A stretch of 60,078 nucleotides of DNA from IMG/VR virus record IMGVR_UViG_3300044475_000064, positions 1-60,078 of that record; one strand, 5' to 3'. The notes beneath the pieces are model-generated. The model was not told the origin of the DNA. It ran no database searches and saw nothing but the letters and a program-made list of their open reading frames with translations. This stretch comes from a virus. This document shows positions 1-60,078 of the stretch, one piece after another. Numbering within the stretch: position 1 is the first letter of the stretch; every line of letters begins with the position of its first letter. The translations under genes and the position numbers were made by a program.

Positions 1-127
1 CCTGTTGTTCTTCGGGTGTCAGTTCTTCGGCATCAGGATCTCGCATACCAGTTACCTGACGGATACGCTTAACAAGCTCATCACGTCCTGCAAGATCCAT
101 TTCCTCAACGATCAGATCGAGCATGAC
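1..127. repeat. Terminal overlap: nt 1-127 are identical to nt 59952-60078 (circular or permuted genome, unit length 59,951 bp)
   Basis: First and last 127 nt compared base by base with no mismatch seen. An exact short end overlap is the usual signature of a circular contig from an assembler. Confidence 0.95.
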
Positions 128-1855
128 CAATGCAATTTGTGGTGCGACTGGTGCAAGCTGCTGTAACAGTGCAAATAGTTCTTCTGTTTGCGCCTGACGG
201 ACAGTAGCTCGCCAATCTTGATCGCTGATAATGAAGTCCGCTTTAGTTCGGATAATATCATTTTCAGGCAAACCGTCATTAATTGTAATGTATTCAGGCG
301 TGCCACGCATGTTGGTGATACGAAATTCTTTCTGTTCACTGAAAAATTGCTCAATAAGAGAAAGTTCTTTCTCGCCGTGTACTTGGACTGCAAAGCGTAG
401 GTTGTCAAAGATCCCTGCAGTGGTCATGCTGCCTTGTTCTTGACGCGCCGTGATCGCTCGACCACTTGTGGCGTTTGTAGATCGACCCATGTTCTCATCG
501 GTCACGCCCGACAGTGTTTGAATCATTGCTATAGATTGACTCATGAGCTGCATGTGTGCAGGTGCAAGCTCACGCTCAACATTGATCTCAAGTGACTTGC
601 CTGATTTTTTGATGATAATACCATCAGGGCGGCTTACTTCCTCAGCGAACTCATCAAGATCATCAACTGCACCCTCGTCCATAACAACCTTGTTGGTAGA
701 AAGGATATGAAGCGCCTTCGATGCACGCTTGTTGATGTCCTCCTGCATGTCACGCATACCACGGACCATACCATAAGGCATTCCATCACGGCCACGGCGG
801 TAACACCAAATTGGCGTAAATGGGAACTGGTTGTGCCGATACGGACTTTCACCATGCCAAAGCATCCCAGTATTGCAGAAAATAGCAACGTGCATACGCA
901 TCATTGTCCGAGACATCGGAACGGCTTTGCCTTCTGCGATCTCAGCTTCATGTGCGGCCGCAGGATCTTTCTCGTCGTAGACTTCACCTGAGAAATCCCC
1001 ACCGACCATGCGCTTAACATTGGTTGGCTTGCGATACCAGCATTCGATTAGACGTACACGGTCACGGCGGTATCCATTTATCGAATTGCGTATTGATGCA
1101 TAACCACCAAGCGCATCCTCGGTTGAATCCATTGGCTCATCGCCGTCACTGTCCAATCCATATGAGCGTGTACCTGCAGCGCTCGCGCGGACTATACCGA
1201 CACGATCAGGAAACATTGCCTCAGCAATATCGAGATCGACCCACTTTGAACGGAAAATATAGCGGCAGTCGCTCAGATCCTTTTCAGTACATGCGCTATC
1301 CCAAATGATATTCCGCCATGATTCATAGCGGTTATAGATCGGCTCGCCGTCATCTTCGTTCTGTACGCCACTTTCGATCCAGCCGATGCCAGTCTTAACG
1401 CAATCCTCGAATGCACGAGAGCGATGGAACGGCGAACGGTTCACATCACTTAGGTATTTCATCAACTGAGTTTTGCGCTCTGCAGGTTTACCTGCATCCT
1501 TACGCCGTGGCAGGATCTTATAGTCAGTACGTCCACGCTTCTCAGTACCAAGCACCCAATTGATGCTCGATGAGATCACGTTATAGACCAATGGAACTTG
1601 ACCACGTTCCTTTAAGATCCGTGCATCTTCCTCACGCCACTGGATATTATCGTAGAAATCCTCATCCGTGGCTTGATCAACTCGGTTCTCTGCCTGTCGA
1701 TCTAGCTCATCTTCGTACAAGCACATGAGACGGCGGCGCTGTGCTTCCATCGCTTCACTGTCAAGCTTGTGACGTTTCTTTCGCCCTTGTGTCTCTGACT
1801 CAGGCATACGAGTCCAAGGATCTGTTGTATCAACACGACCATTGGAGAAATCCAT
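1..1855 (-). CDS. Portal protein, N-terminal about 618 aa. The CDS runs off the window edge and continues at 59951..59500.
   Basis: Manual translation of the minus strand is open from ATG 1855 (alternative ATG 1807). Checked codon by codon over 1262-1855 and 124-220: MDFSNGRVDTTDPWTRMPESETQGRKKRHK..YDNIQWREEDARILKERGQVPLVYNVISSSINWVLGTEKRGRTDYKILPRR.. It is absent from the ORF track because its stop lies beyond nt 1. It joins in frame with ORF 59500..60075 through the overlap, about 768 aa in total. It sits between terminase and scaffold/capsid. Confidence 0.8.
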   Translation of the reverse strand, partial: MDFSNGRVDTTDPWTRMPESETQGRKKRHKLDSEAMEAQRRRLMCLYEDELDRQAENRVDQATDEDFYDNIQWREEDARILKERGQVPLVYNVISSSINWVLGTEKRGRTDYKILPRRKDAGKPAERKTQLMKYLSDVNRSPFHRSRAFEDCVKTGIGWIESGVQNEDDGEPIYNRYESWRNIIWDSACTEKDLSDCRYIFRSKWVDLDIAEAMFPDRVGIVRASAAGTRSYGLDSDGDEPMDSTEDALGGYASIRNSINGYRRDRVRLIECWYRKPTNVKRMVGGDFSGEVYDEKDPAAAHEAEIAEGKAVPMSRTMMRMHVAIFCNTGMLWHGESPYRHNQFPFTPIWCYRRGRDGMPYGMVRGMRDMQEDINKRASKALHILSTNKVVMDEGAVDDLDEFAEEVSRPDGIIIKKSGKSLEINVERELAPAHMQLMSQSIAMIQTLSGVTDENMGRSTNATSGRAITARQEQGSMTTAGIFDNLRFAVQVHGEKELSLIEQFFSEQKEFRITNMRGTPEYITINDGLPENDIIRTKADFIISDQDWRATVRQAQTEELFALLQQLAPVAPQIALVMLDLIVEEMDLAGRDELVKRIRQVTGMRDPDAEELTPEEQQ

Positions 1856-1877
1856 TCCACTGTCTTTGTTGTCTGCA

Positions 1878-2300
1878 TCAAACACGTTCGATCACCTCTT
1901 TGTGCGTGACCTTTCCTGTGTCGTGGTCAGTTTGGAATGCATCGGCTACAACAACATCCTCAGTCTGCTTAGGAGGGATGCGAAGTAAGTCACCTAGATG
2001 ATCGTGAATGAGTGAAGCTACCTTCATTGAAGTGAATGCATTGCTCGCATCCATTCCGTTTTGAAGTAGGAATAATCCGATCAACTGGGCGCTACGGCGT
2101 GGATCTGCATCAATGTCGTCAGGTTGCCATTGCCAGGCATCATCGACCTCGACAACTAGTGGAACTGTTTTACCCATGCGATAAGCAGGGAGAACAACGA
2201 GACACGGACGCAAACGCTGCCCGTGCCATGCGCCGTAAAGCATTAGATCGCCTCGCTTTTTCTCGAAGTGAGGCTTTGTGAGATCGAGATCGTACCGCAT
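1878..2300 (-). CDS. Hypothetical protein (140 aa)
   Basis: Long ORF tightly packed upstream of the portal. Its stop is 23 nt from the portal start. No motif recognised. Confidence 0.65.
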   Translation of the reverse strand: MRYDLDLTKPHFEKKRGDLMLYGAWHGQRLRPCLVVLPAYRMGKTVPLVVEVDDAWQWQPDDIDADPRRSAQLIGLFLLQNGMDASNAFTSMKVASLIHDHLGDLLRIPPKQTEDVVVADAFQTDHDTGKVTHKEVIERV

Positions 2301-2371
2301 CGTTTGATTCTCCGTTGCTGTAATAGCCTATTTGTTGTCATTCTAGCAACAGAATGGGCACGAATGTAAGG

Positions 2372-2572
2372 TTATTGCGACTCTTGCAGAATTTGACTTT
2401 CAGTGTGTGAGTCGTCGCCAATGTCGCTATCGATGCGGTGTCCTGCTGCGATTTCTTGTGGGGTGGCGTGTCTTATCAATCCTTGTGAAACGAACATTTC
2501 TAGGCACTGTTGATATTCCATTACAGAATTACCCATTGCTGCAAAAATGATTTTATCCCCGACCTTAAACAT
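2372..2572 (-). CDS. Hypothetical small protein (66 aa)
   Basis: Internal ATG 2572 is preceded by a strong RBS (GGAGGTGA). The track start 2626 would overlap the upstream gene by 62 nt. Confidence 0.55.
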   Translation of the reverse strand: MFKVGDKIIFAAMGNSVMEYQQCLEMFVSQGLIRHATPQEIAAGHRIDSDIGDDSHTESQILQESQ

Positions 2573-2888
2573 GCTCACCTCCAATTGCCTCGTAGTCTGC
2601 GATGGCTTTATATAAAACATGCTCAATCATTGCAGAACGAAGTGATTCACTATTCATTTTCTTTTTTGCTTCAACAAGTCCTCCACATACTTCAACCAGC
2701 TCCACGCTCTTAACTAGGCGCTTGAGGTCTTCAATACGGACATTGCTTTCGATATTCATCATGTGATAATCATCAATAGCAGGGCTAAAGTATTTGAAAA
2801 GATTCGGGGCTACTGTGTCTTTCTGCCCATTGATAATTTTTCTAGCCTTATCAACACCGTGCAGCTGGATGAAATTGATCGCGTTCAT
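2565..2888 (-). CDS. Hypothetical protein (107 aa)
   Basis: ORF in a translationally coupled chain (4-nt overlap with 2885..3142). Confidence 0.6.
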   Translation of the reverse strand: MNAINFIQLHGVDKARKIINGQKDTVAPNLFKYFSPAIDDYHMMNIESNVRIEDLKRLVKSVELVEVCGGLVEAKKKMNSESLRSAMIEHVLYKAIADYEAIGGEHV

Positions 2889-3142
2889 ACAGCCTCCTTA
2901 TGGAAGCTTTCATCTAGTTGAGCATAATCAGACTCTTTGTTATCCCACACCATAAGCAAGTGATTGCAGCCGCATGTGTAAAAATGCTCTGCTTGTTCCT
3001 CTAATAGATTTCCTTGTTTATCCCAACTTTGGCTGTAAACATTGCGGTATAGATTAGGTTTGACATTAGAGCACCCATGTTCACAGGCCCATTCTTGGTT
3101 TTCGCTTAAAGTTGGTAGTTTATATATCGGTCTTGCATTCAT
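2885..3142 (-). CDS. Hypothetical Cys-containing small protein (85 aa)
   Basis: ORF with the Cys pairs CEHGC and CGC, so possibly metal-binding. Confidence 0.55.
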   Translation of the reverse strand: MNARPIYKLPTLSENQEWACEHGCSNVKPNLYRNVYSQSWDKQGNLLEEQAEHFYTCGCNHLLMVWDNKESDYAQLDESFHKEAV

Positions 3143-3175
3143 ATTGCATATCCTACGCAGTAAATTGAAAAAATA

Positions 3176-3667
3176 TTATATCTTTAAAGCCTCAGCTCGG
3201 ACAGTGACTTGTGTATTACTACTGTCTTTTCGCTTGAATGAAATGGTATTAGCGTTTGTGATACCACGGATCTGACGTGTCTGACCTGCAGGGATGATCA
3301 TGGTCAAGCCTGCACCGCCACGGCGATACTCAAGATCTGTACCAGTGTCGTTGACGACTTCCAGTATCTCACAAGCGAGAGAGCCGAACGCCGTCCAGTT
3401 TATACCGACTGCATCAGTTGTGAGGTTTGTGATGGTGACAGTGGTGTATTTAGGCGCATAGATTGCCTGAGTGATGTCTTTCAATCGACCTAGCACGGTG
3501 TTCGCTGCAGGATTGGTAGACACATCGCCATAGCGTGTGACCAATGGAGATAGATCGGTTGATCCAGCGGCTACAGGTGTGCCTGATTCATCCACGACAA
3601 TGACATAAGCACCGCCGTTCTTTCCTTGTTGTGGCTGTATGCGACCACGGTCATCTTGATAGCTCAT
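3176..3667 (-). CDS. Hypothetical protein (163 aa), beta-rich composition, possibly virion-associated
   Basis: ORF directly downstream of TerL. Thr/Val/Gly-rich sequence. No family recognised. Confidence 0.6.
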   Translation of the reverse strand: MSYQDDRGRIQPQQGKNGGAYVIVVDESGTPVAAGSTDLSPLVTRYGDVSTNPAANTVLGRLKDITQAIYAPKYTTVTITNLTTDAVGINWTAFGSLACEILEVVNDTGTDLEYRRGGAGLTMIIPAGQTRQIRGITNANTISFKRKDSSNTQVTVRAEALKI

Positions 3668-3768
3668 ACATGATTACCCTCATAAGTTATTGATTGTTCG
3701 TAGCGTGTACGTGAATAGAGCAGCATAACTGCCCACACAAAATGATTTCATTCACGTAGATCGTCCGA

Positions 3769-5400
3769 TTAAGCAGCCATACCGCCCTTATTACGGCGTT
3801 TTGGTCGCTTACCTGATTGTACAGCGTGACTATTGTTCACGAAAGTCTGAGCAGCTTGACGGAATGAGTCAGCGCCTTCCGTATGAATATCTTTAAGCGG
3901 CTCATCACTGAATGTCTGTGTCGATTCAACAAACTTCTTGCGATAGCTATCAAGGTGTAAGATACCTTCCTTACAACCTTCCTCATCGATCATGACCGAT
4001 GACATATAGTTACGTGTTGCACTAATCCCGTGCTGCAGCTCAGAGACACGAGGAACGACTTCAATATGTTTGAAGCCGAGGTTTTCGAGCATTGTGCGTG
4101 GTGAAATGTTGCTGACTTCGCCCTGACGTTCGTGTGCGCCGTCATGAGGCAGGTAGTGTCTGCCCCATATGCAGCCAGTCTGCTCCTGATATTTCTGCAT
4201 CAATCCGACAAAATGAGAGTAAGGCTCGCCCCACCCCTCAAAGAAACCAATAAACCGATGCCATGCGCCAACCTGTTGATGCAGCCACACGGCGCATCCG
4301 TCACCGCTGCCAATATCCCAAAACGAATTGACAGGAATACCAGGTTCAAACGGAACTTTACCTATGCGGCCATCTTTGCGCATCTTAGTCATTTGAACGG
4401 TGTAATAGCAGCCTTTGGTTGACTGTTGGAAAGCCTCGTCAGGTGTGGATGGATATTCCTGCCACATCGACTCATCTTCACCAGCGTAGAAACCATCGCG
4501 CATAGAGATCCACCAAGCACGTTGCTCGATGTCGATAAAGCACTTCATTTCAGCTTCGATGCGGTCAAAATATTCATGCTCTTTTTTAGATATAGCGATC
4601 AGATCTGCATCAACACGGTAGCTTTTATCATCCCACCACGGGAAAAAGTGGAACATGAACTCTTTACCAGTCATACGACGGCCAAGAGATTGCACACGGC
4701 GCGACTGCTGCACCATGTTGTAGAACTCGCCGCCACGACCTTCCGCCGTGGATTCAATGAAGATCAAGCCACGTTCTGCAGCTGGAAGTGCACCGCGCTG
4801 GATCTCCTTTGCTCGATCAGGATAGAGCGCACAGATCTTACCGTATTCAGAGATGTGCAGGTGTGTAAGCGTTCCTGAACGTCCTGACTGAGTTACACGG
4901 ATCTTTGAATTGTTATGCGCGAACTCAAGTGCATCAGCTCTGTTACGGCGTAGCGTGAAGATCGTAAGCAGCATTTCAGGCAGGTTTTCATAAGCGAACT
5001 TGACCTTATCCCCGAAAATTTCCTCTGCATCGTCCTTGGTGTGCGCAATGATCGCCGCCGTGACTGGCTTCTTCTTGTCAGCGAATAAAGCGCAGTCGAG
5101 ATAATAGATTGCAATGAATGTCGTGAAACCGAGCTGACGAGCCTTGAGAATGATATTGCGCTTATGAAAGCGTTTAAGCAGCTTTCTCTGTGCTCTGTTG
5201 GGCTTGAAGTAAACGACACGCTCAGCCTGTTCGCCGTTCGCATCATCTTCGGGCTTCGTTTTGATCTTATAGAGCTGTCCCGAACAAATCCGCCACATCG
5301 GATCTGACAAACACCAAGCGAACTCTTTTGGAGTGCTCGGTACAAACGTAAGCGGCACATCGCCTGGCTTAACTTGTTTAAGATCTTCGGGAATATTCAT
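3769..5400 (-). CDS. terL: Terminase large subunit
   Basis: 543 aa. The ATPase Walker-A-like segment NIILKARQLGFTTFIAIYY is followed by LIFIESTAEG. The C-terminal nuclease-like segment is FWDIGSGDGCAVWLHQ. Length and position are typical of TerL. Confidence 0.85.
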   Translation of the reverse strand: MNIPEDLKQVKPGDVPLTFVPSTPKEFAWCLSDPMWRICSGQLYKIKTKPEDDANGEQAERVVYFKPNRAQRKLLKRFHKRNIILKARQLGFTTFIAIYYLDCALFADKKKPVTAAIIAHTKDDAEEIFGDKVKFAYENLPEMLLTIFTLRRNRADALEFAHNNSKIRVTQSGRSGTLTHLHISEYGKICALYPDRAKEIQRGALPAAERGLIFIESTAEGRGGEFYNMVQQSRRVQSLGRRMTGKEFMFHFFPWWDDKSYRVDADLIAISKKEHEYFDRIEAEMKCFIDIEQRAWWISMRDGFYAGEDESMWQEYPSTPDEAFQQSTKGCYYTVQMTKMRKDGRIGKVPFEPGIPVNSFWDIGSGDGCAVWLHQQVGAWHRFIGFFEGWGEPYSHFVGLMQKYQEQTGCIWGRHYLPHDGAHERQGEVSNISPRTMLENLGFKHIEVVPRVSELQHGISATRNYMSSVMIDEEGCKEGILHLDSYRKKFVESTQTFSDEPLKDIHTEGADSFRQAAQTFVNNSHAVQSGKRPKRRNKGGMAA

Positions 5401-5521
5401 TGTAAATATTATTCAGCGAATCAATGCACTTAATTATGGGGTAATAGCGTGAATAGCACAATTGCGCCGTGAGATACATGGTTTATGTTACACATCGTTA
5501 CAATTGCATAATGGCGTTTAA

Positions 5522-5550
5522 TTGATCGTATCATGCACATGATATATAAT
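5522..5550 (+). promoter_or_regulatory. Sigma70-like promoter of the plus-strand accessory island (TTGATC-17 nt-TATAAT)
   Basis: -35 at 5522-5527 and -10 at 5545-5550, with exactly 17 nt between. Located 55 nt upstream of ATG 5605. Confidence 0.6.
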
Positions 5551-5604
5551 ACAGTCATAAGGTTGACCAATATCAACTAACTATCACTAACAACGGGGAA
5601 ATAT

Positions 5605-6105
5605 ATGTCTATTCAATCAATGCTAAACGAACAAGCACTAGACAATGTTCGTACTGCTGTGAACAACTACCGTCGCTTATCTGCTGCTCACTCTGAATGG
5701 GTGTCATACATGAACCATAAGGCGGTTAAGCGGTTCACTGAATCAGAGATTCCATTTGATGTGATGGATGACGTTCAAAAGGAAAAGTTTAAAGCTAAAT
5801 TCAATAACTGGGTTCACCGTGAGATCGAAAAGCTTGGCGGTGAAGTCGAAGGCTACTGCGTGACGAATGGTCTAATGGTTCATCGTGAGGGAATGGGTAA
5901 GCCGCAATTGCTAAAGATCTCTTTTGCAAAGCTTGAGAATAATGTTGTTGTAGCGACTGTTGAGAGCGCTCGTAATCTAAGTACCCTGCGCTCGTTTGGA
6001 ATACATTATATGACACGCGATGCACTGCGCGATATGCCCGAAGATCCGTATAACAATATGGTATTCAATAAAGCAGCTTTCGCATTATTTGGCTTGAGCA
6101 TCTGA
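5605..6105 (+). CDS. Hypothetical protein (166 aa), first gene of the island
   Basis: ORF with RBS GGGGA 6 nt upstream. No motif recognised. Confidence 0.7.
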   Translation: MSIQSMLNEQALDNVRTAVNNYRRLSAAHSEWVSYMNHKAVKRFTESEIPFDVMDDVQKEKFKAKFNNWVHREIEKLGGEVEGYCVTNGLMVHREGMGKPQLLKISFAKLENNVVVATVESARNLSTLRSFGIHYMTRDALRDMPEDPYNNMVFNKAAFALFGLSI

Positions 6106-6109
6106 TCGC

Positions 6110-6295
6110 ATGAAATCCATCATTCTGCTTTGGGCTGTGTTCAACAGTCCAACTGATCTCACTGTAACTCAGGGCATGGTTGATAACGTGTCCTTCAATA
6201 GCGTGGTTTCATGCGAGGCTTATAAGAAACGCATGGGATATAAAAATAGTAAAGCATTGCAGTTTCGATGCTTACCACAAAGGAAATATGTATGA
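6110..6295 (+). CDS. Small protein with a hydrophobic N-terminus (61 aa)
   Basis: MKSIILLWAVF.. looks like a signal or anchor segment. 4-nt gap to the upstream gene. Confidence 0.5.
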   Translation: MKSIILLWAVFNSPTDLTVTQGMVDNVSFNSVVSCEAYKKRMGYKNSKALQFRCLPQRKYV

Positions 6296-6378
6296 AGTGT
6301 CCGTTATGGTTCGGCAGCATGTTGTTTGCTGCATCGTTCTACATCATTTTAGCTTTTCTCTACAAAATAACCTCATAG
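6292..6378 (+). CDS. Hydrophobic micropeptide (28 aa), putative single-pass membrane peptide
   Basis: ATGA overlap with the upstream stop and RBS AAAGGA. Manual translation gives MKCPLWFGSMLFAASFYIILAFLYKITS. It is below the track size cut-off. Confidence 0.4.
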   Translation: MKCPLWFGSMLFAASFYIILAFLYKITS

Positions 6379-6386
6379 GTGACGTT

Positions 6387-6470
6387 ATGCGCTTAAACAA
6401 AGAACAAAAGTACGGTTTTTCTTTCCTAGCTGTGTATTTCATTTTCATTCTGATTTCTTGGAATTTTTAA
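6387..6470 (+). CDS. Hydrophobic micropeptide (27 aa), putative single-pass membrane peptide
   Basis: RBS AGGTGA. Translation is MRLNKEQKYGFSFLAVYFIFILISWNF. Its stop overlaps the next start (TAATG). Confidence 0.4.
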   Translation: MRLNKEQKYGFSFLAVYFIFILISWNF

Positions 6471-6748
6471 TGCCTGAACAAATTAAAACGGCGCTGCAGG
6501 ATCTCCTTGCAGCGTACTTTGAGATCCAGCTCAGTGAGCTTGGTATTTACCTCTCGATCAGCGGCAATACGAGTGGTTACAACTTAGTTCTAAGTGACCG
6601 CGATCCTGCTGGATCAGTCTATATGACTGACGTTTGGCACAAAACCGACAATCCCAACGATGCTGCTGTGATCGCTATGCGGTTGAGCGACATCGAGGAT
6701 GTCAAAAAGAAACTTAATCAATTTTCACAAGGGCACAAAAATGGCTAA
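6470..6748 (+). CDS. Hypothetical protein (92 aa)
   Basis: ATG 6470 is coupled by TAATG to the upstream peptide. MPEQIKTALQDLL.. Confidence 0.6.
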   Translation: MPEQIKTALQDLLAAYFEIQLSELGIYLSISGNTSGYNLVLSDRDPAGSVYMTDVWHKTDNPNDAAVIAMRLSDIEDVKKKLNQFSQGHKNG

Positions 6749-7046
6749 ATACTTTTGCGATACGTGCAACAAACCTCAGCGCATTGATCCAACTACGCTG
6801 CAGGTTGGTGATGAGGTGAATTTTACTGTTTCGACCATTGGCCGCAGTAAGGCGAGCTTTAAGTCTCGTGCTGGTACGATCACAGCCATTTACGGCGACA
6901 AATGCAGTATCGAGACTGGTCGTGGAAAAAACAAAACGATCATTGTGCGAAGCCTTAGCGAACTCACACCATCAGACGCACCAAGTCCACTGACTTACGC
7001 TTTTGGTGAGTGCAAGTGTGGTCAAGGAGAAGCCAATGGATCTTAA
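6741..7046 (+). CDS. Hypothetical protein with CxxC..CxC (101 aa)
   Basis: ATG 6741 overlaps the upstream gene by 8 nt. MAKYFCDTCNKPQ...GECKCGQGE suggests a small zinc-ribbon-like fold. Confidence 0.55.
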   Translation: MAKYFCDTCNKPQRIDPTTLQVGDEVNFTVSTIGRSKASFKSRAGTITAIYGDKCSIETGRGKNKTIIVRSLSELTPSDAPSPLTYAFGECKCGQGEANGS

Positions 7047-7956
7047 ACAATACACTGGCTCAATCCGCTTTGGTGACGCAAGCATCCACATCAATGCTGA
7101 GGCTAATCTTGGTCGAGGTTATAATCCTGAGCGTGAAGCGTGGGAAGTCAAATACAAGCGTGATGTGTTCAAGCGAATAGTACAGCAACTTAATCGTCTA
7201 GGTTGGACCTGCGCTATACCCGAAGAATATATCAAGAACTACCAAATGTCTTTTGCACGTAATTATCGTGAATGTCGCAAAGGTGATGTACACGGAAAAC
7301 TGGAAATAATTGGACAGCAAATTAAATTTGAAATGTGGCAAAACGTCAATGTTCCGAAGTCTGAGCGAGAAGATGGTAGGGGGCAATTTCTTTACAACAA
7401 AGAGAAGTACGCACCCTATCCGCTACTACTGGAAATGAAGCGTACACGTAACCGCATCAGAAAGTATCTTGAGAACGTCTGCAGCTTCAAATTTGAGCCT
7501 AAAAAGCCTTCACAAATGGAAGTAGGACCAAATCAATTAACTGCTTATGAATTTATCAAGGCACGTTGGGAGGATTGTTGGCATTACAAACCTGAACTTG
7601 GTCGCCGTGATGGTGAGGAGTATGAGTGGAACTCAAAAAGTGCAGATAATGGATCTCTGCATCACGATATGCCTGTTTGGTTCTATGATCGAAAAGGCCG
7701 CTTAAACAAGGGCACGGCGTACTACAACATAAATAATATGTGGTGGGTAATCTCAGGAAAATATGGCTGTCGAAATCTATGTTGTCGAGATCTGTATATT
7801 GACTTACCAAATGATCCACGAGTGAAGAACAATGCTGATAAGCGAGCACGAGCAATTAATAATGAGCTTGGGCAGGCAATTAGTGCTGAAAATTATGAAC
7901 GTGCGATTGTATTACGCGATCTAAAAAGAAAGGATGACCAAGCCCATGTCGTTTAA
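7036..7956 (+). CDS. Hypothetical protein (306 aa) with a C-terminal UVR-like motif
   Basis: ATG 7036 has RBS AAGGAG. The C-terminal ELGQAISAENYERAIVLRDLKRK resembles the UvrB/UvrC (UVR) helical motif. The rest is unrecognised. Confidence 0.65.
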   Translation: MDLKQYTGSIRFGDASIHINAEANLGRGYNPEREAWEVKYKRDVFKRIVQQLNRLGWTCAIPEEYIKNYQMSFARNYRECRKGDVHGKLEIIGQQIKFEMWQNVNVPKSEREDGRGQFLYNKEKYAPYPLLLEMKRTRNRIRKYLENVCSFKFEPKKPSQMEVGPNQLTAYEFIKARWEDCWHYKPELGRRDGEEYEWNSKSADNGSLHHDMPVWFYDRKGRLNKGTAYYNINNMWWVISGKYGCRNLCCRDLYIDLPNDPRVKNNADKRARAINNELGQAISAENYERAIVLRDLKRKDDQAHVV

Positions 7957-8305
7957 AGTACCTGAAAAACACCGCCTGACTAGCGGATCTCTTAAAACCA
8001 AGCCAAACAGCGGTAATAACGGCGCTTTCTCCTTTCTGTTTGGCAACACCAAATTTAATGCCATTGCGAGTGACGGCGATGGTTGGGAACACGTAAGCGT
8101 CACAACACATGGCCGCTGTCCAACATGGGAAGAAATGTGTCGAGTGAAGTCAATGTTTTGGGATGTAGAGGATTGTGTGGTCCAGTACCACCCACCGAAA
8201 AGCCAATACGTGAACAATCATCCGAACTGCCTACACCTGTGGCGACCTATTAACGATAATGTACCGACACCTCCGACTTACATGGTTGGTGTTAAGGGGC
8301 AATAA
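7934..8305 (+). CDS. Conserved phage protein of unknown function (123 aa)
   Basis: The motif GWEHVSVTTHGRCPTWEEMCRVKSMFWDVEDCVVQYHPPKSQYVNNHPNCLHLW matches a widespread phage/prophage family that I recall only as uncharacterised. Alternative start at 7946. Confidence 0.65.
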   Translation: MTKPMSFKVPEKHRLTSGSLKTKPNSGNNGAFSFLFGNTKFNAIASDGDGWEHVSVTTHGRCPTWEEMCRVKSMFWDVEDCVVQYHPPKSQYVNNHPNCLHLWRPINDNVPTPPTYMVGVKGQ

Positions 8306-8535
8306 TGCGCAGTGAAGCACAGAAACGAGCAGACAAGGCGCATGGGGAAAAGATGCGCCGCATCCCTCTAAATTTCAATCGTGAGGACAATCAAGATAAG
8401 ATCCGTATCGCATACCTTGAGACGCAGCCAAACATGACTGCATTCATTAAGGAATTGATTGACCGTGATATGGAATTAAAAGCATTCATGAAAAACTACG
8501 ATGCTGAATGCGAGCAGAAAGGTCTTGCTGGATGA
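8305..8535 (+). CDS. Putative ribbon-helix-helix (Arc/CopG-like) DNA-binding protein (76 aa)
   Basis: RRIPLNFNREDNQDKIRIAYLETQPNMTAFIKELIDRDM fits a beta-strand plus two-helix RHH pattern. ATG overlaps the upstream stop. Confidence 0.4.
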   Translation: MRSEAQKRADKAHGEKMRRIPLNFNREDNQDKIRIAYLETQPNMTAFIKELIDRDMELKAFMKNYDAECEQKGLAG

Positions 8536-8556
8536 CCAAGGAAATGTAGCTAAATG

Positions 8557-8580
8557 ACCCTGCCAAGTGCAGGGTTATTT
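8557..8580. terminator. Convergent rho-independent terminator between the island and terS
   Basis: 7-bp GC-rich stem ACCCTGC/GCAGGGT with loop CAAGT, followed by TATTTGT. It overlaps the terS stop. Confidence 0.55.
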
Positions 8581-9399
8581 GTCATCATCGTTAGGCTTCA
8601 ACGTATTACCAGGAAGTGACCGTAATAGTACCTCAAGCGGATTCTCGGCATCGCCCCTAATCGTCAGTTTGTCATTAAACATGCCCAAGTGACGGGCCAC
8701 ACTAACCAGTGCTTGACCTTGATCCTGAGTCTTTACCTCAAATCCATCCTTAGTCTGTTTCACACCTGCATACAAGGCCTGTGCTTGCGGTGAGAGCTGA
8801 CGTGTATCAGCAAAAAATACATCTAAATTACCCTCACCCCAACATTTCGGGCATTCCTCATGAGGCTGAGCGACTGGGATAAAACCATAGCCACCCTCAT
8901 CAGATGGATATGTTGCTCGATAGTTAGGATCATCCTGCTGTATCGCTTCCTCCTCAGCCGCTACTGCAGCAAACATTTTCTCGTACTCAGCTTCGTCCTT
9001 CCATTGGAATTTATGGTCAATGCCGTGGCAGTGACGGCAGTTCAAACGGCGTACCTGTTGCAGCTCGTTAGGATCTGCGATAGCAATGTTCCATAGGCGC
9101 TCAAGTACCTTATCCGCTGTAATCTGAGTACGAACAGATCGGTTTTCCATCTGCTCCTGAATAGCTTTGTAAACGAGTGGTTTGGTCTCAGGATTAGATA
9201 CCCAACCAAAGGACCGAACACGAGCAACAGACTCAGTATATCCTGCTGCCATAGCCGCACGTCGGGGATTCAGATCGATCAGATACTCTTTGATAAATAC
9301 CTCATCACGTGGAGTCATTTTTTGCTCAATGCTCTCATTTCCCGTATTTTTTTCCTTAGACTCTTGAGTTGATTTTCCTTGTTTTTCCGCTTTAGTCAT
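8575..9399 (-). CDS. terS: Terminase small subunit (Terminase_2-like) with a C-terminal double CxxC extension
   Basis: FIKEYLIDLNPRRAAMAAGYTESVARVRSFGWVSNPETKPLVYKAIQEQ matches the Terminase_2 N-terminal HTH signature. NCRHCHG and CPKCWGEG lie downstream. Start 9399 is preferred (RBS GAGGG) because ATG 9420 sits at the predicted transcription start. Confidence 0.8.
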   Translation of the reverse strand: MTKAEKQGKSTQESKEKNTGNESIEQKMTPRDEVFIKEYLIDLNPRRAAMAAGYTESVARVRSFGWVSNPETKPLVYKAIQEQMENRSVRTQITADKVLERLWNIAIADPNELQQVRRLNCRHCHGIDHKFQWKDEAEYEKMFAAVAAEEEAIQQDDPNYRATYPSDEGGYGFIPVAQPHEECPKCWGEGNLDVFFADTRQLSPQAQALYAGVKQTKDGFEVKTQDQGQALVSVARHLGMFNDKLTIRGDAENPLEVLLRSLPGNTLKPNDDDK

Positions 9400-9426
9400 G
9401 ATTTTTCCCTCGCTTGTCATATTGTC

Positions 9427-9455
9427 ATTGTAGAAATGGGGATTGCAAAATGCAA
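9427..9455 (-). promoter_or_regulatory. Sigma70-like promoter upstream of terS (TTGCAT-17 nt-TACAAT)
   Basis: Read on the minus strand: -35 at 9455-9450 and -10 at 9432-9427, 17-nt spacer. Confidence 0.5.
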
Positions 9456-9497
9456 ATAATCAAGGAAGCTATTAGATTATATTTTGGATATTAGAAT

Positions 9498-9534
9498 AAA
9501 AAAAACCGAGTACAGACGTTGAAACTGTACTCGG
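9498..9534 (-). terminator. Strong rho-independent terminator (minus strand) upstream of the terS promoter
   Basis: 10-bp stem CCGAGTACAG/CTGTACTCGG with a 9-nt loop, followed on the minus strand by T8 (A-run 9498-9505 on plus). A second 7-bp hairpin lies at 9540-9560. Confidence 0.75.
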
Positions 9535-9588
9535 CGAAAGACTGACAACAAGGTCAGTCGGGGATTGGATATATTCTAAATGCTGTAA

Positions 9589-9617
9589 TTGTAAACTGCA
9601 AATAATACTTATAAAAT
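9589..9617 (+). promoter_or_regulatory. Sigma70-like promoter of the solitary gene 9647..10177 (TTGTAA-17 nt-TAAAAT)
   Basis: -35 at 9589-9594 and -10 at 9612-9617, 17-nt spacer. RBS GAGGA lies before ATG 9647. Confidence 0.5.
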
Positions 9618-9646
9618 TAGTAACTCTTTTACACGAGGATTACAAA

Positions 9647-10177
9647 ATGCATCAACCAACTGACATCGTTACACCTGACGATCTTTATAACTTTATCCGT
9701 CAGTCAGCAGTTTCAGAAGAATTAGCAACGGGCATCAAGTTACTACGCCGTGCTGCAGATACAATTGCATGGAATAATTCAGAGCTTTATCGCCTTGAAG
9801 ATAAATTAGAAAGTTTAGACGGCGATAACCAAGGGCAAACCAATTTTGATGAACAATGGCAAGCTGCAGGTGAGAAATTGGCAACTGCACTTGGTAGTCC
9901 AGTAAATTTATCGTTTGATCAGATTCTACAAGCGATCATCGAACTACGAGAGTTCAAGGAACAATATGATGAGCCTTGCGATAGAGCATGTGGATCAGTT
10001 GCAGACGGCAACGCCTACAGTGAAACAGGTAAAGCTGTAGATCCTAATGACTGGGCAAAACAAGTAACTAACTTTGCGCACACGGTTTATGGCTTCTCAC
10101 TAGCTTCTGATTCACCACATAGCGGTTATCTTAGAACTATGGCGAAGGACATCATTAATACATCACCTGTAAAATAG
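9647..10177 (+). CDS. Hypothetical protein (176 aa) in a stand-alone, moron-like cassette
   Basis: ORF with its own promoter and terminator, opposite in orientation to both neighbours. No motif recognised. Confidence 0.7.
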   Translation: MHQPTDIVTPDDLYNFIRQSAVSEELATGIKLLRRAADTIAWNNSELYRLEDKLESLDGDNQGQTNFDEQWQAAGEKLATALGSPVNLSFDQILQAIIELREFKEQYDEPCDRACGSVADGNAYSETGKAVDPNDWAKQVTNFAHTVYGFSLASDSPHSGYLRTMAKDIINTSPVK

Positions 10178-10191
10178 TCCTATATACTAAT

Positions 10192-10236
10192 AAAAATGCC
10201 GCCGTTTCGCATAGTTTGCGTCAGGCGGCATTTTTA
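10192..10236. terminator. Bidirectional rho-independent terminator
   Basis: Stem ATGCCGCC/GGCGGCAT, with an inner CGCA/TGCG pairing, flanked by A5 and T5 runs. It closes both gene 9647..10177 and the minus-strand early operon. Confidence 0.75.
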
Positions 10237-10280
10237 TGGCTTATCTTATGCAGACATAACACTCTTAAATTTAGATTGCC

Positions 10281-10541
10281 TTATCCGCTTCTCCTTGTTC
10301 CTTTCTCAAAATCAATGAGATCGTACTTTCGACCTGTTATCTTCAAACCGTATTCGATATTTCTAAAACCAAGTTCGCTGGAATTATCCCAACGCTTACG
10401 TTCCTCGTTCCAGTACATGAGACAATTACGGCTCGATTCCCATGTGCCACGCTTGTAGTATTTGCAATATCGTTTAGCGCCGTGGACGATCAGCACAAAA
10501 CTTGCACCAATCGCCTGAGCTGCTTCTTGTAGCTTGCTCAT
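10281..10541 (-). CDS. Hypothetical protein (86 aa)
   Basis: Last ORF of the minus early operon. Confidence 0.55.
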   Translation of the reverse strand: MSKLQEAAQAIGASFVLIVHGAKRYCKYYKRGTWESSRNCLMYWNEERKRWDNSSELGFRNIEYGLKITGRKYDLIDFEKGTRRSG

Positions 10542-10543
10542 CC

Positions 10544-10783
10544 CTATAGGATCTCGCCCAATTTGCCCTGCACGTGCTTCAATGCATCGGCATAGCCTTG
10601 GTGATACGCATCTGCACCATCACGCCAAAGATCCATATTCTCAGCGTACTCCCTTTCGAGATCCTGGATCAGTCGCTTCAACTTCTCGACTTTGTGCTTG
10701 TTCACGTCCTTGGCAAAGCTCGGCTTGTGTCCACCACGTTTGGCGTTCTTGAGTTGTTTCGCTAGGTTTTCTGCTGTGTTCAT
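10544..10783 (-). CDS. Hypothetical protein (79 aa), helical and charged
   Basis: ORF 2 nt from the downstream gene. Confidence 0.55.
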   Translation of the reverse strand: MNTAENLAKQLKNAKRGGHKPSFAKDVNKHKVEKLKRLIQDLEREYAENMDLWRDGADAYHQGYADALKHVQGKLGEIL

Positions 10784-10799
10784 TGTCTTTTTTCCTTAT

Positions 10800-11717
10800 T
10801 CATACTGCACCACCAAAAATACAAAGTTGACTTGATACAGGTTGCTGTACATAGAAGTTTGCTGAATTAACAGACTCGATTCTTGCTCGCATAACAGCAG
10901 CTCGCATCTCTTTAGTCGGCGGCATGTAGTTGCCTTTCCATGCTTGGTCAATTCCGATATTTCGTGCAATGTTTGTTGAATCTGCTGATTCAAGAGGAAG
11001 CTTTGAAAAGATTACTGGATTAAGCATTCGCAATCCATGCATTTTGACCAGCGGAAAACCATCCTTATCACAGACGACATTCATCATTTGATTCATGCGA
11101 ATCCACCATTCATTTGTCCCAATATCAGCAAACTCACCAGACGAACCCAGTGCTACACGTGAGTAATCAGTAGCCAAGCGCTCTAAACGGTCCAATGACT
11201 CATGCATGTGATAAACTGGTACAGCAAACTCTTTAGAAACTGGACATTCTGCAAGTAACGCATCGTTATCCGCTTCTGTACCATCAATCACATCGGGAAT
11301 CACAATCCAATCGCAATGCGGATATCGCATACAGTTCAATGCAAAGTTATAAAATTCAGTCCAATCCGTAATAGGCTTGCCTGACTTCCATGCGCTAAAT
11401 GCTCCGTTGTCTACCGCAAAGCTTTGACAAACTTCGATAGCAACTCCAATTTGTTGTTTGTGTGCAAAACTTACAAATGCATGTCCCTGTTTAACCGCTT
11501 CATAAGCTGCCGTTGCAGGTGTAATTGGCAAGCCGTGGTAGTGCTTCATCGCCCTTGTCCCTCGCACCTGGTCATGCTTGCCTTTGCTTTTTCCAGCATC
11601 CAATTCAATCGCAATTTTAAATACATGCGATTGGCTTCTAGTGTTTCTTTCGTCCTGATCCCTTGATTGTATTTGCTTCTCAAGGTTATCATTGTTCTGT
11701 AGTTCACCCTTCACCAT
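10800..11717 (-). CDS. dpdA: DpdA-like tRNA-guanine-transglycosylase-family protein (candidate DNA 7-deazaguanine inserting enzyme)
   Basis: Ordered motifs MKHYHGLPITP, FAVDNGAFSAW, DWIVIPDVIDG, VALGSSGEF, KMHGLRML and LESADSTNIARN are collinear with the DpdA pattern as I recall it (lDSGaFs .. wa.qDw .. GlGS .. lHgfG .. SaDS). The track N-terminus (to 11831) overlaps the upstream gene. Alternative start at 11549. Confidence 0.6.
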   Translation of the reverse strand: MVKGELQNNDNLEKQIQSRDQDERNTRSQSHVFKIAIELDAGKSKGKHDQVRGTRAMKHYHGLPITPATAAYEAVKQGHAFVSFAHKQQIGVAIEVCQSFAVDNGAFSAWKSGKPITDWTEFYNFALNCMRYPHCDWIVIPDVIDGTEADNDALLAECPVSKEFAVPVYHMHESLDRLERLATDYSRVALGSSGEFADIGTNEWWIRMNQMMNVVCDKDGFPLVKMHGLRMLNPVIFSKLPLESADSTNIARNIGIDQAWKGNYMPPTKEMRAAVMRARIESVNSANFYVQQPVSSQLCIFGGAV

Positions 11718-12714
11718 CCTTGGATGCGAGATCCCAACTACACATATACAAATTTTCAAACTGGTCGGCTGACATTGGATTGTTATCGTTTGGCGCAACA
11801 CCAAGCTCATATTCAAGCTGCTCAAGTGCAACCTGATTTGCTGATTTTGGTTGGAAAATCATCTTCACACCATCCAACATGCAAGAAAATGGCAAGCCAT
11901 CTTCACGGCGACCATATACGCGCCCATCTTCAAAACGATCTACAATGCCATATCCTTCAAACTTTCCATCTAGCTCTCCGTGACTGTTTCCATCCTTGAT
12001 CACGTAATTCACAATATCAAAACTGACGTAAACACGAGCACCCTTTTCGATATGCGTCACACCCTCTGCAGCAATCTGAAACATACCCGATCCAGTGTGG
12101 CACATATCTGCAAAAACCTGCTCCAATCCGCTTGCAGTTGTAATCAACTTGGGAAATGATTTGCTCCAACGTTGTTCAGAAAAATGTTTGGTACGGATTC
12201 GATTGAAAACAGGCTGATTTAGTCCAGTCATCACCCTCATTTGATCACGTTTCCATTGTGGCCACTGGCTAACCGTTTCCTCACACTTGTCGAGGTACTG
12301 CAGTAGTGTAGGCGGCTGACCGATTGGCGGTTTCATCATCTCCCCACCGTTGTCGGTGTATCCAAGGCGTTCAAGTTGCCATTTCAATGATGCAATTTGT
12401 TGGTTTTGTGCATTGAAGCGCTCACCTTGTTCTCTAAATTGCTTACTGATTTCACCCCAGCGAGTGATAGCATGGTTCTTTTCATCCCGACACATTTGAG
12501 CTTTTGAATTAGCTTCATCAATTTCTGCCTGACGGTGCTGCCATTGTTCCCATAACTGCTGCTTGATCCATCCTGAATAATTCCCATTTGACATCATCGT
12601 GCATTTATCGTTCGGATGTGTTTTTGCATAATACTGCTCAAATTGTTCACTTGGTTTATTCATTGCCCATATACTCCGCTGCTGTCGTTGTCGCTGTTTC
12701 TGCCGTTTGTTCAT
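11704..12714 (-). CDS. Hypothetical protein (336 aa) with an N-terminal coiled-coil-like region
   Basis: ATGA overlap with the upstream gene. No family recognised. Confidence 0.7.
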   Translation of the reverse strand: MNKRQKQRQRQQRSIWAMNKPSEQFEQYYAKTHPNDKCTMMSNGNYSGWIKQQLWEQWQHRQAEIDEANSKAQMCRDEKNHAITRWGEISKQFREQGERFNAQNQQIASLKWQLERLGYTDNGGEMMKPPIGQPPTLLQYLDKCEETVSQWPQWKRDQMRVMTGLNQPVFNRIRTKHFSEQRWSKSFPKLITTASGLEQVFADMCHTGSGMFQIAAEGVTHIEKGARVYVSFDIVNYVIKDGNSHGELDGKFEGYGIVDRFEDGRVYGRREDGLPFSCMLDGVKMIFQPKSANQVALEQLEYELGVAPNDNNPMSADQFENLYMCSWDLASKDGEG

Positions 12715-13577
12715 TGAGGATCTACCTCAGTCATTTCTACTAATTGCTGAAAGTTTTTAACTTCGCTCGTAAGATCTCGTAATGCACGTTTCAATGCCTG
12801 TTGACACCGCTTCACCTGCCCGTCTTTTGAAAGCATCTGTTTTTGCAGATCCAGTGCTTGACGAATATCCCAAGTGTTCGACCCTGCAGGCAGACCAAGA
12901 CACTCGCAAAGGCCATGTTGCAACTTTTCGAGATCCTGCCTTTCAGTCTCAAGTATTTTTTGCTGACGCTCGGCATGATGGATTATATCTGTCGCACCGA
13001 TCTGTTTTTGAAGTTCCTCAGTGCGGAAATCTAATTTTCTCTGCGCTTGGTCACGGCGCGATAAAGCCATCGCAAGATCATCACCGTACTTTTTAGAGAT
13101 TGCTCTCCCTGTACGGATCTCAATGCCATGCGTGTAAGCTTGCGCTCGTTGTGAGCGATTCACGCCATCAATCACCAGCTTGATCCAAAAGTCTTTCGGT
13201 AGATCATTGGCTATTGGTATCAGTGTTGGGCCCTTCGCCATACGCCAACCGTTCTCGCTGCGGACGATCAATCCGCATCCTTTCGGAATATCATCTTTAG
13301 TGATGAGACCTTGTGGCACAGCAAAGATCACGCCTGATGCGTATTTTAGATAACTTTGCCACTTACCCTTTGTGATGTCTGATCGGAAGTCAGAAACAGA
13401 AATCTTGCACTCATAAGCGAGTGGTTTGAAATTGCTATATGACTTCGGTATAGAAAAAACATCAGGACGTGGTGATCCTGCAGGACCAAGTTGCATATCC
13501 GTCCAAATTATTCGATCTGTGTTCTTACCCAAATGCTCTGCTAAGTCATTTGCTAGTTCATCATGTCCCCATTTCAC
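12711..13577 (-). CDS. PD-(D/E)xK-type nuclease-like protein (MmcB-like N-terminal domain) with a helical C-terminal half
   Basis: SPRPDVFSI..(22 aa)..AYECKISVSDFRSD gives a D..E-x-K arrangement, as in MmcB-family proteins. Confidence 0.5.
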   Translation of the reverse strand: MKWGHDELANDLAEHLGKNTDRIIWTDMQLGPAGSPRPDVFSIPKSYSNFKPLAYECKISVSDFRSDITKGKWQSYLKYASGVIFAVPQGLITKDDIPKGCGLIVRSENGWRMAKGPTLIPIANDLPKDFWIKLVIDGVNRSQRAQAYTHGIEIRTGRAISKKYGDDLAMALSRRDQAQRKLDFRTEELQKQIGATDIIHHAERQQKILETERQDLEKLQHGLCECLGLPAGSNTWDIRQALDLQKQMLSKDGQVKRCQQALKRALRDLTSEVKNFQQLVEMTEVDPQ

Positions 13578-14322
13578 GCCCTTTCTCCTGGTTCTCGTAT
13601 AATTGATTGATCACTTCCGCCTTACGCCTTTCATTTGCTTGGCGTACCGCATCGTGTGTGTTCACATGATCTTTCCATCGCTGCTCGCTGTTGATTCTGA
13701 GCTTATTTGACAGTTCTTTGAGGCGTTCTGACATCACCTGACGACGATTTTCAGCCTCCTGATCATCCTGTAAGCTAGGATGGTTAGGTGCAGGAAGCGC
13801 TGCAAGCTGCTCTGTCATTGATAGCAAACCTACAGACACGGCGTTTTTAACTGCAAGCTCACGCATGTTGGCATCCCAACCTGCCGAGATCTCATAGTGC
13901 GGTAAACGGCTCTCACGCTTCGCCTGATCAACAAAACGCTCGTATGCAGGGATGAATGCCATCCGTGCGCCAATCTTGTCACCACCGTCAAGAATGGGCT
14001 TAGAAACCGCCCATGCCTTTGCCATTTCCTGAGTCCAAACCACTGTAGCGGCTTCATCGGCTGCAGGTAGGGCAAGTGCCCATGCCTCATTAGCACTGAT
14101 CCAACCGCCTGCAGGTGCAAGGAGATCAAGAATAACTTTGAGTGTCAGCTTACCTGTATGCTCACGACGAACACGAGTAAGCGCCTGCAGAACGTCAACA
14201 AGTTGATAACCATTGAGATCATCGACTATTACGAGTGCTACGTTCGGCTTGATCTCACCACCCATAACTTCGGCTGTAGCCATAAGCGCTAAGATTAATT
14301 TTTCTTGTTCGTCAAGAGTCAT
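13561..14322 (-). CDS. Hypothetical protein (253 aa), possible replication accessory or helicase-loader role by position only
   Basis: Coupled directly downstream of the initiator gene. No ATPase motif seen. Confidence 0.6.
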   Translation of the reverse strand: MTLDEQEKLILALMATAEVMGGEIKPNVALVIVDDLNGYQLVDVLQALTRVRREHTGKLTLKVILDLLAPAGGWISANEAWALALPAADEAATVVWTQEMAKAWAVSKPILDGGDKIGARMAFIPAYERFVDQAKRESRLPHYEISAGWDANMRELAVKNAVSVGLLSMTEQLAALPAPNHPSLQDDQEAENRRQVMSERLKELSNKLRINSEQRWKDHVNTHDAVRQANERRKAEVINQLYENQEKGREMGT

Positions 14323-15287
14323 CAGTGATAAGCCTCCTGCCCTCGGTTGCGTAGCATCGCAATCGCTTCATCAGCGGCACTTGCGTTCGCTTGGGTGCTA
14401 TCAATTTGCTGAGCACGTGTCTGAGTCATCGCCCGACCCATTGCCCACTGAGTGCGATAAGATTCAGCGTCTTTGAGCAACAAACCAAGGTCATGCGTTT
14501 TCTGAACAACGAAACGCTCGTTCACCTGGTACACGTAGAACTCAGCAACCAATGCCCCTTCTTCACCAAGTCGCTGAACGATCTGCTTGACCTGTGTGTT
14601 CACCTTGGCATTACGAACAGGATCAAGTCCGTATCTTTCTCGGAATGCAGCCTTGTACATCGCCCAAAGCAATCGGCATTTCGACTGAAAAACGGTTTCA
14701 GATTGATCCACCTGTTTCTCGTTTGACAACACTGCAGGTACAGATTCGTCAACGTCGCACGATGCGGATTTATCCGCTTCGTCAATTTGTTGAATATCAG
14801 TCTTTGTTTCTTCTTTCATTCCTTGTTGATATTCATTCTTTATTAGTGGGGGATTTACCGTCAGCGGTTCATCCGTGGACGGTTCATCCGTCGACGGATT
14901 ATCCGTCTGCGGTGGCTTGTCCGTGACCGTGTTTTCCGTTTGCGGCTCTTTGCCTTGTTCTTCGTGCTTAATTGGTAACTCATGCACAACGTAATCCATA
15001 CCGTTGAACGTACCACCTTCCTGTCTGCGCACGTCAGCTTTCATGTAACCAGCATCAGTCAGCTCCTTGATAATCCCACGAACGGCATCACGTCCTGACG
15101 GTTTTTGGCTATCCTCTGTTTGCTTGATTAGGTGTGCAACAGACACCTCCCAATTATCAGGCTTACCGAGTAGGAAAATGAGCATTCCACGAGCTGCCCA
15201 GGATAATCCTGTATCCTCAGACAGATCCTTATTGACCGTATAAAATCGTGTGTCGGGGCGTGGGCCACGTCTAATGCTCATAAGCAA
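14322..15287 (-). CDS. Replication initiator / replisome organiser (N-terminal winged-HTH)
   Basis: N-terminal DTGLSWAARGMLIFLLGKPDNWEVSVAHLIKQ..GRDAVRGIIKELTDAGYM resembles DnaD/phage-O-type wHTH. The central linker is encoded by iteron repeats, a lambda-O-like arrangement. Confidence 0.55.
   Translation of the reverse strand: MLMSIRRGPRPDTRFYTVNKDLSEDTGLSWAARGMLIFLLGKPDNWEVSVAHLIKQTEDSQKPSGRDAVRGIIKELTDAGYMKADVRRQEGGTFNGMDYVVHELPIKHEEQGKEPQTENTVTDKPPQTDNPSTDEPSTDEPLTVNPPLIKNEYQQGMKEETKTDIQQIDEADKSASCDVDESVPAVLSNEKQVDQSETVFQSKCRLLWAMYKAAFRERYGLDPVRNAKVNTQVKQIVQRLGEEGALVAEFYVYQVNERFVVQKTHDLGLLLKDAESYRTQWAMGRAMTQTRAQQIDSTQANASAADEAIAMLRNRGQEAYH
14850..14942. repeat. Array of six roughly 15-bp iteron-like direct repeats (putative origin of replication) inside the initiator gene
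   Basis: GGGATTTACCGTCAG / CGGTTCATCCGTGGA / CGGTTCATCCGTCGA / CGGATTATCCGTCTG / CGGTGGCTTGTCCGTGAC / CGTGTTTTCCGTTTG. GACGGATTATCCGTC is a perfect 7+1+7 palindrome. A related palindrome GCGGATTTATCCGC lies at 14764-14777 and an AT-rich stretch at 14778-14849. Confidence 0.6.
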
Positions 15288-15583
15288 GCCCCTTGCTCAG
15301 CTTCACGCTTCACAAACTGTATGTCCTCATCTTCAAGTGGACTAAGGAATTTTTCGGAAGTGACACCACCAATTGAATAACCAATTTCACCCGTATCTGT
15401 ATTGATCACCTTCAAAGGCTCATTGTGGTAGACTCGCACATTCCACCCATCATCAAACTTTTGACCGTAGTACGAGTCACTGACTGGTCCATAAAAATCC
15501 TCGACGATGACCACGCGCCCTAAGTTCTCTGAAAACTCATCGTTAATGATCAATGCCAACATGCCAGGTTGCAACCGTTTCAT
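15278..15583 (-). CDS. Hypothetical protein (101 aa)
   Basis: ORF in the operon, overlapping the downstream gene by 10 nt. Confidence 0.6.
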   Translation of the reverse strand: MKRLQPGMLALIINDEFSENLGRVVIVEDFYGPVSDSYYGQKFDDGWNVRVYHNEPLKVINTDTGEIGYSIGGVTSEKFLSPLEDEDIQFVKREAEQGACL

Positions 15584-15622
15584 AATATCCCCTTGATTTA
15601 CTTATTTTTAAAATAGAGTATG

Positions 15623-16711
15623 TTACTCACAAAGCCCATAAATTGATGAGCATGAAAAATTCCCTTCATCAATCGCAGTGATCAGATCAAATTGCTTACC
15701 ACCGCGTGAGGTTTTTGACCAAGCTACATGGTCATATACTCCGTGGCCACGTTGTTCGTCTGATGTAAAAAATGTTGCTGATTGCCTTCTTGAAACGATA
15801 GAGACAAGTCTCTCCCATTCAGCAATCCGTGTAATTTCATCAGGAAATCTCTTAGCAATCTCAGATAATTCCGCCTTGCGTGCATGGATGCATGGCATAC
15901 ACCCAACACGACCCATTCCCATCTTGTAAAGCGGATTAGGATCAATGCCGTGTTTTTTATGCATATCAAAGCAATCTTGAGCTGTCCAACTTAGGATTGG
16001 GCGATAGTTGATTAGACCTGATCCACCAAGATCCTCAATCTCAGTCAATTTTGACCGAGATTCAGATTCATCTGCGCGAACTCCCTGCCATGACCAAACC
16101 TCGTCATGCAGATCCAAAAGCGGCATGATTACCTGGAATTGAATAGGTACACGCTTTAATTCCTGAGAGCAGAACCGTGCTTTAGTTGATGGAAAACGTC
16201 CTTTCCAAAGACATAGATCAAGGAATGGATTTCCTGTCGGAACAAGGAGATCAGACGCTCGCTGAACAATTTGATCAGCAATTTCAGGCTCAATAGGTTT
16301 ACGCGCTGGAGTCCATACCCATTTACCACCGTCTGTCTCAATAGCCGCACTCTGATAGATTTCGGATGGTCTTGCAGGCTCACTGACAGGCTTTAACGCT
16401 TCATCAACATCAGTATCTTTCTTCCAATTCCACTCACCATCAAAGCCATTGACAAAATAGTCAAACCATGTGGTGAGTACATTGTTACGCTTACGCTCTA
16501 TCTCTACAGAAAAATTAGCACGCACCCACTGAATGTTAATTTTCAGCTTGTCTGCTAAATAGCGCACATAGTCATAAGTCATTTGATGCTCATTACCCGT
16601 ATCAGCAAAAACAGCGTCAAACTCAACACCACGCTCTATGGCGAGCAGTAGCATCGCTGTTGAGTCCTTTCCGCCTGACAGGGAAATCACATTCTTTTTT
16701 GTATTATCCAT
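15623..16711 (-). CDS. PAPS-reductase-family (PP-loop ATP pyrophosphatase) protein with a large internal insertion
   Basis: VISLSGGKDSTAMLLLA (SGGxDS PP-loop), VFADTGNEH, FCSQELKRVP and C-terminal GCMPCIH match the PAPS reductase/DndC-like family pattern. About 100 extra residues lie between the N- and C-terminal blocks. Confidence 0.7.
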   Translation of the reverse strand: MDNTKKNVISLSGGKDSTAMLLLAIERGVEFDAVFADTGNEHQMTYDYVRYLADKLKINIQWVRANFSVEIERKRNNVLTTWFDYFVNGFDGEWNWKKDTDVDEALKPVSEPARPSEIYQSAAIETDGGKWVWTPARKPIEPEIADQIVQRASDLLVPTGNPFLDLCLWKGRFPSTKARFCSQELKRVPIQFQVIMPLLDLHDEVWSWQGVRADESESRSKLTEIEDLGGSGLINYRPILSWTAQDCFDMHKKHGIDPNPLYKMGMGRVGCMPCIHARKAELSEIAKRFPDEITRIAEWERLVSIVSRRQSATFFTSDEQRGHGVYDHVAWSKTSRGGKQFDLITAIDEGNFSCSSIYGLCE

Positions 16712-16756
16712 AGCTTATACCTTGATTAGTTCATTGCAATTTTGATTTTAAAAATA

Positions 16757-17200
16757 CTAGCGGCAAGAAAAATCTTCGACATTCCATCCGCCTCCATTCT
16801 TTTCAGCGACCTTGATGCACTTGTAAAAGCGAAACCACGGCAACGCCTCGGCAGCGAGCTTGATCTTCATCTGTCCTTTCTCACTGGTGTACTCGCCCTT
16901 GGTCTCATGTATGGCAACTGCCATGTCCTTATGCAGAACAAGGAAATCGACCTCATAAAACGTATTGGCCGCTAGACGCACATTCATCGGATGAAATTTC
17001 CAATCTAGGATCTCACCTTGATGCTTGAGCATTTCTAAACGCTGAGCATAGGCAGCTTCGGTTTTATTCATCTGCCCTTTAGGTAGCCGTCCAAGCGCCT
17101 GCCAACGCTTCACACCGTCAGATTGTTTTTCCTTTGTAGGCTTTGGCTTGTTCTTCTGCTCTTGGTATCGAGCATAATCAGCCTCAGTCCAATTGCTCAC
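16757..17200 (-). CDS. DUF1064-like (PD-(D/E)xK, Holliday-junction-resolvase-like) protein
   Basis: MNKTEAAYAQRLEMLKHQGEILDWKFHP...YEVDFLV...IHETKGEYT matches the DUF1064 layout as I recall it. Confidence 0.5.
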   Translation of the reverse strand: MSNWTEADYARYQEQKNKPKPTKEKQSDGVKRWQALGRLPKGQMNKTEAAYAQRLEMLKHQGEILDWKFHPMNVRLAANTFYEVDFLVLHKDMAVAIHETKGEYTSEKGQMKIKLAAEALPWFRFYKCIKVAEKNGGGWNVEDFSCR

Positions 17201-17532
17201 GGCGCTTCTGCCAGTAGCGTATTTGCCTGACTGAGCAGACCAATAACCTTGCTGATCGCCAATGTCTTCCCATTGGTCAGCAACTCAACAAAGCGCTGAA
17301 ATTCCTCGCTCTGACAGTCTGTTGGGATACCAAGTCCATAATGTAGGAACAAAAGTCGCTTGGTTTCAGTTGGGATCTGACTCCGACCAATTTCATAACT
17401 GCAACCTGTTGTGACTGGAACACCGAGAGCAGCCCAAAATGTCGTTTGAGACTCTTTACGAGACTTGCGGAACTGTATCAAAAATTCGGGAACGATCTGA
17501 TCGTATGTCGTAAGTTGCAAATTAGATTGCAT
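17197..17532 (-). CDS. XRE/Cro-like helix-turn-helix transcriptional regulator (111 aa)
   Basis: ESQTTFWAALGVPVTTGCSYEIGRSQIP is an HTH pattern. It is the first gene of the minus early operon. ATG 17532 has RBS AGGACAGGA, and the track start 17598 lies inside the promoter. Confidence 0.6.
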   Translation of the reverse strand: MQSNLQLTTYDQIVPEFLIQFRKSRKESQTTFWAALGVPVTTGCSYEIGRSQIPTETKRLLFLHYGLGIPTDCQSEEFQRFVELLTNGKTLAISKVIGLLSQANTLLAEAP

Positions 17533-17605
17533 AAAATCCTGTCCTATTGCTATTTTGATAACAATGTTTGCAGAAAACGAAACAAAAAGCAATAACATGA
17601 ATTAT

Positions 17606-17634
17606 TATTTATATAGCCATTAATAATCTATCAA
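17606..17634 (-). promoter_or_regulatory. Leftward early sigma70-like promoter (TTGATA-17 nt-TAAATA)
   Basis: Minus strand: -35 at 17634-17629 and -10 at 17611-17606. Confidence 0.45.
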
Positions 17635-17703
17635 TAAATGCAAGATTGAAAGTAAGGCGAGATTTATCAGTAACAGGCAATTAAAAATATTTAAAAATAC
17701 TGT

Positions 17704-17733
17704 TTGCAATCTAGTAATATTTTATTCTAATAT
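17704..17733 (+). promoter_or_regulatory. Rightward early sigma70-like promoter (TTGCAA-18 nt-TAATAT)
   Basis: -35 at 17704-17709 and -10 at 17728-17733. The GGCGAGATAATTGCC motif lies immediately downstream, at 17742-17756. Confidence 0.45.
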
Positions 17734-17824
17734 AGCAACACGGCGAGATAATTGCCGTATTTAAAGTTGTTGTGCAGGTTACTGCCATCAATGGTCTGAC
17801 TGTAGATGTATTCCAGTTAGGCGC

Positions 17825-17861
17825 TGCATAGGTAGCTATGCAAACAGCTCGGTATCGAGCT
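17825..17861 (+). promoter_or_regulatory. Two tandem hairpins in the leader of the rightward early operon
   Basis: TGCATA-GGTAGC-TATGCA (17825-17842) and AGCTCG-GTAT-CGAGCT (17846-17861). Neither is followed by a T-run. Confidence 0.3.
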
Positions 17862-17889
17862 AATCAAAAACATAAATCCTAGTAATAGG

Positions 17890-19050
17890 ATGGGGAATAA
17901 CATGGCACTAAAACTTGTGACTCCTGATCAGCCATTATTGATCAAGAGTATCATCTTCTATCTATATTGTGATCCTGGTATCGGGAAAACTTCACTTTCG
18001 CATACTGCAGACAAACCAATTTGCTATGACTTTGATAAAGGTGCTCATCGAGCTGGTGCGCTACGTCGCGGTACTGTAGTTCAGGTTGAGAACTGGCTTG
18101 ATGTAGCTGATCAAACCGTACAGGATCTTGAGCCGTACAACACGATTGTATGTGATACAAACGGCGCAATGCTTGACTGTATCAAAGCTCATTTGCAAAA
18201 AAACCCTCAGAATCGCCAGTTTGATGGAACATTGACGATTAAAGCTCAGGGCTTAGCGACTAAAACTTTTTCCGATGTCGTTAATTTTTGGCTATCACTT
18301 GGGAAAGATGTCGTATTCATCGCCCATGCCATTGAGGAAGAAGTCGGCAAAGATAAGATCAAAGTAATGCGACCTGACATCGCAGGTCGAAACCGTCACT
18401 GGTTGTATCGTATTGCCGATGTCATGGGATATATGAGTAATACAACAAATAAAGAGGGTAATATCCTTCGATTCATCCGCTTTAATCCTGGTACAAATCA
18501 TCACGCCAAAAACTCAGGTCAGCTAGGCGATGCAAACGGTGATGTATGGATTCCTGACTTGATGCAGAATCCGACATTTTTAGCGGATCTAATCAAACAA
18601 GCAAAAGATCACATCAATACGATGACACCTGCACAGATCTCAGAAGCGAAAGCAGTTGATGATCTACGTGTATTTACTCAGAACTGTGAGGAAGTAACTT
18701 ACACCAGTGAGCTGAATCAACTCACAGAATCACTGCGCCTTGATAAAGAGCATCGCTATTACAAGCAAATGCGACAAGTCCTGTATAAAAAAGCGATGGC
18801 GATGAACTGTAGTTACGATGAAGAAAAACGTCGTTGGCTTGAGCCTCCTGAGTTTATCGGTATCACTGATAAACAGCGTGATGAGCTGCAGGATCTCCTT
18901 ACTAAACAGAAAATGGATGTAAAAGCATTCTGCGAAGCCAATAACCTTGAAACTTTACTGCAGATCCATGCAAGTAAATTTAATGACTGTAAGGCATTCA
19001 TCCTGAATGGTTGCAGACAAGAGCAATATCAGGAGAATGACAATGCCTAG
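17890..19050 (+). CDS. AAA_24/Sak4-like RecA-fold ATPase with a C-terminal extension
   Basis: Walker A is YCDPGIGKTS and Walker-B-like is TIVCDTNG. The layout resembles phage AAA_24 ATP-binding proteins. Alternative start at 17902 (RBS GGGGA). Confidence 0.6.
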   Translation: MGNNMALKLVTPDQPLLIKSIIFYLYCDPGIGKTSLSHTADKPICYDFDKGAHRAGALRRGTVVQVENWLDVADQTVQDLEPYNTIVCDTNGAMLDCIKAHLQKNPQNRQFDGTLTIKAQGLATKTFSDVVNFWLSLGKDVVFIAHAIEEEVGKDKIKVMRPDIAGRNRHWLYRIADVMGYMSNTTNKEGNILRFIRFNPGTNHHAKNSGQLGDANGDVWIPDLMQNPTFLADLIKQAKDHINTMTPAQISEAKAVDDLRVFTQNCEEVTYTSELNQLTESLRLDKEHRYYKQMRQVLYKKAMAMNCSYDEEKRRWLEPPEFIGITDKQRDELQDLLTKQKMDVKAFCEANNLETLLQIHASKFNDCKAFILNGCRQEQYQENDNA

Positions 19051-19525
19051 TCAAGATTTTGATTTTGCACGTCGTAATGACTACCTGAATGAGCTTCGTG
19101 CAGGTGTGATCGAGCAAAAGCAATCGTTACGTGAAAAAATTGAGATAGCACTTGCTGAGTTCGAGGCAAGTGGTGGAAGTATAAATGAAATTCCATCAAA
19201 TCCTCGTGTTCCACGTCAGCCATGCCCTAACCCTGAGCCGTACCCGAAGCGGAAGAATCCAAAGCCGTTTGAACACTACAAGTACAATACTGTCCTCCGT
19301 GACTGGTTATGTGCAGTCGAGGGGCGTGCATCGAAACTCGCCATAGAAAGTAACTACTCTGAGCCTTGGATCTCAGGTCGCCGCCACGGTTTTTTTCAAT
19401 TGCTTCTCATAGATTATGAAGTGTTGAAAAAGTGCATGGATAAGATCGAAAAGTTTGAAAACGAAACAAAGCTACGCGAATTAGCTGAAAAGTATGCAGG
19501 TGATAAAAATGACCACAAAAACTAA
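19043..19525 (+). CDS. Hypothetical protein (160 aa)
   Basis: ATG 19043 has RBS AGGAG and overlaps the upstream stop. Confidence 0.6.
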   Translation: MPSQDFDFARRNDYLNELRAGVIEQKQSLREKIEIALAEFEASGGSINEIPSNPRVPRQPCPNPEPYPKRKNPKPFEHYKYNTVLRDWLCAVEGRASKLAIESNYSEPWISGRRHGFFQLLLIDYEVLKKCMDKIEKFENETKLRELAEKYAGDKNDHKN

Positions 19526-20090
19526 GAAGAAGATCAAAACGGTCAAGCGTCCTACTGTCCACAAGTTGACGATGGCATGGGAAGTACAGGAAAAAGATCG
19601 TCGTGTGCAAATGTGGCGTTTATTAAATGGTAAAGATGATCACGACCTGATCCCGATGAACATGTTCCTAGAGATCCATACAGGAGATCTCGGTATTGCG
19701 CTCCGTAAGCACCTAATCCCTGAAAAGCAGGTGTTTCACATCCACGCAAAGATCCATGCTTGCAATGATGTCACTGGTGAGACAGTTGATGTCGATTATG
19801 AGCTAAAGATACCTGAGCGAATCTCACTATGGCAGTTCATGGAGGGATATGACGAGCGCTACCCTGACGAAGTTATTTACGTCAATAAGGGGCATGGTCT
19901 TCGCACAAAATGGGAGGGCTTAAACGTCGAACTTGAGCGCTACCTAGAGACTGTGGGTGATGATGATTACAAGATGATCACCAACCACTGCACCCTGACT
20001 TGTTACTCAGCGTTCAATAACTTTGATGATGCTGCCCAGTTGCAGGCAATCAAAATGTATCACTTAAAGACGATAGGGATAGGCACATGA
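19509..20090 (+). CDS. Hypothetical protein (193 aa) with a basic N-terminus
   Basis: ATG 19509 has RBS AGGTGA. Confidence 0.6.
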   Translation: MTTKTKKKIKTVKRPTVHKLTMAWEVQEKDRRVQMWRLLNGKDDHDLIPMNMFLEIHTGDLGIALRKHLIPEKQVFHIHAKIHACNDVTGETVDVDYELKIPERISLWQFMEGYDERYPDEVIYVNKGHGLRTKWEGLNVELERYLETVGDDDYKMITNHCTLTCYSAFNNFDDAAQLQAIKMYHLKTIGIGT

Positions 20091-20191
20091 GTAACATCGA
20101 GGAAAAGTCATCCCACAAGCGTTGGATGCTTTTATTTTTGGTCATTGGCGCTGTGTTCATCCGTGGTATGCAGCAAGGTTGGTTTTTATGA
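20087..20191 (+). CDS. Membrane micropeptide (34 aa)
   Basis: ATGA overlaps at both ends. Manual translation gives MSNIEEKSSHKRWMLLFLVIGAVFIRGMQQGWFL. Confidence 0.4.
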   Translation: MSNIEEKSSHKRWMLLFLVIGAVFIRGMQQGWFL

Positions 20192-20604
20192 GTGAGTCTT
20201 ACAAGCCGAATCATTCTATTTCAATTAATACTGATAAGCAGATTATCCAATTTAAAAGAAATCGAAGTGAGCAACGGTGTAATCACAGGAATGTGAAGAT
20301 CTTTGAGGATGAGTCAGAGGTTGATTGTGTTGATTGTGGCCAGAAAATTAATCCTATTCATTGGATTTTGGCTCACTTATCTCATATTAATTCAGCAAGT
20401 CGAAAAAACAGAGCATACCTTGCAGAATGGCAGGTAATTGAGTCAAAACTCAAAGGTAAAAACAAATTTTTATGCACTCATTGTCATGAAGTAAACACAA
20501 TTGATTTTAAACGACTACCCTCTCAATCTGCAGTGACGCGAAAGCTTAATGTAATTGAGTCAGAGAAGTCTGATGATTATACGATTGAGGAAGGGAAACT
20601 ATGA
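20188..20604 (+). CDS. Zinc-ribbon-like protein (138 aa)
   Basis: CVDCGQKINP ... CTHCHEVN. The start is coupled to the upstream micropeptide. Confidence 0.55.
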   Translation: MSESYKPNHSISINTDKQIIQFKRNRSEQRCNHRNVKIFEDESEVDCVDCGQKINPIHWILAHLSHINSASRKNRAYLAEWQVIESKLKGKNKFLCTHCHEVNTIDFKRLPSQSAVTRKLNVIESEKSDDYTIEEGKL

Positions 20605-21197
20605 GCTTACTAGACAAATCGGTTGTTTTGCTCCCTCCGTATGCGACAAAAAGCATTTATACGGTAGTCAAGGAATTTGAGCATAAAGGGAGGGCGAAAG
20701 TTCGCCTGCGTCATCCTAAAACTGGATCTGAGCACGCTAAGTTGGTGAGCGAGATCCGCATCGCCAGCGATCAGGAGCAGGCATGCGGCCACCGCATTGA
20801 TCCCCACAAGGCGTTTGAGGAATGGTTCAAGAAGCAACCGTTCTATGGAAAGCTTGTATATATGTGCGGTGATCGGATCTTTGATTTCGATTATGCCGAC
20901 CAAACCTATCGCACGCTGACCGTCAATGTATCGTGGATCACTTGGCAATATAAAAATCCTGATGCTAAAGAGTTCAGTCATCTTAGGTCATTGGATGAAA
21001 TGACTATTAATCATCTTGGTCATGCTAATCAGGAATGGCAATTGAAGTGTCATAAGCTGCAAAAGCAGGTGGATGCTATCAATCAATTGATTGAAGATTA
21101 CAAAGATCCAAGTATCACCTCGGATAAATCATTCCAGCATGGACTATTGCTTGTCGTTAGAGAGTTAGAGCAAGCGCTCAAAGGCGGTGCTGAATGA
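20601..21197 (+). CDS. Hypothetical protein (198 aa)
   Basis: ATGA-coupled ORF. Confidence 0.65.
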   Translation: MSLLDKSVVLLPPYATKSIYTVVKEFEHKGRAKVRLRHPKTGSEHAKLVSEIRIASDQEQACGHRIDPHKAFEEWFKKQPFYGKLVYMCGDRIFDFDYADQTYRTLTVNVSWITWQYKNPDAKEFSHLRSLDEMTINHLGHANQEWQLKCHKLQKQVDAINQLIEDYKDPSITSDKSFQHGLLLVVRELEQALKGGAE

Positions 21198-21466
21198 GCT
21201 TTTTCATCAAACGCCGTGACCAGGAAGGTTTCAAAATTTGGTTATCTCTCCTTGGTTACGTGCGCAAGGATCTGCCTGACGGCGGATGTACATTTAAAGG
21301 CAAGGGCACAAAGCACGAGTATGTGCTCATTACCAAGGATCTCTCAGGAAATCACACCTGTAAGATTTTGTACGCAGAGTATCGCGTGCATTTGTTAACG
21401 CCTGATATGTCGGCAACGGACATCGGGATTCAAAATATCAATAATGCAATTATGGGAAAACGATGA
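21194..21466 (+). CDS. Hypothetical protein (90 aa)
   Basis: ATGA-coupled ORF. Confidence 0.6.
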   Translation: MSFFIKRRDQEGFKIWLSLLGYVRKDLPDGGCTFKGKGTKHEYVLITKDLSGNHTCKILYAEYRVHLLTPDMSATDIGIQNINNAIMGKR

Positions 21467-21735
21467 TGAGCAACAATAAAATTTACAGCTACAGAGCAAG
21501 CGGCAACGGTAGCAAAGTGAAGGGCCGTATCTGTGCAGCGAATATGAATGATGCAACCAATCAGGTTGTTGCGATCCTGCAAGAGCTTGACCTCCGAGGC
21601 ATGAACGTCAGCATTAATGAGCTGAAAAACCAAGCTAAAGCAATGAAAGAATGGCAGGAAGATCAGCAGCTAAATGCACTTGCTGACAGCCGCCAAGATC
21701 AAAAGCGAATCCCTGTTGACATTAACAGTCTATAA
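21463..21735 (+). CDS. Hypothetical protein (90 aa)
   Basis: ATGA-coupled ORF. Confidence 0.6.
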   Translation: MMSNNKIYSYRASGNGSKVKGRICAANMNDATNQVVAILQELDLRGMNVSINELKNQAKAMKEWQEDQQLNALADSRQDQKRIPVDINSL

Positions 21736-21758
21736 TTTGCAAAGGAACAATCCATTGT

Positions 21759-22448
21759 ATGAACGCACTCATTTTAGACACCGAAACGCATGACCTAGAT
21801 GGTCTACCAATAGAAATTGCACACGTTCCTTTCTATTTTTATCAAGATGCGCCTCATGTTGAAGGCTCAATGCTTTTTGATGAATACTTTTCTATCGATC
21901 AGCCGATCTCACATGCAGCTATGGCAGTGCATCACATTCTTGAATCTGATCTTGTGGGCAAGCCATCGTATAAAACTTTTAAGTTGCCTGAGAACACTAC
22001 TTACATCATTGGCCACAATGTTGATTACGATATTAATGCGCTGAAACGCATTGATCCCGACATCAATGTGAAAGGGATCTGCACCTTGGCACTTGCTCGC
22101 AAAGCATGGCCTGATGCCCCTGCGCATAACCTTTCTACCCTGTACTACATGATCCACGGCGGAAATGCGCTTACTCGTAGAGAGCTACGCAATGCGCATA
22201 ATGCTGGTGCTGACATCATGTTCACCACATCGATCCTTGAGCACATTACGGATGTACTCGGCATCAAAGACATCGAGGCGCTATTTGAGGCTTCGGAAGG
22301 TGCTCGCATTCCTGAGATCATCCATTTTGGGAAACATAAGGGCACACGTATTAAGGATCTGCCAGGCGATTACATTGCTTGGTTGCTACGCCAACCTGAT
22401 TTAGATCCATACCTAAAAATCGCATTGGAGAAAACTAATGCAAGATAA
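21759..22448 (+). CDS. DEDDh 3'-5' exonuclease (DnaQ/ExoX-like) fused to a C-terminal DUF3820-like motif
   Basis: Exo I is ILDTETHD, Exo II is IIGHNVDYDINAL and Exo III is HNAGADIMF. The C-terminal FGKHKGTRIKDLPGDYIAWLL motif is as I recall it from ExoX-type proteins. Confidence 0.8.
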   Translation: MNALILDTETHDLDGLPIEIAHVPFYFYQDAPHVEGSMLFDEYFSIDQPISHAAMAVHHILESDLVGKPSYKTFKLPENTTYIIGHNVDYDINALKRIDPDINVKGICTLALARKAWPDAPAHNLSTLYYMIHGGNALTRRELRNAHNAGADIMFTTSILEHITDVLGIKDIEALFEASEGARIPEIIHFGKHKGTRIKDLPGDYIAWLLRQPDLDPYLKIALEKTNAR

Positions 22449-22740
22449 AAAAATTAAAATGCTTGGAGGTGCAGACACTTGGTTAGAGGCAGTAACCTTA
22501 GCAGCCAAGGAACTTGAAAAGCACATAACACCTGACTGTTTCTTATTGATCACAAAGGATGAACAAGGTCATCCTGCTACAGTCGTATCCGCTGATCCTG
22601 CTGCGACGGCTTACTTGCTCACAAGAGCAATTGAGATTATTGCAGGTCAACAAAACATGCAGCCTTTGCAATACATATTCATGTTACAAGAGTTCATTGG
22701 AAAGGGTGATACACACCAAACATCAACAAAAGTTTGCTAA
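22438..22740 (+). CDS. Hypothetical protein (100 aa)
   Basis: ORF overlapping the upstream gene by 11 nt. Confidence 0.6.
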   Translation: MQDKKIKMLGGADTWLEAVTLAAKELEKHITPDCFLLITKDEQGHPATVVSADPAATAYLLTRAIEIIAGQQNMQPLQYIFMLQEFIGKGDTHQTSTKVC

Positions 22741-22753
22741 GAGGAATGCTTCA

Positions 22754-23179
22754 ATGACAAATCAAGAAATTTACGTGCTCAATTCACTAAGCGGAAAGCC
22801 CTTAGAGCTTGTTGCGCAAATCACAGCAATCATTCCCGATCTTATCCAGTCGGTTGAGGAATCAGGTTGGGTCAAGATCGATGATGAGCACCAACCGCCA
22901 CAAGATCAACTTGTTCGCATTTGGAACGATACATTTCAGCAGGAAATGGTTGGCAAGTACATCGGTGAGTTCACGGTATGCAATGATGATTCACCATTTG
23001 CAGGTGACACTGAATACGATGAACAAACTGATAAGTGCTATTGGCCCGAAGGTTGGTACTTGTTTTCAGAACATGCAACAGATGTCATTTACTCTCACTG
23101 CCTAGACATCATTACCCACTTTAAGCCGCTAGTACGTCCATCATTTTTACCAAAAATTGAGGGTGATAATCATGGGTAA
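22754..23179 (+). CDS. Hypothetical protein (141 aa)
   Basis: ATG 22754 has RBS AAGAGGA. The track start 22559 would overlap the upstream gene in another frame. Confidence 0.6.
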   Translation: MTNQEIYVLNSLSGKPLELVAQITAIIPDLIQSVEESGWVKIDDEHQPPQDQLVRIWNDTFQQEMVGKYIGEFTVCNDDSPFAGDTEYDEQTDKCYWPEGWYLFSEHATDVIYSHCLDIITHFKPLVRPSFLPKIEGDNHG

Positions 23180-23690
23180 ACGTTTTGGAAGAAATCAGAA
23201 ACGAGCTATGCGTGAGCAGATTCGCCAAAATAAGCAATGTATTGATACAAAGAATCAATCGATCTTGGAACTAAAGCGGATGCTAAATGAATCCAACACC
23301 GTGATCGAGCGCACGTCTCAGGTGTTAGGTGATCATTTTGTTACGCTGCCAGTTAAGACAGTTGCGGTTAAGGAAATCCTTGAACGGTTTCAGGTGTCAA
23401 TATTTCAGCCACACCGCAGCTATGCAATCAACTCTGCAGTGATTCAAGCTTTAGATCTCATTGATATTATTGATATTGATACATATCAAGCAAGTCTGAA
23501 CGTAGACGAGCTAAGAGGCACAGTCCACATGCGCTACCAGTCGATTAATGGCAGTGTTGGCTATGGCTTATCAGAACATGCTTGGCGCAAGCTATCAGAA
23601 GCTCATCTTATTGACTTGCTGACAAAGCAGATTGCACCTGAAATGGCTAAACACCTGATCAAAAATCGCAACAATCGCTCTTTTAATTAA
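23172..23690 (+). CDS. Hypothetical protein (172 aa)
   Basis: ATG 23172 has RBS GAGGGTGA. Confidence 0.6.
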   Translation: MGKRFGRNQKRAMREQIRQNKQCIDTKNQSILELKRMLNESNTVIERTSQVLGDHFVTLPVKTVAVKEILERFQVSIFQPHRSYAINSAVIQALDLIDIIDIDTYQASLNVDELRGTVHMRYQSINGSVGYGLSEHAWRKLSEAHLIDLLTKQIAPEMAKHLIKNRNNRSFN

Positions 23691-23732
23691 TTTATACGGC
23701 GGCCAGTCGGTCGCCACACTCAGGAAAGGATT

Positions 23733-25499
23733 ATGAAAGAATATAAAATTGTAATTGGCCGCAACAAGGTAATTGCAACAGAGGTTAAGCATCTTGTTCG
23801 TGATCTTGGTTATTATAATAACTGGTCATTTGGTGAATATGATGCCTATGGTTGGACTTTTGCTAAAGATAGTTGTGGCTCAACTCAACACGAGCACACA
23901 TTTGAAGAATACAATTCTGCGCTAATTACACTGCATGATCTTCGCATGATGCTTGTTTCAAAAAATATCTTAGAACGTAATCAAATAAGTGATGCCAATT
24001 ACGAGGATGGATCTAATAAATTTTTTAAAACTTATAGCGGTGATCTTTATCATTTTTTTGATGGTTTATGGATTAAATGCAGTAGCTTAACAGCTGTATC
24101 AGAAACGTTAAAACCAATCCAATCTCAAGCGTTTGTCATAGCAGGTTTTGTCGTAGCAGGTGATGACCATTTCACTGCAGAGGCTAAGCCTTTGCTCACT
24201 GATTTTCGAATTAAAATTGATAGCAATAAAATGTGTGAAGAAGCACAGGAATTACTATTTAAGTTAGGTAAGAGTTGGAGTTGTGCTGGTTACAACTATA
24301 GCTATCCTCAAAAAGATATTTGGCTTCATACATCGGCGACTCAAATATTTTGGTGTCACGATAGCGATATTTTAGATTATAGCTATAAAGAAATAGTGAG
24401 CATTGATGATCTAAGGGAAATGCTTGTTAAGCAAGAGTATGTACCAACAGAATATTTGGATGCTGACGATAACTTCAAATACTATAAAACAACTAGCCCC
24501 ACATTCATAAGCGCCAGTTGGATCGAAATCCCTAATGATGCAGAAGCTTATTGGGCAAGCACCGATTTTGAAGGCTTTATCAAACATGACTCATGTGGTG
24601 CTTTGATGCTCTTTGAAAAAGAGCAATGGATATACGGTACAGGGATATTCAAAAATAAACTTAACAAAGCGATTTGGGTGCGGACTCAGCCTCCATCTGA
24701 GCCTGATCCATTCTTAAAAGAATACCTGACACCTGATTTCCGCCTCATGTTGGCAAGTGACCCTCATCCTAGCTGGATTGACGTGCCTAATGGAGCTAGA
24801 ACAGCTCTGCTTTGGGATGAGGGCACACTAGGTCAAGTCATCGAGTTCTATCGTGAGGACAATGTATATTTCAGTAATGAAAAACATCAGTGGTTACGTG
24901 GTATGAATTGGCAGGCTAAGTCAAAAACTGACTCTAGAGTTATATGGCAACGAGATCCGCAGCCCGTAACTGAACCTGATCCATTTATGAAAGAATATCT
25001 TGCACCCGAAGAAGGCTATGCACTTAAATTGGCAAGTGCGCCTAATGATGGATGGATTGAAGTGCCTGACGAATCAGTACATGCGATTGAACTTATAAGC
25101 ACTGTAGATTCATTTGTTGGCACAGTCCTATTTATGAATGCTGCAGGTCTTATATTCATACATGGTAAAACTAAAGAATTTGTGAATGGAACATATGATA
25201 CCGTTAAGGGATATGTTGATGATGGTGATTTGCTAGTTTGGTCACGCTATCCAAAATCTAATGAAACTGATAGTTCTGACCTCCCTAGTAGCATTGAATT
25301 TGCACCAATTGAAACGGTGTATCACTATTCAGCTTCGATCAATACGGCACGCGGCTCGGTCAGCTATGACGGCGTAGTCACCTTCACTGGTCGCATCACA
25401 GGCATCGAGGATTATCAGAAAGTCCGTGCTGAGATCGCCAAAGACGGCAGCGTTGCACCCGATCAAGTGAATATTCACAGCCTCACGATTGTAGGTTGA
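23733..25499 (+). CDS. Hypothetical 588-aa protein built from internal repeats
   Basis: Three repeats of about 95 aa start EYL(D/T/A).. and contain WIE(I/V)P or WIDVP. Two of them end (I/V)W(V/Q)R..P..EPDPF(L/M)K. The N-terminal module is duplicated (ITLHDLRMMLVSKN versus SIDDLREMLVKQEY). Confidence 0.75.
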   Translation: MKEYKIVIGRNKVIATEVKHLVRDLGYYNNWSFGEYDAYGWTFAKDSCGSTQHEHTFEEYNSALITLHDLRMMLVSKNILERNQISDANYEDGSNKFFKTYSGDLYHFFDGLWIKCSSLTAVSETLKPIQSQAFVIAGFVVAGDDHFTAEAKPLLTDFRIKIDSNKMCEEAQELLFKLGKSWSCAGYNYSYPQKDIWLHTSATQIFWCHDSDILDYSYKEIVSIDDLREMLVKQEYVPTEYLDADDNFKYYKTTSPTFISASWIEIPNDAEAYWASTDFEGFIKHDSCGALMLFEKEQWIYGTGIFKNKLNKAIWVRTQPPSEPDPFLKEYLTPDFRLMLASDPHPSWIDVPNGARTALLWDEGTLGQVIEFYREDNVYFSNEKHQWLRGMNWQAKSKTDSRVIWQRDPQPVTEPDPFMKEYLAPEEGYALKLASAPNDGWIEVPDESVHAIELISTVDSFVGTVLFMNAAGLIFIHGKTKEFVNGTYDTVKGYVDDGDLLVWSRYPKSNETDSSDLPSSIEFAPIETVYHYSASINTARGSVSYDGVVTFTGRITGIEDYQKVRAEIAKDGSVAPDQVNIHSLTIVG

Positions 25500-25502
25500 T
25501 AC

Positions 25503-25910
25503 ATGAAAGCCCTATCCATTCGCCAGCCGTGGGCGTGGTTGATCATTCACGGTGGGAAAGACATCGAAAATCGATCTTGGCATACAAAGCACCGTGGACG
25601 GTTTCTCGTCCATGCTGCTCAGGTCATGACACGCAAAGAGTATTATGATTGCAATCAGTTCGCTGAGCGCATCGGTGTCCGCATTCCTCCATTCGAGGAT
25701 CTGCAGCGTGGCGGTATCATCGGATCGGTTGAGTTAGTCGATAGCGTCAATAGCCATAAGTCGCCTTGGTACATGGGTGAAAAGGCTTTCGTGCTCCGAG
25801 ATCCTAAGCCACTCTCATACAAGCCATTAAACGGAAAGCTCGGATTTTTCGATGTGTCTGATGAACTATTTTCTGCGTCACATATCATATCGGAATATCA
25901 CGTTCGCTAA
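25503..25910 (+). CDS. ASCH (PUA-like) domain protein
   Basis: MKALSIRQPWAWLIIHGGKDIENRSW.. is the characteristic ASCH N-terminal signature. Confidence 0.75.
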   Translation: MKALSIRQPWAWLIIHGGKDIENRSWHTKHRGRFLVHAAQVMTRKEYYDCNQFAERIGVRIPPFEDLQRGGIIGSVELVDSVNSHKSPWYMGEKAFVLRDPKPLSYKPLNGKLGFFDVSDELFSASHIISEYHVR

Positions 25911-25929
25911 TGAGTCTTATTTTTCACAT

Positions 25930-25964
25930 AAAAAACCGCCATGCTGGAAACATGGCGGTTTTTT
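25930..25964. terminator. Rho-independent terminator ending the plus-strand early arm
   Basis: 8-bp stem CCGCCATG/CATGGCGG followed by T6 and preceded by an A-run. Confidence 0.8.
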
Positions 25965-26119
25965 GCGGATTACTTCAAAATGACAATGATATGTTTTACC
26001 AATCTGCCCCAACATCAAGCAGTACCATACTCACCAAGGAATACGAAACAAGTAACGCAGGCTTTCGGTATTCTGTGACATATCAGCACACAAAATAAAT
26101 ATAGCACTAATCTAAGCAT

Positions 26120-26148
26120 AAAAAAACCGCCATTTAAGGCGGTTTTTT
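26120..26148. terminator. Bidirectional rho-independent terminator ending the minus-strand late arm and tRNA cluster
   Basis: Stem ACCGCC/GGCGGT flanked by A7 and T6. Confidence 0.8.
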
Positions 26149-26155
26149 CTGAAAC

Positions 26156-26232
26156 TGGTTGCGAGAGTTGGATTTGAACCAACGACCTTCGGGTTATGAG
26201 CCCGATGAGCTACCAAGCTGCTCTATCACGCA
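26156..26232 (-). tRNA. tRNA-Met (anticodon CAT), initiator-like, CCA encoded
   Basis: Cloverleaf folded by hand, 77 nt: TGCGTGA TA GAGC AGCTTGGTA GCTC A TCGGG CTCATAA CCCGA AGGTC GTTGG TTCAAAT CCAAC TCTCGCA A CCA. It has a GGG/CCC anticodon stem and A11:T24 like bacterial tRNA-fMet. There is one T:T mismatch in the acceptor stem. Confidence 0.8.
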
Positions 26233-26236
26233 ATAT

Positions 26237-26312
26237 TGGTGCAAAGAAATGGGATCGAACCATTGACCTGCGGATCTTCAATCCACCACTCTACCGACTG
26301 AGTTATCTTTGC
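26237..26312 (-). tRNA. tRNA-Phe (anticodon GAA), CCA encoded
   Basis: 76 nt: GCAAAGA TA ACTC AGTCGGTA GAGT G GTGGA TTGAAGA TCCGC AGGTC AATGG TTCGATC CCATT TCTTTGC A CCA. All stems pair. Confidence 0.85.
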
Positions 26313-26318
26313 ATTTTG

Positions 26319-26396
26319 CTCGATGGGCCGGACTTGAACCAGCGACCTCCAAAGGGCTTTATACCTTTGCTACTCTACCGACTGAGCTACCAACGA
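26319..26396 (-). tRNA. tRNA-like gene with a non-canonical anticodon arm (possible pseudo-tRNA or unusual decoder). No CCA encoded.
   Basis: The acceptor stem (one T:T mismatch), D-arm (GCTC AGTCGGTA GAGT) and T-arm (GCTGG TTCAAGT CCGGC) are canonical. The anticodon arm is GCAAAGG-TATAAAGC-CCTTTGG, a 6-7 bp stem with an 8-nt loop. Confidence 0.55.
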
Positions 26397-26437
26397 AGTG
26401 TGAATATTAGCCAAACAAAAATATAATTGCAATAATA

Positions 26438-26460
26438 AAGCCGCATTTATTTTCGGCTTT
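26438..26460 (-). terminator. Weak hairpin between the endolysin and the tRNA cluster (attenuator or processing site?)
   Basis: Stem AAAGCCG/CGGCTTT with a 9-nt loop and an AT-rich tail. Confidence 0.35.
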
Positions 26461-26464
26461 ATTA

Positions 26465-26998
26465 TCATGCTGCTTTAGCTTCTTCAATGAGTACCTTGGC
26501 AACAGCCTTAGCAATCAACCATTTCTTGTCCTGCCATATCTTTAACTCAGCATCATTTGAGATAAAGAATACTTCGAGAATGATCCCACCACCACGGACA
26601 TAACCAAGTCGACTATGTTGGCCGCTATCTTCGGGCTTCCAGCCTTGAGCGCCACGCAAAGGAATGCCAGTAGCTTCATTGACTGCTTTGCAAAGCTTTT
26701 GGCTGATCAGTCGATCTTTGACTGCAGCAAGCGCCTCAACACCTTCGGCCTTTTTATTGGTTGATGCATTACAGTGGAACTCAACGGCGATGGCACTATC
26801 TTTAATCAGCTTGATCGCCTCATTAAGTGGTGCATTGCCTTTACCTTCGCCGTCAGTATGAATTGGTATACCTTCTGCAAGAAGATAATGTGCAACCATA
26901 TTGCGCATATCCTGGGCAATATCAGCCTCTCTGAAAATACCATTCACCGCGCCTGGATCTGTGTTGCTATGACCTGCAGTAATCGTAATTGTACGCAT
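26465..26998 (-). CDS. Endolysin, N-acetylmuramoyl-L-alanine amidase (Amidase_3-like)
   Basis: ITITAGHSNTDPGAV.. READIAQD .. AVEFHCNAS .. GVEAL follows the Amidase_3 zinc-ligand pattern. It lies adjacent to the holin. Confidence 0.8.
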   Translation of the reverse strand: MRTITITAGHSNTDPGAVNGIFREADIAQDMRNMVAHYLLAEGIPIHTDGEGKGNAPLNEAIKLIKDSAIAVEFHCNASTNKKAEGVEALAAVKDRLISQKLCKAVNEATGIPLRGAQGWKPEDSGQHSRLGYVRGGGIILEVFFISNDAELKIWQDKKWLIAKAVAKVLIEEAKAA

Positions 26999-27001
26999 AA
27001 C

Positions 27002-27280
27002 TTAACCTCCCCACTTATCAACATTCTTCTTGAGGTATTCCTCAATAAATGTACTACCCAATATACCCAATCCACTTGCGATACCAACTAAAGCCAGTGG
27101 AGGAATATTGGGCATTTGTAATAAAACGACACCAGCAATCAACGAAGTTGCTGCTCCTAGAATTGTCCGACCGATAATCAGACGAGCCGACAAAGGCTCT
27201 TTGGTGACGAGAAGTTTACTCATACCGATCAACCCACCGATGACGATAATCATTAAAATACTTTTCTCATGCTCTTGCAT
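27002..27280 (-). CDS. Putative holin (92 aa, three hydrophobic segments)
   Basis: Segments ILMIIVIGGLIGM, ILGAATSLIAGVVLL and LALVGIASGLGILG with a charged C-terminus. RBS AGGAG. It is immediately upstream of the endolysin. Confidence 0.65.
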   Translation of the reverse strand: MQEHEKSILMIIVIGGLIGMSKLLVTKEPLSARLIIGRTILGAATSLIAGVVLLQMPNIPPLALVGIASGLGILGSTFIEEYLKKNVDKWGG

Positions 27281-27336
27281 GTGTGCTTACTCCTATTGTT
27301 AGCACATCATGCGCTAGGTATGTCATGTTTGTTACC

Positions 27337-27366
27337 ATTATAGACAAGCCATTTTCAGTTCAACAA
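27337..27366 (-). promoter_or_regulatory. Sigma70-like promoter of the lysis cassette (perfect TATAAT -10)
   Basis: Minus strand: TATAAT at 27342-27337. Candidate -35 is TTGAAC (15-nt spacer) or TTGTTG (18-nt spacer). Confidence 0.4.
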
Positions 27367-27379
27367 CACGAAAATATAT

Positions 27380-27406
27380 AAAAACCCCACCGAAGTGAGG
27401 TTTTTT
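27380..27406. terminator. Rho-independent terminator directly after the giant gene
   Basis: On the minus strand the stem is CCTCAC/GTGGGG (one G:U pair) with loop TTCG, followed by T5. T6 lies on the plus side. Confidence 0.65.
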
Positions 27407-27408
27407 GC

Positions 27409-30400
27409 TTAATTGTAGATAGATGGTGACTGATCCTCAACCAAACGATCACGCAGCTTGTTGTTATAGCGCATACCACCTACGGCGTTGTCAGCACCTT
27501 TATCACGGTTTTTACGTGATTGAGAAATACTGCGAGGTGTGATCTTCTGCTCAGGATTCTTCTCATTGAACTTGTCAATTTTCTCAGCAAGTTTATCGAG
27601 CTTCTTCTCATCACCCTCTTGGTTGGCCTTATAGTAATCATCCATGATGCTCTTGCGCTCTTTGATGATCGTTTGTTGCATGTTGAAGCTGGCGTTATTG
27701 GTCTGATACTGTTCCGCAATACCTGCAGGTGTAAAACCAAGTGCCTGTTTGATCACATCAGAAGTGGTCACATCCGTAACAGTATCACCACGCATATTTT
27801 TCGCGCCTTCCGTTTCATAGCGATAGGCTTTCATCGGATCTTTAAGCATCTTCGGCATCATGGTCTCAATACCACGATAAACCTCACCCTTGCCGATATA
27901 ACTCAAACCACGGGCAAATTGAGCACCAATTGCAGGTACAGCACCAAGCAACTGGCTTTGCCAAAATTGTAAAGCTTCCTCACCTTCTTTCTCGCTGTCA
28001 GGTGATCTAAACCAAAGGTCAGCCATACCAACCGAAGCGGACAATGATGTGCCTGTTACATAACCAGGTACGCCGTGCAGTGCCAATCCTGCCAATTTTG
28101 GACCAATTGATTTTATCATTGCTTTTTTAAGTTCTTCTTTTGGATCTTCACCGTCATCCATGAACATCCCTGCCATCACCATCGCAATACCAAACAACCA
28201 TGTACCTGTGATACCTGCGTTCAACATCATCATGCCTGTAATACCAGCAAGCTGAGAGAATGCCTCCTTACGGACTTCCTTAGTCTCACCATTCAATGCT
28301 TGGTGAGTATCACGGAATAGGCGATAGAGCATGTTGATTTGGAAATTACGGAATACGAGTAAGATCTTCATCGTGTCATTGTGCATCAGTCGAGGGCGCG
28401 ATGTATTTGAATAATCAAAATGCGTTTTCCAAGTCAGATCGCCTGCTTTTGTCACTGCAGCATCATGGCTAAGACCTTTTTTGCGAGCAAGACGGTATGC
28501 AGCAAGGAATGTGACCTCACGGTTTAGACGTTCAGCATGATGGAAGCCCCAAGAAATGATTTTCATTGCACGCTCACGGGCAGCACTGTACTCAACACCA
28601 GTCTCACCAACACCTGCAAGGTCATGCCCTTGTGTACGCTCGATCACGCCTGCCTCATAACCGTCAGCCATTGCCTTGCGTTCTTCTGCAGTCAAACCAC
28701 TTGAACGCTCTGCAAAACCCTTACCTTTGGTGAAGTCAACGAGCGCATTGGTCAGCTCCTTACCTGCACGAGCAATACCATTCAGACCGCCTGCATATGC
28801 GCCAAGGATCGGCACACCCATGATCGGTGTCTGAAATAAGTTCATGATCGCAGCTTTTGGACTACCTGCGAGATACCATACGAATGCGAAACTTGATGCC
28901 CATTGAGCCAATGCGCCACCAGTCGGTGACATCACAAACTTATGGCGCTTCTCCATTTCATTAACGATCAAGCTGCTACGCTTAGGATTCTTGGTTTCAC
29001 GAGCATCATCCCGTGCTTGATCAAGTGCATCCTCTAGATCCATGCTGTGCGCCATACGTGCCAACTGGTGAGATCCGTGGAACATATGACTACCGAAAGC
29101 ACGGACGGCATCGGCGTTATAGCCTTCACGCCCTTTACGATGGATACGAGCCTTACGCACTGACATATCAGGCAATGACTCAAGATAACGTTGCCATACT
29201 TCATCCTTGACCTGCTCAGCGTTCGGCAGATCAGCAAGAATATCTTCAACATCGGCAACAAAATTTGGATCTACTGCTTTTCGCTCAGCTGCCCCATCAA
29301 TCAAAGCACCTTCTTCAACTTTATAATTTGCATCCTTTCTCATTTCCTCAGCAAAACGGCGCTGTTCGGTCGGATCTTCAAAGCGAGAGAACGATACTAC
29401 TTCCCCAGTCTTGGCATCGCGTACGGTGACAAATAGCGATCCAAACCGTGCTAATGGGAAATATGGTCCTTGGAGACGCTGCGTTTCAAACTGCTTGCGT
29501 AGGCGCGTCATACGAGCCTTACGATTCCATGCAATTTTAGTCTTAGCATTATTAAGAGCACGGTCAGCTGCAGCAATTGCATCATCACGCTCCTGTCCTT
29601 GCAATCCCTCATCAGTGATGCGCTCCATTTCACGGCCATGCTCACGCTCAGCTTTTTTGATACGGACATTGATTGCCTTTTCCATATTAGCAAGCAGTAT
29701 CTCATCAAAGGCATCAGCGAGATCCGTGTACGTGTCACGCACCTTTTTATAGATCTCTTTTGCTTCTGCAGACAATGGATCAAAACGTTCTTTCAGTACG
29801 TCATAGGCTTCTTCACGCTTGTCATCAAGTTCCTGTTTCAAGGTCAGTTCAGCTCTGAGATTTGCATTCAGATTAGGATTGGCCAAAGATCTTTTTTCTT
29901 GTGGAGTCATCAAGCTTTGGAACGGCATGGACGGATCAACCTGGTTTAAGGTCGATTCATGCATAATATCCATCAGCTCACGGTTTTCGTCCTTGTTCTT
30001 GATGCGATATTTCAACCACTCTTGAGCAACGGCATCGGTCTTAGCGTGCCATTTATTGCGCATGGTATCCATTTTGTCCTTGACGCGCAGATAAACCTTG
30101 GCAGACGGTAGATCACTCGCCATTTCATTGAGCATCTGGCGTAATGGAATCAAACCTAGCGCACCGTTTGTCATCAACTTGGTTAGTTTGTCAGATGGTA
30201 ATTTTTTGGCTTCATCCCACCACTGTTTAAGCTTCATTGCATACTCATCTTCTGAAACAGGGCCGAGATCATCATCAGCACGGCTGAAACGGATGTCAGG
30301 ATTGGTCGGATCGAATGCTCCAGTGTTATCAGTGGCAGATTTAATTTGCTCAGAATCAAAAACAGATAACGTTTGATGACCATCATCGGAAAAAATAATA

Positions 30401-33400
30401 GCGTCATATCCAAGTTCTTTAAGCTTAGGTACTAAATCGTTTGCCCAATGCTTATTTTTAAACTCATGTTTTGTTGAGTTCCAATCGAAATACCCATCCT
30501 TAGCCTGGTTCACAACACTCTGACCAAAGCGGCTGCTTGCTTGGATACCTGCCAAAACTTTCAAACCATGATCAGTATTTAGATCAAGTGGATTTTCAGA
30601 ACGCACATAGATCGGCTTAATACGAGCATCAGGATAAATTGGATTGATGTCTCCATAATCCATCATGTCCTGAATATCACGAGCGCTTAGGCGAGATCCA
30701 TCCTGACGGTTCACGTACTCATTACCATCAATTTCATAGATATTACCGTCATTGTCTTGATACACTGGATCGCTACGCTTACGCCCACCACCAGCACCTT
30801 GCGCATAACGATCAGCAATATCCATATCGTCAGTGGTATGAATCAGACCACCTGCCTTATCCTTATCCCATTGTGACCAGTTATCTCGTGTGCCGTGATA
30901 GCGAATTTGTGGTTTCCCATCCTCATCCACCACCTTACTGTCACCAAACCACTTTTTAAATTCAGGTGTGTTTGTCTGATCTTCACGGCTAAAACGAGAG
31001 CCTGATCCATGACTCGCATTGAAAGCAATCAGATAATTTTCATAGACTGTTTTCTCCTGATCCACGATCTTGAATCCTGCATCCGCATCAGGAATATAAC
31101 CCTCTTTGGTCTTGTCACCATTGCCACCAATAACAACGCCATCCTTACCAAGCAGCCAAACATAGCTATCAGTTTTCGGCGCAAAGCGCTTATCAAAACC
31201 AGTTCTTCGGCTATATGGCTGATCAGAATATTCGCTTATTGATAAAGCATTGACGCTTACACCCTCTCTAAAGCCATCTGTCAAAATTGGTTCACGGTTA
31301 GATTCACCACCTCTGAAATCAACATGGATGCTCTTATATTTTTTAAAGAACTGTTTTTTAGTGAGTGGCTTATTTGATGTGTCAGCCTTGCTGAAACGGC
31401 GCATACCATTTGCATCGCGATTGCCAAGCGTATTGACCATACGCTCAGCCAAGGCGAGTACATCATTCGCATTCAGATTGAGATTTAAGCCAAGCTTATC
31501 CACTGCCCATGCTTTGACGGCGGCAACGATGCGATTGACAAGAGTTTGCACACCTGGTCGCTTGTTCTGCGCACGAGCTGCAACGGTGATCAGATACGGA
31601 AGATACTCATCCTGACGAGCAGCTGCATCTGTCTCACGCTCAGCAAGGCGTTTTGCCTCAAGTGCGATAGGATCTTTAGCAGCCACCAAGCGATCAAACT
31701 GATCCATCAGGTTCTTGTAGGCAGTCGGCTTCATCACGCCCTGCATACCAGCGTGACCACCGAGCTCATGCAGAAACACTGGAACAATGGTGTCAGGTGT
31801 TAGAGCGTTTGCAACGAGCGTTACGTTCCCATCCTGCGCATAACCCTCGACACCTGCAATACGGAAACTGTCATCAATGCTCAGAATGCCTTGATCCTCA
31901 AGACGAGTGATCACGTCCTTGCCGAAACGCTCAATCAGACGATTGCGGACATCGGCAACAGTTATGCCAGTACCCTTCCGATCACCTTGGCTGAATAGTA
32001 GTTTTTCCTGCTGTGCGATGATGCGAGCACGATCACCTTCTGATTTAGGATCATAGGTTTTGATCTTTAATCCTGCATCACGTAGTACCTGCAGCGCATC
32101 TTTATCCATACCCTTTGGCACAACAGCGGTATTGAACTCGCTGAATTGAACGGCACGCTGAGCCTTCGCCTCAAAGTACGCCGTTGGTAGGTTTGCAAGG
32201 TAACTGGTCAGGTCGGCAATGATCTTGCGTGACTCAGGTGTGACCTTAAATGCCTCACGAATGCCTTTCTGCCCCTCCGCGATTGCAGATCCAGCATCAT
32301 TGAGATAGCCCCAACCGTTCGTGTCGTATTTGTAGAATGGTTTGAGACGTTCAAGCGCATCCTCAAATACCTTGGACGATTCCTCTTTTAGCTTCTCCAT
32401 TTCAGCCTCAGTGACGATCTGATCACGGCGAGATTGGATGTCTTTGAGCGTTTTCATTTCATTGGCGTAAGCAGAGCGTGCGCTACCTGCACCATAGAAT
32501 GTGCCCTCACCTGCCTGTAGCTGCTGAGTCATTTCAGACACGACGTTCTCAAGCGTGTAAGGCAGATATTTTTTGTTTCCTGCATTGGTAAAGCCTTTAA
32601 ATAAGGTCTTACCAGTCACCATCGAATTGAATTTATCGGTTGCCCATTTCTCGAAAGCTGCGCGTGTTTTTTCATTACGCATCTTTTCCGAAAGATCGCT
32701 TCTCAATTGAGCATAATCGTAACCACCACTTTTGCGGTAGTTGTCTGCTTTCATAGCTAAGTCATCAAGTGCATACGGCTTGAGCGTACCATCCTCGTTG
32801 TAATAACGTGCCTTTGCACGAGCCACGCCTTTTTGATTGATCTCACGCATAACCTCCTTTGCATCATCAGGCAAAGCAGGATCAATTGGCTTCTCGTACT
32901 CAGCGATGCGAGACTCAAAATACTTTTTAGCAATGGCAGCAAATTTTGGATCTTGTGGCCATGAGAAGCGAGATCCTTCCAGTTTTGCAGCGTTCTTGAT
33001 GTATGGATTGACCTTAGCCTGTTTCAATTTTGGTGCTTTGCCGATCTCATTGAGATATGCAAGCTGCATTGCATCTGATCGAACAAAGTTTTCAGCTCCG
33101 TCTGTACCACTCGCCTCATCGAGACTCGGCAAGCGAAGTCCGTTTGCATTCTGTTCAAGCTCGCTGAGCAGCGCATTAAATTTCTTCTTGTCTAGCTCAT
33201 AGCTTGCCCGTGGCTGACGTGGAGAATAAATATCTGCATCGAACGTGCGGATCTTTGAATCCTCAAGAAGCTTCGGATCTGCCAATAGGGTGACTTCACC
33301 AAAGCCTGAGAAGTCAGACACATCAGAACGAGCGACGGCGATAGATGGTGCAGCAAGCCCACCTAGATCGTTCGCAGCCAAAATGTTCGATGCGCTCAGG

Positions 33401-36400
33401 TTGTGAGCGACAAATAGATTTTTAGGTTGTTCATCAGTCTTTGAAAACTGAGCTTTCTCACCGTTCAGATTAACAATTTCTGAATATCCGTACTTATCCT
33501 TGGTCACAACCGCATCGTAACCAGCCCTTTTGATCGCTGCAGACAGCGCCTTACCTGTCTTGCCGTCAAACATTTCCGACAAGTCTTTTTTCCACCCACT
33601 GCTGTCAGTGGATTTATGCTCAAGCACAAGCGGATTTTTGAACGAGATCACACCGTACTGCCAACCAGGACTGTTCATGGCTGACATATCATCAGTCGCA
33701 ATGTTCATGTACTCGCCTGCAGGTTCTAAATCCTGCCCAAAGTCCATGCCTTGTGGATAGTTCTTGCTGCTGACTGTGTTGCGAGAGAAATACGCATTAA
33801 TTGGCTTACCAGTCTCAGCATCTTTCGGATCTGTGAGATCAGCGCGGCTGAAACGAATATCAGGATTGGTCGGATCGAATGCACCAGTGTTGTCAGTGGC
33901 GGATTTGATTTGCTCAGGACTGAATGTCACATAGATTGTTGAAGGTTTATAAATATCCTTGGCAACCTTTTCAGCTCGCTTTAGATCTGCAGCATCTAAT
34001 GAGTCAACCTCGACATATTCACCATCAAGCTTAATATAACTTCCATAATCAATAACATTAGAAAGAATAGCACCATCTTTTCCATCGTTTTTTGCACGAT
34101 GAGCCATAAGGTTCGTATCACTTACACCAAACAAGGCCTCGTCAATTTCAAAATCTTGAAGGTTATGATGTTCCGCAAATGACTTTGCGTCTTTCTCAGA
34201 ATCGAAAATAAATTGGCCATTATCACCAATAAATGTATCAAAACCATCTACAGTGATTTGATAAGCTTTTTTTTCTCCTTGGATTGTTCCATTCCACATA
34301 TTTCCACGGTAGTTGGCAAGTTGTGGATCTCTAATATTTAGGAATACTGGATAAATTCCAGGTGATGCCTCATCGCTATCATACTCATCACTTGCTTTTG
34401 CTTCGTCAATAGATCCTGCATAACTAACTGCGACATCACGATTTGCCGCAAAAAATGAAGATCCAGGCGGTGTCTCAGAGAAGCGAGGCTCAGCGTCGTT
34501 ATCAAATTCAGAAAAACCAGCCTGTTTCGCTCCATGATAAACCACCAACGGCTCACCATTCTCATCAACCACCTGTGATGCGTTGGAAGCATCGTTTTCC
34601 CAATCACCAAACCAGTTTTTAAATGACGGCGTGCGTACCTGCAACCATTGCTGCTCATTCAAATTGGTTAGTTTTCCGTTAGGCGCTTTCATCCATTGGT
34701 CAGTGCCTTCGTACTGTTTGCGCACATCATTTATCTCAGAATTTTGATTGTCCGCACGGCTGAAACGTAACTTCTTGTCAAACCAATAATCCTCTAGGAA
34801 CTTGCCAAGGCTTTCAGGATTCGTACCTGAGAATAGTAGCTGCCCGTCTTGGCGCTCGATGCGAATGCGACCTTTCTTCTCAACGATACGAACGCCTGTG
34901 TCCTTGCCCTTATTGGATAGTATCGCGCCGTCAGAATTGACTGAGCGACCATATTGCTGTGCTACATCATCGTACTTCTGAAATTTGTTTTCAGTATTGG
35001 ATTCTTCGGCTGGTTTCGCCTTAGTAGTATGCTTCGCTTTCGGCGTAGGTGTATCTATAAGTCGCATTTCACTTAACGGCGTACCAACATCCACACCCTT
35101 ACGAGTGAACAAAATAGAGCCATCATCCAAAATTTTACGATCAAAACGTGGCTGAATTAACTGACGTGTAAGTGGGCGTAATTTTATGCCTTTTTGGATA
35201 AGGATTTGATCAATCGCATCCATACCAATAAAGTCAGTCACATATTCACGACCTGTAATGTCGCCAGTACCAGGCTTATAGTTTTCCTTGCCTGATACTG
35301 CATCGCCACGCATCTGAACTAAGATGCCTTTGTTAGCACCCTGACCCATTGCGAGATCAATATTATCGGCAACATACAATTGGGATGTGTTGCCGCCGCC
35401 ATTAGTCAATGTATTGCGTGTTAGATCATATAAGCCTTCCGCATCCATTTCACGGTAAACAGTTTTGCCAATAGGTGTTGTTTTTCCTGTGAATGGTCCA
35501 ACATTATAATTTTTTGGCATGGATGGACGTTCGGTCTTAGCCGCTTCCTTTTTAGCCATAGTGTCTTTAACAACTAGTGTTTTTACGGCTTCCTGTGCCT
35601 CAGCTAGAGTGTCGTAGTATCCATATTCATTACCATTATTCTCATCACGATACAGTGTAAAAATAGGATACGGCTTATCATTACGCATACGAGACTCATC
35701 AACAATGATCATACCGTTTGATGCAATCCACGTTTTATCACGAGTATCATGTGTCGACCATGTGATTTTTGTCTCATCACTGATCTTCTTCTCGATTTCC
35801 TTGTTTTTACGATACTCAATGTAACGTTTGAGGTCAGCTTTCTCATTGAGCAGGCTTTCTTTCATGCGCTCAGCTTTATTTACAGCACGTTTCTCATGAG
35901 CTTTAGGATCATTAATAATTGCATCCTGCTCAGCAATGTTCTGATCAATTCTAGGAAAATCTGCTTGTAGCTTCTCAATAGATATATGACCTTTGCTTTG
36001 GTCATAGTCTTTGATATTTCTTTCAAAAGAAATCTGATCCTTAGATTTTTTAGCAACAGGCGTAGTCTTAGGCTGACTGGTATCTACAGTCGAACTAGGG
36101 AACTCATGAGCAGTCACAACTAGGTCACGAATAGGCGCATTCAGGCGAATGACTTTCACATCCTCACCAGTTTCACGCGCAGCCATCCATTGATGATGAC
36201 CATCAAGAACATGGTTATCACTTGAGATCAGGATTGATCGGTTGCCACCTTCATAATTTTTAGCCTTATCAACCTTCTCCTGCGAGAACTCGGCTTGTGT
36301 CGGTTTTAGGCTGTCAGCGGTAACTGTTTCCTCCTGGTGTGAGATACCGCGTGCATTCATAAAGTTGACCATTGCGCCACGGTGTTCGGCTTTGATCTGT

Positions 36401-39400
36401 GGCATTTCTGCACGAGGAATACCGATAGTGCCTGACTGGTCAGAAAATTCAGACCAACCGTCACCAATATCCTTGCCTTTGATGTCCTGTATGGTATCAG
36501 GTGTTTTTGTTTCAGCAGCATTTGATTTTATTTCAATCATGCCGCTTGATTTTGCCATATCAATGTTAGTGTGAGTCTTTCCTTTCTGAAACCAATCACC
36601 ACGCCCAGTCCATTCATTTGATGCTGTTTTTTCCCAAAATAAGCCACGTTCTTCCGAGAACTCACTTGGGCGGAAGCGAGTTCCAATTGGTTTGTTGAGG
36701 TAGCTCTCCGCTTGATTTTCAAGTGCTTTCTGCTGCACTTCAAGTTGCAATTTTTTAATATCACCAAGGTATTCTCGCGTGATCGCTTTTACTTCTTCAT
36801 CCGTACTTAGAATAATTTGTTTCTGACGTTTTTCTTCTTCAAGGAGACCTTGCTCTTTCGCTTTTTTGTGCGCATCTACTGCGTCGTTATAGCGCTTAAT
36901 TGCATTATCTCTTTTTTCCTGTAGCGAATGTGTCTTAGGCTTGCCATACTTACTTAAATATCTCTCGTAGGCACTTTCAAGTGTCTTGCCGCGAGCATAC
37001 TCATCGGGAGAATGCCCGATTGACCAGGTGTTAGATTCTTTAGAGATATTCCACTTATCTTTTCCAGTATACAACTTGCTATCAGGATAGCCGCTAGGAA
37101 CATATCCATTGTAACCATCCTTGTCCTTACCAAATGCATCAGCTTCTTTTTGCATTTCAGCTTGTTCAGTAAAGTATTTATTTAGTTGTTTTTGTGTTGT
37201 ACTAGGTAACTCATTAAATGACTTTGTGCCCATGTCTTTTGCAGAAGCCTGAGCCTTACCTTGTGCAGTAGAATAGCCAATAGTTTGAAGGATTCTAATG
37301 CGGTAAATAGGGTCTAAACCATCCCAAGCAACATCACTATTCGTCACCTCTGTTGTGACAGATACAGTATTTGACGGCGTAGGTTCAGGCGATTTCAGAT
37401 TCACATACTGAGATCCATCCCATTCCTGCAGATTGCTCATTTCAATTTGATCGTTGGTGCTTCTTGACGCTTCATTCAATGCATCTTGAACATCCTTCGC
37501 GCCGATCATAATCCAGCCGTACTGACCTTTGTATCGGTAGCTCTTTAGACCATCTGCAGCCAATGGCTTATCTGTGGTTTTCTGCTCAACCTTTTGCTCT
37601 ACAGGCTTAGCCTTCCCAGTCTCATATGCATCAACAATACGTTTTACATCAGCAAATACCTGTGACCGTGTACGACCTGACTTTTTGATCTCAGCCTGAA
37701 TCAATCGCGTTTTCTGTGATGGATTATTGATATGAGCATCAAGGAAAAGCTCATCAAATGACGGCGTTTTCGATGCTTCTTTTTTTGTTTCTGCATCGTT
37801 ACGTGCTACGCCGTGCCAAACATCATCGGCTGTTTTCACACCAATAACAGTGACACTTCCATCATCATTTTTTTGAACGTTATAGTTTGGATTGCTCAGT
37901 GCAGCCTGAATTGAATCCTCCTTACGGTAAGTCAGTCGATCTGTCTTATTATCACGGACGTACTCAGCTACTTGATCACGCGCACCCTCATCCATACTAC
38001 GGCTGATCTCTGACATACCTTGCTTGATCTGCTCAGCGGTGCTTGATAACTCCGTTGTTTTTTCAGCTGCAGCTTGCTTTTTAGCAAGCTTATTGATTGC
38101 TGCTTCAACCTTACGGCGTTCGGCTGTAAGGATCTTATCCCAACCGCCATTAGTTTTTGCCAAAGTTGCAAGGTACTTCATGCGAGCACGAAGTTCAGCA
38201 TCAGTCATACGACCGAGTGTTTTCTCGGCTGGCTCTATCTCAACGGACGTAATAGGTGGCGTATCGACTGATTGCCCCTCAGTGGTATCAAAGGTCGATA
38301 GGTTCGGATCTTCTGCAGCCTTTGCAGGTTGTGTCGGCTGATAACCAAAATCAGTTAAATCAGGTACGTTCGATGCTGCTTCTGCATTTCCTGACGGAAC
38401 ATCCGTTCCGCTATCTCCTTGTACTGCTGCAATTCGCGGATCTTCTTGGATTGCTCGATTTGAGATAGTCTGATCATCCGTTGAAATTCCATCGGTGGTC
38501 TGTACATCATTTACTTGCTCCACTGTAGTCGTATCAGTAACAGGCTGTGCAAAATTCACATCACCCTGACCAAATTGCATCGGCGTACCATCTTGATCAC
38601 GCGCAAAAACATCGCCGTTCTCATATCCATCTACTGTAACCGTATAGACGGCATTAGGATCTGCTTTAGGCGAGATCTGTGTAACTGTACCAGGTTCACC
38701 GAGCCATTGATCTTGAGAAGCTTGCACGGCGTTACGCTCAGCTTCGATCTGAGCATCAAGGTTATCACCACCGATTGCTCGCTCAATTGGACCAGTTCTG
38801 CGAGCAGGTTGCTGCTCAGGCTGAATTGGCTGTTCAGGTGCAATGTCCTGCGTTGGTGTGTCTGTTCCTGCCTGTGGATCATCCTGTATAGACTCGTCGA
38901 TCTGTGGCGGAATGTTTGTACGATGTCCAGCTGCACCGAGACCGCCGCCCATAATACTACCAAGCACCGCACCACCTGCAGCTTGGTTTGCAACACCCTT
39001 TGTCAATGAACGGTTAGGATCTGCCTCTTGAACAGCATAGTTTTGAGCGACCTGTTGCAATGCGCTCTGTGGCATTTCCTCAAGTAAACCCTCAGCCACG
39101 GCAGCGCTTGCCGCGCTCTTGAATCGGCTTTTCGTACCCTCTGTAATAACCTTGGCAATAGCACGGTCTCCCATACCACCAAAGATACCAGTTCCAATAC
39201 CTGCCAATACAAATGCTTTAGTCGCTGCGTCCTCAGCAATTAGGTTACGTGCCTGCTCAAAGCTCTTACCATCTGCTATGAGTGCTTTCATCGCATCCGA
39301 GTTTTTAAGCATATCCTCAGACATGCTATTGATCTCTTTGCGGACATCAATTGCAGCATGAGCACCACCAAAACCACCCTCAATCAAGCCACCTGCAATC

Positions 39401-40746
39401 GTCGCCGTCGCCGCAGCTTTCTTTGCAGCGACTTCACGAGTTGCCCCAGTTGTGATTGCTTTTTTAAATGCACCTTTGGCCAACGCTAAAGATCCACCCA
39501 TAGACATCGCCATTTCAGGCGTGCTCTCTACGATACCAGCGTAGTAAGCTCGTGGATCTTTCCATGCTTCACCAAGACCCCAACTTGTTGCAGTTGTGCC
39601 ATCATCAAGCTTATCACCTGGTTCAACAACCCAAAGTTTTTTACGTGCTTCTGTAGTCTTAGTAGATAGATTCCCTTCATATTTTTTCTTAGCTTCGTCA
39701 ATAATCTGCTGAGACGTTTTGCCAGTAAAATACTGATCAATTTTATCCATAGCACCAACAAGATGCTTTACACCAGGAATGCGATTGGTGATCTCGTATG
39801 CGGCTTCCGCACTACTGCTCAAGCCTGTAAGTAGCAAATTACCAGTATCAGACAAAAAGCTAGGTTCTTCTTTATTTTTTGGATTTTTCTGAGTTGGTTG
39901 CTGTGCAATTTTGATCGGTTTAGCACCTGTAAATGGAATGAACTCATCCAATCCCTGCTCTTGAGCAGCTTGCATACGCGCCATTTCAGTTGCAGACAAT
40001 GGGCGATAACGGCCACCATCGGTATTTTCCTGTTTTGATTGTGTCGCTTGTGGCTGCGCATTAGATGCAAGGCTCTGACCTGATCCAATCGAACTATAAT
40101 AGCCCTTTACATTATTAATATATGGGATTGTCTCTTGTGGACGTGGTAGATAGGCTTTCCAGTCACCACCCTGCTCACGAGAACGGCGAACGGCTTTATC
40201 GACATTACCCTCACCTGCATTGTACGCAGCAAGCGCCTTATCGACATCGCCGTTATAGCGAGACATCATTGCCTCAAATTTACCGAGACCAAGACGTACA
40301 TTCTCACGCACCGAGCCATCACGAAGCGGCTTAATACCATAACCAGGTTTAGCACCTGTATCGGGCATGACCTGCATAAATCCGAATGCGCCCACTGGCG
40401 ATCTAGCGTTTGGATTCCCTGCACTTTCCTGAGCACCAATCGCAGCAATCCAGTGCATTTGTTCAGGTGAGTACCCTGCAAATTCATTAGGATTATTTTG
40501 GATAAATCCCATTGACCCCTGTAGTTTTTTATCAAAACCTACACCGCCGCTTGCAGCCTCGCGTTGGCTGTTGAGATCAAGAACACGCGCATCAAACTGC
40601 TGATTGACGTTCTTGCGGCGTGATTCAGCATTAATGCGATCTTGCTCAAACTGCTTTTTGAGATCGTCAGGCAATCCATAGGATGCAGAATCAGCTTCCT
40701 GTAGTGCGGCTTCAAGTGGAGACTGTTGCAGTCCTTTACGATCCAT
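27409..40746 (-). CDS. Giant polyvalent virion/ejection protein (4,445 aa): SLT lytic transglycosylase, Gly-zipper hydrophobic region, ParB-like domain, two ART-like modules, PLxRFG domain, C-terminal TM cluster
   Basis: Uninterrupted ORF with RBS GAGGA. Motifs:
- AIGAQESAGNPNARSPVGAFGFMQVMP (SLT)
- LKPTQAEF..VLDGHHQWMAARETG (ParB-like)
- two copies of RFSR.D..FK.WFGD..VVDE.G.P..YHG .. EQIKSATDNTGAFDPTNPDIRFSRAD
- GPYFPLARFG (PLxRFG)
- hydrophobic AGITGMMMLNAGITGTWLFGIAMVMAGMF. Confidence 0.85.
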   Translation of the reverse strand: MDRKGLQQSPLEAALQEADSASYGLPDDLKKQFEQDRINAESRRKNVNQQFDARVLDLNSQREAASGGVGFDKKLQGSMGFIQNNPNEFAGYSPEQMHWIAAIGAQESAGNPNARSPVGAFGFMQVMPDTGAKPGYGIKPLRDGSVRENVRLGLGKFEAMMSRYNGDVDKALAAYNAGEGNVDKAVRRSREQGGDWKAYLPRPQETIPYINNVKGYYSSIGSGQSLASNAQPQATQSKQENTDGGRYRPLSATEMARMQAAQEQGLDEFIPFTGAKPIKIAQQPTQKNPKNKEEPSFLSDTGNLLLTGLSSSAEAAYEITNRIPGVKHLVGAMDKIDQYFTGKTSQQIIDEAKKKYEGNLSTKTTEARKKLWVVEPGDKLDDGTTATSWGLGEAWKDPRAYYAGIVESTPEMAMSMGGSLALAKGAFKKAITTGATREVAAKKAAATATIAGGLIEGGFGGAHAAIDVRKEINSMSEDMLKNSDAMKALIADGKSFEQARNLIAEDAATKAFVLAGIGTGIFGGMGDRAIAKVITEGTKSRFKSAASAAVAEGLLEEMPQSALQQVAQNYAVQEADPNRSLTKGVANQAAGGAVLGSIMGGGLGAAGHRTNIPPQIDESIQDDPQAGTDTPTQDIAPEQPIQPEQQPARRTGPIERAIGGDNLDAQIEAERNAVQASQDQWLGEPGTVTQISPKADPNAVYTVTVDGYENGDVFARDQDGTPMQFGQGDVNFAQPVTDTTTVEQVNDVQTTDGISTDDQTISNRAIQEDPRIAAVQGDSGTDVPSGNAEAASNVPDLTDFGYQPTQPAKAAEDPNLSTFDTTEGQSVDTPPITSVEIEPAEKTLGRMTDAELRARMKYLATLAKTNGGWDKILTAERRKVEAAINKLAKKQAAAEKTTELSSTAEQIKQGMSEISRSMDEGARDQVAEYVRDNKTDRLTYRKEDSIQAALSNPNYNVQKNDDGSVTVIGVKTADDVWHGVARNDAETKKEASKTPSFDELFLDAHINNPSQKTRLIQAEIKKSGRTRSQVFADVKRIVDAYETGKAKPVEQKVEQKTTDKPLAADGLKSYRYKGQYGWIMIGAKDVQDALNEASRSTNDQIEMSNLQEWDGSQYVNLKSPEPTPSNTVSVTTEVTNSDVAWDGLDPIYRIRILQTIGYSTAQGKAQASAKDMGTKSFNELPSTTQKQLNKYFTEQAEMQKEADAFGKDKDGYNGYVPSGYPDSKLYTGKDKWNISKESNTWSIGHSPDEYARGKTLESAYERYLSKYGKPKTHSLQEKRDNAIKRYNDAVDAHKKAKEQGLLEEEKRQKQIILSTDEEVKAITREYLGDIKKLQLEVQQKALENQAESYLNKPIGTRFRPSEFSEERGLFWEKTASNEWTGRGDWFQKGKTHTNIDMAKSSGMIEIKSNAAETKTPDTIQDIKGKDIGDGWSEFSDQSGTIGIPRAEMPQIKAEHRGAMVNFMNARGISHQEETVTADSLKPTQAEFSQEKVDKAKNYEGGNRSILISSDNHVLDGHHQWMAARETGEDVKVIRLNAPIRDLVVTAHEFPSSTVDTSQPKTTPVAKKSKDQISFERNIKDYDQSKGHISIEKLQADFPRIDQNIAEQDAIINDPKAHEKRAVNKAERMKESLLNEKADLKRYIEYRKNKEIEKKISDETKITWSTHDTRDKTWIASNGMIIVDESRMRNDKPYPIFTLYRDENNGNEYGYYDTLAEAQEAVKTLVVKDTMAKKEAAKTERPSMPKNYNVGPFTGKTTPIGKTVYREMDAEGLYDLTRNTLTNGGGNTSQLYVADNIDLAMGQGANKGILVQMRGDAVSGKENYKPGTGDITGREYVTDFIGMDAIDQILIQKGIKLRPLTRQLIQPRFDRKILDDGSILFTRKGVDVGTPLSEMRLIDTPTPKAKHTTKAKPAEESNTENKFQKYDDVAQQYGRSVNSDGAILSNKGKDTGVRIVEKKGRIRIERQDGQLLFSGTNPESLGKFLEDYWFDKKLRFSRADNQNSEINDVRKQYEGTDQWMKAPNGKLTNLNEQQWLQVRTPSFKNWFGDWENDASNASQVVDENGEPLVVYHGAKQAGFSEFDNDAEPRFSETPPGSSFFAANRDVAVSYAGSIDEAKASDEYDSDEASPGIYPVFLNIRDPQLANYRGNMWNGTIQGEKKAYQITVDGFDTFIGDNGQFIFDSEKDAKSFAEHHNLQDFEIDEALFGVSDTNLMAHRAKNDGKDGAILSNVIDYGSYIKLDGEYVEVDSLDAADLKRAEKVAKDIYKPSTIYVTFSPEQIKSATDNTGAFDPTNPDIRFSRADLTDPKDAETGKPINAYFSRNTVSSKNYPQGMDFGQDLEPAGEYMNIATDDMSAMNSPGWQYGVISFKNPLVLEHKSTDSSGWKKDLSEMFDGKTGKALSAAIKRAGYDAVVTKDKYGYSEIVNLNGEKAQFSKTDEQPKNLFVAHNLSASNILAANDLGGLAAPSIAVARSDVSDFSGFGEVTLLADPKLLEDSKIRTFDADIYSPRQPRASYELDKKKFNALLSELEQNANGLRLPSLDEASGTDGAENFVRSDAMQLAYLNEIGKAPKLKQAKVNPYIKNAAKLEGSRFSWPQDPKFAAIAKKYFESRIAEYEKPIDPALPDDAKEVMREINQKGVARAKARYYNEDGTLKPYALDDLAMKADNYRKSGGYDYAQLRSDLSEKMRNEKTRAAFEKWATDKFNSMVTGKTLFKGFTNAGNKKYLPYTLENVVSEMTQQLQAGEGTFYGAGSARSAYANEMKTLKDIQSRRDQIVTEAEMEKLKEESSKVFEDALERLKPFYKYDTNGWGYLNDAGSAIAEGQKGIREAFKVTPESRKIIADLTSYLANLPTAYFEAKAQRAVQFSEFNTAVVPKGMDKDALQVLRDAGLKIKTYDPKSEGDRARIIAQQEKLLFSQGDRKGTGITVADVRNRLIERFGKDVITRLEDQGILSIDDSFRIAGVEGYAQDGNVTLVANALTPDTIVPVFLHELGGHAGMQGVMKPTAYKNLMDQFDRLVAAKDPIALEAKRLAERETDAAARQDEYLPYLITVAARAQNKRPGVQTLVNRIVAAVKAWAVDKLGLNLNLNANDVLALAERMVNTLGNRDANGMRRFSKADTSNKPLTKKQFFKKYKSIHVDFRGGESNREPILTDGFREGVSVNALSISEYSDQPYSRRTGFDKRFAPKTDSYVWLLGKDGVVIGGNGDKTKEGYIPDADAGFKIVDQEKTVYENYLIAFNASHGSGSRFSREDQTNTPEFKKWFGDSKVVDEDGKPQIRYHGTRDNWSQWDKDKAGGLIHTTDDMDIADRYAQGAGGGRKRSDPVYQDNDGNIYEIDGNEYVNRQDGSRLSARDIQDMMDYGDINPIYPDARIKPIYVRSENPLDLNTDHGLKVLAGIQASSRFGQSVVNQAKDGYFDWNSTKHEFKNKHWANDLVPKLKELGYDAIIFSDDGHQTLSVFDSEQIKSATDNTGAFDPTNPDIRFSRADDDLGPVSEDEYAMKLKQWWDEAKKLPSDKLTKLMTNGALGLIPLRQMLNEMASDLPSAKVYLRVKDKMDTMRNKWHAKTDAVAQEWLKYRIKNKDENRELMDIMHESTLNQVDPSMPFQSLMTPQEKRSLANPNLNANLRAELTLKQELDDKREEAYDVLKERFDPLSAEAKEIYKKVRDTYTDLADAFDEILLANMEKAINVRIKKAEREHGREMERITDEGLQGQERDDAIAAADRALNNAKTKIAWNRKARMTRLRKQFETQRLQGPYFPLARFGSLFVTVRDAKTGEVVSFSRFEDPTEQRRFAEEMRKDANYKVEEGALIDGAAERKAVDPNFVADVEDILADLPNAEQVKDEVWQRYLESLPDMSVRKARIHRKGREGYNADAVRAFGSHMFHGSHQLARMAHSMDLEDALDQARDDARETKNPKRSSLIVNEMEKRHKFVMSPTGGALAQWASSFAFVWYLAGSPKAAIMNLFQTPIMGVPILGAYAGGLNGIARAGKELTNALVDFTKGKGFAERSSGLTAEERKAMADGYEAGVIERTQGHDLAGVGETGVEYSAARERAMKIISWGFHHAERLNREVTFLAAYRLARKKGLSHDAAVTKAGDLTWKTHFDYSNTSRPRLMHNDTMKILLVFRNFQINMLYRLFRDTHQALNGETKEVRKEAFSQLAGITGMMMLNAGITGTWLFGIAMVMAGMFMDDGEDPKEELKKAMIKSIGPKLAGLALHGVPGYVTGTSLSASVGMADLWFRSPDSEKEGEEALQFWQSQLLGAVPAIGAQFARGLSYIGKGEVYRGIETMMPKMLKDPMKAYRYETEGAKNMRGDTVTDVTTSDVIKQALGFTPAGIAEQYQTNNASFNMQQTIIKERKSIMDDYYKANQEGDEKKLDKLAEKIDKFNEKNPEQKITPRSISQSRKNRDKGADNAVGGMRYNNKLRDRLVEDQSPSIYN
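30277..30353. repeat. Intragenic 77-nt repeat, copy 1 (about 91 percent identical to 33841..33917)
   Basis: Aligned by eye with 7 mismatches in 77 nt. It encodes EQIKSATDNTGAFDPTNPDIRFSRAD at the end of ART-like module 2. Confidence 0.85.
33841..33917. repeat. Intragenic 77-nt repeat, copy 2
   Basis: Encodes the same 26-aa peptide at the end of ART-like module 1. Confidence 0.85.
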
Positions 40747-40763
40747 AAGAACATCCTCAATAA

Positions 40764-41990
40764 TTATCTGTAAACGACTGTACCTGTTTTGGTATCCATA
40801 TACGGCGTTAGCCCTTTAGACTGCTGACCGCCGTTAGGAAATGGATTTGCGACCTCACCACTATTCTGATTACTCGCACCATCCACCATCGCAATGTAGT
40901 CTTTTGCTTGTTTGATTTTCTCAGCACTGCTAAGTTTACCAAAAGACATGTCAATTTCCGATAATGTTTTAATTGTATCTTCGATACGAGTAGCCATATT
41001 TTTTGAATTATTTTGCACGCCTAATAGTGCAGGAACATACGCACGGATCTGTTCCTCGGTATAATTATTTTTACGCAAATAAGCCGCTGCAGATTCAGCC
41101 TGAGCAACTTTATCATTACCTTTTGCACCAGTTGTACCATTAGCACCATCAAGTTGCGACTTGGTAACTGCGGCGCTTCTCTGTTGAGTTATTGTATTTG
41201 CAGACTGGTTATTATCTTTAGCAAGTCCATAGCCTTGCTGAATAGCCATTTTTGTCTGTTCTTGCTTCCAGTCTCGCTCATCTTTGATTTGCTGAGCTTT
41301 AATTGCCTGTGCCTGCTTCTGTTGATCGTAAGCATATTCCACGATCTTGTCAGGCATAGCGTTGTTACGGATAAAACCGATCAGCTCGTTCTGATTATTG
41401 AATGTCAACGACTGTGGCTTACCTGCAGAATCAATAAAATCAAGCTTTGCACCGCCTGTTAGTTGGCCTTTAGCATCTTTTAGTTCAGTGACAGACTTAA
41501 ATTTGTAACTACCACCATCACCGACAATGCTGTTAGACACATTGAGAATATCCTCAATCGCAGGACCAAGATTTTGATAATCACCCATACTGGCCATACG
41601 GATTGCACCAGCCGAAGCCTCTGTGAGTTGCTTCGCCTGTTTGGTCTCCATAAACTTACCAAGCATGTCTGCAGCTTCAACCTTACCTGATGAGATCAGG
41701 TGTTGCTGCTGCTTTGGAATCGTAGTGTTGTAATAGTAGTCCAACACTTTTTTATTATCACCGCCGTATTTAGTCTGAGCATCGTTGATGCCGATCTGCC
41801 CAATGCGTTCAACCTCTGCCTGAATGTCAGAATTACGTTGCTTTTCTGCATAATCCTGCTCAGCTTGCTTCACCTGCATATCACGCAATTTATTTTGACT
41901 TTTTGCATTCTGAATGCCTTGGTATGCCTGAGCACCTTGCGATACACCACTCAGAAATGAACCTAGCCCGATACCAAAATTACCAGCCAT
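40764..41990 (-). CDS. Putative internal virion/ejection protein (408 aa)
   Basis: Gln/Ala/Lys-rich helical sequence with RBS GAGGTG. It is immediately upstream of the giant gene. Function is inferred from synteny only. Confidence 0.65.
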   Translation of the reverse strand: MAGNFGIGLGSFLSGVSQGAQAYQGIQNAKSQNKLRDMQVKQAEQDYAEKQRNSDIQAEVERIGQIGINDAQTKYGGDNKKVLDYYYNTTIPKQQQHLISSGKVEAADMLGKFMETKQAKQLTEASAGAIRMASMGDYQNLGPAIEDILNVSNSIVGDGGSYKFKSVTELKDAKGQLTGGAKLDFIDSAGKPQSLTFNNQNELIGFIRNNAMPDKIVEYAYDQQKQAQAIKAQQIKDERDWKQEQTKMAIQQGYGLAKDNNQSANTITQQRSAAVTKSQLDGANGTTGAKGNDKVAQAESAAAYLRKNNYTEEQIRAYVPALLGVQNNSKNMATRIEDTIKTLSEIDMSFGKLSSAEKIKQAKDYIAMVDGASNQNSGEVANPFPNGGQQSKGLTPYMDTKTGTVVYR

Positions 41991-42002
41991 AAAATCACCT
42001 CA

Positions 42003-42767
42003 TTAAAATAGCTTTTTGATGCCCTTAGCGAGCTTGCCAATTGTTCCGTTTTCCAATGCCTTTCCTGCATTCTTAAAGTCACCTGACATTAGCTCGCCAA
42101 ATGCCTTTTGTTCATGACCAATACCAGTCTTGTCATTTTCAAGATCTTTACCATAAAGCTTAGGCAACCAACGTTGGTTGAAATCTTGCTCGATAACCTT
42201 TCCACCAAGAAGATCCTTGGCATAATCACCGCTATCCTCATCACGATAACCGCCTTTCTTGGCATTATCTTCATTGGCGATGATCACAGCAGCAAGCGCC
42301 GCCCACCAACCGCCTGCCATACCGCCGCCTGCAGCAGATCCACCTGCACTACCTGCGGCACTACCACCTGCAGCACCGCCCATGCTTGATGCACCACCCA
42401 TGCCGCCCATCGTACTCCCTGCTCCAACGGTGCTACTACCCCCACCACCAAACAAAGAGCCTAAACCCCAACCACCACTGCTACCACCACCTGCGGCACT
42501 ACTCCCTGCTGATGAAGCTCCCGAAGCACCACCACCGCCGCCAAACATACTTTGTAACTTGGATGGATCAACTGATCCTGACATTCCACCCATAAAGTTA
42601 CCAAAGTTGGCTTGACCACCAGTACCACCAGCTGCTTGCTGTGGTTGCTGTGATGTATTTGAACTCTCACGCGCTAATCGTTCTTGTAGCTGCCGTGTTT
42701 CTTCCATTTGACGCAATCGTTCTTGTTCTTGCTGCTGGACGTATGCATCCAATCCATAATCAGGCAT
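42003..42767 (-). CDS. Gly/Ser/Ala-rich low-complexity protein (254 aa), putative internal virion protein
   Basis: About 120 aa of GGxGGS-type low complexity followed by a globular C-terminus. Strong RBS AGGAGGA. Confidence 0.65.
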   Translation of the reverse strand: MPDYGLDAYVQQQEQERLRQMEETRQLQERLARESSNTSQQPQQAAGGTGGQANFGNFMGGMSGSVDPSKLQSMFGGGGGASGASSAGSSAAGGGSSGGWGLGSLFGGGGSSTVGAGSTMGGMGGASSMGGAAGGSAAGSAGGSAAGGGMAGGWWAALAAVIIANEDNAKKGGYRDEDSGDYAKDLLGGKVIEQDFNQRWLPKLYGKDLENDKTGIGHEQKAFGELMSGDFKNAGKALENGTIGKLAKGIKKLF

Positions 42768-44061
42768 GATGGCGTTCCTCCTGTTTCTTCATTTTCGGCA
42801 GACCAACGCTTGCATCAGCGATTTTATCAACCTTGCTACTAAGCTCTTGAACTGCTTTCATTGTTAAGCCTAAGCCATCAATTAGATTGATACTCTTACC
42901 ATCACCTAAGCCTGTTTTTTCTTGGAAATCTTCGGCATATGGACCAATGTGATGACCTTCATCAGAAACACCTTTTTTGTATTTCCATTTCTCAACTGGC
43001 ATCGACTCAATTGCATCTAATGCGCCGTCAATTGGCTCTTTTTCTTCCTTTAGTTCCTTGGATGACATTGCCATCATACCCATGCCTGCCAAGTTCCCGA
43101 TACCGCCCCACATACCACTTGATGCAGCTGAGTCTGAGGCGTTCTTAGCCTGCCATGCATTGAGCTGATTAGCATATTGAGAATTAAGAATACTTGCTTG
43201 ATTACCATATCCTGACATCGCTGCCTGATAACCCTGCCCCATAATATTACCTAATCCTGCTGCCTGTGCATTATTCCCTGCAGCAGTTCCAAAAGCAGCA
43301 GATCCAGTTTGTGAGCTTAATCCTAATGACGTTGCTGGATTAACAGCGAGACCATTACCCATGTTCACGGCATCTGCTTTCATCGCAACACCTTCCTTAC
43401 GGACGGTATTACGTGCATTGTTCTCTGCACCTGCAGCAGCTAATCCAGTTGCGAGAGATCCTGACCGATCTACCCCTGCCCATTTTCCACTCGTAGGATC
43501 GACACCCATAGATGCCATGTTTCGCTCAGAAGCTTGACGTGCTTGGGATGCATTATTTAGTACGTCGGCTTTTGCCTCAGCTGCTCGTGCGCTCTGACGA
43601 TCTGCACTATCCCAGTTTTTCGCCGTATCAATAAACTCATCTTGAAGCGGCTTAAATACCTCGTCATATCGTTTACGATCTGCAGTCGCCCAACCTTGTG
43701 CCTGCTTTGATGCATCAAGCTGATTTTGAGTGACTTCATTGGCAAGCTTGTCTTGCTCTTTTTGTCGCTCGGTACTCGTGGCAAACTGATCACGGGCAAA
43801 AGTAAGCCAATCTTCGCCAAGCTCTGCGTTCTTGATTGCGGCTTCTCCAATACGAGGATCGGGAGAAGGTGCAGAACTACCACCACCTTTTTTAAACATA
43901 GCGATGTCATGCCATGCAGGACGTTCTTCCTTTTCGGTGACTTCACCTAAATGGTCGAGTCCAGCATAAGCATAAGCAAATTCAAACGGCGGTCGAAAAT
44001 TGCGGATGATAAAGTACGCAATGGCCAACCATGCAAACAACATTAAATATTCAATATTCAT
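42760..44061 (-). CDS. Membrane-anchored protein with a C-terminal Peptidase_S74-like intramolecular chaperone domain
   Basis: N-terminal TM segment YLMLFAWLAIAYFII. C-terminal SSKELKEEKEPIDGALDAIESMPVEKWKYKKG..HIGPYAEDFQEKTGLGDG..INLIDGLGLTMKAVQELSSKVDKI matches the S74 auto-cleaving chaperone pattern. ATG 44061 has RBS AGGTGA. Confidence 0.65.
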   Translation of the reverse strand: MNIEYLMLFAWLAIAYFIIRNFRPPFEFAYAYAGLDHLGEVTEKEERPAWHDIAMFKKGGGSSAPSPDPRIGEAAIKNAELGEDWLTFARDQFATSTERQKEQDKLANEVTQNQLDASKQAQGWATADRKRYDEVFKPLQDEFIDTAKNWDSADRQSARAAEAKADVLNNASQARQASERNMASMGVDPTSGKWAGVDRSGSLATGLAAAGAENNARNTVRKEGVAMKADAVNMGNGLAVNPATSLGLSSQTGSAAFGTAAGNNAQAAGLGNIMGQGYQAAMSGYGNQASILNSQYANQLNAWQAKNASDSAASSGMWGGIGNLAGMGMMAMSSKELKEEKEPIDGALDAIESMPVEKWKYKKGVSDEGHHIGPYAEDFQEKTGLGDGKSINLIDGLGLTMKAVQELSSKVDKIADASVGLPKMKKQEERHHA

Positions 44062-44071
44062 AGGATCACCT

Positions 44072-44497
44072 TTAAACTCTATGACTTTGCGGAATATACT
44101 TACATTCTTCACGAAGCATACCTAGAACGATTATATCGTCATCAGGTAGCGCATTGCGTAAATAACCTTCTTGCTTGAATCCAAGGTGAAGATCAAATCG
44201 CAATGCTTTCTTGTTCTTAGCAGGTACAAGCCCTGTGACACGGCGCAAATCCCACTGGACAAATGGATGCATGAAAGCAGCAATCAGAAATGCACGACTT
44301 AACCAGCCAGTTTTTTCATCACTCGCAATATGAATATTGCAATCACACTTGGAAAAACTGTCATATAAGACAACAGCTCTAAGCTCACTGTTCTCACGCC
44401 AACCTACTGCAACAACATCAGGGCGTGGCTCAAAACCAATGATCTTAGAAGCCCATTCGACCATCTGACCGCCATCGTCATAAATCATCTGACCCAT
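44072..44497 (-). CDS. GNAT-fold acetyltransferase-like protein (141 aa)
   Basis: The C-terminal ..VPAKNKKALRFDLHLGFKQEGYLRNAL resembles the GNAT C-terminal beta-alpha unit. The canonical Q/RxxGxG/A motif is not evident. Confidence 0.45.
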   Translation of the reverse strand: MGQMIYDDGGQMVEWASKIIGFEPRPDVVAVGWRENSELRAVVLYDSFSKCDCNIHIASDEKTGWLSRAFLIAAFMHPFVQWDLRRVTGLVPAKNKKALRFDLHLGFKQEGYLRNALPDDDIIVLGMLREECKYIPQSHRV

Positions 44498-45192
44498 AGC
44501 GCACCGCCTAAGCCAATTTCAATTATGGTGAGGTTGCCGTTGTAGACAGCACCAGTGTCAATCCAAATGCAGTTGTCACGTTTGCATGGCTGCGATGTAA
44601 CGGTATGACCTAAGATCACAGCATCAACGCCGTTTACATGCATATATTGTTTTGCATCAGGATCTAGGCGCTCACGACCCCACATTGCATGATCAACTGG
44701 ATCTCTGCCTAAATAATTACCTTGTCTTGAGTTAAACAATGTTTGTTTAAATTCTTCCCAGTCATTCTGCTCAATGTGACCGTGTACAAAGCCATATTTA
44801 TAACCGTTGTAGCTAATCTCCATTGCAATAGGTAGCTCAGAAAATACCTTAGCAATGTTGTACATTGATTGACTATCAAGTTGATAAAACCATTCACCGC
44901 CGTTGTCTATGTGGCAGCGTTTGTATGACTGATCATGAAGCCCTAGAATGCACAGTTCTTCATGATTGCCTCGTACTGCTACAAACCAAGGTTTAGAAAG
45001 CAATTCGACGCATTGAATATTCTGAGATCCACGGTCTACAAGGTCGCCAACTGAGACAAGTAGATCCTTTTCAAAGTCAAAGCCAATATGCTCTAACTTC
45101 GCCATAAGGAGGTTATACATGCCATGCAGATCACCCATAGAAAATAAACGTCCGATGATCGGACGATCCAAAATTTTGACTAATTCACCCAT
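44485..45192 (-). CDS. Lambda-type Ser/Thr protein phosphatase (calcineurin-like metallophosphoesterase)
   Basis: GDLHG, GDLVDRG, RGNHE, VHGH, ILGHT and IDTGAV are collinear with lambda PPase. 19 residues precede GDLHG when the start is ATG 45192. The track start 45240 is a TTG without an RBS. Confidence 0.85.
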   Translation of the reverse strand: MGELVKILDRPIIGRLFSMGDLHGMYNLLMAKLEHIGFDFEKDLLVSVGDLVDRGSQNIQCVELLSKPWFVAVRGNHEELCILGLHDQSYKRCHIDNGGEWFYQLDSQSMYNIAKVFSELPIAMEISYNGYKYGFVHGHIEQNDWEEFKQTLFNSRQGNYLGRDPVDHAMWGRERLDPDAKQYMHVNGVDAVILGHTVTSQPCKRDNCIWIDTGAVYNGNLTIIEIGLGGALWVR

Positions 45193-45259
45193 GCCGAAAA
45201 CACCGTTGTCGCTATAACAACAGTGTAATCCAATTGACAATACGAAAGTAGCGAAAAGG

Positions 45260-45835
45260 CTAGGTGATTGCGTTTTTCAGGCTGTTCATCGCCGTGGTCA
45301 ATGCTGCGATGTCGGCAACCAATCCATTGAAGTTTGCTGCAGTTGGTGGTGCTGAGATAGTACCCTGTGACGGCGTAGGGATCGTAACTGCAGTGACATC
45401 GGTCACGATACCATTGAGTTGTGTTTGTGTAGCGTTCGCTGTTGTTTGTAGGCTTGATATATTGGTTTGTGCTGCAGCAATATCGGCATTGAGTTGTGTT
45501 AGGCTTGTTTGGGCATCAGCAATATCCCCCTCTATTTGAGAGACGACAGTCTGTAGATTTCCAACGGTAGCACCAAGTGTATTAACGTCTGTTGTAAGAC
45601 CATCAACACTTGTGGAAAGATCATTAAGTTGTGTTTGTGTTTGATCAAGCGCAATATTCAGTGCATTCAGATCACCCTGCAATGATGTGGTCTGACCTTT
45701 AAGTTGACTAATAAGATTCTGCAGCTGAGCAAGCACAATCATGCGGATTGCAGCAAACTCAGGATTACCGCGCTCACCAGCAAGTATCTCAACTTTTTCC
45801 TTTAGGATCTGCCATTCTTGCAAATTTGCGACCAT
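45260..45835 (-). CDS. Coiled-coil fibrous protein (191 aa), probable tail-fibre or neck-associated
   Basis: Long heptad-like T/Q/L/N-rich repeats (LNALNIALDQTQTQLNDLSTSVDGLTTDVNTLGATVGNLQT..). ATG 45835 lies 1 nt after the upstream stop. Confidence 0.6.
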   Translation of the reverse strand: MVANLQEWQILKEKVEILAGERGNPEFAAIRMIVLAQLQNLISQLKGQTTSLQGDLNALNIALDQTQTQLNDLSTSVDGLTTDVNTLGATVGNLQTVVSQIEGDIADAQTSLTQLNADIAAAQTNISSLQTTANATQTQLNGIVTDVTAVTIPTPSQGTISAPPTAANFNGLVADIAALTTAMNSLKNAIT

Positions 45836-45836
45836 G

Positions 45837-47576
45837 TTATCCCTCTGCAATATCCATTGGTGTGTAAGCCAATACAATCGCCGTCACCATTTGATTACCA
45901 CGTACCTCAACCTCCCATGTACGAGCCGTGAAGCCTGACGGCAGAGGAATAGGTGTATTCATATGGAAAACCGTAGTAATTAGCTGATCATCTGCGTAAA
46001 CGGCGACTGAAAAGCTTTGTTCATTCTCAGAGATTGGCTGTAATAAGCTCCCTGCCAATGGAAACATATTCAAGGCTAATGCATTGATTGTACCACCAGT
46101 CTCATCATTATCTAGCATTTGACGGTTGAGAGCGCGGATCTCGGCATTACGTGTCATTTCCTGTGCTTTTTGCGCACTGGTCATGACATCCTCACCCTCG
46201 ACCATGATGCAACCGTAATTGGTAAATGCCTGCATCACAAATTTTTTAGAACGCCAAACCTGCTCGCCGTATGGTTCACCTATCGCATCCCACTCATAAA
46301 CGTCACGACTGTTACGAAGCAGGAATAAGCGACCAGTACCCAACTCAAAATACATCGCATCTGCATCATCGCTTACTCGCACAATAAACGGTTGCGCACC
46401 TGATAGATCAAATACGACCATACCGCGCCGATCTATACCAGTCGCATCCGTGTAGTTATAGGAAACCATATATCGCCCTGCATATTGCCCTGCAATAAAT
46501 GAATCAGGCTGTATTTCCTTCCATTGATCCACGGTCATCAATGCAGCCGATGCAACGACTGCACCGCTTTGTGAGATTGTGACAAGCCCCTGTGGTGATG
46601 CGTATGCAACGGAATAACCAAGATCCACGATACTGTTTGCACTAACACACGGAAGATTGACCTCAAGCCGTTGGCTGGTCATTGCATCAGGTGATGTGCC
46701 TTGCATGACATAAGGCATACCCTGCGTGAGTACTGCAACTGCAGATCCGAACACACCAAGACCGACAATAGGATAGTCCACGGTCATCACATACTTTTCA
46801 GGCCATGCGTGCGGACGATAGCGCTCACAAAAATAGATCTTTTTACCTGAAAATGCTGCCATAAAACCATTAGGCAAGGACACTAGACCCTGCAGATCAT
46901 CAGGCGGTGGATTGTAGTCTGTGGATGGAATAACCTCATTCATCGGATACGTTGCTTGGTCATAGACGAAATTTGCAGTTGATGCAGCACGCTCAGCAAT
47001 AAAATATAGCGTCGTCTGACCAAGGGCACTTGTCTGTGATCTGTATATCCGCATACGGTTCACGGCGCGACCTGTCGGTGGTGCGCTGAATCCTGACACC
47101 GTAATAGATAATGAAGGACTCCATAAAACGCCGTCACTTAAATCAGACGGCTCAGATTCCTCGTCGAACTCCGTCACCCATGTATAAGCAAATAGCACTG
47201 TACTTGATAAAGCAGGATCGGGTGTACCGCTGACCACTGCAGTCACCTTGCTTGTCGGTCTAGCCACGGCGAGATCATAGGTTACACCACCGACAATGAT
47301 CTTAGGCTTACCATCACCAGTAACGTATAGCCGATCCGATGCAACTGGTGCAGGTTCAACGTTTACAAAATTCTCCCATCCCAACCATTCGCCGTTATAT
47401 AGATAAATGGTTTTGCAATCGAATGGCATCCGATGCATGTATTTACCACGGCGAATCGGCACTAAAGCGCCATTTTCGAGTTTTGTATTCTGCGCAATCT
47501 GAGCATAATTTTGATTGAGCAGTCGTGGAATGAGCTTAGGGATTTCCCCTGCAAATGAAGCAATGCGGATCGCCAT
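45837..47576 (-). CDS. Virion structural protein (579 aa), tail-associated by position
   Basis: Large ORF in the tail module. No enzymatic motif recognised. Confidence 0.7.
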   Translation of the reverse strand: MAIRIASFAGEIPKLIPRLLNQNYAQIAQNTKLENGALVPIRRGKYMHRMPFDCKTIYLYNGEWLGWENFVNVEPAPVASDRLYVTGDGKPKIIVGGVTYDLAVARPTSKVTAVVSGTPDPALSSTVLFAYTWVTEFDEESEPSDLSDGVLWSPSLSITVSGFSAPPTGRAVNRMRIYRSQTSALGQTTLYFIAERAASTANFVYDQATYPMNEVIPSTDYNPPPDDLQGLVSLPNGFMAAFSGKKIYFCERYRPHAWPEKYVMTVDYPIVGLGVFGSAVAVLTQGMPYVMQGTSPDAMTSQRLEVNLPCVSANSIVDLGYSVAYASPQGLVTISQSGAVVASAALMTVDQWKEIQPDSFIAGQYAGRYMVSYNYTDATGIDRRGMVVFDLSGAQPFIVRVSDDADAMYFELGTGRLFLLRNSRDVYEWDAIGEPYGEQVWRSKKFVMQAFTNYGCIMVEGEDVMTSAQKAQEMTRNAEIRALNRQMLDNDETGGTINALALNMFPLAGSLLQPISENEQSFSVAVYADDQLITTVFHMNTPIPLPSGFTARTWEVEVRGNQMVTAIVLAYTPMDIAEG

Positions 47577-47579
47577 ATA

Positions 47580-47903
47580 TCACCCCAACTGACCATTACC
47601 TTTAAGTTCGTACAAAGCGGCCGCCGTCACTCGCAGTTCAACAACATCGTCTGTGGTGAATGCTCGCGGCTGTGTACCCTCTACTCCACGTTGCACAGTG
47701 ATCAAATCACCTTGTCGTCCAGTCGCCTTTAGGATTTCTATATTCCCATTTTCATCTTCTATGGTAAGAGGAAACCAGTCACCTATAGCACTCGGTTGAG
47801 GATAGCGACTGCCATGCCCTGCACGAACACGAATTGACGTATCTGTTGCTTTTATTGAAGTGGCAAGCAGACTACGTGCATTATTTGAAAATAGAACTGA
47901 CAT
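47580..47903 (-). CDS. Small tail-fibre-N-terminal-domain-like protein (107 aa)
   Basis: ARSLLATSI..DTSIRV....FPLTIED.NGN.EILKATGRQGDLITVQRGVEGTQPRAF resembles the N-terminal module seen on many tail fibre proteins. It is in frame with the downstream gene across a TGA. Confidence 0.6.
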   Translation of the reverse strand: MSVLFSNNARSLLATSIKATDTSIRVRAGHGSRYPQPSAIGDWFPLTIEDENGNIEILKATGRQGDLITVQRGVEGTQPRAFTTDDVVELRVTAAALYELKGNGQLG

Positions 47904-47934
47904 ACTACCTCACAGCCTTCTAGATTATAAGATA

Positions 47935-47953
47935 AAGCCCCATATTGGGGCTT
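47935..47953 (-). terminator. Hairpin or weak terminator after the SGNH tail-spike gene
   Basis: Stem AAGCCCC/GGGGCTT with a 5-nt loop, followed on the minus strand by TATCTTAT. Confidence 0.45.
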
Positions 47954-47965
47954 ACCATTTTACAG

Positions 47966-50900
47966 TTAGATTGCTTTTAATGCCGCTGTTAAAGCGTCAG
48001 CAATTTGTTGATAACCTGATGTGTCAGGATGAACGCCGTTACTTTGACGAACCATAGTATTTGTGTTGCGTGAATTGATAGCAACGGTCTCAGTTGGGTA
48101 ATTATTCACAGTGTCTATGGCAACATTTGTTGGAACAAGATAGATGCGATTTGCTTCTTGTCCACTGTACTTAGCGATCATAGATTGTGCCCAAAGTACA
48201 ATATTGCGCTTGTGTCGCCATGCTGTTTCTCCAACAAGATAATTCTTGCCAAACGCATCCTGTCCTGCAGGCGGCGGCGGTATCATCAATAATACTTTAA
48301 TCGTTCCATTTACTGCTTTAATTGATGCAATTAATGTATCAAGTTGATTTAGTCGAGTTGTTGCGGTACTTGTCGCATTTGCATCAGAAGTCTGAGCAAA
48401 TACGTCGTTGATACCAAGCATAATAGCTACAAAATCGGGTGTCACAAGACTGTTATTTACTAGATATTGTGCATAATTCACAGCACCACTGATCCAAAAC
48501 GGATTGCCTGGTTGAGATGCTGATGCGCTGAATGCAATTGTTGCATCGCCTGCAACTGCATTCGATTTAGTCAAAGTTCCAGATGCGGTTGGTGCGTTAG
48601 ATCCGCTTTGTACGCTGCAAACGATAGTACCTGCACCACCCGTTAAATTTACCGATTGAACTCGGAACGTTGTACCGTTATTTGTATACTCTGTCGCGTT
48701 AATCAACGGTGTAACTGTTACTCCTGATACCGTGAATGCCCAGTATGTAGGACCTGCGGTAGTGTAACTATTGATTCCCCATCCGCCTCTGCCTTCATGT
48801 TTGTTTAGACCAGTTCCAAGTGTTCCAATCAGCTGTACACCCATGACATCAGTTGATGCATTATCAAGTAATGTTTGAGTGATTGTACCAGCAGAAGTCA
48901 ATGAGTCTCCAATTACCGAAACCTTTTGAGTAGTACCACTTTTTGCACTACTTGCAACTACTTGCAAACTTGTTGTCGCCGTAGCTAATTGTGTGCCAGT
49001 TTTTTTATCTGATAATGTTATTGTTGCATTTGCTGTTGATGCTGTTGCAGAGTTTATAACTAATCGTTCGCACTGCTGAATACCAACTGACGCAGAAACA
49101 TCAACTAAAAAGTCGGATACTGGTCCAGTCAATAAGTTATTGAAATAAACATTCATTTCCTTATTCTGAACAGCATAAACTTTTGGTGGAATAATAATGA
49201 TCGGGGGCGCAATGCTTGGCAATGCTGCTTCAAGCGCTTTTAATGCAGTATCAACATTTGATGATCCATATCGAATATTCACAGCATCACAGCGAAAATC
49301 AAACTCACCATATAAGCGCAACAATGCCATTGAAGTTGCGCCATAACCAAGTGGAGCAGAAGATATTCCAATAGTTCCATTCCAGTCACTTATCGTACTC
49401 AGTGCAAATCCGTGTCGGGCAGGCGTAGCTGATGCATCATAAGACCAAATCTTATTGTTAAAAGCACCACCATCAGTAGCTTTGAATAAGACGTATAGCA
49501 GTTCGCCTGCATTTAAATATATATCAGCAGGGAACTTAATGTAAAAATCTTGATCAGTCGTCGGGAAATTTGCAGCAGCGATAGTAAATGACTGATTTGG
49601 TGTGATCAAACTTGGATTGAAAGCTAGTGAGTCAGTTGATAGGCGCTTGTAAATACGAACATCAACGTCACTTGGAATAGATTTCCAAATTCGACATTGA
49701 ACAGCATTAACGTTACCTGCCTTTGCCGCGACTTCATAAAAGCCACCCATCTTGATAAGACCATATGTACCGTTTCCGACTTTCTCGGTTGAGTGTTTAC
49801 TATTGATGTATACATCAAATGGGGCTGCAATTCTTCCGACTAGATCATTATAACGAAGTGTTGGAAGCGGTGTTCTATATAAAGGAAATTGAGATACCGT
49901 GCTTATTGTTCCAATACTTACCCAATGACCAATAACGTCAAATCCAACTGTTCCGCTGGCATTATATGGATAAACAATGAGACGGTCTGCACCAGCAGGT
50001 ACGGTTAAGGTTAAACGCAACCATTTAGGTGTGGTTAGACTTGTTGCAAGTATATTCGTACCTGCTTCATTTAACATAAGCGGACTACCGCCGTAAACAT
50101 TCCCAACAGCATCTTGGAAGCGAGCAACAGAATACACATTAGATGCATTGCCGACACATAAAACATATGCAGTGATCGAATCACCAGTAACAACGCCCAA
50201 TTCATCTAAATGTGTTACAAATCCTGATAGAGTTGTTACATTATAACCATCTGCTCTGCGCATAGCTTTTCCGCCAAAAAATGCATTTTGCACTTTTGAC
50301 CAGCCACCAAAGCCATTCCACATACGCTCGCGGCCAAAGTAGTTCCTATTTGTCAAATCAAGTAATTCAAAAGCAGGATCAAACCATCCATTGAATTGAG
50401 CGCTTCTTTGAATTTCAGCCTTAGCTTGATCAAGTTCGCTTAAACCTGTATCAGTCCATGTTCCTGCAGGCGCACCAGGTTTCTGCCATAACCAAACTTT
50501 TTTTGTATCAAGGGCTTTGGCTGCTTTTTTAGTGACTGACGGCGTTGTGGCGAGCAGTTCAGCCTGAGTCAAGTAATATTCTTGGCCATTATTGAGCGCC
50601 GTGATCGTAACAGCGATATTTTCAGCACTGGCTGCGCTTGCTGCAGAGTTCGCAGCATATCCTGCTGATTCATTTGCAGACTGGCTTGAACGGTTTGCTG
50701 CAGCAGAGGCATCGGCAATCTCAGCCATCCACTGCTCAACTGTTCCCGTATATCCCATCAATGCAGCTTGTTGATATGCGCTTAGACCAGGATCTCCTTT
50801 AAATCCTCGCTTACCTTGAGCAACAATGACCATTGTGATCGGCGTACCTTCATCATCAACGACTGTAATGATGCAATCAACTAGTGAGTTACCAAGGATC

Positions 50901-51157
50901 GCATTGGTAGGCGGTGTAAGTGCGATATAAAATGTTTTGTCAGGACCAACCGTTGATTGGCCATACACGATGACCTGTACCTGCTTCTCTGTCTCGCCAG
51001 GTAGGAATGTAACAACGCCGCTTGCAGCTTGGTAGTCGATACCTGCTTTCGCTGTACCGTCTTTTGTTGACCATGCGACATCAACTGGTTCTGTGAGCGC
51101 AACACTCAAACTAATAGCAAACGCTGCAGTTGTTGCCCCGATTAAAGGATCAGTCAT
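47966..51157 (-). CDS. Tail spike/fibre with an N-terminal Calx-beta domain and a C-terminal SGNH/GDSL hydrolase domain (1,063 aa)
   Basis: Calx-beta: DGTAKAGIDYQAASGVVTFLPGETEKQVQVIVYG. SGNH block I is VSVIGDSLTSAG, block III is IMLGINDV and block V-like is NGVHPDTSGY. Confidence 0.7.
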   Translation of the reverse strand: MTDPLIGATTAAFAISLSVALTEPVDVAWSTKDGTAKAGIDYQAASGVVTFLPGETEKQVQVIVYGQSTVGPDKTFYIALTPPTNAILGNSLVDCIITVVDDEGTPITMVIVAQGKRGFKGDPGLSAYQQAALMGYTGTVEQWMAEIADASAAANRSSQSANESAGYAANSAASAASAENIAVTITALNNGQEYYLTQAELLATTPSVTKKAAKALDTKKVWLWQKPGAPAGTWTDTGLSELDQAKAEIQRSAQFNGWFDPAFELLDLTNRNYFGRERMWNGFGGWSKVQNAFFGGKAMRRADGYNVTTLSGFVTHLDELGVVTGDSITAYVLCVGNASNVYSVARFQDAVGNVYGGSPLMLNEAGTNILATSLTTPKWLRLTLTVPAGADRLIVYPYNASGTVGFDVIGHWVSIGTISTVSQFPLYRTPLPTLRYNDLVGRIAAPFDVYINSKHSTEKVGNGTYGLIKMGGFYEVAAKAGNVNAVQCRIWKSIPSDVDVRIYKRLSTDSLAFNPSLITPNQSFTIAAANFPTTDQDFYIKFPADIYLNAGELLYVLFKATDGGAFNNKIWSYDASATPARHGFALSTISDWNGTIGISSAPLGYGATSMALLRLYGEFDFRCDAVNIRYGSSNVDTALKALEAALPSIAPPIIIIPPKVYAVQNKEMNVYFNNLLTGPVSDFLVDVSASVGIQQCERLVINSATASTANATITLSDKKTGTQLATATTSLQVVASSAKSGTTQKVSVIGDSLTSAGTITQTLLDNASTDVMGVQLIGTLGTGLNKHEGRGGWGINSYTTAGPTYWAFTVSGVTVTPLINATEYTNNGTTFRVQSVNLTGGAGTIVCSVQSGSNAPTASGTLTKSNAVAGDATIAFSASASQPGNPFWISGAVNYAQYLVNNSLVTPDFVAIMLGINDVFAQTSDANATSTATTRLNQLDTLIASIKAVNGTIKVLLMIPPPPAGQDAFGKNYLVGETAWRHKRNIVLWAQSMIAKYSGQEANRIYLVPTNVAIDTVNNYPTETVAINSRNTNTMVRQSNGVHPDTSGYQQIADALTAALKAI

Positions 51158-51167
51158 ATTAATTTCC

Positions 51168-53702
51168 TTATGAAACGCGATACCAAGCCGCTAGTTTAAT
51201 GAATTGGTTTACAACATTTAAAGCAGTGCCACTACCTAATGCTGCGGTTTTTGCACCATTAAGAGTGTGATTGTGCGAGCCAATATCAACAGTATGGTTA
51301 TGATCACCTGCAGCATTTGTACTTTTGCTTGCTAGAGAATAACCAGTACCTTGGAATCCAACACCCGAACCAGGAACAGCATTCGCATCAGGAATTGTAT
51401 GTGTATGCGATCCAGTTGTATTCGTTGTTTTAGTGCCAAGATCTGTATTAGAGATCGTACCAGTTACATCGATCTGCACATTAGGAAGATTAGCTTGTCC
51501 AATTGTAACAGTATCACTGCCACCAGTACCAAGGATGTCACTATCATCTGCAGCTGAAAGTCGAATTGTTTTCCCGACACCAGGTACGCGCACCCATGAC
51601 TGTCCTGTATATTTCGTGTTTGGATCAACATGAGTAGCAAAGAAATGTACTTCACCAGGCTCATACAGACGATCACGAGCAGCATCCAAGAACGCCGTGA
51701 GTGTAATTGCTAGATCCTTTCCATCCTGAGCAAATAGCAGCTGCCCATTGTCCTCAACATGATCCCAAGCCAACGGCGATAAGCCTGACAAATAGGACGG
51801 CGTAATGTTACTTAACATCATACTAATAAGCCCTAATTTAAATGATTGTTCGGTGATCCAATCGTTCTGCAGGATGCCACCTGTTTCACTATCGCTTGGA
51901 TTAAGCGCCCAATAAGCAAATGAAATACCTTTGTCAGTGCTTTGCAGATAGCGTGTATCACCACCATCAAAATATCCATCCATATACCGCTGTAGATGAT
52001 AGATCCATTGACGCTCAAACTGCACGTTATTTGACATTGTGAGTTGACCGCTGCCGTCGATACCAAATTTACCACCGACCTCACCAATCCAAATAGGTGC
52101 AATAGCTTCCTCGAAAATAAAGCCCCAATGCTGCTGCCAAATGCCGTATAAATTGAATGGCCAACCAAGCGGAATTGTTAAATCCTTAGCAAGCCAAGGT
52201 TGATCTCCAACTGAAATTCCATACTCATGAACTGAGTAAACAAGTCGATTAGGCTCTATTAATACAATTGGGCGATCACGCACGCCTGACAGCTCACCGC
52301 CCCACCAGTAGTTATTTTCAAATGACCCGTAACTACCGACACCCTCAACAAAAATTAGCCAGTGCGGTACTGTTTCATGTAGATAGTTTCCAGCACTTTC
52401 TGCTAGGTTTGCCCACGTTGCCCAATTTAGTAAGTGAGGCTCATTGTGAAGATCTGCACCGAGCACAAACTCAATATCTCCGTATCGGTCAGCCATGAAC
52501 TTCCATGAAGTTTTCCAATTTTCATACGTGTAGTCCAATGCAATTGGTGTACCATCAGCGCCGTTACCTGCTTTACGACGGTGATGGTCGAGAATAATAT
52601 AAATATCTTTCTCATCTAAATATGAAATGATTGCATCAAAAACTTCAATCGCTGTCTTATTAATTAACTCGACATTAACGGCGTAATTAATCGTACCATT
52701 ACCAACCATACGATCTATACTGCAGAGATCTCCACTGAACGGCAAACGAACGCTATTGAATCCCATACTCGCAATATGATCGATAATCGCCTTGTAGTTG
52801 CGAGACAATAGACCATGTGGCACGTATGATTCTGTTTCAGCACCAAACCAGTTGATTGATTTAAGCTTGAATGTCTCACCACCAGGCTTGATCAACTGAT
52901 TACCCGAAGTTTGTATTTGACTTCCCGATATAGCCGACCCTGTGAATGTAACAAGTTGCTTTAAGCCATCGCCGTAATCCACACTCATAGATCCAGTGTG
53001 TTCACCCAATGTCGTCGGCTTATATGTGATTGTGACCTGAACAAAACCGTTTGGATCAATCTGCTGCTGACCTGCATTGTGCTGTACGAATTGGCCATCT
53101 ATATCAATACTGAGGATAAATGCAGGAGCATCACCCTCATTTTTTAGAACAACAACCTGTGATGATTCCCCCGTGGATGCTATCAACCAAGGAAATGTTA
53201 GTGTGCTTGGATATGCAACAAGTAAAGGCGCAAGATCAGGATCTATTGGTGTTTGAGTATTTAATCCAACATTAACGTCAATATCTGCAGCAGTTACAAT
53301 AGCGAGATTTTCCGCCGTTCCAAAAGTATGCACGATAAACTGGACGAGCTTGATGCGACCTAGACTGGTACTCACCTCGACATTGACGGTTTGACGCACA
53401 TCATCGCCGCCACCTGCAAGCCAAGCAACTACACCAGTCGCCGTATACTCAAGCCGAGTCATGATCAGGCTATCAGGATCACACCATGCTACTGCACCGA
53501 TGACATCCTCGTTTGGCTCAAGCCAATTCATCATATCAACGGTATAGTCTAATAATTCCTCTGCACGCTTGGTCTCAAATGGCAGTGCGCAGCATGAATC
53601 TAAATAGACGATCTTACGGTCATTAGATCTAGGTAGCTCACCACTCAAGATCGGGCGAGCATATACCTTAGAAAAAGTTTGGTTTGGTACGTTTTCGGGC
53701 AC
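51168..53702 (-). CDS. Tail spike/fibre with a glycoside hydrolase family 5 domain and a C-terminal tail-collar-like HxH tip (844 aa)
   Basis: GH5 blocks are INWFGAETE, NSVRLPF, ILDHH, ADLHNEPH (acid/base NEP), VHEYG and IWIGEVGG (nucleophile). The C-terminus has TIGQANLPN..GSHTHTIP..GDHNHTVDIGSHNHTL. GTG start with RBS AGAGGA. Confidence 0.75.
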   Translation of the reverse strand: MPENVPNQTFSKVYARPILSGELPRSNDRKIVYLDSCCALPFETKRAEELLDYTVDMMNWLEPNEDVIGAVAWCDPDSLIMTRLEYTATGVVAWLAGGGDDVRQTVNVEVSTSLGRIKLVQFIVHTFGTAENLAIVTAADIDVNVGLNTQTPIDPDLAPLLVAYPSTLTFPWLIASTGESSQVVVLKNEGDAPAFILSIDIDGQFVQHNAGQQQIDPNGFVQVTITYKPTTLGEHTGSMSVDYGDGLKQLVTFTGSAISGSQIQTSGNQLIKPGGETFKLKSINWFGAETESYVPHGLLSRNYKAIIDHIASMGFNSVRLPFSGDLCSIDRMVGNGTINYAVNVELINKTAIEVFDAIISYLDEKDIYIILDHHRRKAGNGADGTPIALDYTYENWKTSWKFMADRYGDIEFVLGADLHNEPHLLNWATWANLAESAGNYLHETVPHWLIFVEGVGSYGSFENNYWWGGELSGVRDRPIVLIEPNRLVYSVHEYGISVGDQPWLAKDLTIPLGWPFNLYGIWQQHWGFIFEEAIAPIWIGEVGGKFGIDGSGQLTMSNNVQFERQWIYHLQRYMDGYFDGGDTRYLQSTDKGISFAYWALNPSDSETGGILQNDWITEQSFKLGLISMMLSNITPSYLSGLSPLAWDHVEDNGQLLFAQDGKDLAITLTAFLDAARDRLYEPGEVHFFATHVDPNTKYTGQSWVRVPGVGKTIRLSAADDSDILGTGGSDTVTIGQANLPNVQIDVTGTISNTDLGTKTTNTTGSHTHTIPDANAVPGSGVGFQGTGYSLASKSTNAAGDHNHTVDIGSHNHTLNGAKTAALGSGTALNVVNQFIKLAAWYRVS

Positions 53703-54273
53703 GTTGCTGTCCTCTCATGTTCTGAGCAAAATTTTTATCCAATGCTTGCTGAAATTTACCTTCAAAGACACCTGCCATTTGCGGATTAGTAAACGGCTGG
53801 TTTGTAATTAACAGCAGTGTGGCTAAAGCACCGTTTGCGAGATCAAGACCATAATCGGTGACTAAAAAATCAGGCAATTCCAATGCTGTAGGTATAGGAA
53901 ATAGAAACATACTTATCTCAAGTAATCCAACGGCGTGAGGTTCGATGCTCAGGCATGTCGGATTTACCTGTGTTATGTACTTTGGCTGAGTGTAGCCTTC
54001 CAGCATATGATATGTATCGGCTTGTGGTGTAATCGGCTCAAGTTCTCGCCCATCAAATCGCGCCCATTCAACCTCAAGCAGACGTGCATCAGCAGGCACG
54101 GCAACAATTTCATGATGATCGCCTCGTGTCTGAAATTTATCAATGAAGCGCCAGCAACGAGTGCGTTTACAGAAACGCTCTGCAGCATCACGCAAATGCT
54201 TTACCGCCGTTGGTTCTGCACAACCTGGTGCATACGGCAGTACGTTTGGCAATAGATCCTCGATGTCACGCAT
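53668..54273 (-). CDS. Virion structural protein (201 aa), neck/adaptor-like by position
   Basis: MRDIEDLLPNVLPYAPGCAEPTAVKHLRDAAERFCKRTRCWRF is an N-terminal pattern I recall from phage neck/tail proteins, with no family name I can assert. Confidence 0.6.
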   Translation of the reverse strand: MRDIEDLLPNVLPYAPGCAEPTAVKHLRDAAERFCKRTRCWRFIDKFQTRGDHHEIVAVPADARLLEVEWARFDGRELEPITPQADTYHMLEGYTQPKYITQVNPTCLSIEPHAVGLLEISMFLFPIPTALELPDFLVTDYGLDLANGALATLLLITNQPFTNPQMAGVFEGKFQQALDKNFAQNMRGQQRARKRTKPNFF

Positions 54274-54436
54274 GTTTATCTACCTTAAATGATGAGATAT
54301 AAAGCAACGTTACGAAAGCACCTGCAATGCCATTAGCTGCAGATCCTAGCGCATCACCATCGATTAGTGCGCAAAATGAAAGCAATATCAAAAAAGCAAT
54401 ATCAAATAGCATAACAATATGAAATGATTTAGACAT
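54266..54436 (-). CDS. Small membrane protein (56 aa)
   Basis: Manual translation gives MSKSFHIVMLFDIAFLILLSFCALIDGDALGSAANGIAGAFVTLLYISSFKVDKHA. It overlaps both neighbours (8 nt each side) and fills an otherwise empty 155-nt gap. Confidence 0.45.
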   Translation of the reverse strand: MSKSFHIVMLFDIAFLILLSFCALIDGDALGSAANGIAGAFVTLLYISSFKVDKHA

Positions 54437-55187
54437 TTTTCACCTCAGCAAGTGTACGGCGTACATCTTCAAGCTTGTAATGTGTGCCCTTATTGCTAAC
54501 ACCAAAGATAAATTTATCAGTGCAATAGCCATGTCTCTTGAAATGCTCATTGTACTCATCAACGAAATAAACAGCATCATCAGGGCAAGCTATAATCGCC
54601 TCAAGCTCATTGATACCAATACGGTTGATTAGGGATACGATACGATCCTCTTTCTCAGGTTTTACACCACCAAAGACTAAAGGAATACGGTGACGATGTG
54701 AGATCTCAATCTGACGGTATTCATGCTCATCAAATAAACCTAGCATTGCTTCTGCAACTTCTTCATCAGTTTCGTAGCCTACGCCGTAGCAATTATCAGG
54801 ACCACGAATACCCTGAATAAAATCAACAATCGTGTAATAGCCTTTACCGAAAATTGTCTTTGTTAGGATTGCAAATTCCTCACGCACAGCGCGAACTGTC
54901 CAAGCGTAATTTTTTTCCTGATTGAATCTAACCTTTTGACCAACCTTTAGCGGATTACCAGCAAGCGCATTACGCAGGTGATCTAGCTTGTATATCTCGA
55001 TACCTTCGTATGGTTTCCATGCTTCGTGATTCCAACGGCTTGTGTCGGGCAGATAAAATCCGTGAATTTCCGTATTATCAGGACATGGACCATCGCAGTA
55101 CCAAACGCTGTCTGCAGATGCGCGAGCTAAAATACCATCGATCACCAAAGCATCTTGACCTGCAACAAATAAACGTACTTTTTCCAT
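54429..55187 (-). CDS. Hypothetical protein (252 aa), not obviously structural
   Basis: ORF in the head-tail module. Globular, Cys/His-containing composition. No family recognised. Confidence 0.65.
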   Translation of the reverse strand: MEKVRLFVAGQDALVIDGILARASADSVWYCDGPCPDNTEIHGFYLPDTSRWNHEAWKPYEGIEIYKLDHLRNALAGNPLKVGQKVRFNQEKNYAWTVRAVREEFAILTKTIFGKGYYTIVDFIQGIRGPDNCYGVGYETDEEVAEAMLGLFDEHEYRQIEISHRHRIPLVFGGVKPEKEDRIVSLINRIGINELEAIIACPDDAVYFVDEYNEHFKRHGYCTDKFIFGVSNKGTHYKLEDVRRTLAEVKNV

Positions 55188-55190
55188 AAA

Positions 55191-55931
55191 TTACCCCGAC
55201 TGAACTACGCCACCAGCAGCATACGGCGCACCAGCTTTAATGTTAGGTGATGTGTTCGCTTCAACGTTGATACGAATACCAAGGGCATTGGCGAACTGCT
55301 GATAATGCAGCGCCGCACGTTGCAAGCTACCTGCGTCTTGAGAGTCTTTAGAGCGAGCACGATAAAGGATGTAATCGAGCAATGCGCCGAAATAGATGTC
55401 ATCTAGCGGTATATTGAACTCGTATGATGTGAGATCTTCGGGCTTTAATGGATCTGTCGGTACAAGCTTGGTTGGTGCTGCACACAACACGAGTTCAATT
55501 GCACCAGTACCATCATTACCAGGATAAACGTAATATGCCCGTGGATTAGCTTCATCAAAAATCAGGTGTTTTGCTTGCTGAGTAAATGGCACGGAATAAG
55601 TATCGTGCCATGTAGGATTAAGCGCACTAAGCTGATCGTCAGGAACGACGCTAATATTACGCCGTGGCTTACGATCTGAGGAAGTAGTGCGCATATTTCG
55701 CACGGGACGAAGGATACTGATATATCCATCAGGAATAGACTGCAGCGTACCATGTACTAGCGATAAGGTGACGCTCTTTGCTGTGGCGCTTGGCTTTTGA
55801 AGCACGACCGCACCAATACCATCATTCAACCATCCGCATAATTCAGATAGTGGCCAACGACGTGCAGCGAATGCACCCGTATCATTGAGCAGTACGCCTG
55901 CCTTTTCAAATAATTCCCGTGCTTTGTACAT
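55191..55931 (-). CDS. Virion structural protein (246 aa), possible head-tail adaptor
   Basis: Position is downstream of the capsid genes. TAATG coupling to the upstream gene. Confidence 0.6.
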   Translation of the reverse strand: MYKARELFEKAGVLLNDTGAFAARRWPLSELCGWLNDGIGAVVLQKPSATAKSVTLSLVHGTLQSIPDGYISILRPVRNMRTTSSDRKPRRNISVVPDDQLSALNPTWHDTYSVPFTQQAKHLIFDEANPRAYYVYPGNDGTGAIELVLCAAPTKLVPTDPLKPEDLTSYEFNIPLDDIYFGALLDYILYRARSKDSQDAGSLQRAALHYQQFANALGIRINVEANTSPNIKAGAPYAAGGVVQSG

Positions 55932-56647
55932 TAATCATCATCCTCACTGAGCGCACGACGAATGTCGTCAACTTTCATTTTAGATGATGGCTTGCGACCA
56001 AACTTTTTCTCGTAGGCTGCGATGAGTGCTTCGCCTTTGAGATCAGCAAGATTTTCAGAAATGCTATTAGCATTTACAGGTGAATCATTAACATCTGCAG
56101 ACTCAGTTGAGACAGAGGTGTCTTGATTTTCAGTTGTGTCTGCAGCAGTGTCGATTTGTGCAGACTGACCAACTGGATCGCTTGATTCTGTAGTGGATTG
56201 ATCCGCTTGTATCTGAGTTGTTTGCTCAGTACCTTCGCCGTGCTCACCATCAACAAGCTCCTTTAATGTAGTATCGATATAGGCATAACGATCATTATCA
56301 TCGAGTGCATTCCATTCTTCCTCAGCCAAACCTGAGTCATCAAATGCCATATCGACTAGATCAGACAATGCAATTGTGTCGCCACCTTTGATCGTATATG
56401 AAGCGTTATGAACTGTAGACCCATTTAAGTGACGATCATTGTCATCATCTTGACCAAACTCTGCATCATCATCCACGGCGCGATAACCTTCTTTGATACG
56501 CAGTAAGGCTTTTGCATGGTGCTCAACATCAACCAAAGCAATGTGACGAGAATCTATATCACTGGGCTTAAAGTGATACTGACGATACGGCGATTCCATA
56601 TCAACGACTGATCCGCCAGCACGTTGAATAAGACATTCGATATTCAT
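55931..56647 (-). CDS. Highly acidic protein (238 aa) with a C-terminal HeH/Rho_N-like motif
   Basis: Asp/Glu-rich throughout. The C-terminal LADLKGEALIAAYEKKFGRKPSSKMKVDDIRRAL resembles a helix-extended-helix motif. Confidence 0.6.
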   Translation of the reverse strand: MNIECLIQRAGGSVVDMESPYRQYHFKPSDIDSRHIALVDVEHHAKALLRIKEGYRAVDDDAEFGQDDDNDRHLNGSTVHNASYTIKGGDTIALSDLVDMAFDDSGLAEEEWNALDDNDRYAYIDTTLKELVDGEHGEGTEQTTQIQADQSTTESSDPVGQSAQIDTAADTTENQDTSVSTESADVNDSPVNANSISENLADLKGEALIAAYEKKFGRKPSSKMKVDDIRRALSEDDD

Positions 56648-56660
56648 TCTTGTTGCTCCA

Positions 56661-56691
56661 AAATAAATAAAAGGGGCTAATTGCCCCTTTT
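56661..56691 (-). terminator. Rho-independent terminator after the capsid/decoration genes
   Basis: 9-bp stem AAAAGGGGC/GCCCCTTTT with loop TAATT. An A/T-rich run follows on the minus strand. Confidence 0.7.
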
Positions 56692-56702
56692 ATAATACTT
56701 GA

Positions 56703-57158
56703 TTACTGCTTAAAGTGTAGCATCAATCCAATCTGTTTACCTGCACCTGCAGTCACGGCGGCGACCGCAAACTTCACCCCGATTGAACGTGTCTTTTCTG
56801 TTTCTGCTAGGATCAGCATGTCGGTTTTGGTTAGACGTGTAAGGCCTGCGATTGTTGAAGCAGCGAATAGTTCATTGCCGCATGTACGAGCAGATCCATC
56901 GGTGTTTGTTAATTCACCCCACTCACCACTCATCAAACCAATATCGACCGTTGCAGCACCAAGGCTACCAATTGGAACGATAGCAGCATCAACGATATTC
57001 GCATACGGTGGAAGCGCCGCAATTTCAAGGATGTCACCGATCTGAAAACCTGCTGCTGGCACATCAACTAAGAAAAGTTGACTGTGCGTAGCAAAAGCAG
57101 TCTGAGGGCGAGCAACCTGTAGGCGACCTAACGCCCATTCTGATTGATATAAAGCCAT
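56703..57158 (-). CDS. Putative capsid decoration/cement protein (151 aa)
   Basis: Immediately downstream of the major capsid gene. Ala/Gly/Ile-rich beta-type sequence. Assignment rests on position. Confidence 0.4.
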   Translation of the reverse strand: MALYQSEWALGRLQVARPQTAFATHSQLFLVDVPAAGFQIGDILEIAALPPYANIVDAAIVPIGSLGAATVDIGLMSGEWGELTNTDGSARTCGNELFAASTIAGLTRLTKTDMLILAETEKTRSIGVKFAVAAVTAGAGKQIGLMLHFKQ

Positions 57159-57173
57159 AATATAAGACCCCTA

Positions 57174-58271
57174 TTATGCGTTCGGATCTTTAGCTGCAGT
57201 ATCGATAGACACCACACCAAAATCACGATTGTTGAAACGGGTTTTACTGATACCAAGGATTGTACCAGAAGCTACGGTCGGCTCATTACCAAAGTCGTCA
57301 GTTTCTTCTTGCCAAGTCATGCGGAAACCACCTGCAGTACCATAGGCAACAACAGCTGCTTGCTTGCCGAGGAATAATGCACGAGCTGCAGCGACGTTTG
57401 AGCCTGCGCCGTAGTCAGCAAAGCGGATCGCGCTTTCATGCGAGTGAAGTACGATATTGTTAATCATACCTAAGCCACCTTTAAAGATCGGGTTGCTTTT
57501 GCCTTCCGCAGACGCAGCTGCTTTTTGCACTTCCAACCAACCTTTTTCACCAGTTTCATCACGCAAGTCGAACTCTTGGAACGGCGACATGAGCATTACA
57601 TAATGCTTTTCACCATCCACGCTGATCGGCAACAAGTTTGCCGTCTTTGGATCACGAGCACGCATCATACGCGCTTTGGTTGCAGCACGTTCGATGAGTG
57701 TACGGTTCATCTTGTCACTCGCCGTCAAGGTCGCTTTGCTTGTCGCAGCACCACCAAATAGCAAATGTTGAGAATCAGGTGCGCGTAATGGATTACCTGC
57801 ATGACCCACATAGTTTACTGGTTCGATGAAATCTTCATTCATACCGCGAGCACCTGACAAGTAGATAAATTTCAACTCATCAATGTACTGTGCCCAGTAA
57901 TCAGAAAGACGGTCTTTTGCCACCTTACGAAGATCGTGAGCAACGCGCTTACGAGACATTTTACCGCCTGCAGAAACAGACTTACGAATCTGATCGATAA
58001 TCACTTCGTCGGTATAGAATTTAAGTGCTTCTTCATTCCCTTTCAGACGATCATCACCTGCCGTTGGGCGGCCACGTAACTGAACTGAAAGGTCGAATGA
58101 GATACGATCACCAGCATCAGACTCAAGATCAGTTTTTTGCTGAATCACAGAGTTTTCGCTAGTTCCTTCAAAACGATCAAAGTAGCTCTTTTTTGTAGTT
58201 TCTACAAAGAGCTGACCTGACCATTTCTTTTGTGCCTTTGGATCTCCAAAGGGAATTGTGGTCTGACCCAT
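57174..58271 (-). CDS. Major capsid protein, N4-gp56-like family (HK97 fold)
   Basis: KKWSGQLFVETTKKSYFDRFEGTSENSVIQQKTDLESDAGDRISFDLSVQLRGRPTAGDDRLKGNEEAL matches the N-terminal signature of the N4 gp56 capsid family as I recall it. 365 aa, following the scaffold gene. Confidence 0.8.
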   Translation of the reverse strand: MGQTTIPFGDPKAQKKWSGQLFVETTKKSYFDRFEGTSENSVIQQKTDLESDAGDRISFDLSVQLRGRPTAGDDRLKGNEEALKFYTDEVIIDQIRKSVSAGGKMSRKRVAHDLRKVAKDRLSDYWAQYIDELKFIYLSGARGMNEDFIEPVNYVGHAGNPLRAPDSQHLLFGGAATSKATLTASDKMNRTLIERAATKARMMRARDPKTANLLPISVDGEKHYVMLMSPFQEFDLRDETGEKGWLEVQKAAASAEGKSNPIFKGGLGMINNIVLHSHESAIRFADYGAGSNVAAARALFLGKQAAVVAYGTAGGFRMTWQEETDDFGNEPTVASGTILGISKTRFNNRDFGVVSIDTAAKDPNA

Positions 58272-58337
58272 AGTATGTCCTCACAACATGCGGTTCTTTG
58301 GTTTACCGCACGTCATGCGCAGCCCTTTACTGTTACG

Positions 58338-58366
58338 ATTATCGCCATAGTGTTGTCAAAATGCAA
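58338..58366 (-). promoter_or_regulatory. Sigma70-like promoter upstream of the major capsid gene (TTGCAT-17 nt-GATAAT)
   Basis: Minus strand: -35 at 58366-58361 and -10 at 58343-58338. It has the same -35 hexamer as the terS promoter. Confidence 0.5.
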
Positions 58367-58386
58367 ACACTCATGACAAGTTAATT

Positions 58387-58557
58387 TTAATTTTGCTTGC
58401 AATCCTTTAAATCTTTTGATTTTGGAGGGAGTTTAATCTTTATGTCAGACGGCGCATCAATAACAAGAGAGACTTGCTGCCCTGCTTTGTGATCAAGTCG
58501 GATCTTTACATCACCGATCTCAATCGTTGTACCAATACGAAGCGAATGCTTTACCAT
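58387..58557 (-). CDS. csrA: CsrA/RsmA-like small protein (56 aa)
   Basis: Manual translation gives MVKHSLRIGTTIEIGDVKIRLDHKAGQQVSLVIDAPSDIKIKLPPKSKDLKDCKQN. It aligns to E. coli CsrA ([41 protein letters not shown]) through RxG.T..IGD and G.QV....(N/D)AP. Strong RBS AAGGAG. It is below the track size cut-off. Confidence 0.55.
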   Translation of the reverse strand: MVKHSLRIGTTIEIGDVKIRLDHKAGQQVSLVIDAPSDIKIKLPPKSKDLKDCKQN

Positions 58558-58568
58558 CTAGCTACTCC

Positions 58569-59486
58569 TTAGCCCATCCGTAGGTATTCATCGCGTTCTG
58601 AGTCAGACATTTTTTTAAGTGCAGCTTCAAATGCAATCGAATCCGAATCTGCCAAGCGATCAAGGTGAGCATATTTACCGTCATCAGTATCGTTCTGAGT
58701 GGCTGCAGGTACTTTACCGAGTGTCGGTGGAACTTCGATCTGCTTCTTGGTTTTTGGTTGCTGCTTGGTTTCTTTTGCATCAGTGTTAGTGATACCTAGA
58801 TCCTCAGACCATTGCTTATAAGCTTTTTCAAGCTCACGGCGACCAGGTTGGCCACCTTTAGCAATGATTTCCGCCGTAATGCCACGCAGTACGCTATCAA
58901 ACGAGTTCCACATGGTCGCGTTCTTTGAGATAGCAGGATGGTCAGCAACGAAAGACTGAGCTACAACTTCCCACGTTTGTTGTGACTGGCTTTGTGCTGC
59001 CTCTGCAGCAAGCTCAGCTTTCAGCTCGGCACGATCAAGACTACGCAACTCTGAATCAATTGCACGTTGCTGTTTTTGATATTCAGCGAATGTAATTTCA
59101 CCTTCATCAAATTTATCAGCGAGTGATGCAGCATCAGTATCGAGCTGTGTGCGTTTAGCTGCGATGTCTGCAGGTAGTTCAGCTTTGAATAATGGTGCAG
59201 GTGGTGCAGTTAGTGTCTCATCTTCACCATTGCCGTCATTACTCTTATCAGCACCGTCATTACCTTCGCCAGTACCAGTTGCATCGTCAGGCTTTTTGTT
59301 TGCGCCGTCACCTTGCCATTTGTCATCGTTAGATCCAGCACCATCGTTGCTAGAAGCGCCGTCACCCTGATCATTGTTGTCAGAGCCGTTGTCCTCACCG
59401 CCGTTCTCATCATCTTCCTCGTAGCCCTTACGTTCTTCGGGTGTGAGCATCGCCAAATCTTCTGCGCTTAAACCATCAATACTCAT
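58569..59486 (-). CDS. Scaffolding protein (305 aa)
   Basis: Located between portal and capsid. Acidic Asp/Gly/Asn-rich N-terminus followed by long helical segments (AELKAELAAEAAQSQSQQ). Confidence 0.6.
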   Translation of the reverse strand: MSIDGLSAEDLAMLTPEERKGYEEDDENGGEDNGSDNNDQGDGASSNDGAGSNDDKWQGDGANKKPDDATGTGEGNDGADKSNDGNGEDETLTAPPAPLFKAELPADIAAKRTQLDTDAASLADKFDEGEITFAEYQKQQRAIDSELRSLDRAELKAELAAEAAQSQSQQTWEVVAQSFVADHPAISKNATMWNSFDSVLRGITAEIIAKGGQPGRRELEKAYKQWSEDLGITNTDAKETKQQPKTKKQIEVPPTLGKVPAATQNDTDDGKYAHLDRLADSDSIAFEAALKKMSDSERDEYLRMG

Positions 59487-59499
59487 AGTGTCCTACCTT

Positions 59500-60078
59500 T
59501 CATTGTTGATACTGTTGAAGTCCTGCCGACTGATCGGATTGACCTTGTTGTTGCTGTGCAGCCATTTGTTGCTGCTGAGCTTGTTCTTGTTCTGCCTGAG
59601 CCTGTTGCTCCTGCATCATTGCTTGTTGCTGTTGGGCTTGAGCTACCGCTTGCGCAGTTTCCTCATCTTCCTCAGTACGCGATTTAAAATTTGCTTCATG
59701 AAGCATTACATCTGCTACACGTACCGCACCAGGCACGCTAATCGCAGCAAGTGCAGCTTCAAGCGCCGTTTTCTGCGTCTGAATGTTTTGACCAGCCAAT
59801 GCGCCAAGTATTTGCTTAACGTTTGCCTGATCTTTCTGAGCTGCCACCATATCACGCTGAGCTTTGGCTTCTTTGCCTGCAATAGTCGCCTCTGCATCAC
59901 GGCGTTGTAATTCAGCCTGTTGCTGAGCTGCTTGCTGTTTCTGCATTTCAGCCTGTTGTTCTTCGGGTGTCAGTTCTTCGGCATCAGGATCTCGCATACC
60001 AGTTACCTGACGGATACGCTTAACAAGCTCATCACGTCCTGCAAGATCCATTTCCTCAACGATCAGATCGAGCATGAC
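59500..60078 (-). CDS. Portal protein, C-terminal part with a Gln/Ala-rich tail
   Basis: Same frame as 1..1855 through the 127-nt overlap. The track ORF ..LDLIVEEMDLAGRDELVKRIRQVTGMRDPDAEELTPEEQQAEMQKQQAAQQQAELQ.. ends QQQQGQSDQSAGLQQYQQ. Confidence 0.8.
   Translation of the reverse strand, partial: VMLDLIVEEMDLAGRDELVKRIRQVTGMRDPDAEELTPEEQQAEMQKQQAAQQQAELQRRDAEATIAGKEAKAQRDMVAAQKDQANVKQILGALAGQNIQTQKTALEAALAAISVPGAVRVADVMLHEANFKSRTEEDEETAQAVAQAQQQQAMMQEQQAQAEQEQAQQQQMAAQQQQGQSDQSAGLQQYQQ
59952..60078. repeat. Second copy of the 127-nt terminal overlap
   Basis: Identical to nt 1-127. Confidence 0.95.

Follow-up and report, generated by a model that had tools for sequence, protein, structure and literature searches.

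A divergent CsrA-fold protein encoded in the capsid module of a Bcep22/PEp14-like podophage, and a conserved late-leader element as its candidate target

Between the genes for a scaffold-like protein and the major capsid protein of the window (the whole 60,078-nucleotide stretch analysed here, IMG/VR record IMGVR_UViG_3300044475_000064), and on the same strand as both, lies an open reading frame (ORF) for a small CsrA-like protein (Table 1). It is the only ORF of its family in the window, and its setting is as the first-pass annotation had described it: the ORF, a strong ribosome-binding site (AAGGAG followed by 7 nt) and the place between the scaffold-like and capsid genes are all present, with a spacer of 115 nt separating the ORF from the capsid gene. 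The distance from the scaffold-like stop codon to the ATG is 11 nt in the window and 11–12 nt in its relatives, among which the TAAGGAG layout is found again. Because the Shine-Dalgarno sequence overlaps the scaffold-like stop codon and the gap to the ATG is so short, translation of the CsrA-like ORF is likely to be coupled to that of the scaffold-like gene. We also considered a hairpin at the ORF’s own Shine-Dalgarno sequence (GCUA-AGGAG-UAGC) as an autoregulatory CsrA site, and rejected it for want of conservation among relatives. The ORF stands last in the transcription unit of the portal and scaffold genes, just ahead of a conserved promoter and a structured leader that serve the capsid gene.

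Table 1. Features of the csrA-like locus and of the other places in the window where the leader motif or its surroundings are found.
Feature	Coordinates	Strand	Details
CsrA-like ORF	58387..58557	minus	56 aa plus stop; protein MVKHSLRIGTTIEIGDVKIRLDHKAGQQVSLVIDAPSDIKIKLPPKSKDLKDCKQN
Shine-Dalgarno sequence of the CsrA-like ORF	58570..58565	minus	AAGGAG; 7 nt, then ATG at 58557
Stop codon of the scaffold-like gene	58571..58569	minus	TAA; shared in part with the AAGGAG of the CsrA-like ORF
Upstream scaffold-like gene	58569..59486	minus	305 aa, acidic, coiled; PHROG 8246 match
Major capsid protein gene	57174..58271	minus	365 aa; PHROG 334 match
Promoter-like element of the capsid operon	58338..58367	minus	TTTGCA, 18 nt, GATAAT (equally TTGCAT, 17 nt)
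Leader motif	58308..58320	minus	GCGCATGACGTGC; 17 nt past the -10 element; conserved
Predicted 13-bp leader hairpin	58282..58317	minus	5' arm CAUGACGUGCGGU, 3' arm ACCGCAUGUUGUG
Leader-element sequence (loop and stem)			GCGCAUGACGUGC
Second exact motif copy	27302..27314	minus	GCGCATGATGTGC; between TATAAT (27342..27337) and a holin-like gene (27280..27002)
Terminator ending the giant gene	27400..27376	minus	upstream of the second motif copy
Degenerate third motif copy	5467..5456		GCGCAATTGTGC; precedes the terminase gene
Giant DarB-like gene	27409..40746		4445 aa; hallmark of the Bcep22-like group

The window is a complete contig that closes into a circle of ~59.95 kb, its ends overlapping by 127 bp as a result of assembly; its G+C content is 44.6%, and the portal gene is divided between its two ends. 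By gene order and by its capsid protein, which is 86% identical to that of Erwinia phage PEp14 and 64% identical to that of Burkholderia phage Bcep22, the phage is a Bcep22/PEp14-like podophage. A megablast search of the phage collection returned no relatives at the DNA level, and a search of representative bacterial genomes returned no close prophage relatives, the best matches there being capsid proteins of 60–77% identity, mostly from alpha-proteobacteria.

An ORF of only 56 codons falls under the usual ORF cut-offs, and could in principle be a chance reading frame in an intergenic spacer. The probability that we attach to this explanation is close to nil, since the conservation data effectively refute it. 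Across the 45 codons that can be aligned with five relatives, dN/dS is 0.05–0.33 with synonymous sites near saturation (dS among relatives 0.9–2.9), and the number of homologues rises from 9 in a single-sequence search to 188 at E <= 1e-3 with a family profile. To this are added a fixed synteny, a strong Shine-Dalgarno sequence, a predicted CsrA fold of the product (see below) and the detection of a peptide from the orthologue in phage JC1 (PMC9144972). In 46 of 84 related loci, and in four further metagenomic contigs, our family HMM detects the ORF straight behind the scaffold-like gene, with the capsid gene 70–140 nt downstream in most loci. Five of the loci that gave no match had upstream sequence too short for judging, and the others belong mostly to a rhizobial-type clade with a relocated capsid operon. 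A rearrangement in Sinorhizobium phage PBC5 has taken the capsid gene elsewhere but left the csrA-like gene (34158..34328) adjoining the scaffold gene. Scaffold-adjacent copies are found in Erwinia, Pseudomonas, Klebsiella, Serratia, Burkholderia and Ralstonia-type phages and in many metagenomic relatives, and a scaffold-like gene stands between the portal and csrA-like genes in all relatives. The first-pass annotation had named conservation in related phages as a test, and the ORF is indeed conserved at the same position in dozens of loci. Selection, homologues and synteny together make it a near-certainty that this is a genuine small gene under purifying selection, and its identity as a csrA-like gene of the PHROG 8397 family is very hard to doubt.

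What does not survive is the novelty of the ORF, which the first-pass annotation had called unannotated. The family has been described since the Bcep22 genome paper, the window protein adds one more member, and PHROG 8397 is annotated at the same position in Bcep22 (gp54, NP_944283), Pavtok (gp9), PEp14, Itty13 (gp22), SopranoGao (gp25) and JC1 (gp47). A tblastn search recovered the same gene from 19 phage records (Erwinia, Pseudomonas, Klebsiella and Burkholderia), most of them labelled ‘CsrA-like regulator’, and the annotated orthologues show an identical order of portal, scaffold, csrA-like and capsid genes. Sobrero and Valverde (2020) had counted 30 csrA-positive phages, including Bcep22, BcepIL02, BcepMigl, DC1, GP4, PEp14, Parlo and SopranoGao (PMC7366521). 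In the paper on JC1 the csrA-like gene is called a moron (PMC9144972), whereas its strict synteny argues for a core gene of the capsid module.

The claimed homology to CsrA across the beta-core is upheld by profile and structure searches alike. A comparison with Pfam PF02599, proposed in the first-pass annotation as a check, matches the single sequence at E = 1.7e-4 and 21.9 bits (residues 5–41 on profile positions 5–42 of 53), although this lies below the gathering score of 27 bits. The NCBIfam CsrA equivalogs NF002469 and TIGR00202 also score below their cut-offs (21.1 bits against 73, and 16.4 against 70.1, respectively). The ‘CsrA-like regulator’ profile of PHROG 8397 is matched at E = 1.6e-12 (residues 1–48 on profile positions 2–49 of 64), our own family HMM scores the window protein at 90 bits, and 75 of 110 family members match PF02599 at E <= 1e-3, the best at E = 1.9e-10. 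When a family profile of 13 sequences is searched against the sequences in the PDB, the top nine matches are all CsrA or RsmE proteins, among them RsmE (2jpp, E = 1.6e-8) and E. coli CsrA (E = 1.5e-6).

Structure prediction likewise returns a CsrA fold. In a Foldseek search of the PDB with an AF2 model made from 110 sequences (mean pLDDT 79), the top 14 matches are all CsrA, RsmA or RsmE structures, with TM scores of 0.61–0.71 (at least 0.67 for full-length chains) and an rmsd of 0.6–1.5 Å over 37–45 columns; the next match has an E-value of ~1. The predicted beta-core spans residues 1–44 and is followed by a disordered tail rich in Lys and Pro. Only strands 2–4 are paired in the monomer model, with strands 1 and 5 extended and unpaired, which is what would be expected if these two strands pair with a second subunit as they do in CsrA; the protein is presumably a dimer, and the unpaired edge strands are compatible with an interdigitated homodimer.

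Two hallmarks of CsrA are absent, as the first-pass annotation had noticed. No C-terminal helix is predicted over residues 45–56 (confidence declines past residue 40, with a block mean of 66 for residues 41–50, and pLDDT is below 50 for residues 49–56), and Leu43 stands where CsrA has Arg44, a residue that contacts RNA in RsmE complexes (backbone or adenine, not guanines; PMC4005645). Among the 110 family members the equivalent of Arg44 is R in 43, L in 32, G in 16, T in 7 and C in 3, and the residue after it is Pro in 59. The window protein also has Leu in place of CsrA Arg6, while Arg7 is kept in 101 of the 110 members. All of the conserved residues specific to the family (the near-invariant K3, L6, R7, G9, G15, K24 and G26, and A35) are present in the window protein, which has a net charge of ~+4. 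The model thus describes, with near certainty, a divergent CsrA-fold protein that keeps the five-strand beta-core and has lost the C-terminal helix, and the alignment makes it nearly certain that the RNA contact of Arg44 has been lost in the window’s clade.

What such a protein might do can be approached from several sides. The function suggested in the first-pass annotation was directed at the host: by mimicking or antagonising CsrA, through binding to GGA-containing mRNAs of the host or to CsrB/RsmZ-type sRNAs, the protein would retune host metabolism late in infection. The clear CsrA homology and fold are in keeping with this, other phages and plasmids carry canonical CsrA genes, and knock-down of a CsrA homologue in phage PTXU04 leads to small plaques (PMC11879866). 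Several findings point the other way. Phages whose hosts reportedly have no csrA carry the family at this very position; such hosts are Burkholderia and Sinorhizobium, for which chromosomal csrA is reported absent (PMC7366521). Arg44 is lost in the window protein and in ~60% of the family, the C-terminal helix is missing, and a score of 21 bits is far under the 73-bit equivalog cut-off for CsrA. The PTXU04 gene (gp28), which we considered as a tested orthologue, had to be set aside: it encodes a canonical F116-like CsrA, lies beside a holin gene in an unrelated podophage, and falls outside the PHROG 8397 family. Finally, the gene belongs to the core capsid module and never parts from the scaffold gene, whatever the lineage, and this speaks for a phage-internal job. 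We therefore disfavour host-CsrA mimicry or sRNA titration as the conserved role of the family, and regard a host-directed function as unlikely.

A related idea, built on the interdigitation of CsrA dimers, is that the phage protein acts as a poison subunit, joining host CsrA in heterodimers that do not function. Two features would suit such a subunit: the RNA-contacting Arg is lost, and strands 1 and 5 find no partner within the monomer model, as would be so for a domain-swapped dimer. Yet the family occurs in phages of csrA-less hosts, and an identity to CsrA of only ~25–35% makes a mixed interface doubtful, so that we hold this explanation to be very improbable.

The constant company of the scaffold gene raises a different prospect, namely that the protein is associated with the virion or its assembly. 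A small beta-rich dimer might help the scaffold to assemble procapsids, or might be packaged and ejected with the DarB-like giant protein; its RNA binding would be a vestige, or would come into play only once the next cell is reached. The JC1 orthologue gp47 was found, by one peptide in mass spectrometry of CsCl-purified virions, alongside the scaffold-like gp46; this hints at presence in the virion and suggests a different role, but it is a single peptide, and the authors themselves call the virion association unconfirmed (PMC9144972). The scaffold gene stays a neighbour throughout, even where PBC5 has been rearranged, and the likely translational coupling to that gene also fits. Against this, the Bcep22 and Pavtok records label many of the neighbouring products as virion proteins and not the csrA-like product, and the conserved basic residues K3, R7 and K24, together with the net charge, fit nucleic-acid binding. 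On balance, we judge a virion or assembly role to be quite unlikely.

If the protein does bind nucleic acid, the DNA beside its own gene offers a candidate target. The gap between the csrA-like and capsid genes is better conserved than the surrounding coding DNA, with 68–97% identity among relatives from a conserved -35-like block (GTGTTTGCA) through the capsid ATG. The capsid gene has a promoter-like element at the place given in the first-pass annotation (58338-58366); the promoter scan match by itself is no better than chance, but both hexamers are conserved in at least 16 relatives among which synonymous sites are saturated. An alternative -35 hexamer, TTGACA (58358..58353), was rejected, being unconserved and only ~10 nt from the -10 element. 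Downstream of the promoter-like element lies the leader motif, versions of which (GCGCA-NGA-(N)GUGC) are present in the capsid leaders of essentially all group members, whether phages of alpha-, beta- or gamma-proteobacteria.

In the window, the leader is predicted to fold into a 13-bp hairpin whose 3' arm abuts the capsid Shine-Dalgarno sequence AGGA (58281..58278). The hairpin has a minimum free energy of -22.5 kcal/mol (z = -2.0); across 16 relatives, 90% of cells are paired and two pairs show compensatory changes, with a covariation score equalled in 3 of 500 shuffles. The loop in the window’s clade is AUGAC, not GGA, and most of the motif is predicted to be taken up by pairing within the 13-bp stem. 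Beta-type relatives differ: their motif reads GCGC-AGGA(N)-GUGC, so that the loop of a hairpin presents A(N)GGA; the 3' half of this motif base-pairs with GCACUCC directly upstream of the AUG, with many compensatory changes. Cognate pairing partners reach -11.1 kcal/mol, compared with -8.4 kcal/mol for non-cognate ones (permutation p ~1e-4). Loci L060 and L061 carry an AUGGAU hexaloop. By its sequence, the beta-type motif reads as a textbook CsrA site and hence as a candidate target. A search of Rfam with the leader gave only noise at E <= 10, and with the whole window gave only tRNAs; the leader element is new to description and matches no Rfam family.

The motif is not confined to the capsid leader. 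A second exact copy in the window precedes a holin-like gene (Table 1), and Pavtok has the same two copies, at the capsid and lysis genes, in the same arrangement. PBC5 has the motif in four late leaders, while Bcep22 has it at the capsid gene only, its lysis leader being without one. All motif copies are in the sense orientation. An exact-motif scan of IMG/VR gave 31 matches, of which ~13 are capsid leaders of the Bcep22/PEp14-like group and the rest are about as many as expected by chance, given a rough estimate of the size of the collection. In four outgroups of this capsid type (933W, Vibrio D80, KPP25 and Paracoccus KLEP18-1), whose capsid proteins are 28–36% identical, the csrA-like gene is missing and so is the motif. 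Gene and motif have the same phylogenetic range.

We also looked at whether Arg at position 44 goes together with GGA in the motif. Placed on the capsid-protein tree, this apparent covariation of protein and RNA collapses to one large clade plus L060/L061, with Pavtok/PEp14, L018 and L012/L013 as exceptions, and the variable base of the motif covaries with its RNA partner instead. We therefore rejected it as an established link and treat it as suggestive only.

Given that the family occurs in phages of csrA-less hosts, the targets of the protein may be sought among the late mRNAs of the phage, and we tentatively propose that it is a phage-autonomous post-transcriptional regulator of these mRNAs and not a mimic of host CsrA. 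The leader is the best candidate target because beta-type phages keep Arg at position 44 and their motif reads as a CsrA site, and because the gene and the motif share the same phylogenetic range. Under this proposal, the CsrA-like protein would be produced along with the portal and scaffold proteins, and its dimer would bind the element GCGCA-NGA-(N)GUGC in the 5' leader of the capsid mRNA, which would start ~50 nt past the csrA-like stop codon, and of the lysis-cassette mRNA, which carries the same element. As the motif abuts or competes for the ribosome-binding region, a protein sitting on it would be expected to alter translation: the element would pair beside the Shine-Dalgarno sequence or start codon, and binding would shift access to the ribosome-binding site or the stability of the mRNA. 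The output of capsid protein and lysis proteins would in this way be tied to that of scaffold and portal.

Taken one step further, the scaffold-coupled, CsrA-derived protein and its cognate GCGC-A(N)GA(N)-GUGC hairpin may form a self-contained phage Csr system, in which the protein would read that hairpin where the capsid mRNA begins, and in some phages on the lysis mRNA too, so as to time or balance late translation. We consider this possible but doubtful. If true, it would explain why a CsrA homologue is found in phages of csrA-less hosts, and it would mean that protein and site alike (Arg44 to Leu, GGA to UGA) have moved away from the canonical code in the window’s clade.

A number of observations sit uneasily with binding of the leader by the protein. 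With an AUGAC loop and a mostly paired motif, the element in the window is one that canonical CsrA would not bind, and the window protein has Leu at the Arg44 position. The link between Arg and GGA reduces to a few lineages, the co-occurrence of gene and motif may stem from a single ancestral event, and the lysis leader of Bcep22 does without the motif. The invariant GCGC/GUGC stem could equally serve RNA polymerase, an antiterminator or an RNase, or could act at the DNA level.

In terms of annotation, the label ‘CsrA-like regulator’ can be transferred to the window ORF, provided that the absence of two CsrA hallmarks is noted with it. The family is fixed in the capsid module of a large group of phages of Erwinia, Pseudomonas, Klebsiella, Serratia, Burkholderia, Ralstonia and rhizobia, and the published view of the gene as a moron that might alter host biofilm or metabolism may be wrong. 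Should the protein control the capsid and lysis mRNAs, a global bacterial regulator would have been domesticated as a dedicated viral late-gene switch, and the leader and its protein would provide a tractable protein-RNA pair with natural specificity variants. In our opinion, the conserved late-leader element beside the ORF is more interesting than the ORF itself.

The closest known counterparts of the window protein are the PHROG 8397 members listed above, which share with it a full-length HMM match at 54–70 aa, a scaffold-like gene before and a capsid gene ~100 nt after, and the residues K3, L6, R7, G9, G15, K24, G26 and A35-P36. They differ from it in sequence, with 35–59% identity between the window protein and those of the named phages and no match at the DNA level, and in the CsrA-Arg44 position, which is Leu in the window protein but Arg in Pavtok and Bcep22. 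The nearest relatives of the window protein are encoded on metagenomic contigs.

Bacterial CsrA, RsmA and RsmE (PF02599; PDB 1y00, 2jpp, 1vpz and 2bti) share the beta-core pattern R.G....IGD.....G.QV....(N/D)AP and, by prediction, the fold, with an rmsd of ~1 Å over 43 residues; they too are small and basic, and the window protein is presumably a dimer as they are. In contrast to them, the window protein lacks the helix and has Leu in place of both Arg44 and Arg6, its K3 and K24 are invariant in the capsid-module family and not a feature of bacterial CsrA, and its gene is part of a capsid operon, neither a partner sRNA nor a FliW being known for it.

Canonical-type CsrA proteins of mobile elements, such as RsmM of a Pseudomonas F116-like phage, the CsrA of a Vibrio phage and PTXU04 gp28, are likewise CsrA-family members carried on mobile DNA, and plasmid RsmQ and CsrT of a Legionella ICE are further examples. 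The phage-borne ones share 55–90% identity with host CsrA and have retained Arg44 and the helix, whereas the window family is far more diverged; their genes lie in accessory or lysis regions, whereas the window family is tied to the capsid module. The canonical-type proteins plausibly plug into the Csr/Rsm network of the host.

For the mode of action proposed here, the nearest parallels lie outside the CsrA family. Phage Mu Com is a small protein that opens a leader hairpin and activates translation of mom, T4 RegA is a translational repressor, and the P22 scaffold protein is autoregulated. None of these has a sequence or fold relationship to the window protein, for which the mechanism is hypothetical, and the likeness is one of functional analogy only, in the idea of a small phage protein that would govern how late or structural genes are translated by way of leader RNA.

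The late-operon leader element, conserved in phages of alpha-, beta- and gamma-proteobacteria alike and without an entry in Rfam, lies on the sense strand in every case and runs from a promoter-like GTGTT(T)G...[G/T]ATAAT through GTAACA to a hairpin motif, GCGC-A(N)GA(N)-GUGC, for which the ribosome-binding region is the predicted pairing partner. In two related IMG/VR contigs (L060 and L061), the hairpin in the capsid leader reads GGUGC-AUGGAU-GCGCC, which by sequence match fits the canonical CsrA/RsmE site perfectly, with CANGGANG within the hexaloop, and the csrA-like proteins of both contigs retain Arg at the position of the RNA-contact residue Arg44. Among natural combinations, the L060/L061 protein and leader hairpin are possibly the one best suited to binding studies.

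In phage JC1, the orthologous 64-aa “CsrA”, gp47, was represented by one unique peptide from CsCl-purified virions, in which the scaffold-like gp46 was also found, and its authors labelled gp47 a moron (PMC9144972). Contrary to that label, the strict synteny across relatives argues that the csrA-like gene is a core module gene. Sequence comparison also identifies gp26 of Sinorhizobium phage PBC5, annotated as hypothetical in its record (NC_003324), as a divergent member of the family (see table). It sits immediately 3' of the scaffold gene despite relocation of the capsid operon, which occupies a new location, divergent from the lysis genes; the leaders of both the capsid operon and the lysis genes carry the motif.

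Features located in the window and in PBC5
Feature	Position	Strand	Remarks
Leader element, capsid-gene copy	58282..58367	-	promoter-like + hairpin motif, 5' of capsid gene
Leader element, lysis copy	27302..27369	-	upstream of holin/endolysin cassette
Leader element, degenerate copy GCGCAATTGTGC	5456..5467	-	upstream of terminase gene
Giant ORF, 4445 aa	27409..40746	-	single ORF; counterpart of “DarB-like antirestriction” giant proteins
Terminator-like hairpin	27400..27376	-	directly 3' of 4445-aa ORF
tRNA array, three tandem genes	26156..26396	-	immediately downstream of lysis genes
Portal gene, junction-spanning	about 1885..14 and 60078..59500	-	runs across window ends
PBC5 gp26, csrA-like gene	34158..34328 of NC_003324 (L096/L097)	-	family HMM E 1e-4

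Positions 1..127 and 59952..60078 are identical, an exact 127-bp terminal overlap that is the signature of circular assembly at k=127 and places the true genome length at about 59,951 bp. The tRNA genes are identified as Met-CAT, Phe-GAA and a third called as Phe-AAA, which is odd and has a weaker Rfam score (40 bits). Finally, the 4445-aa product corresponds to the giants annotated as “DarB-like antirestriction” in Bcep22 (gp75), Pavtok (gp27) and PBC5.
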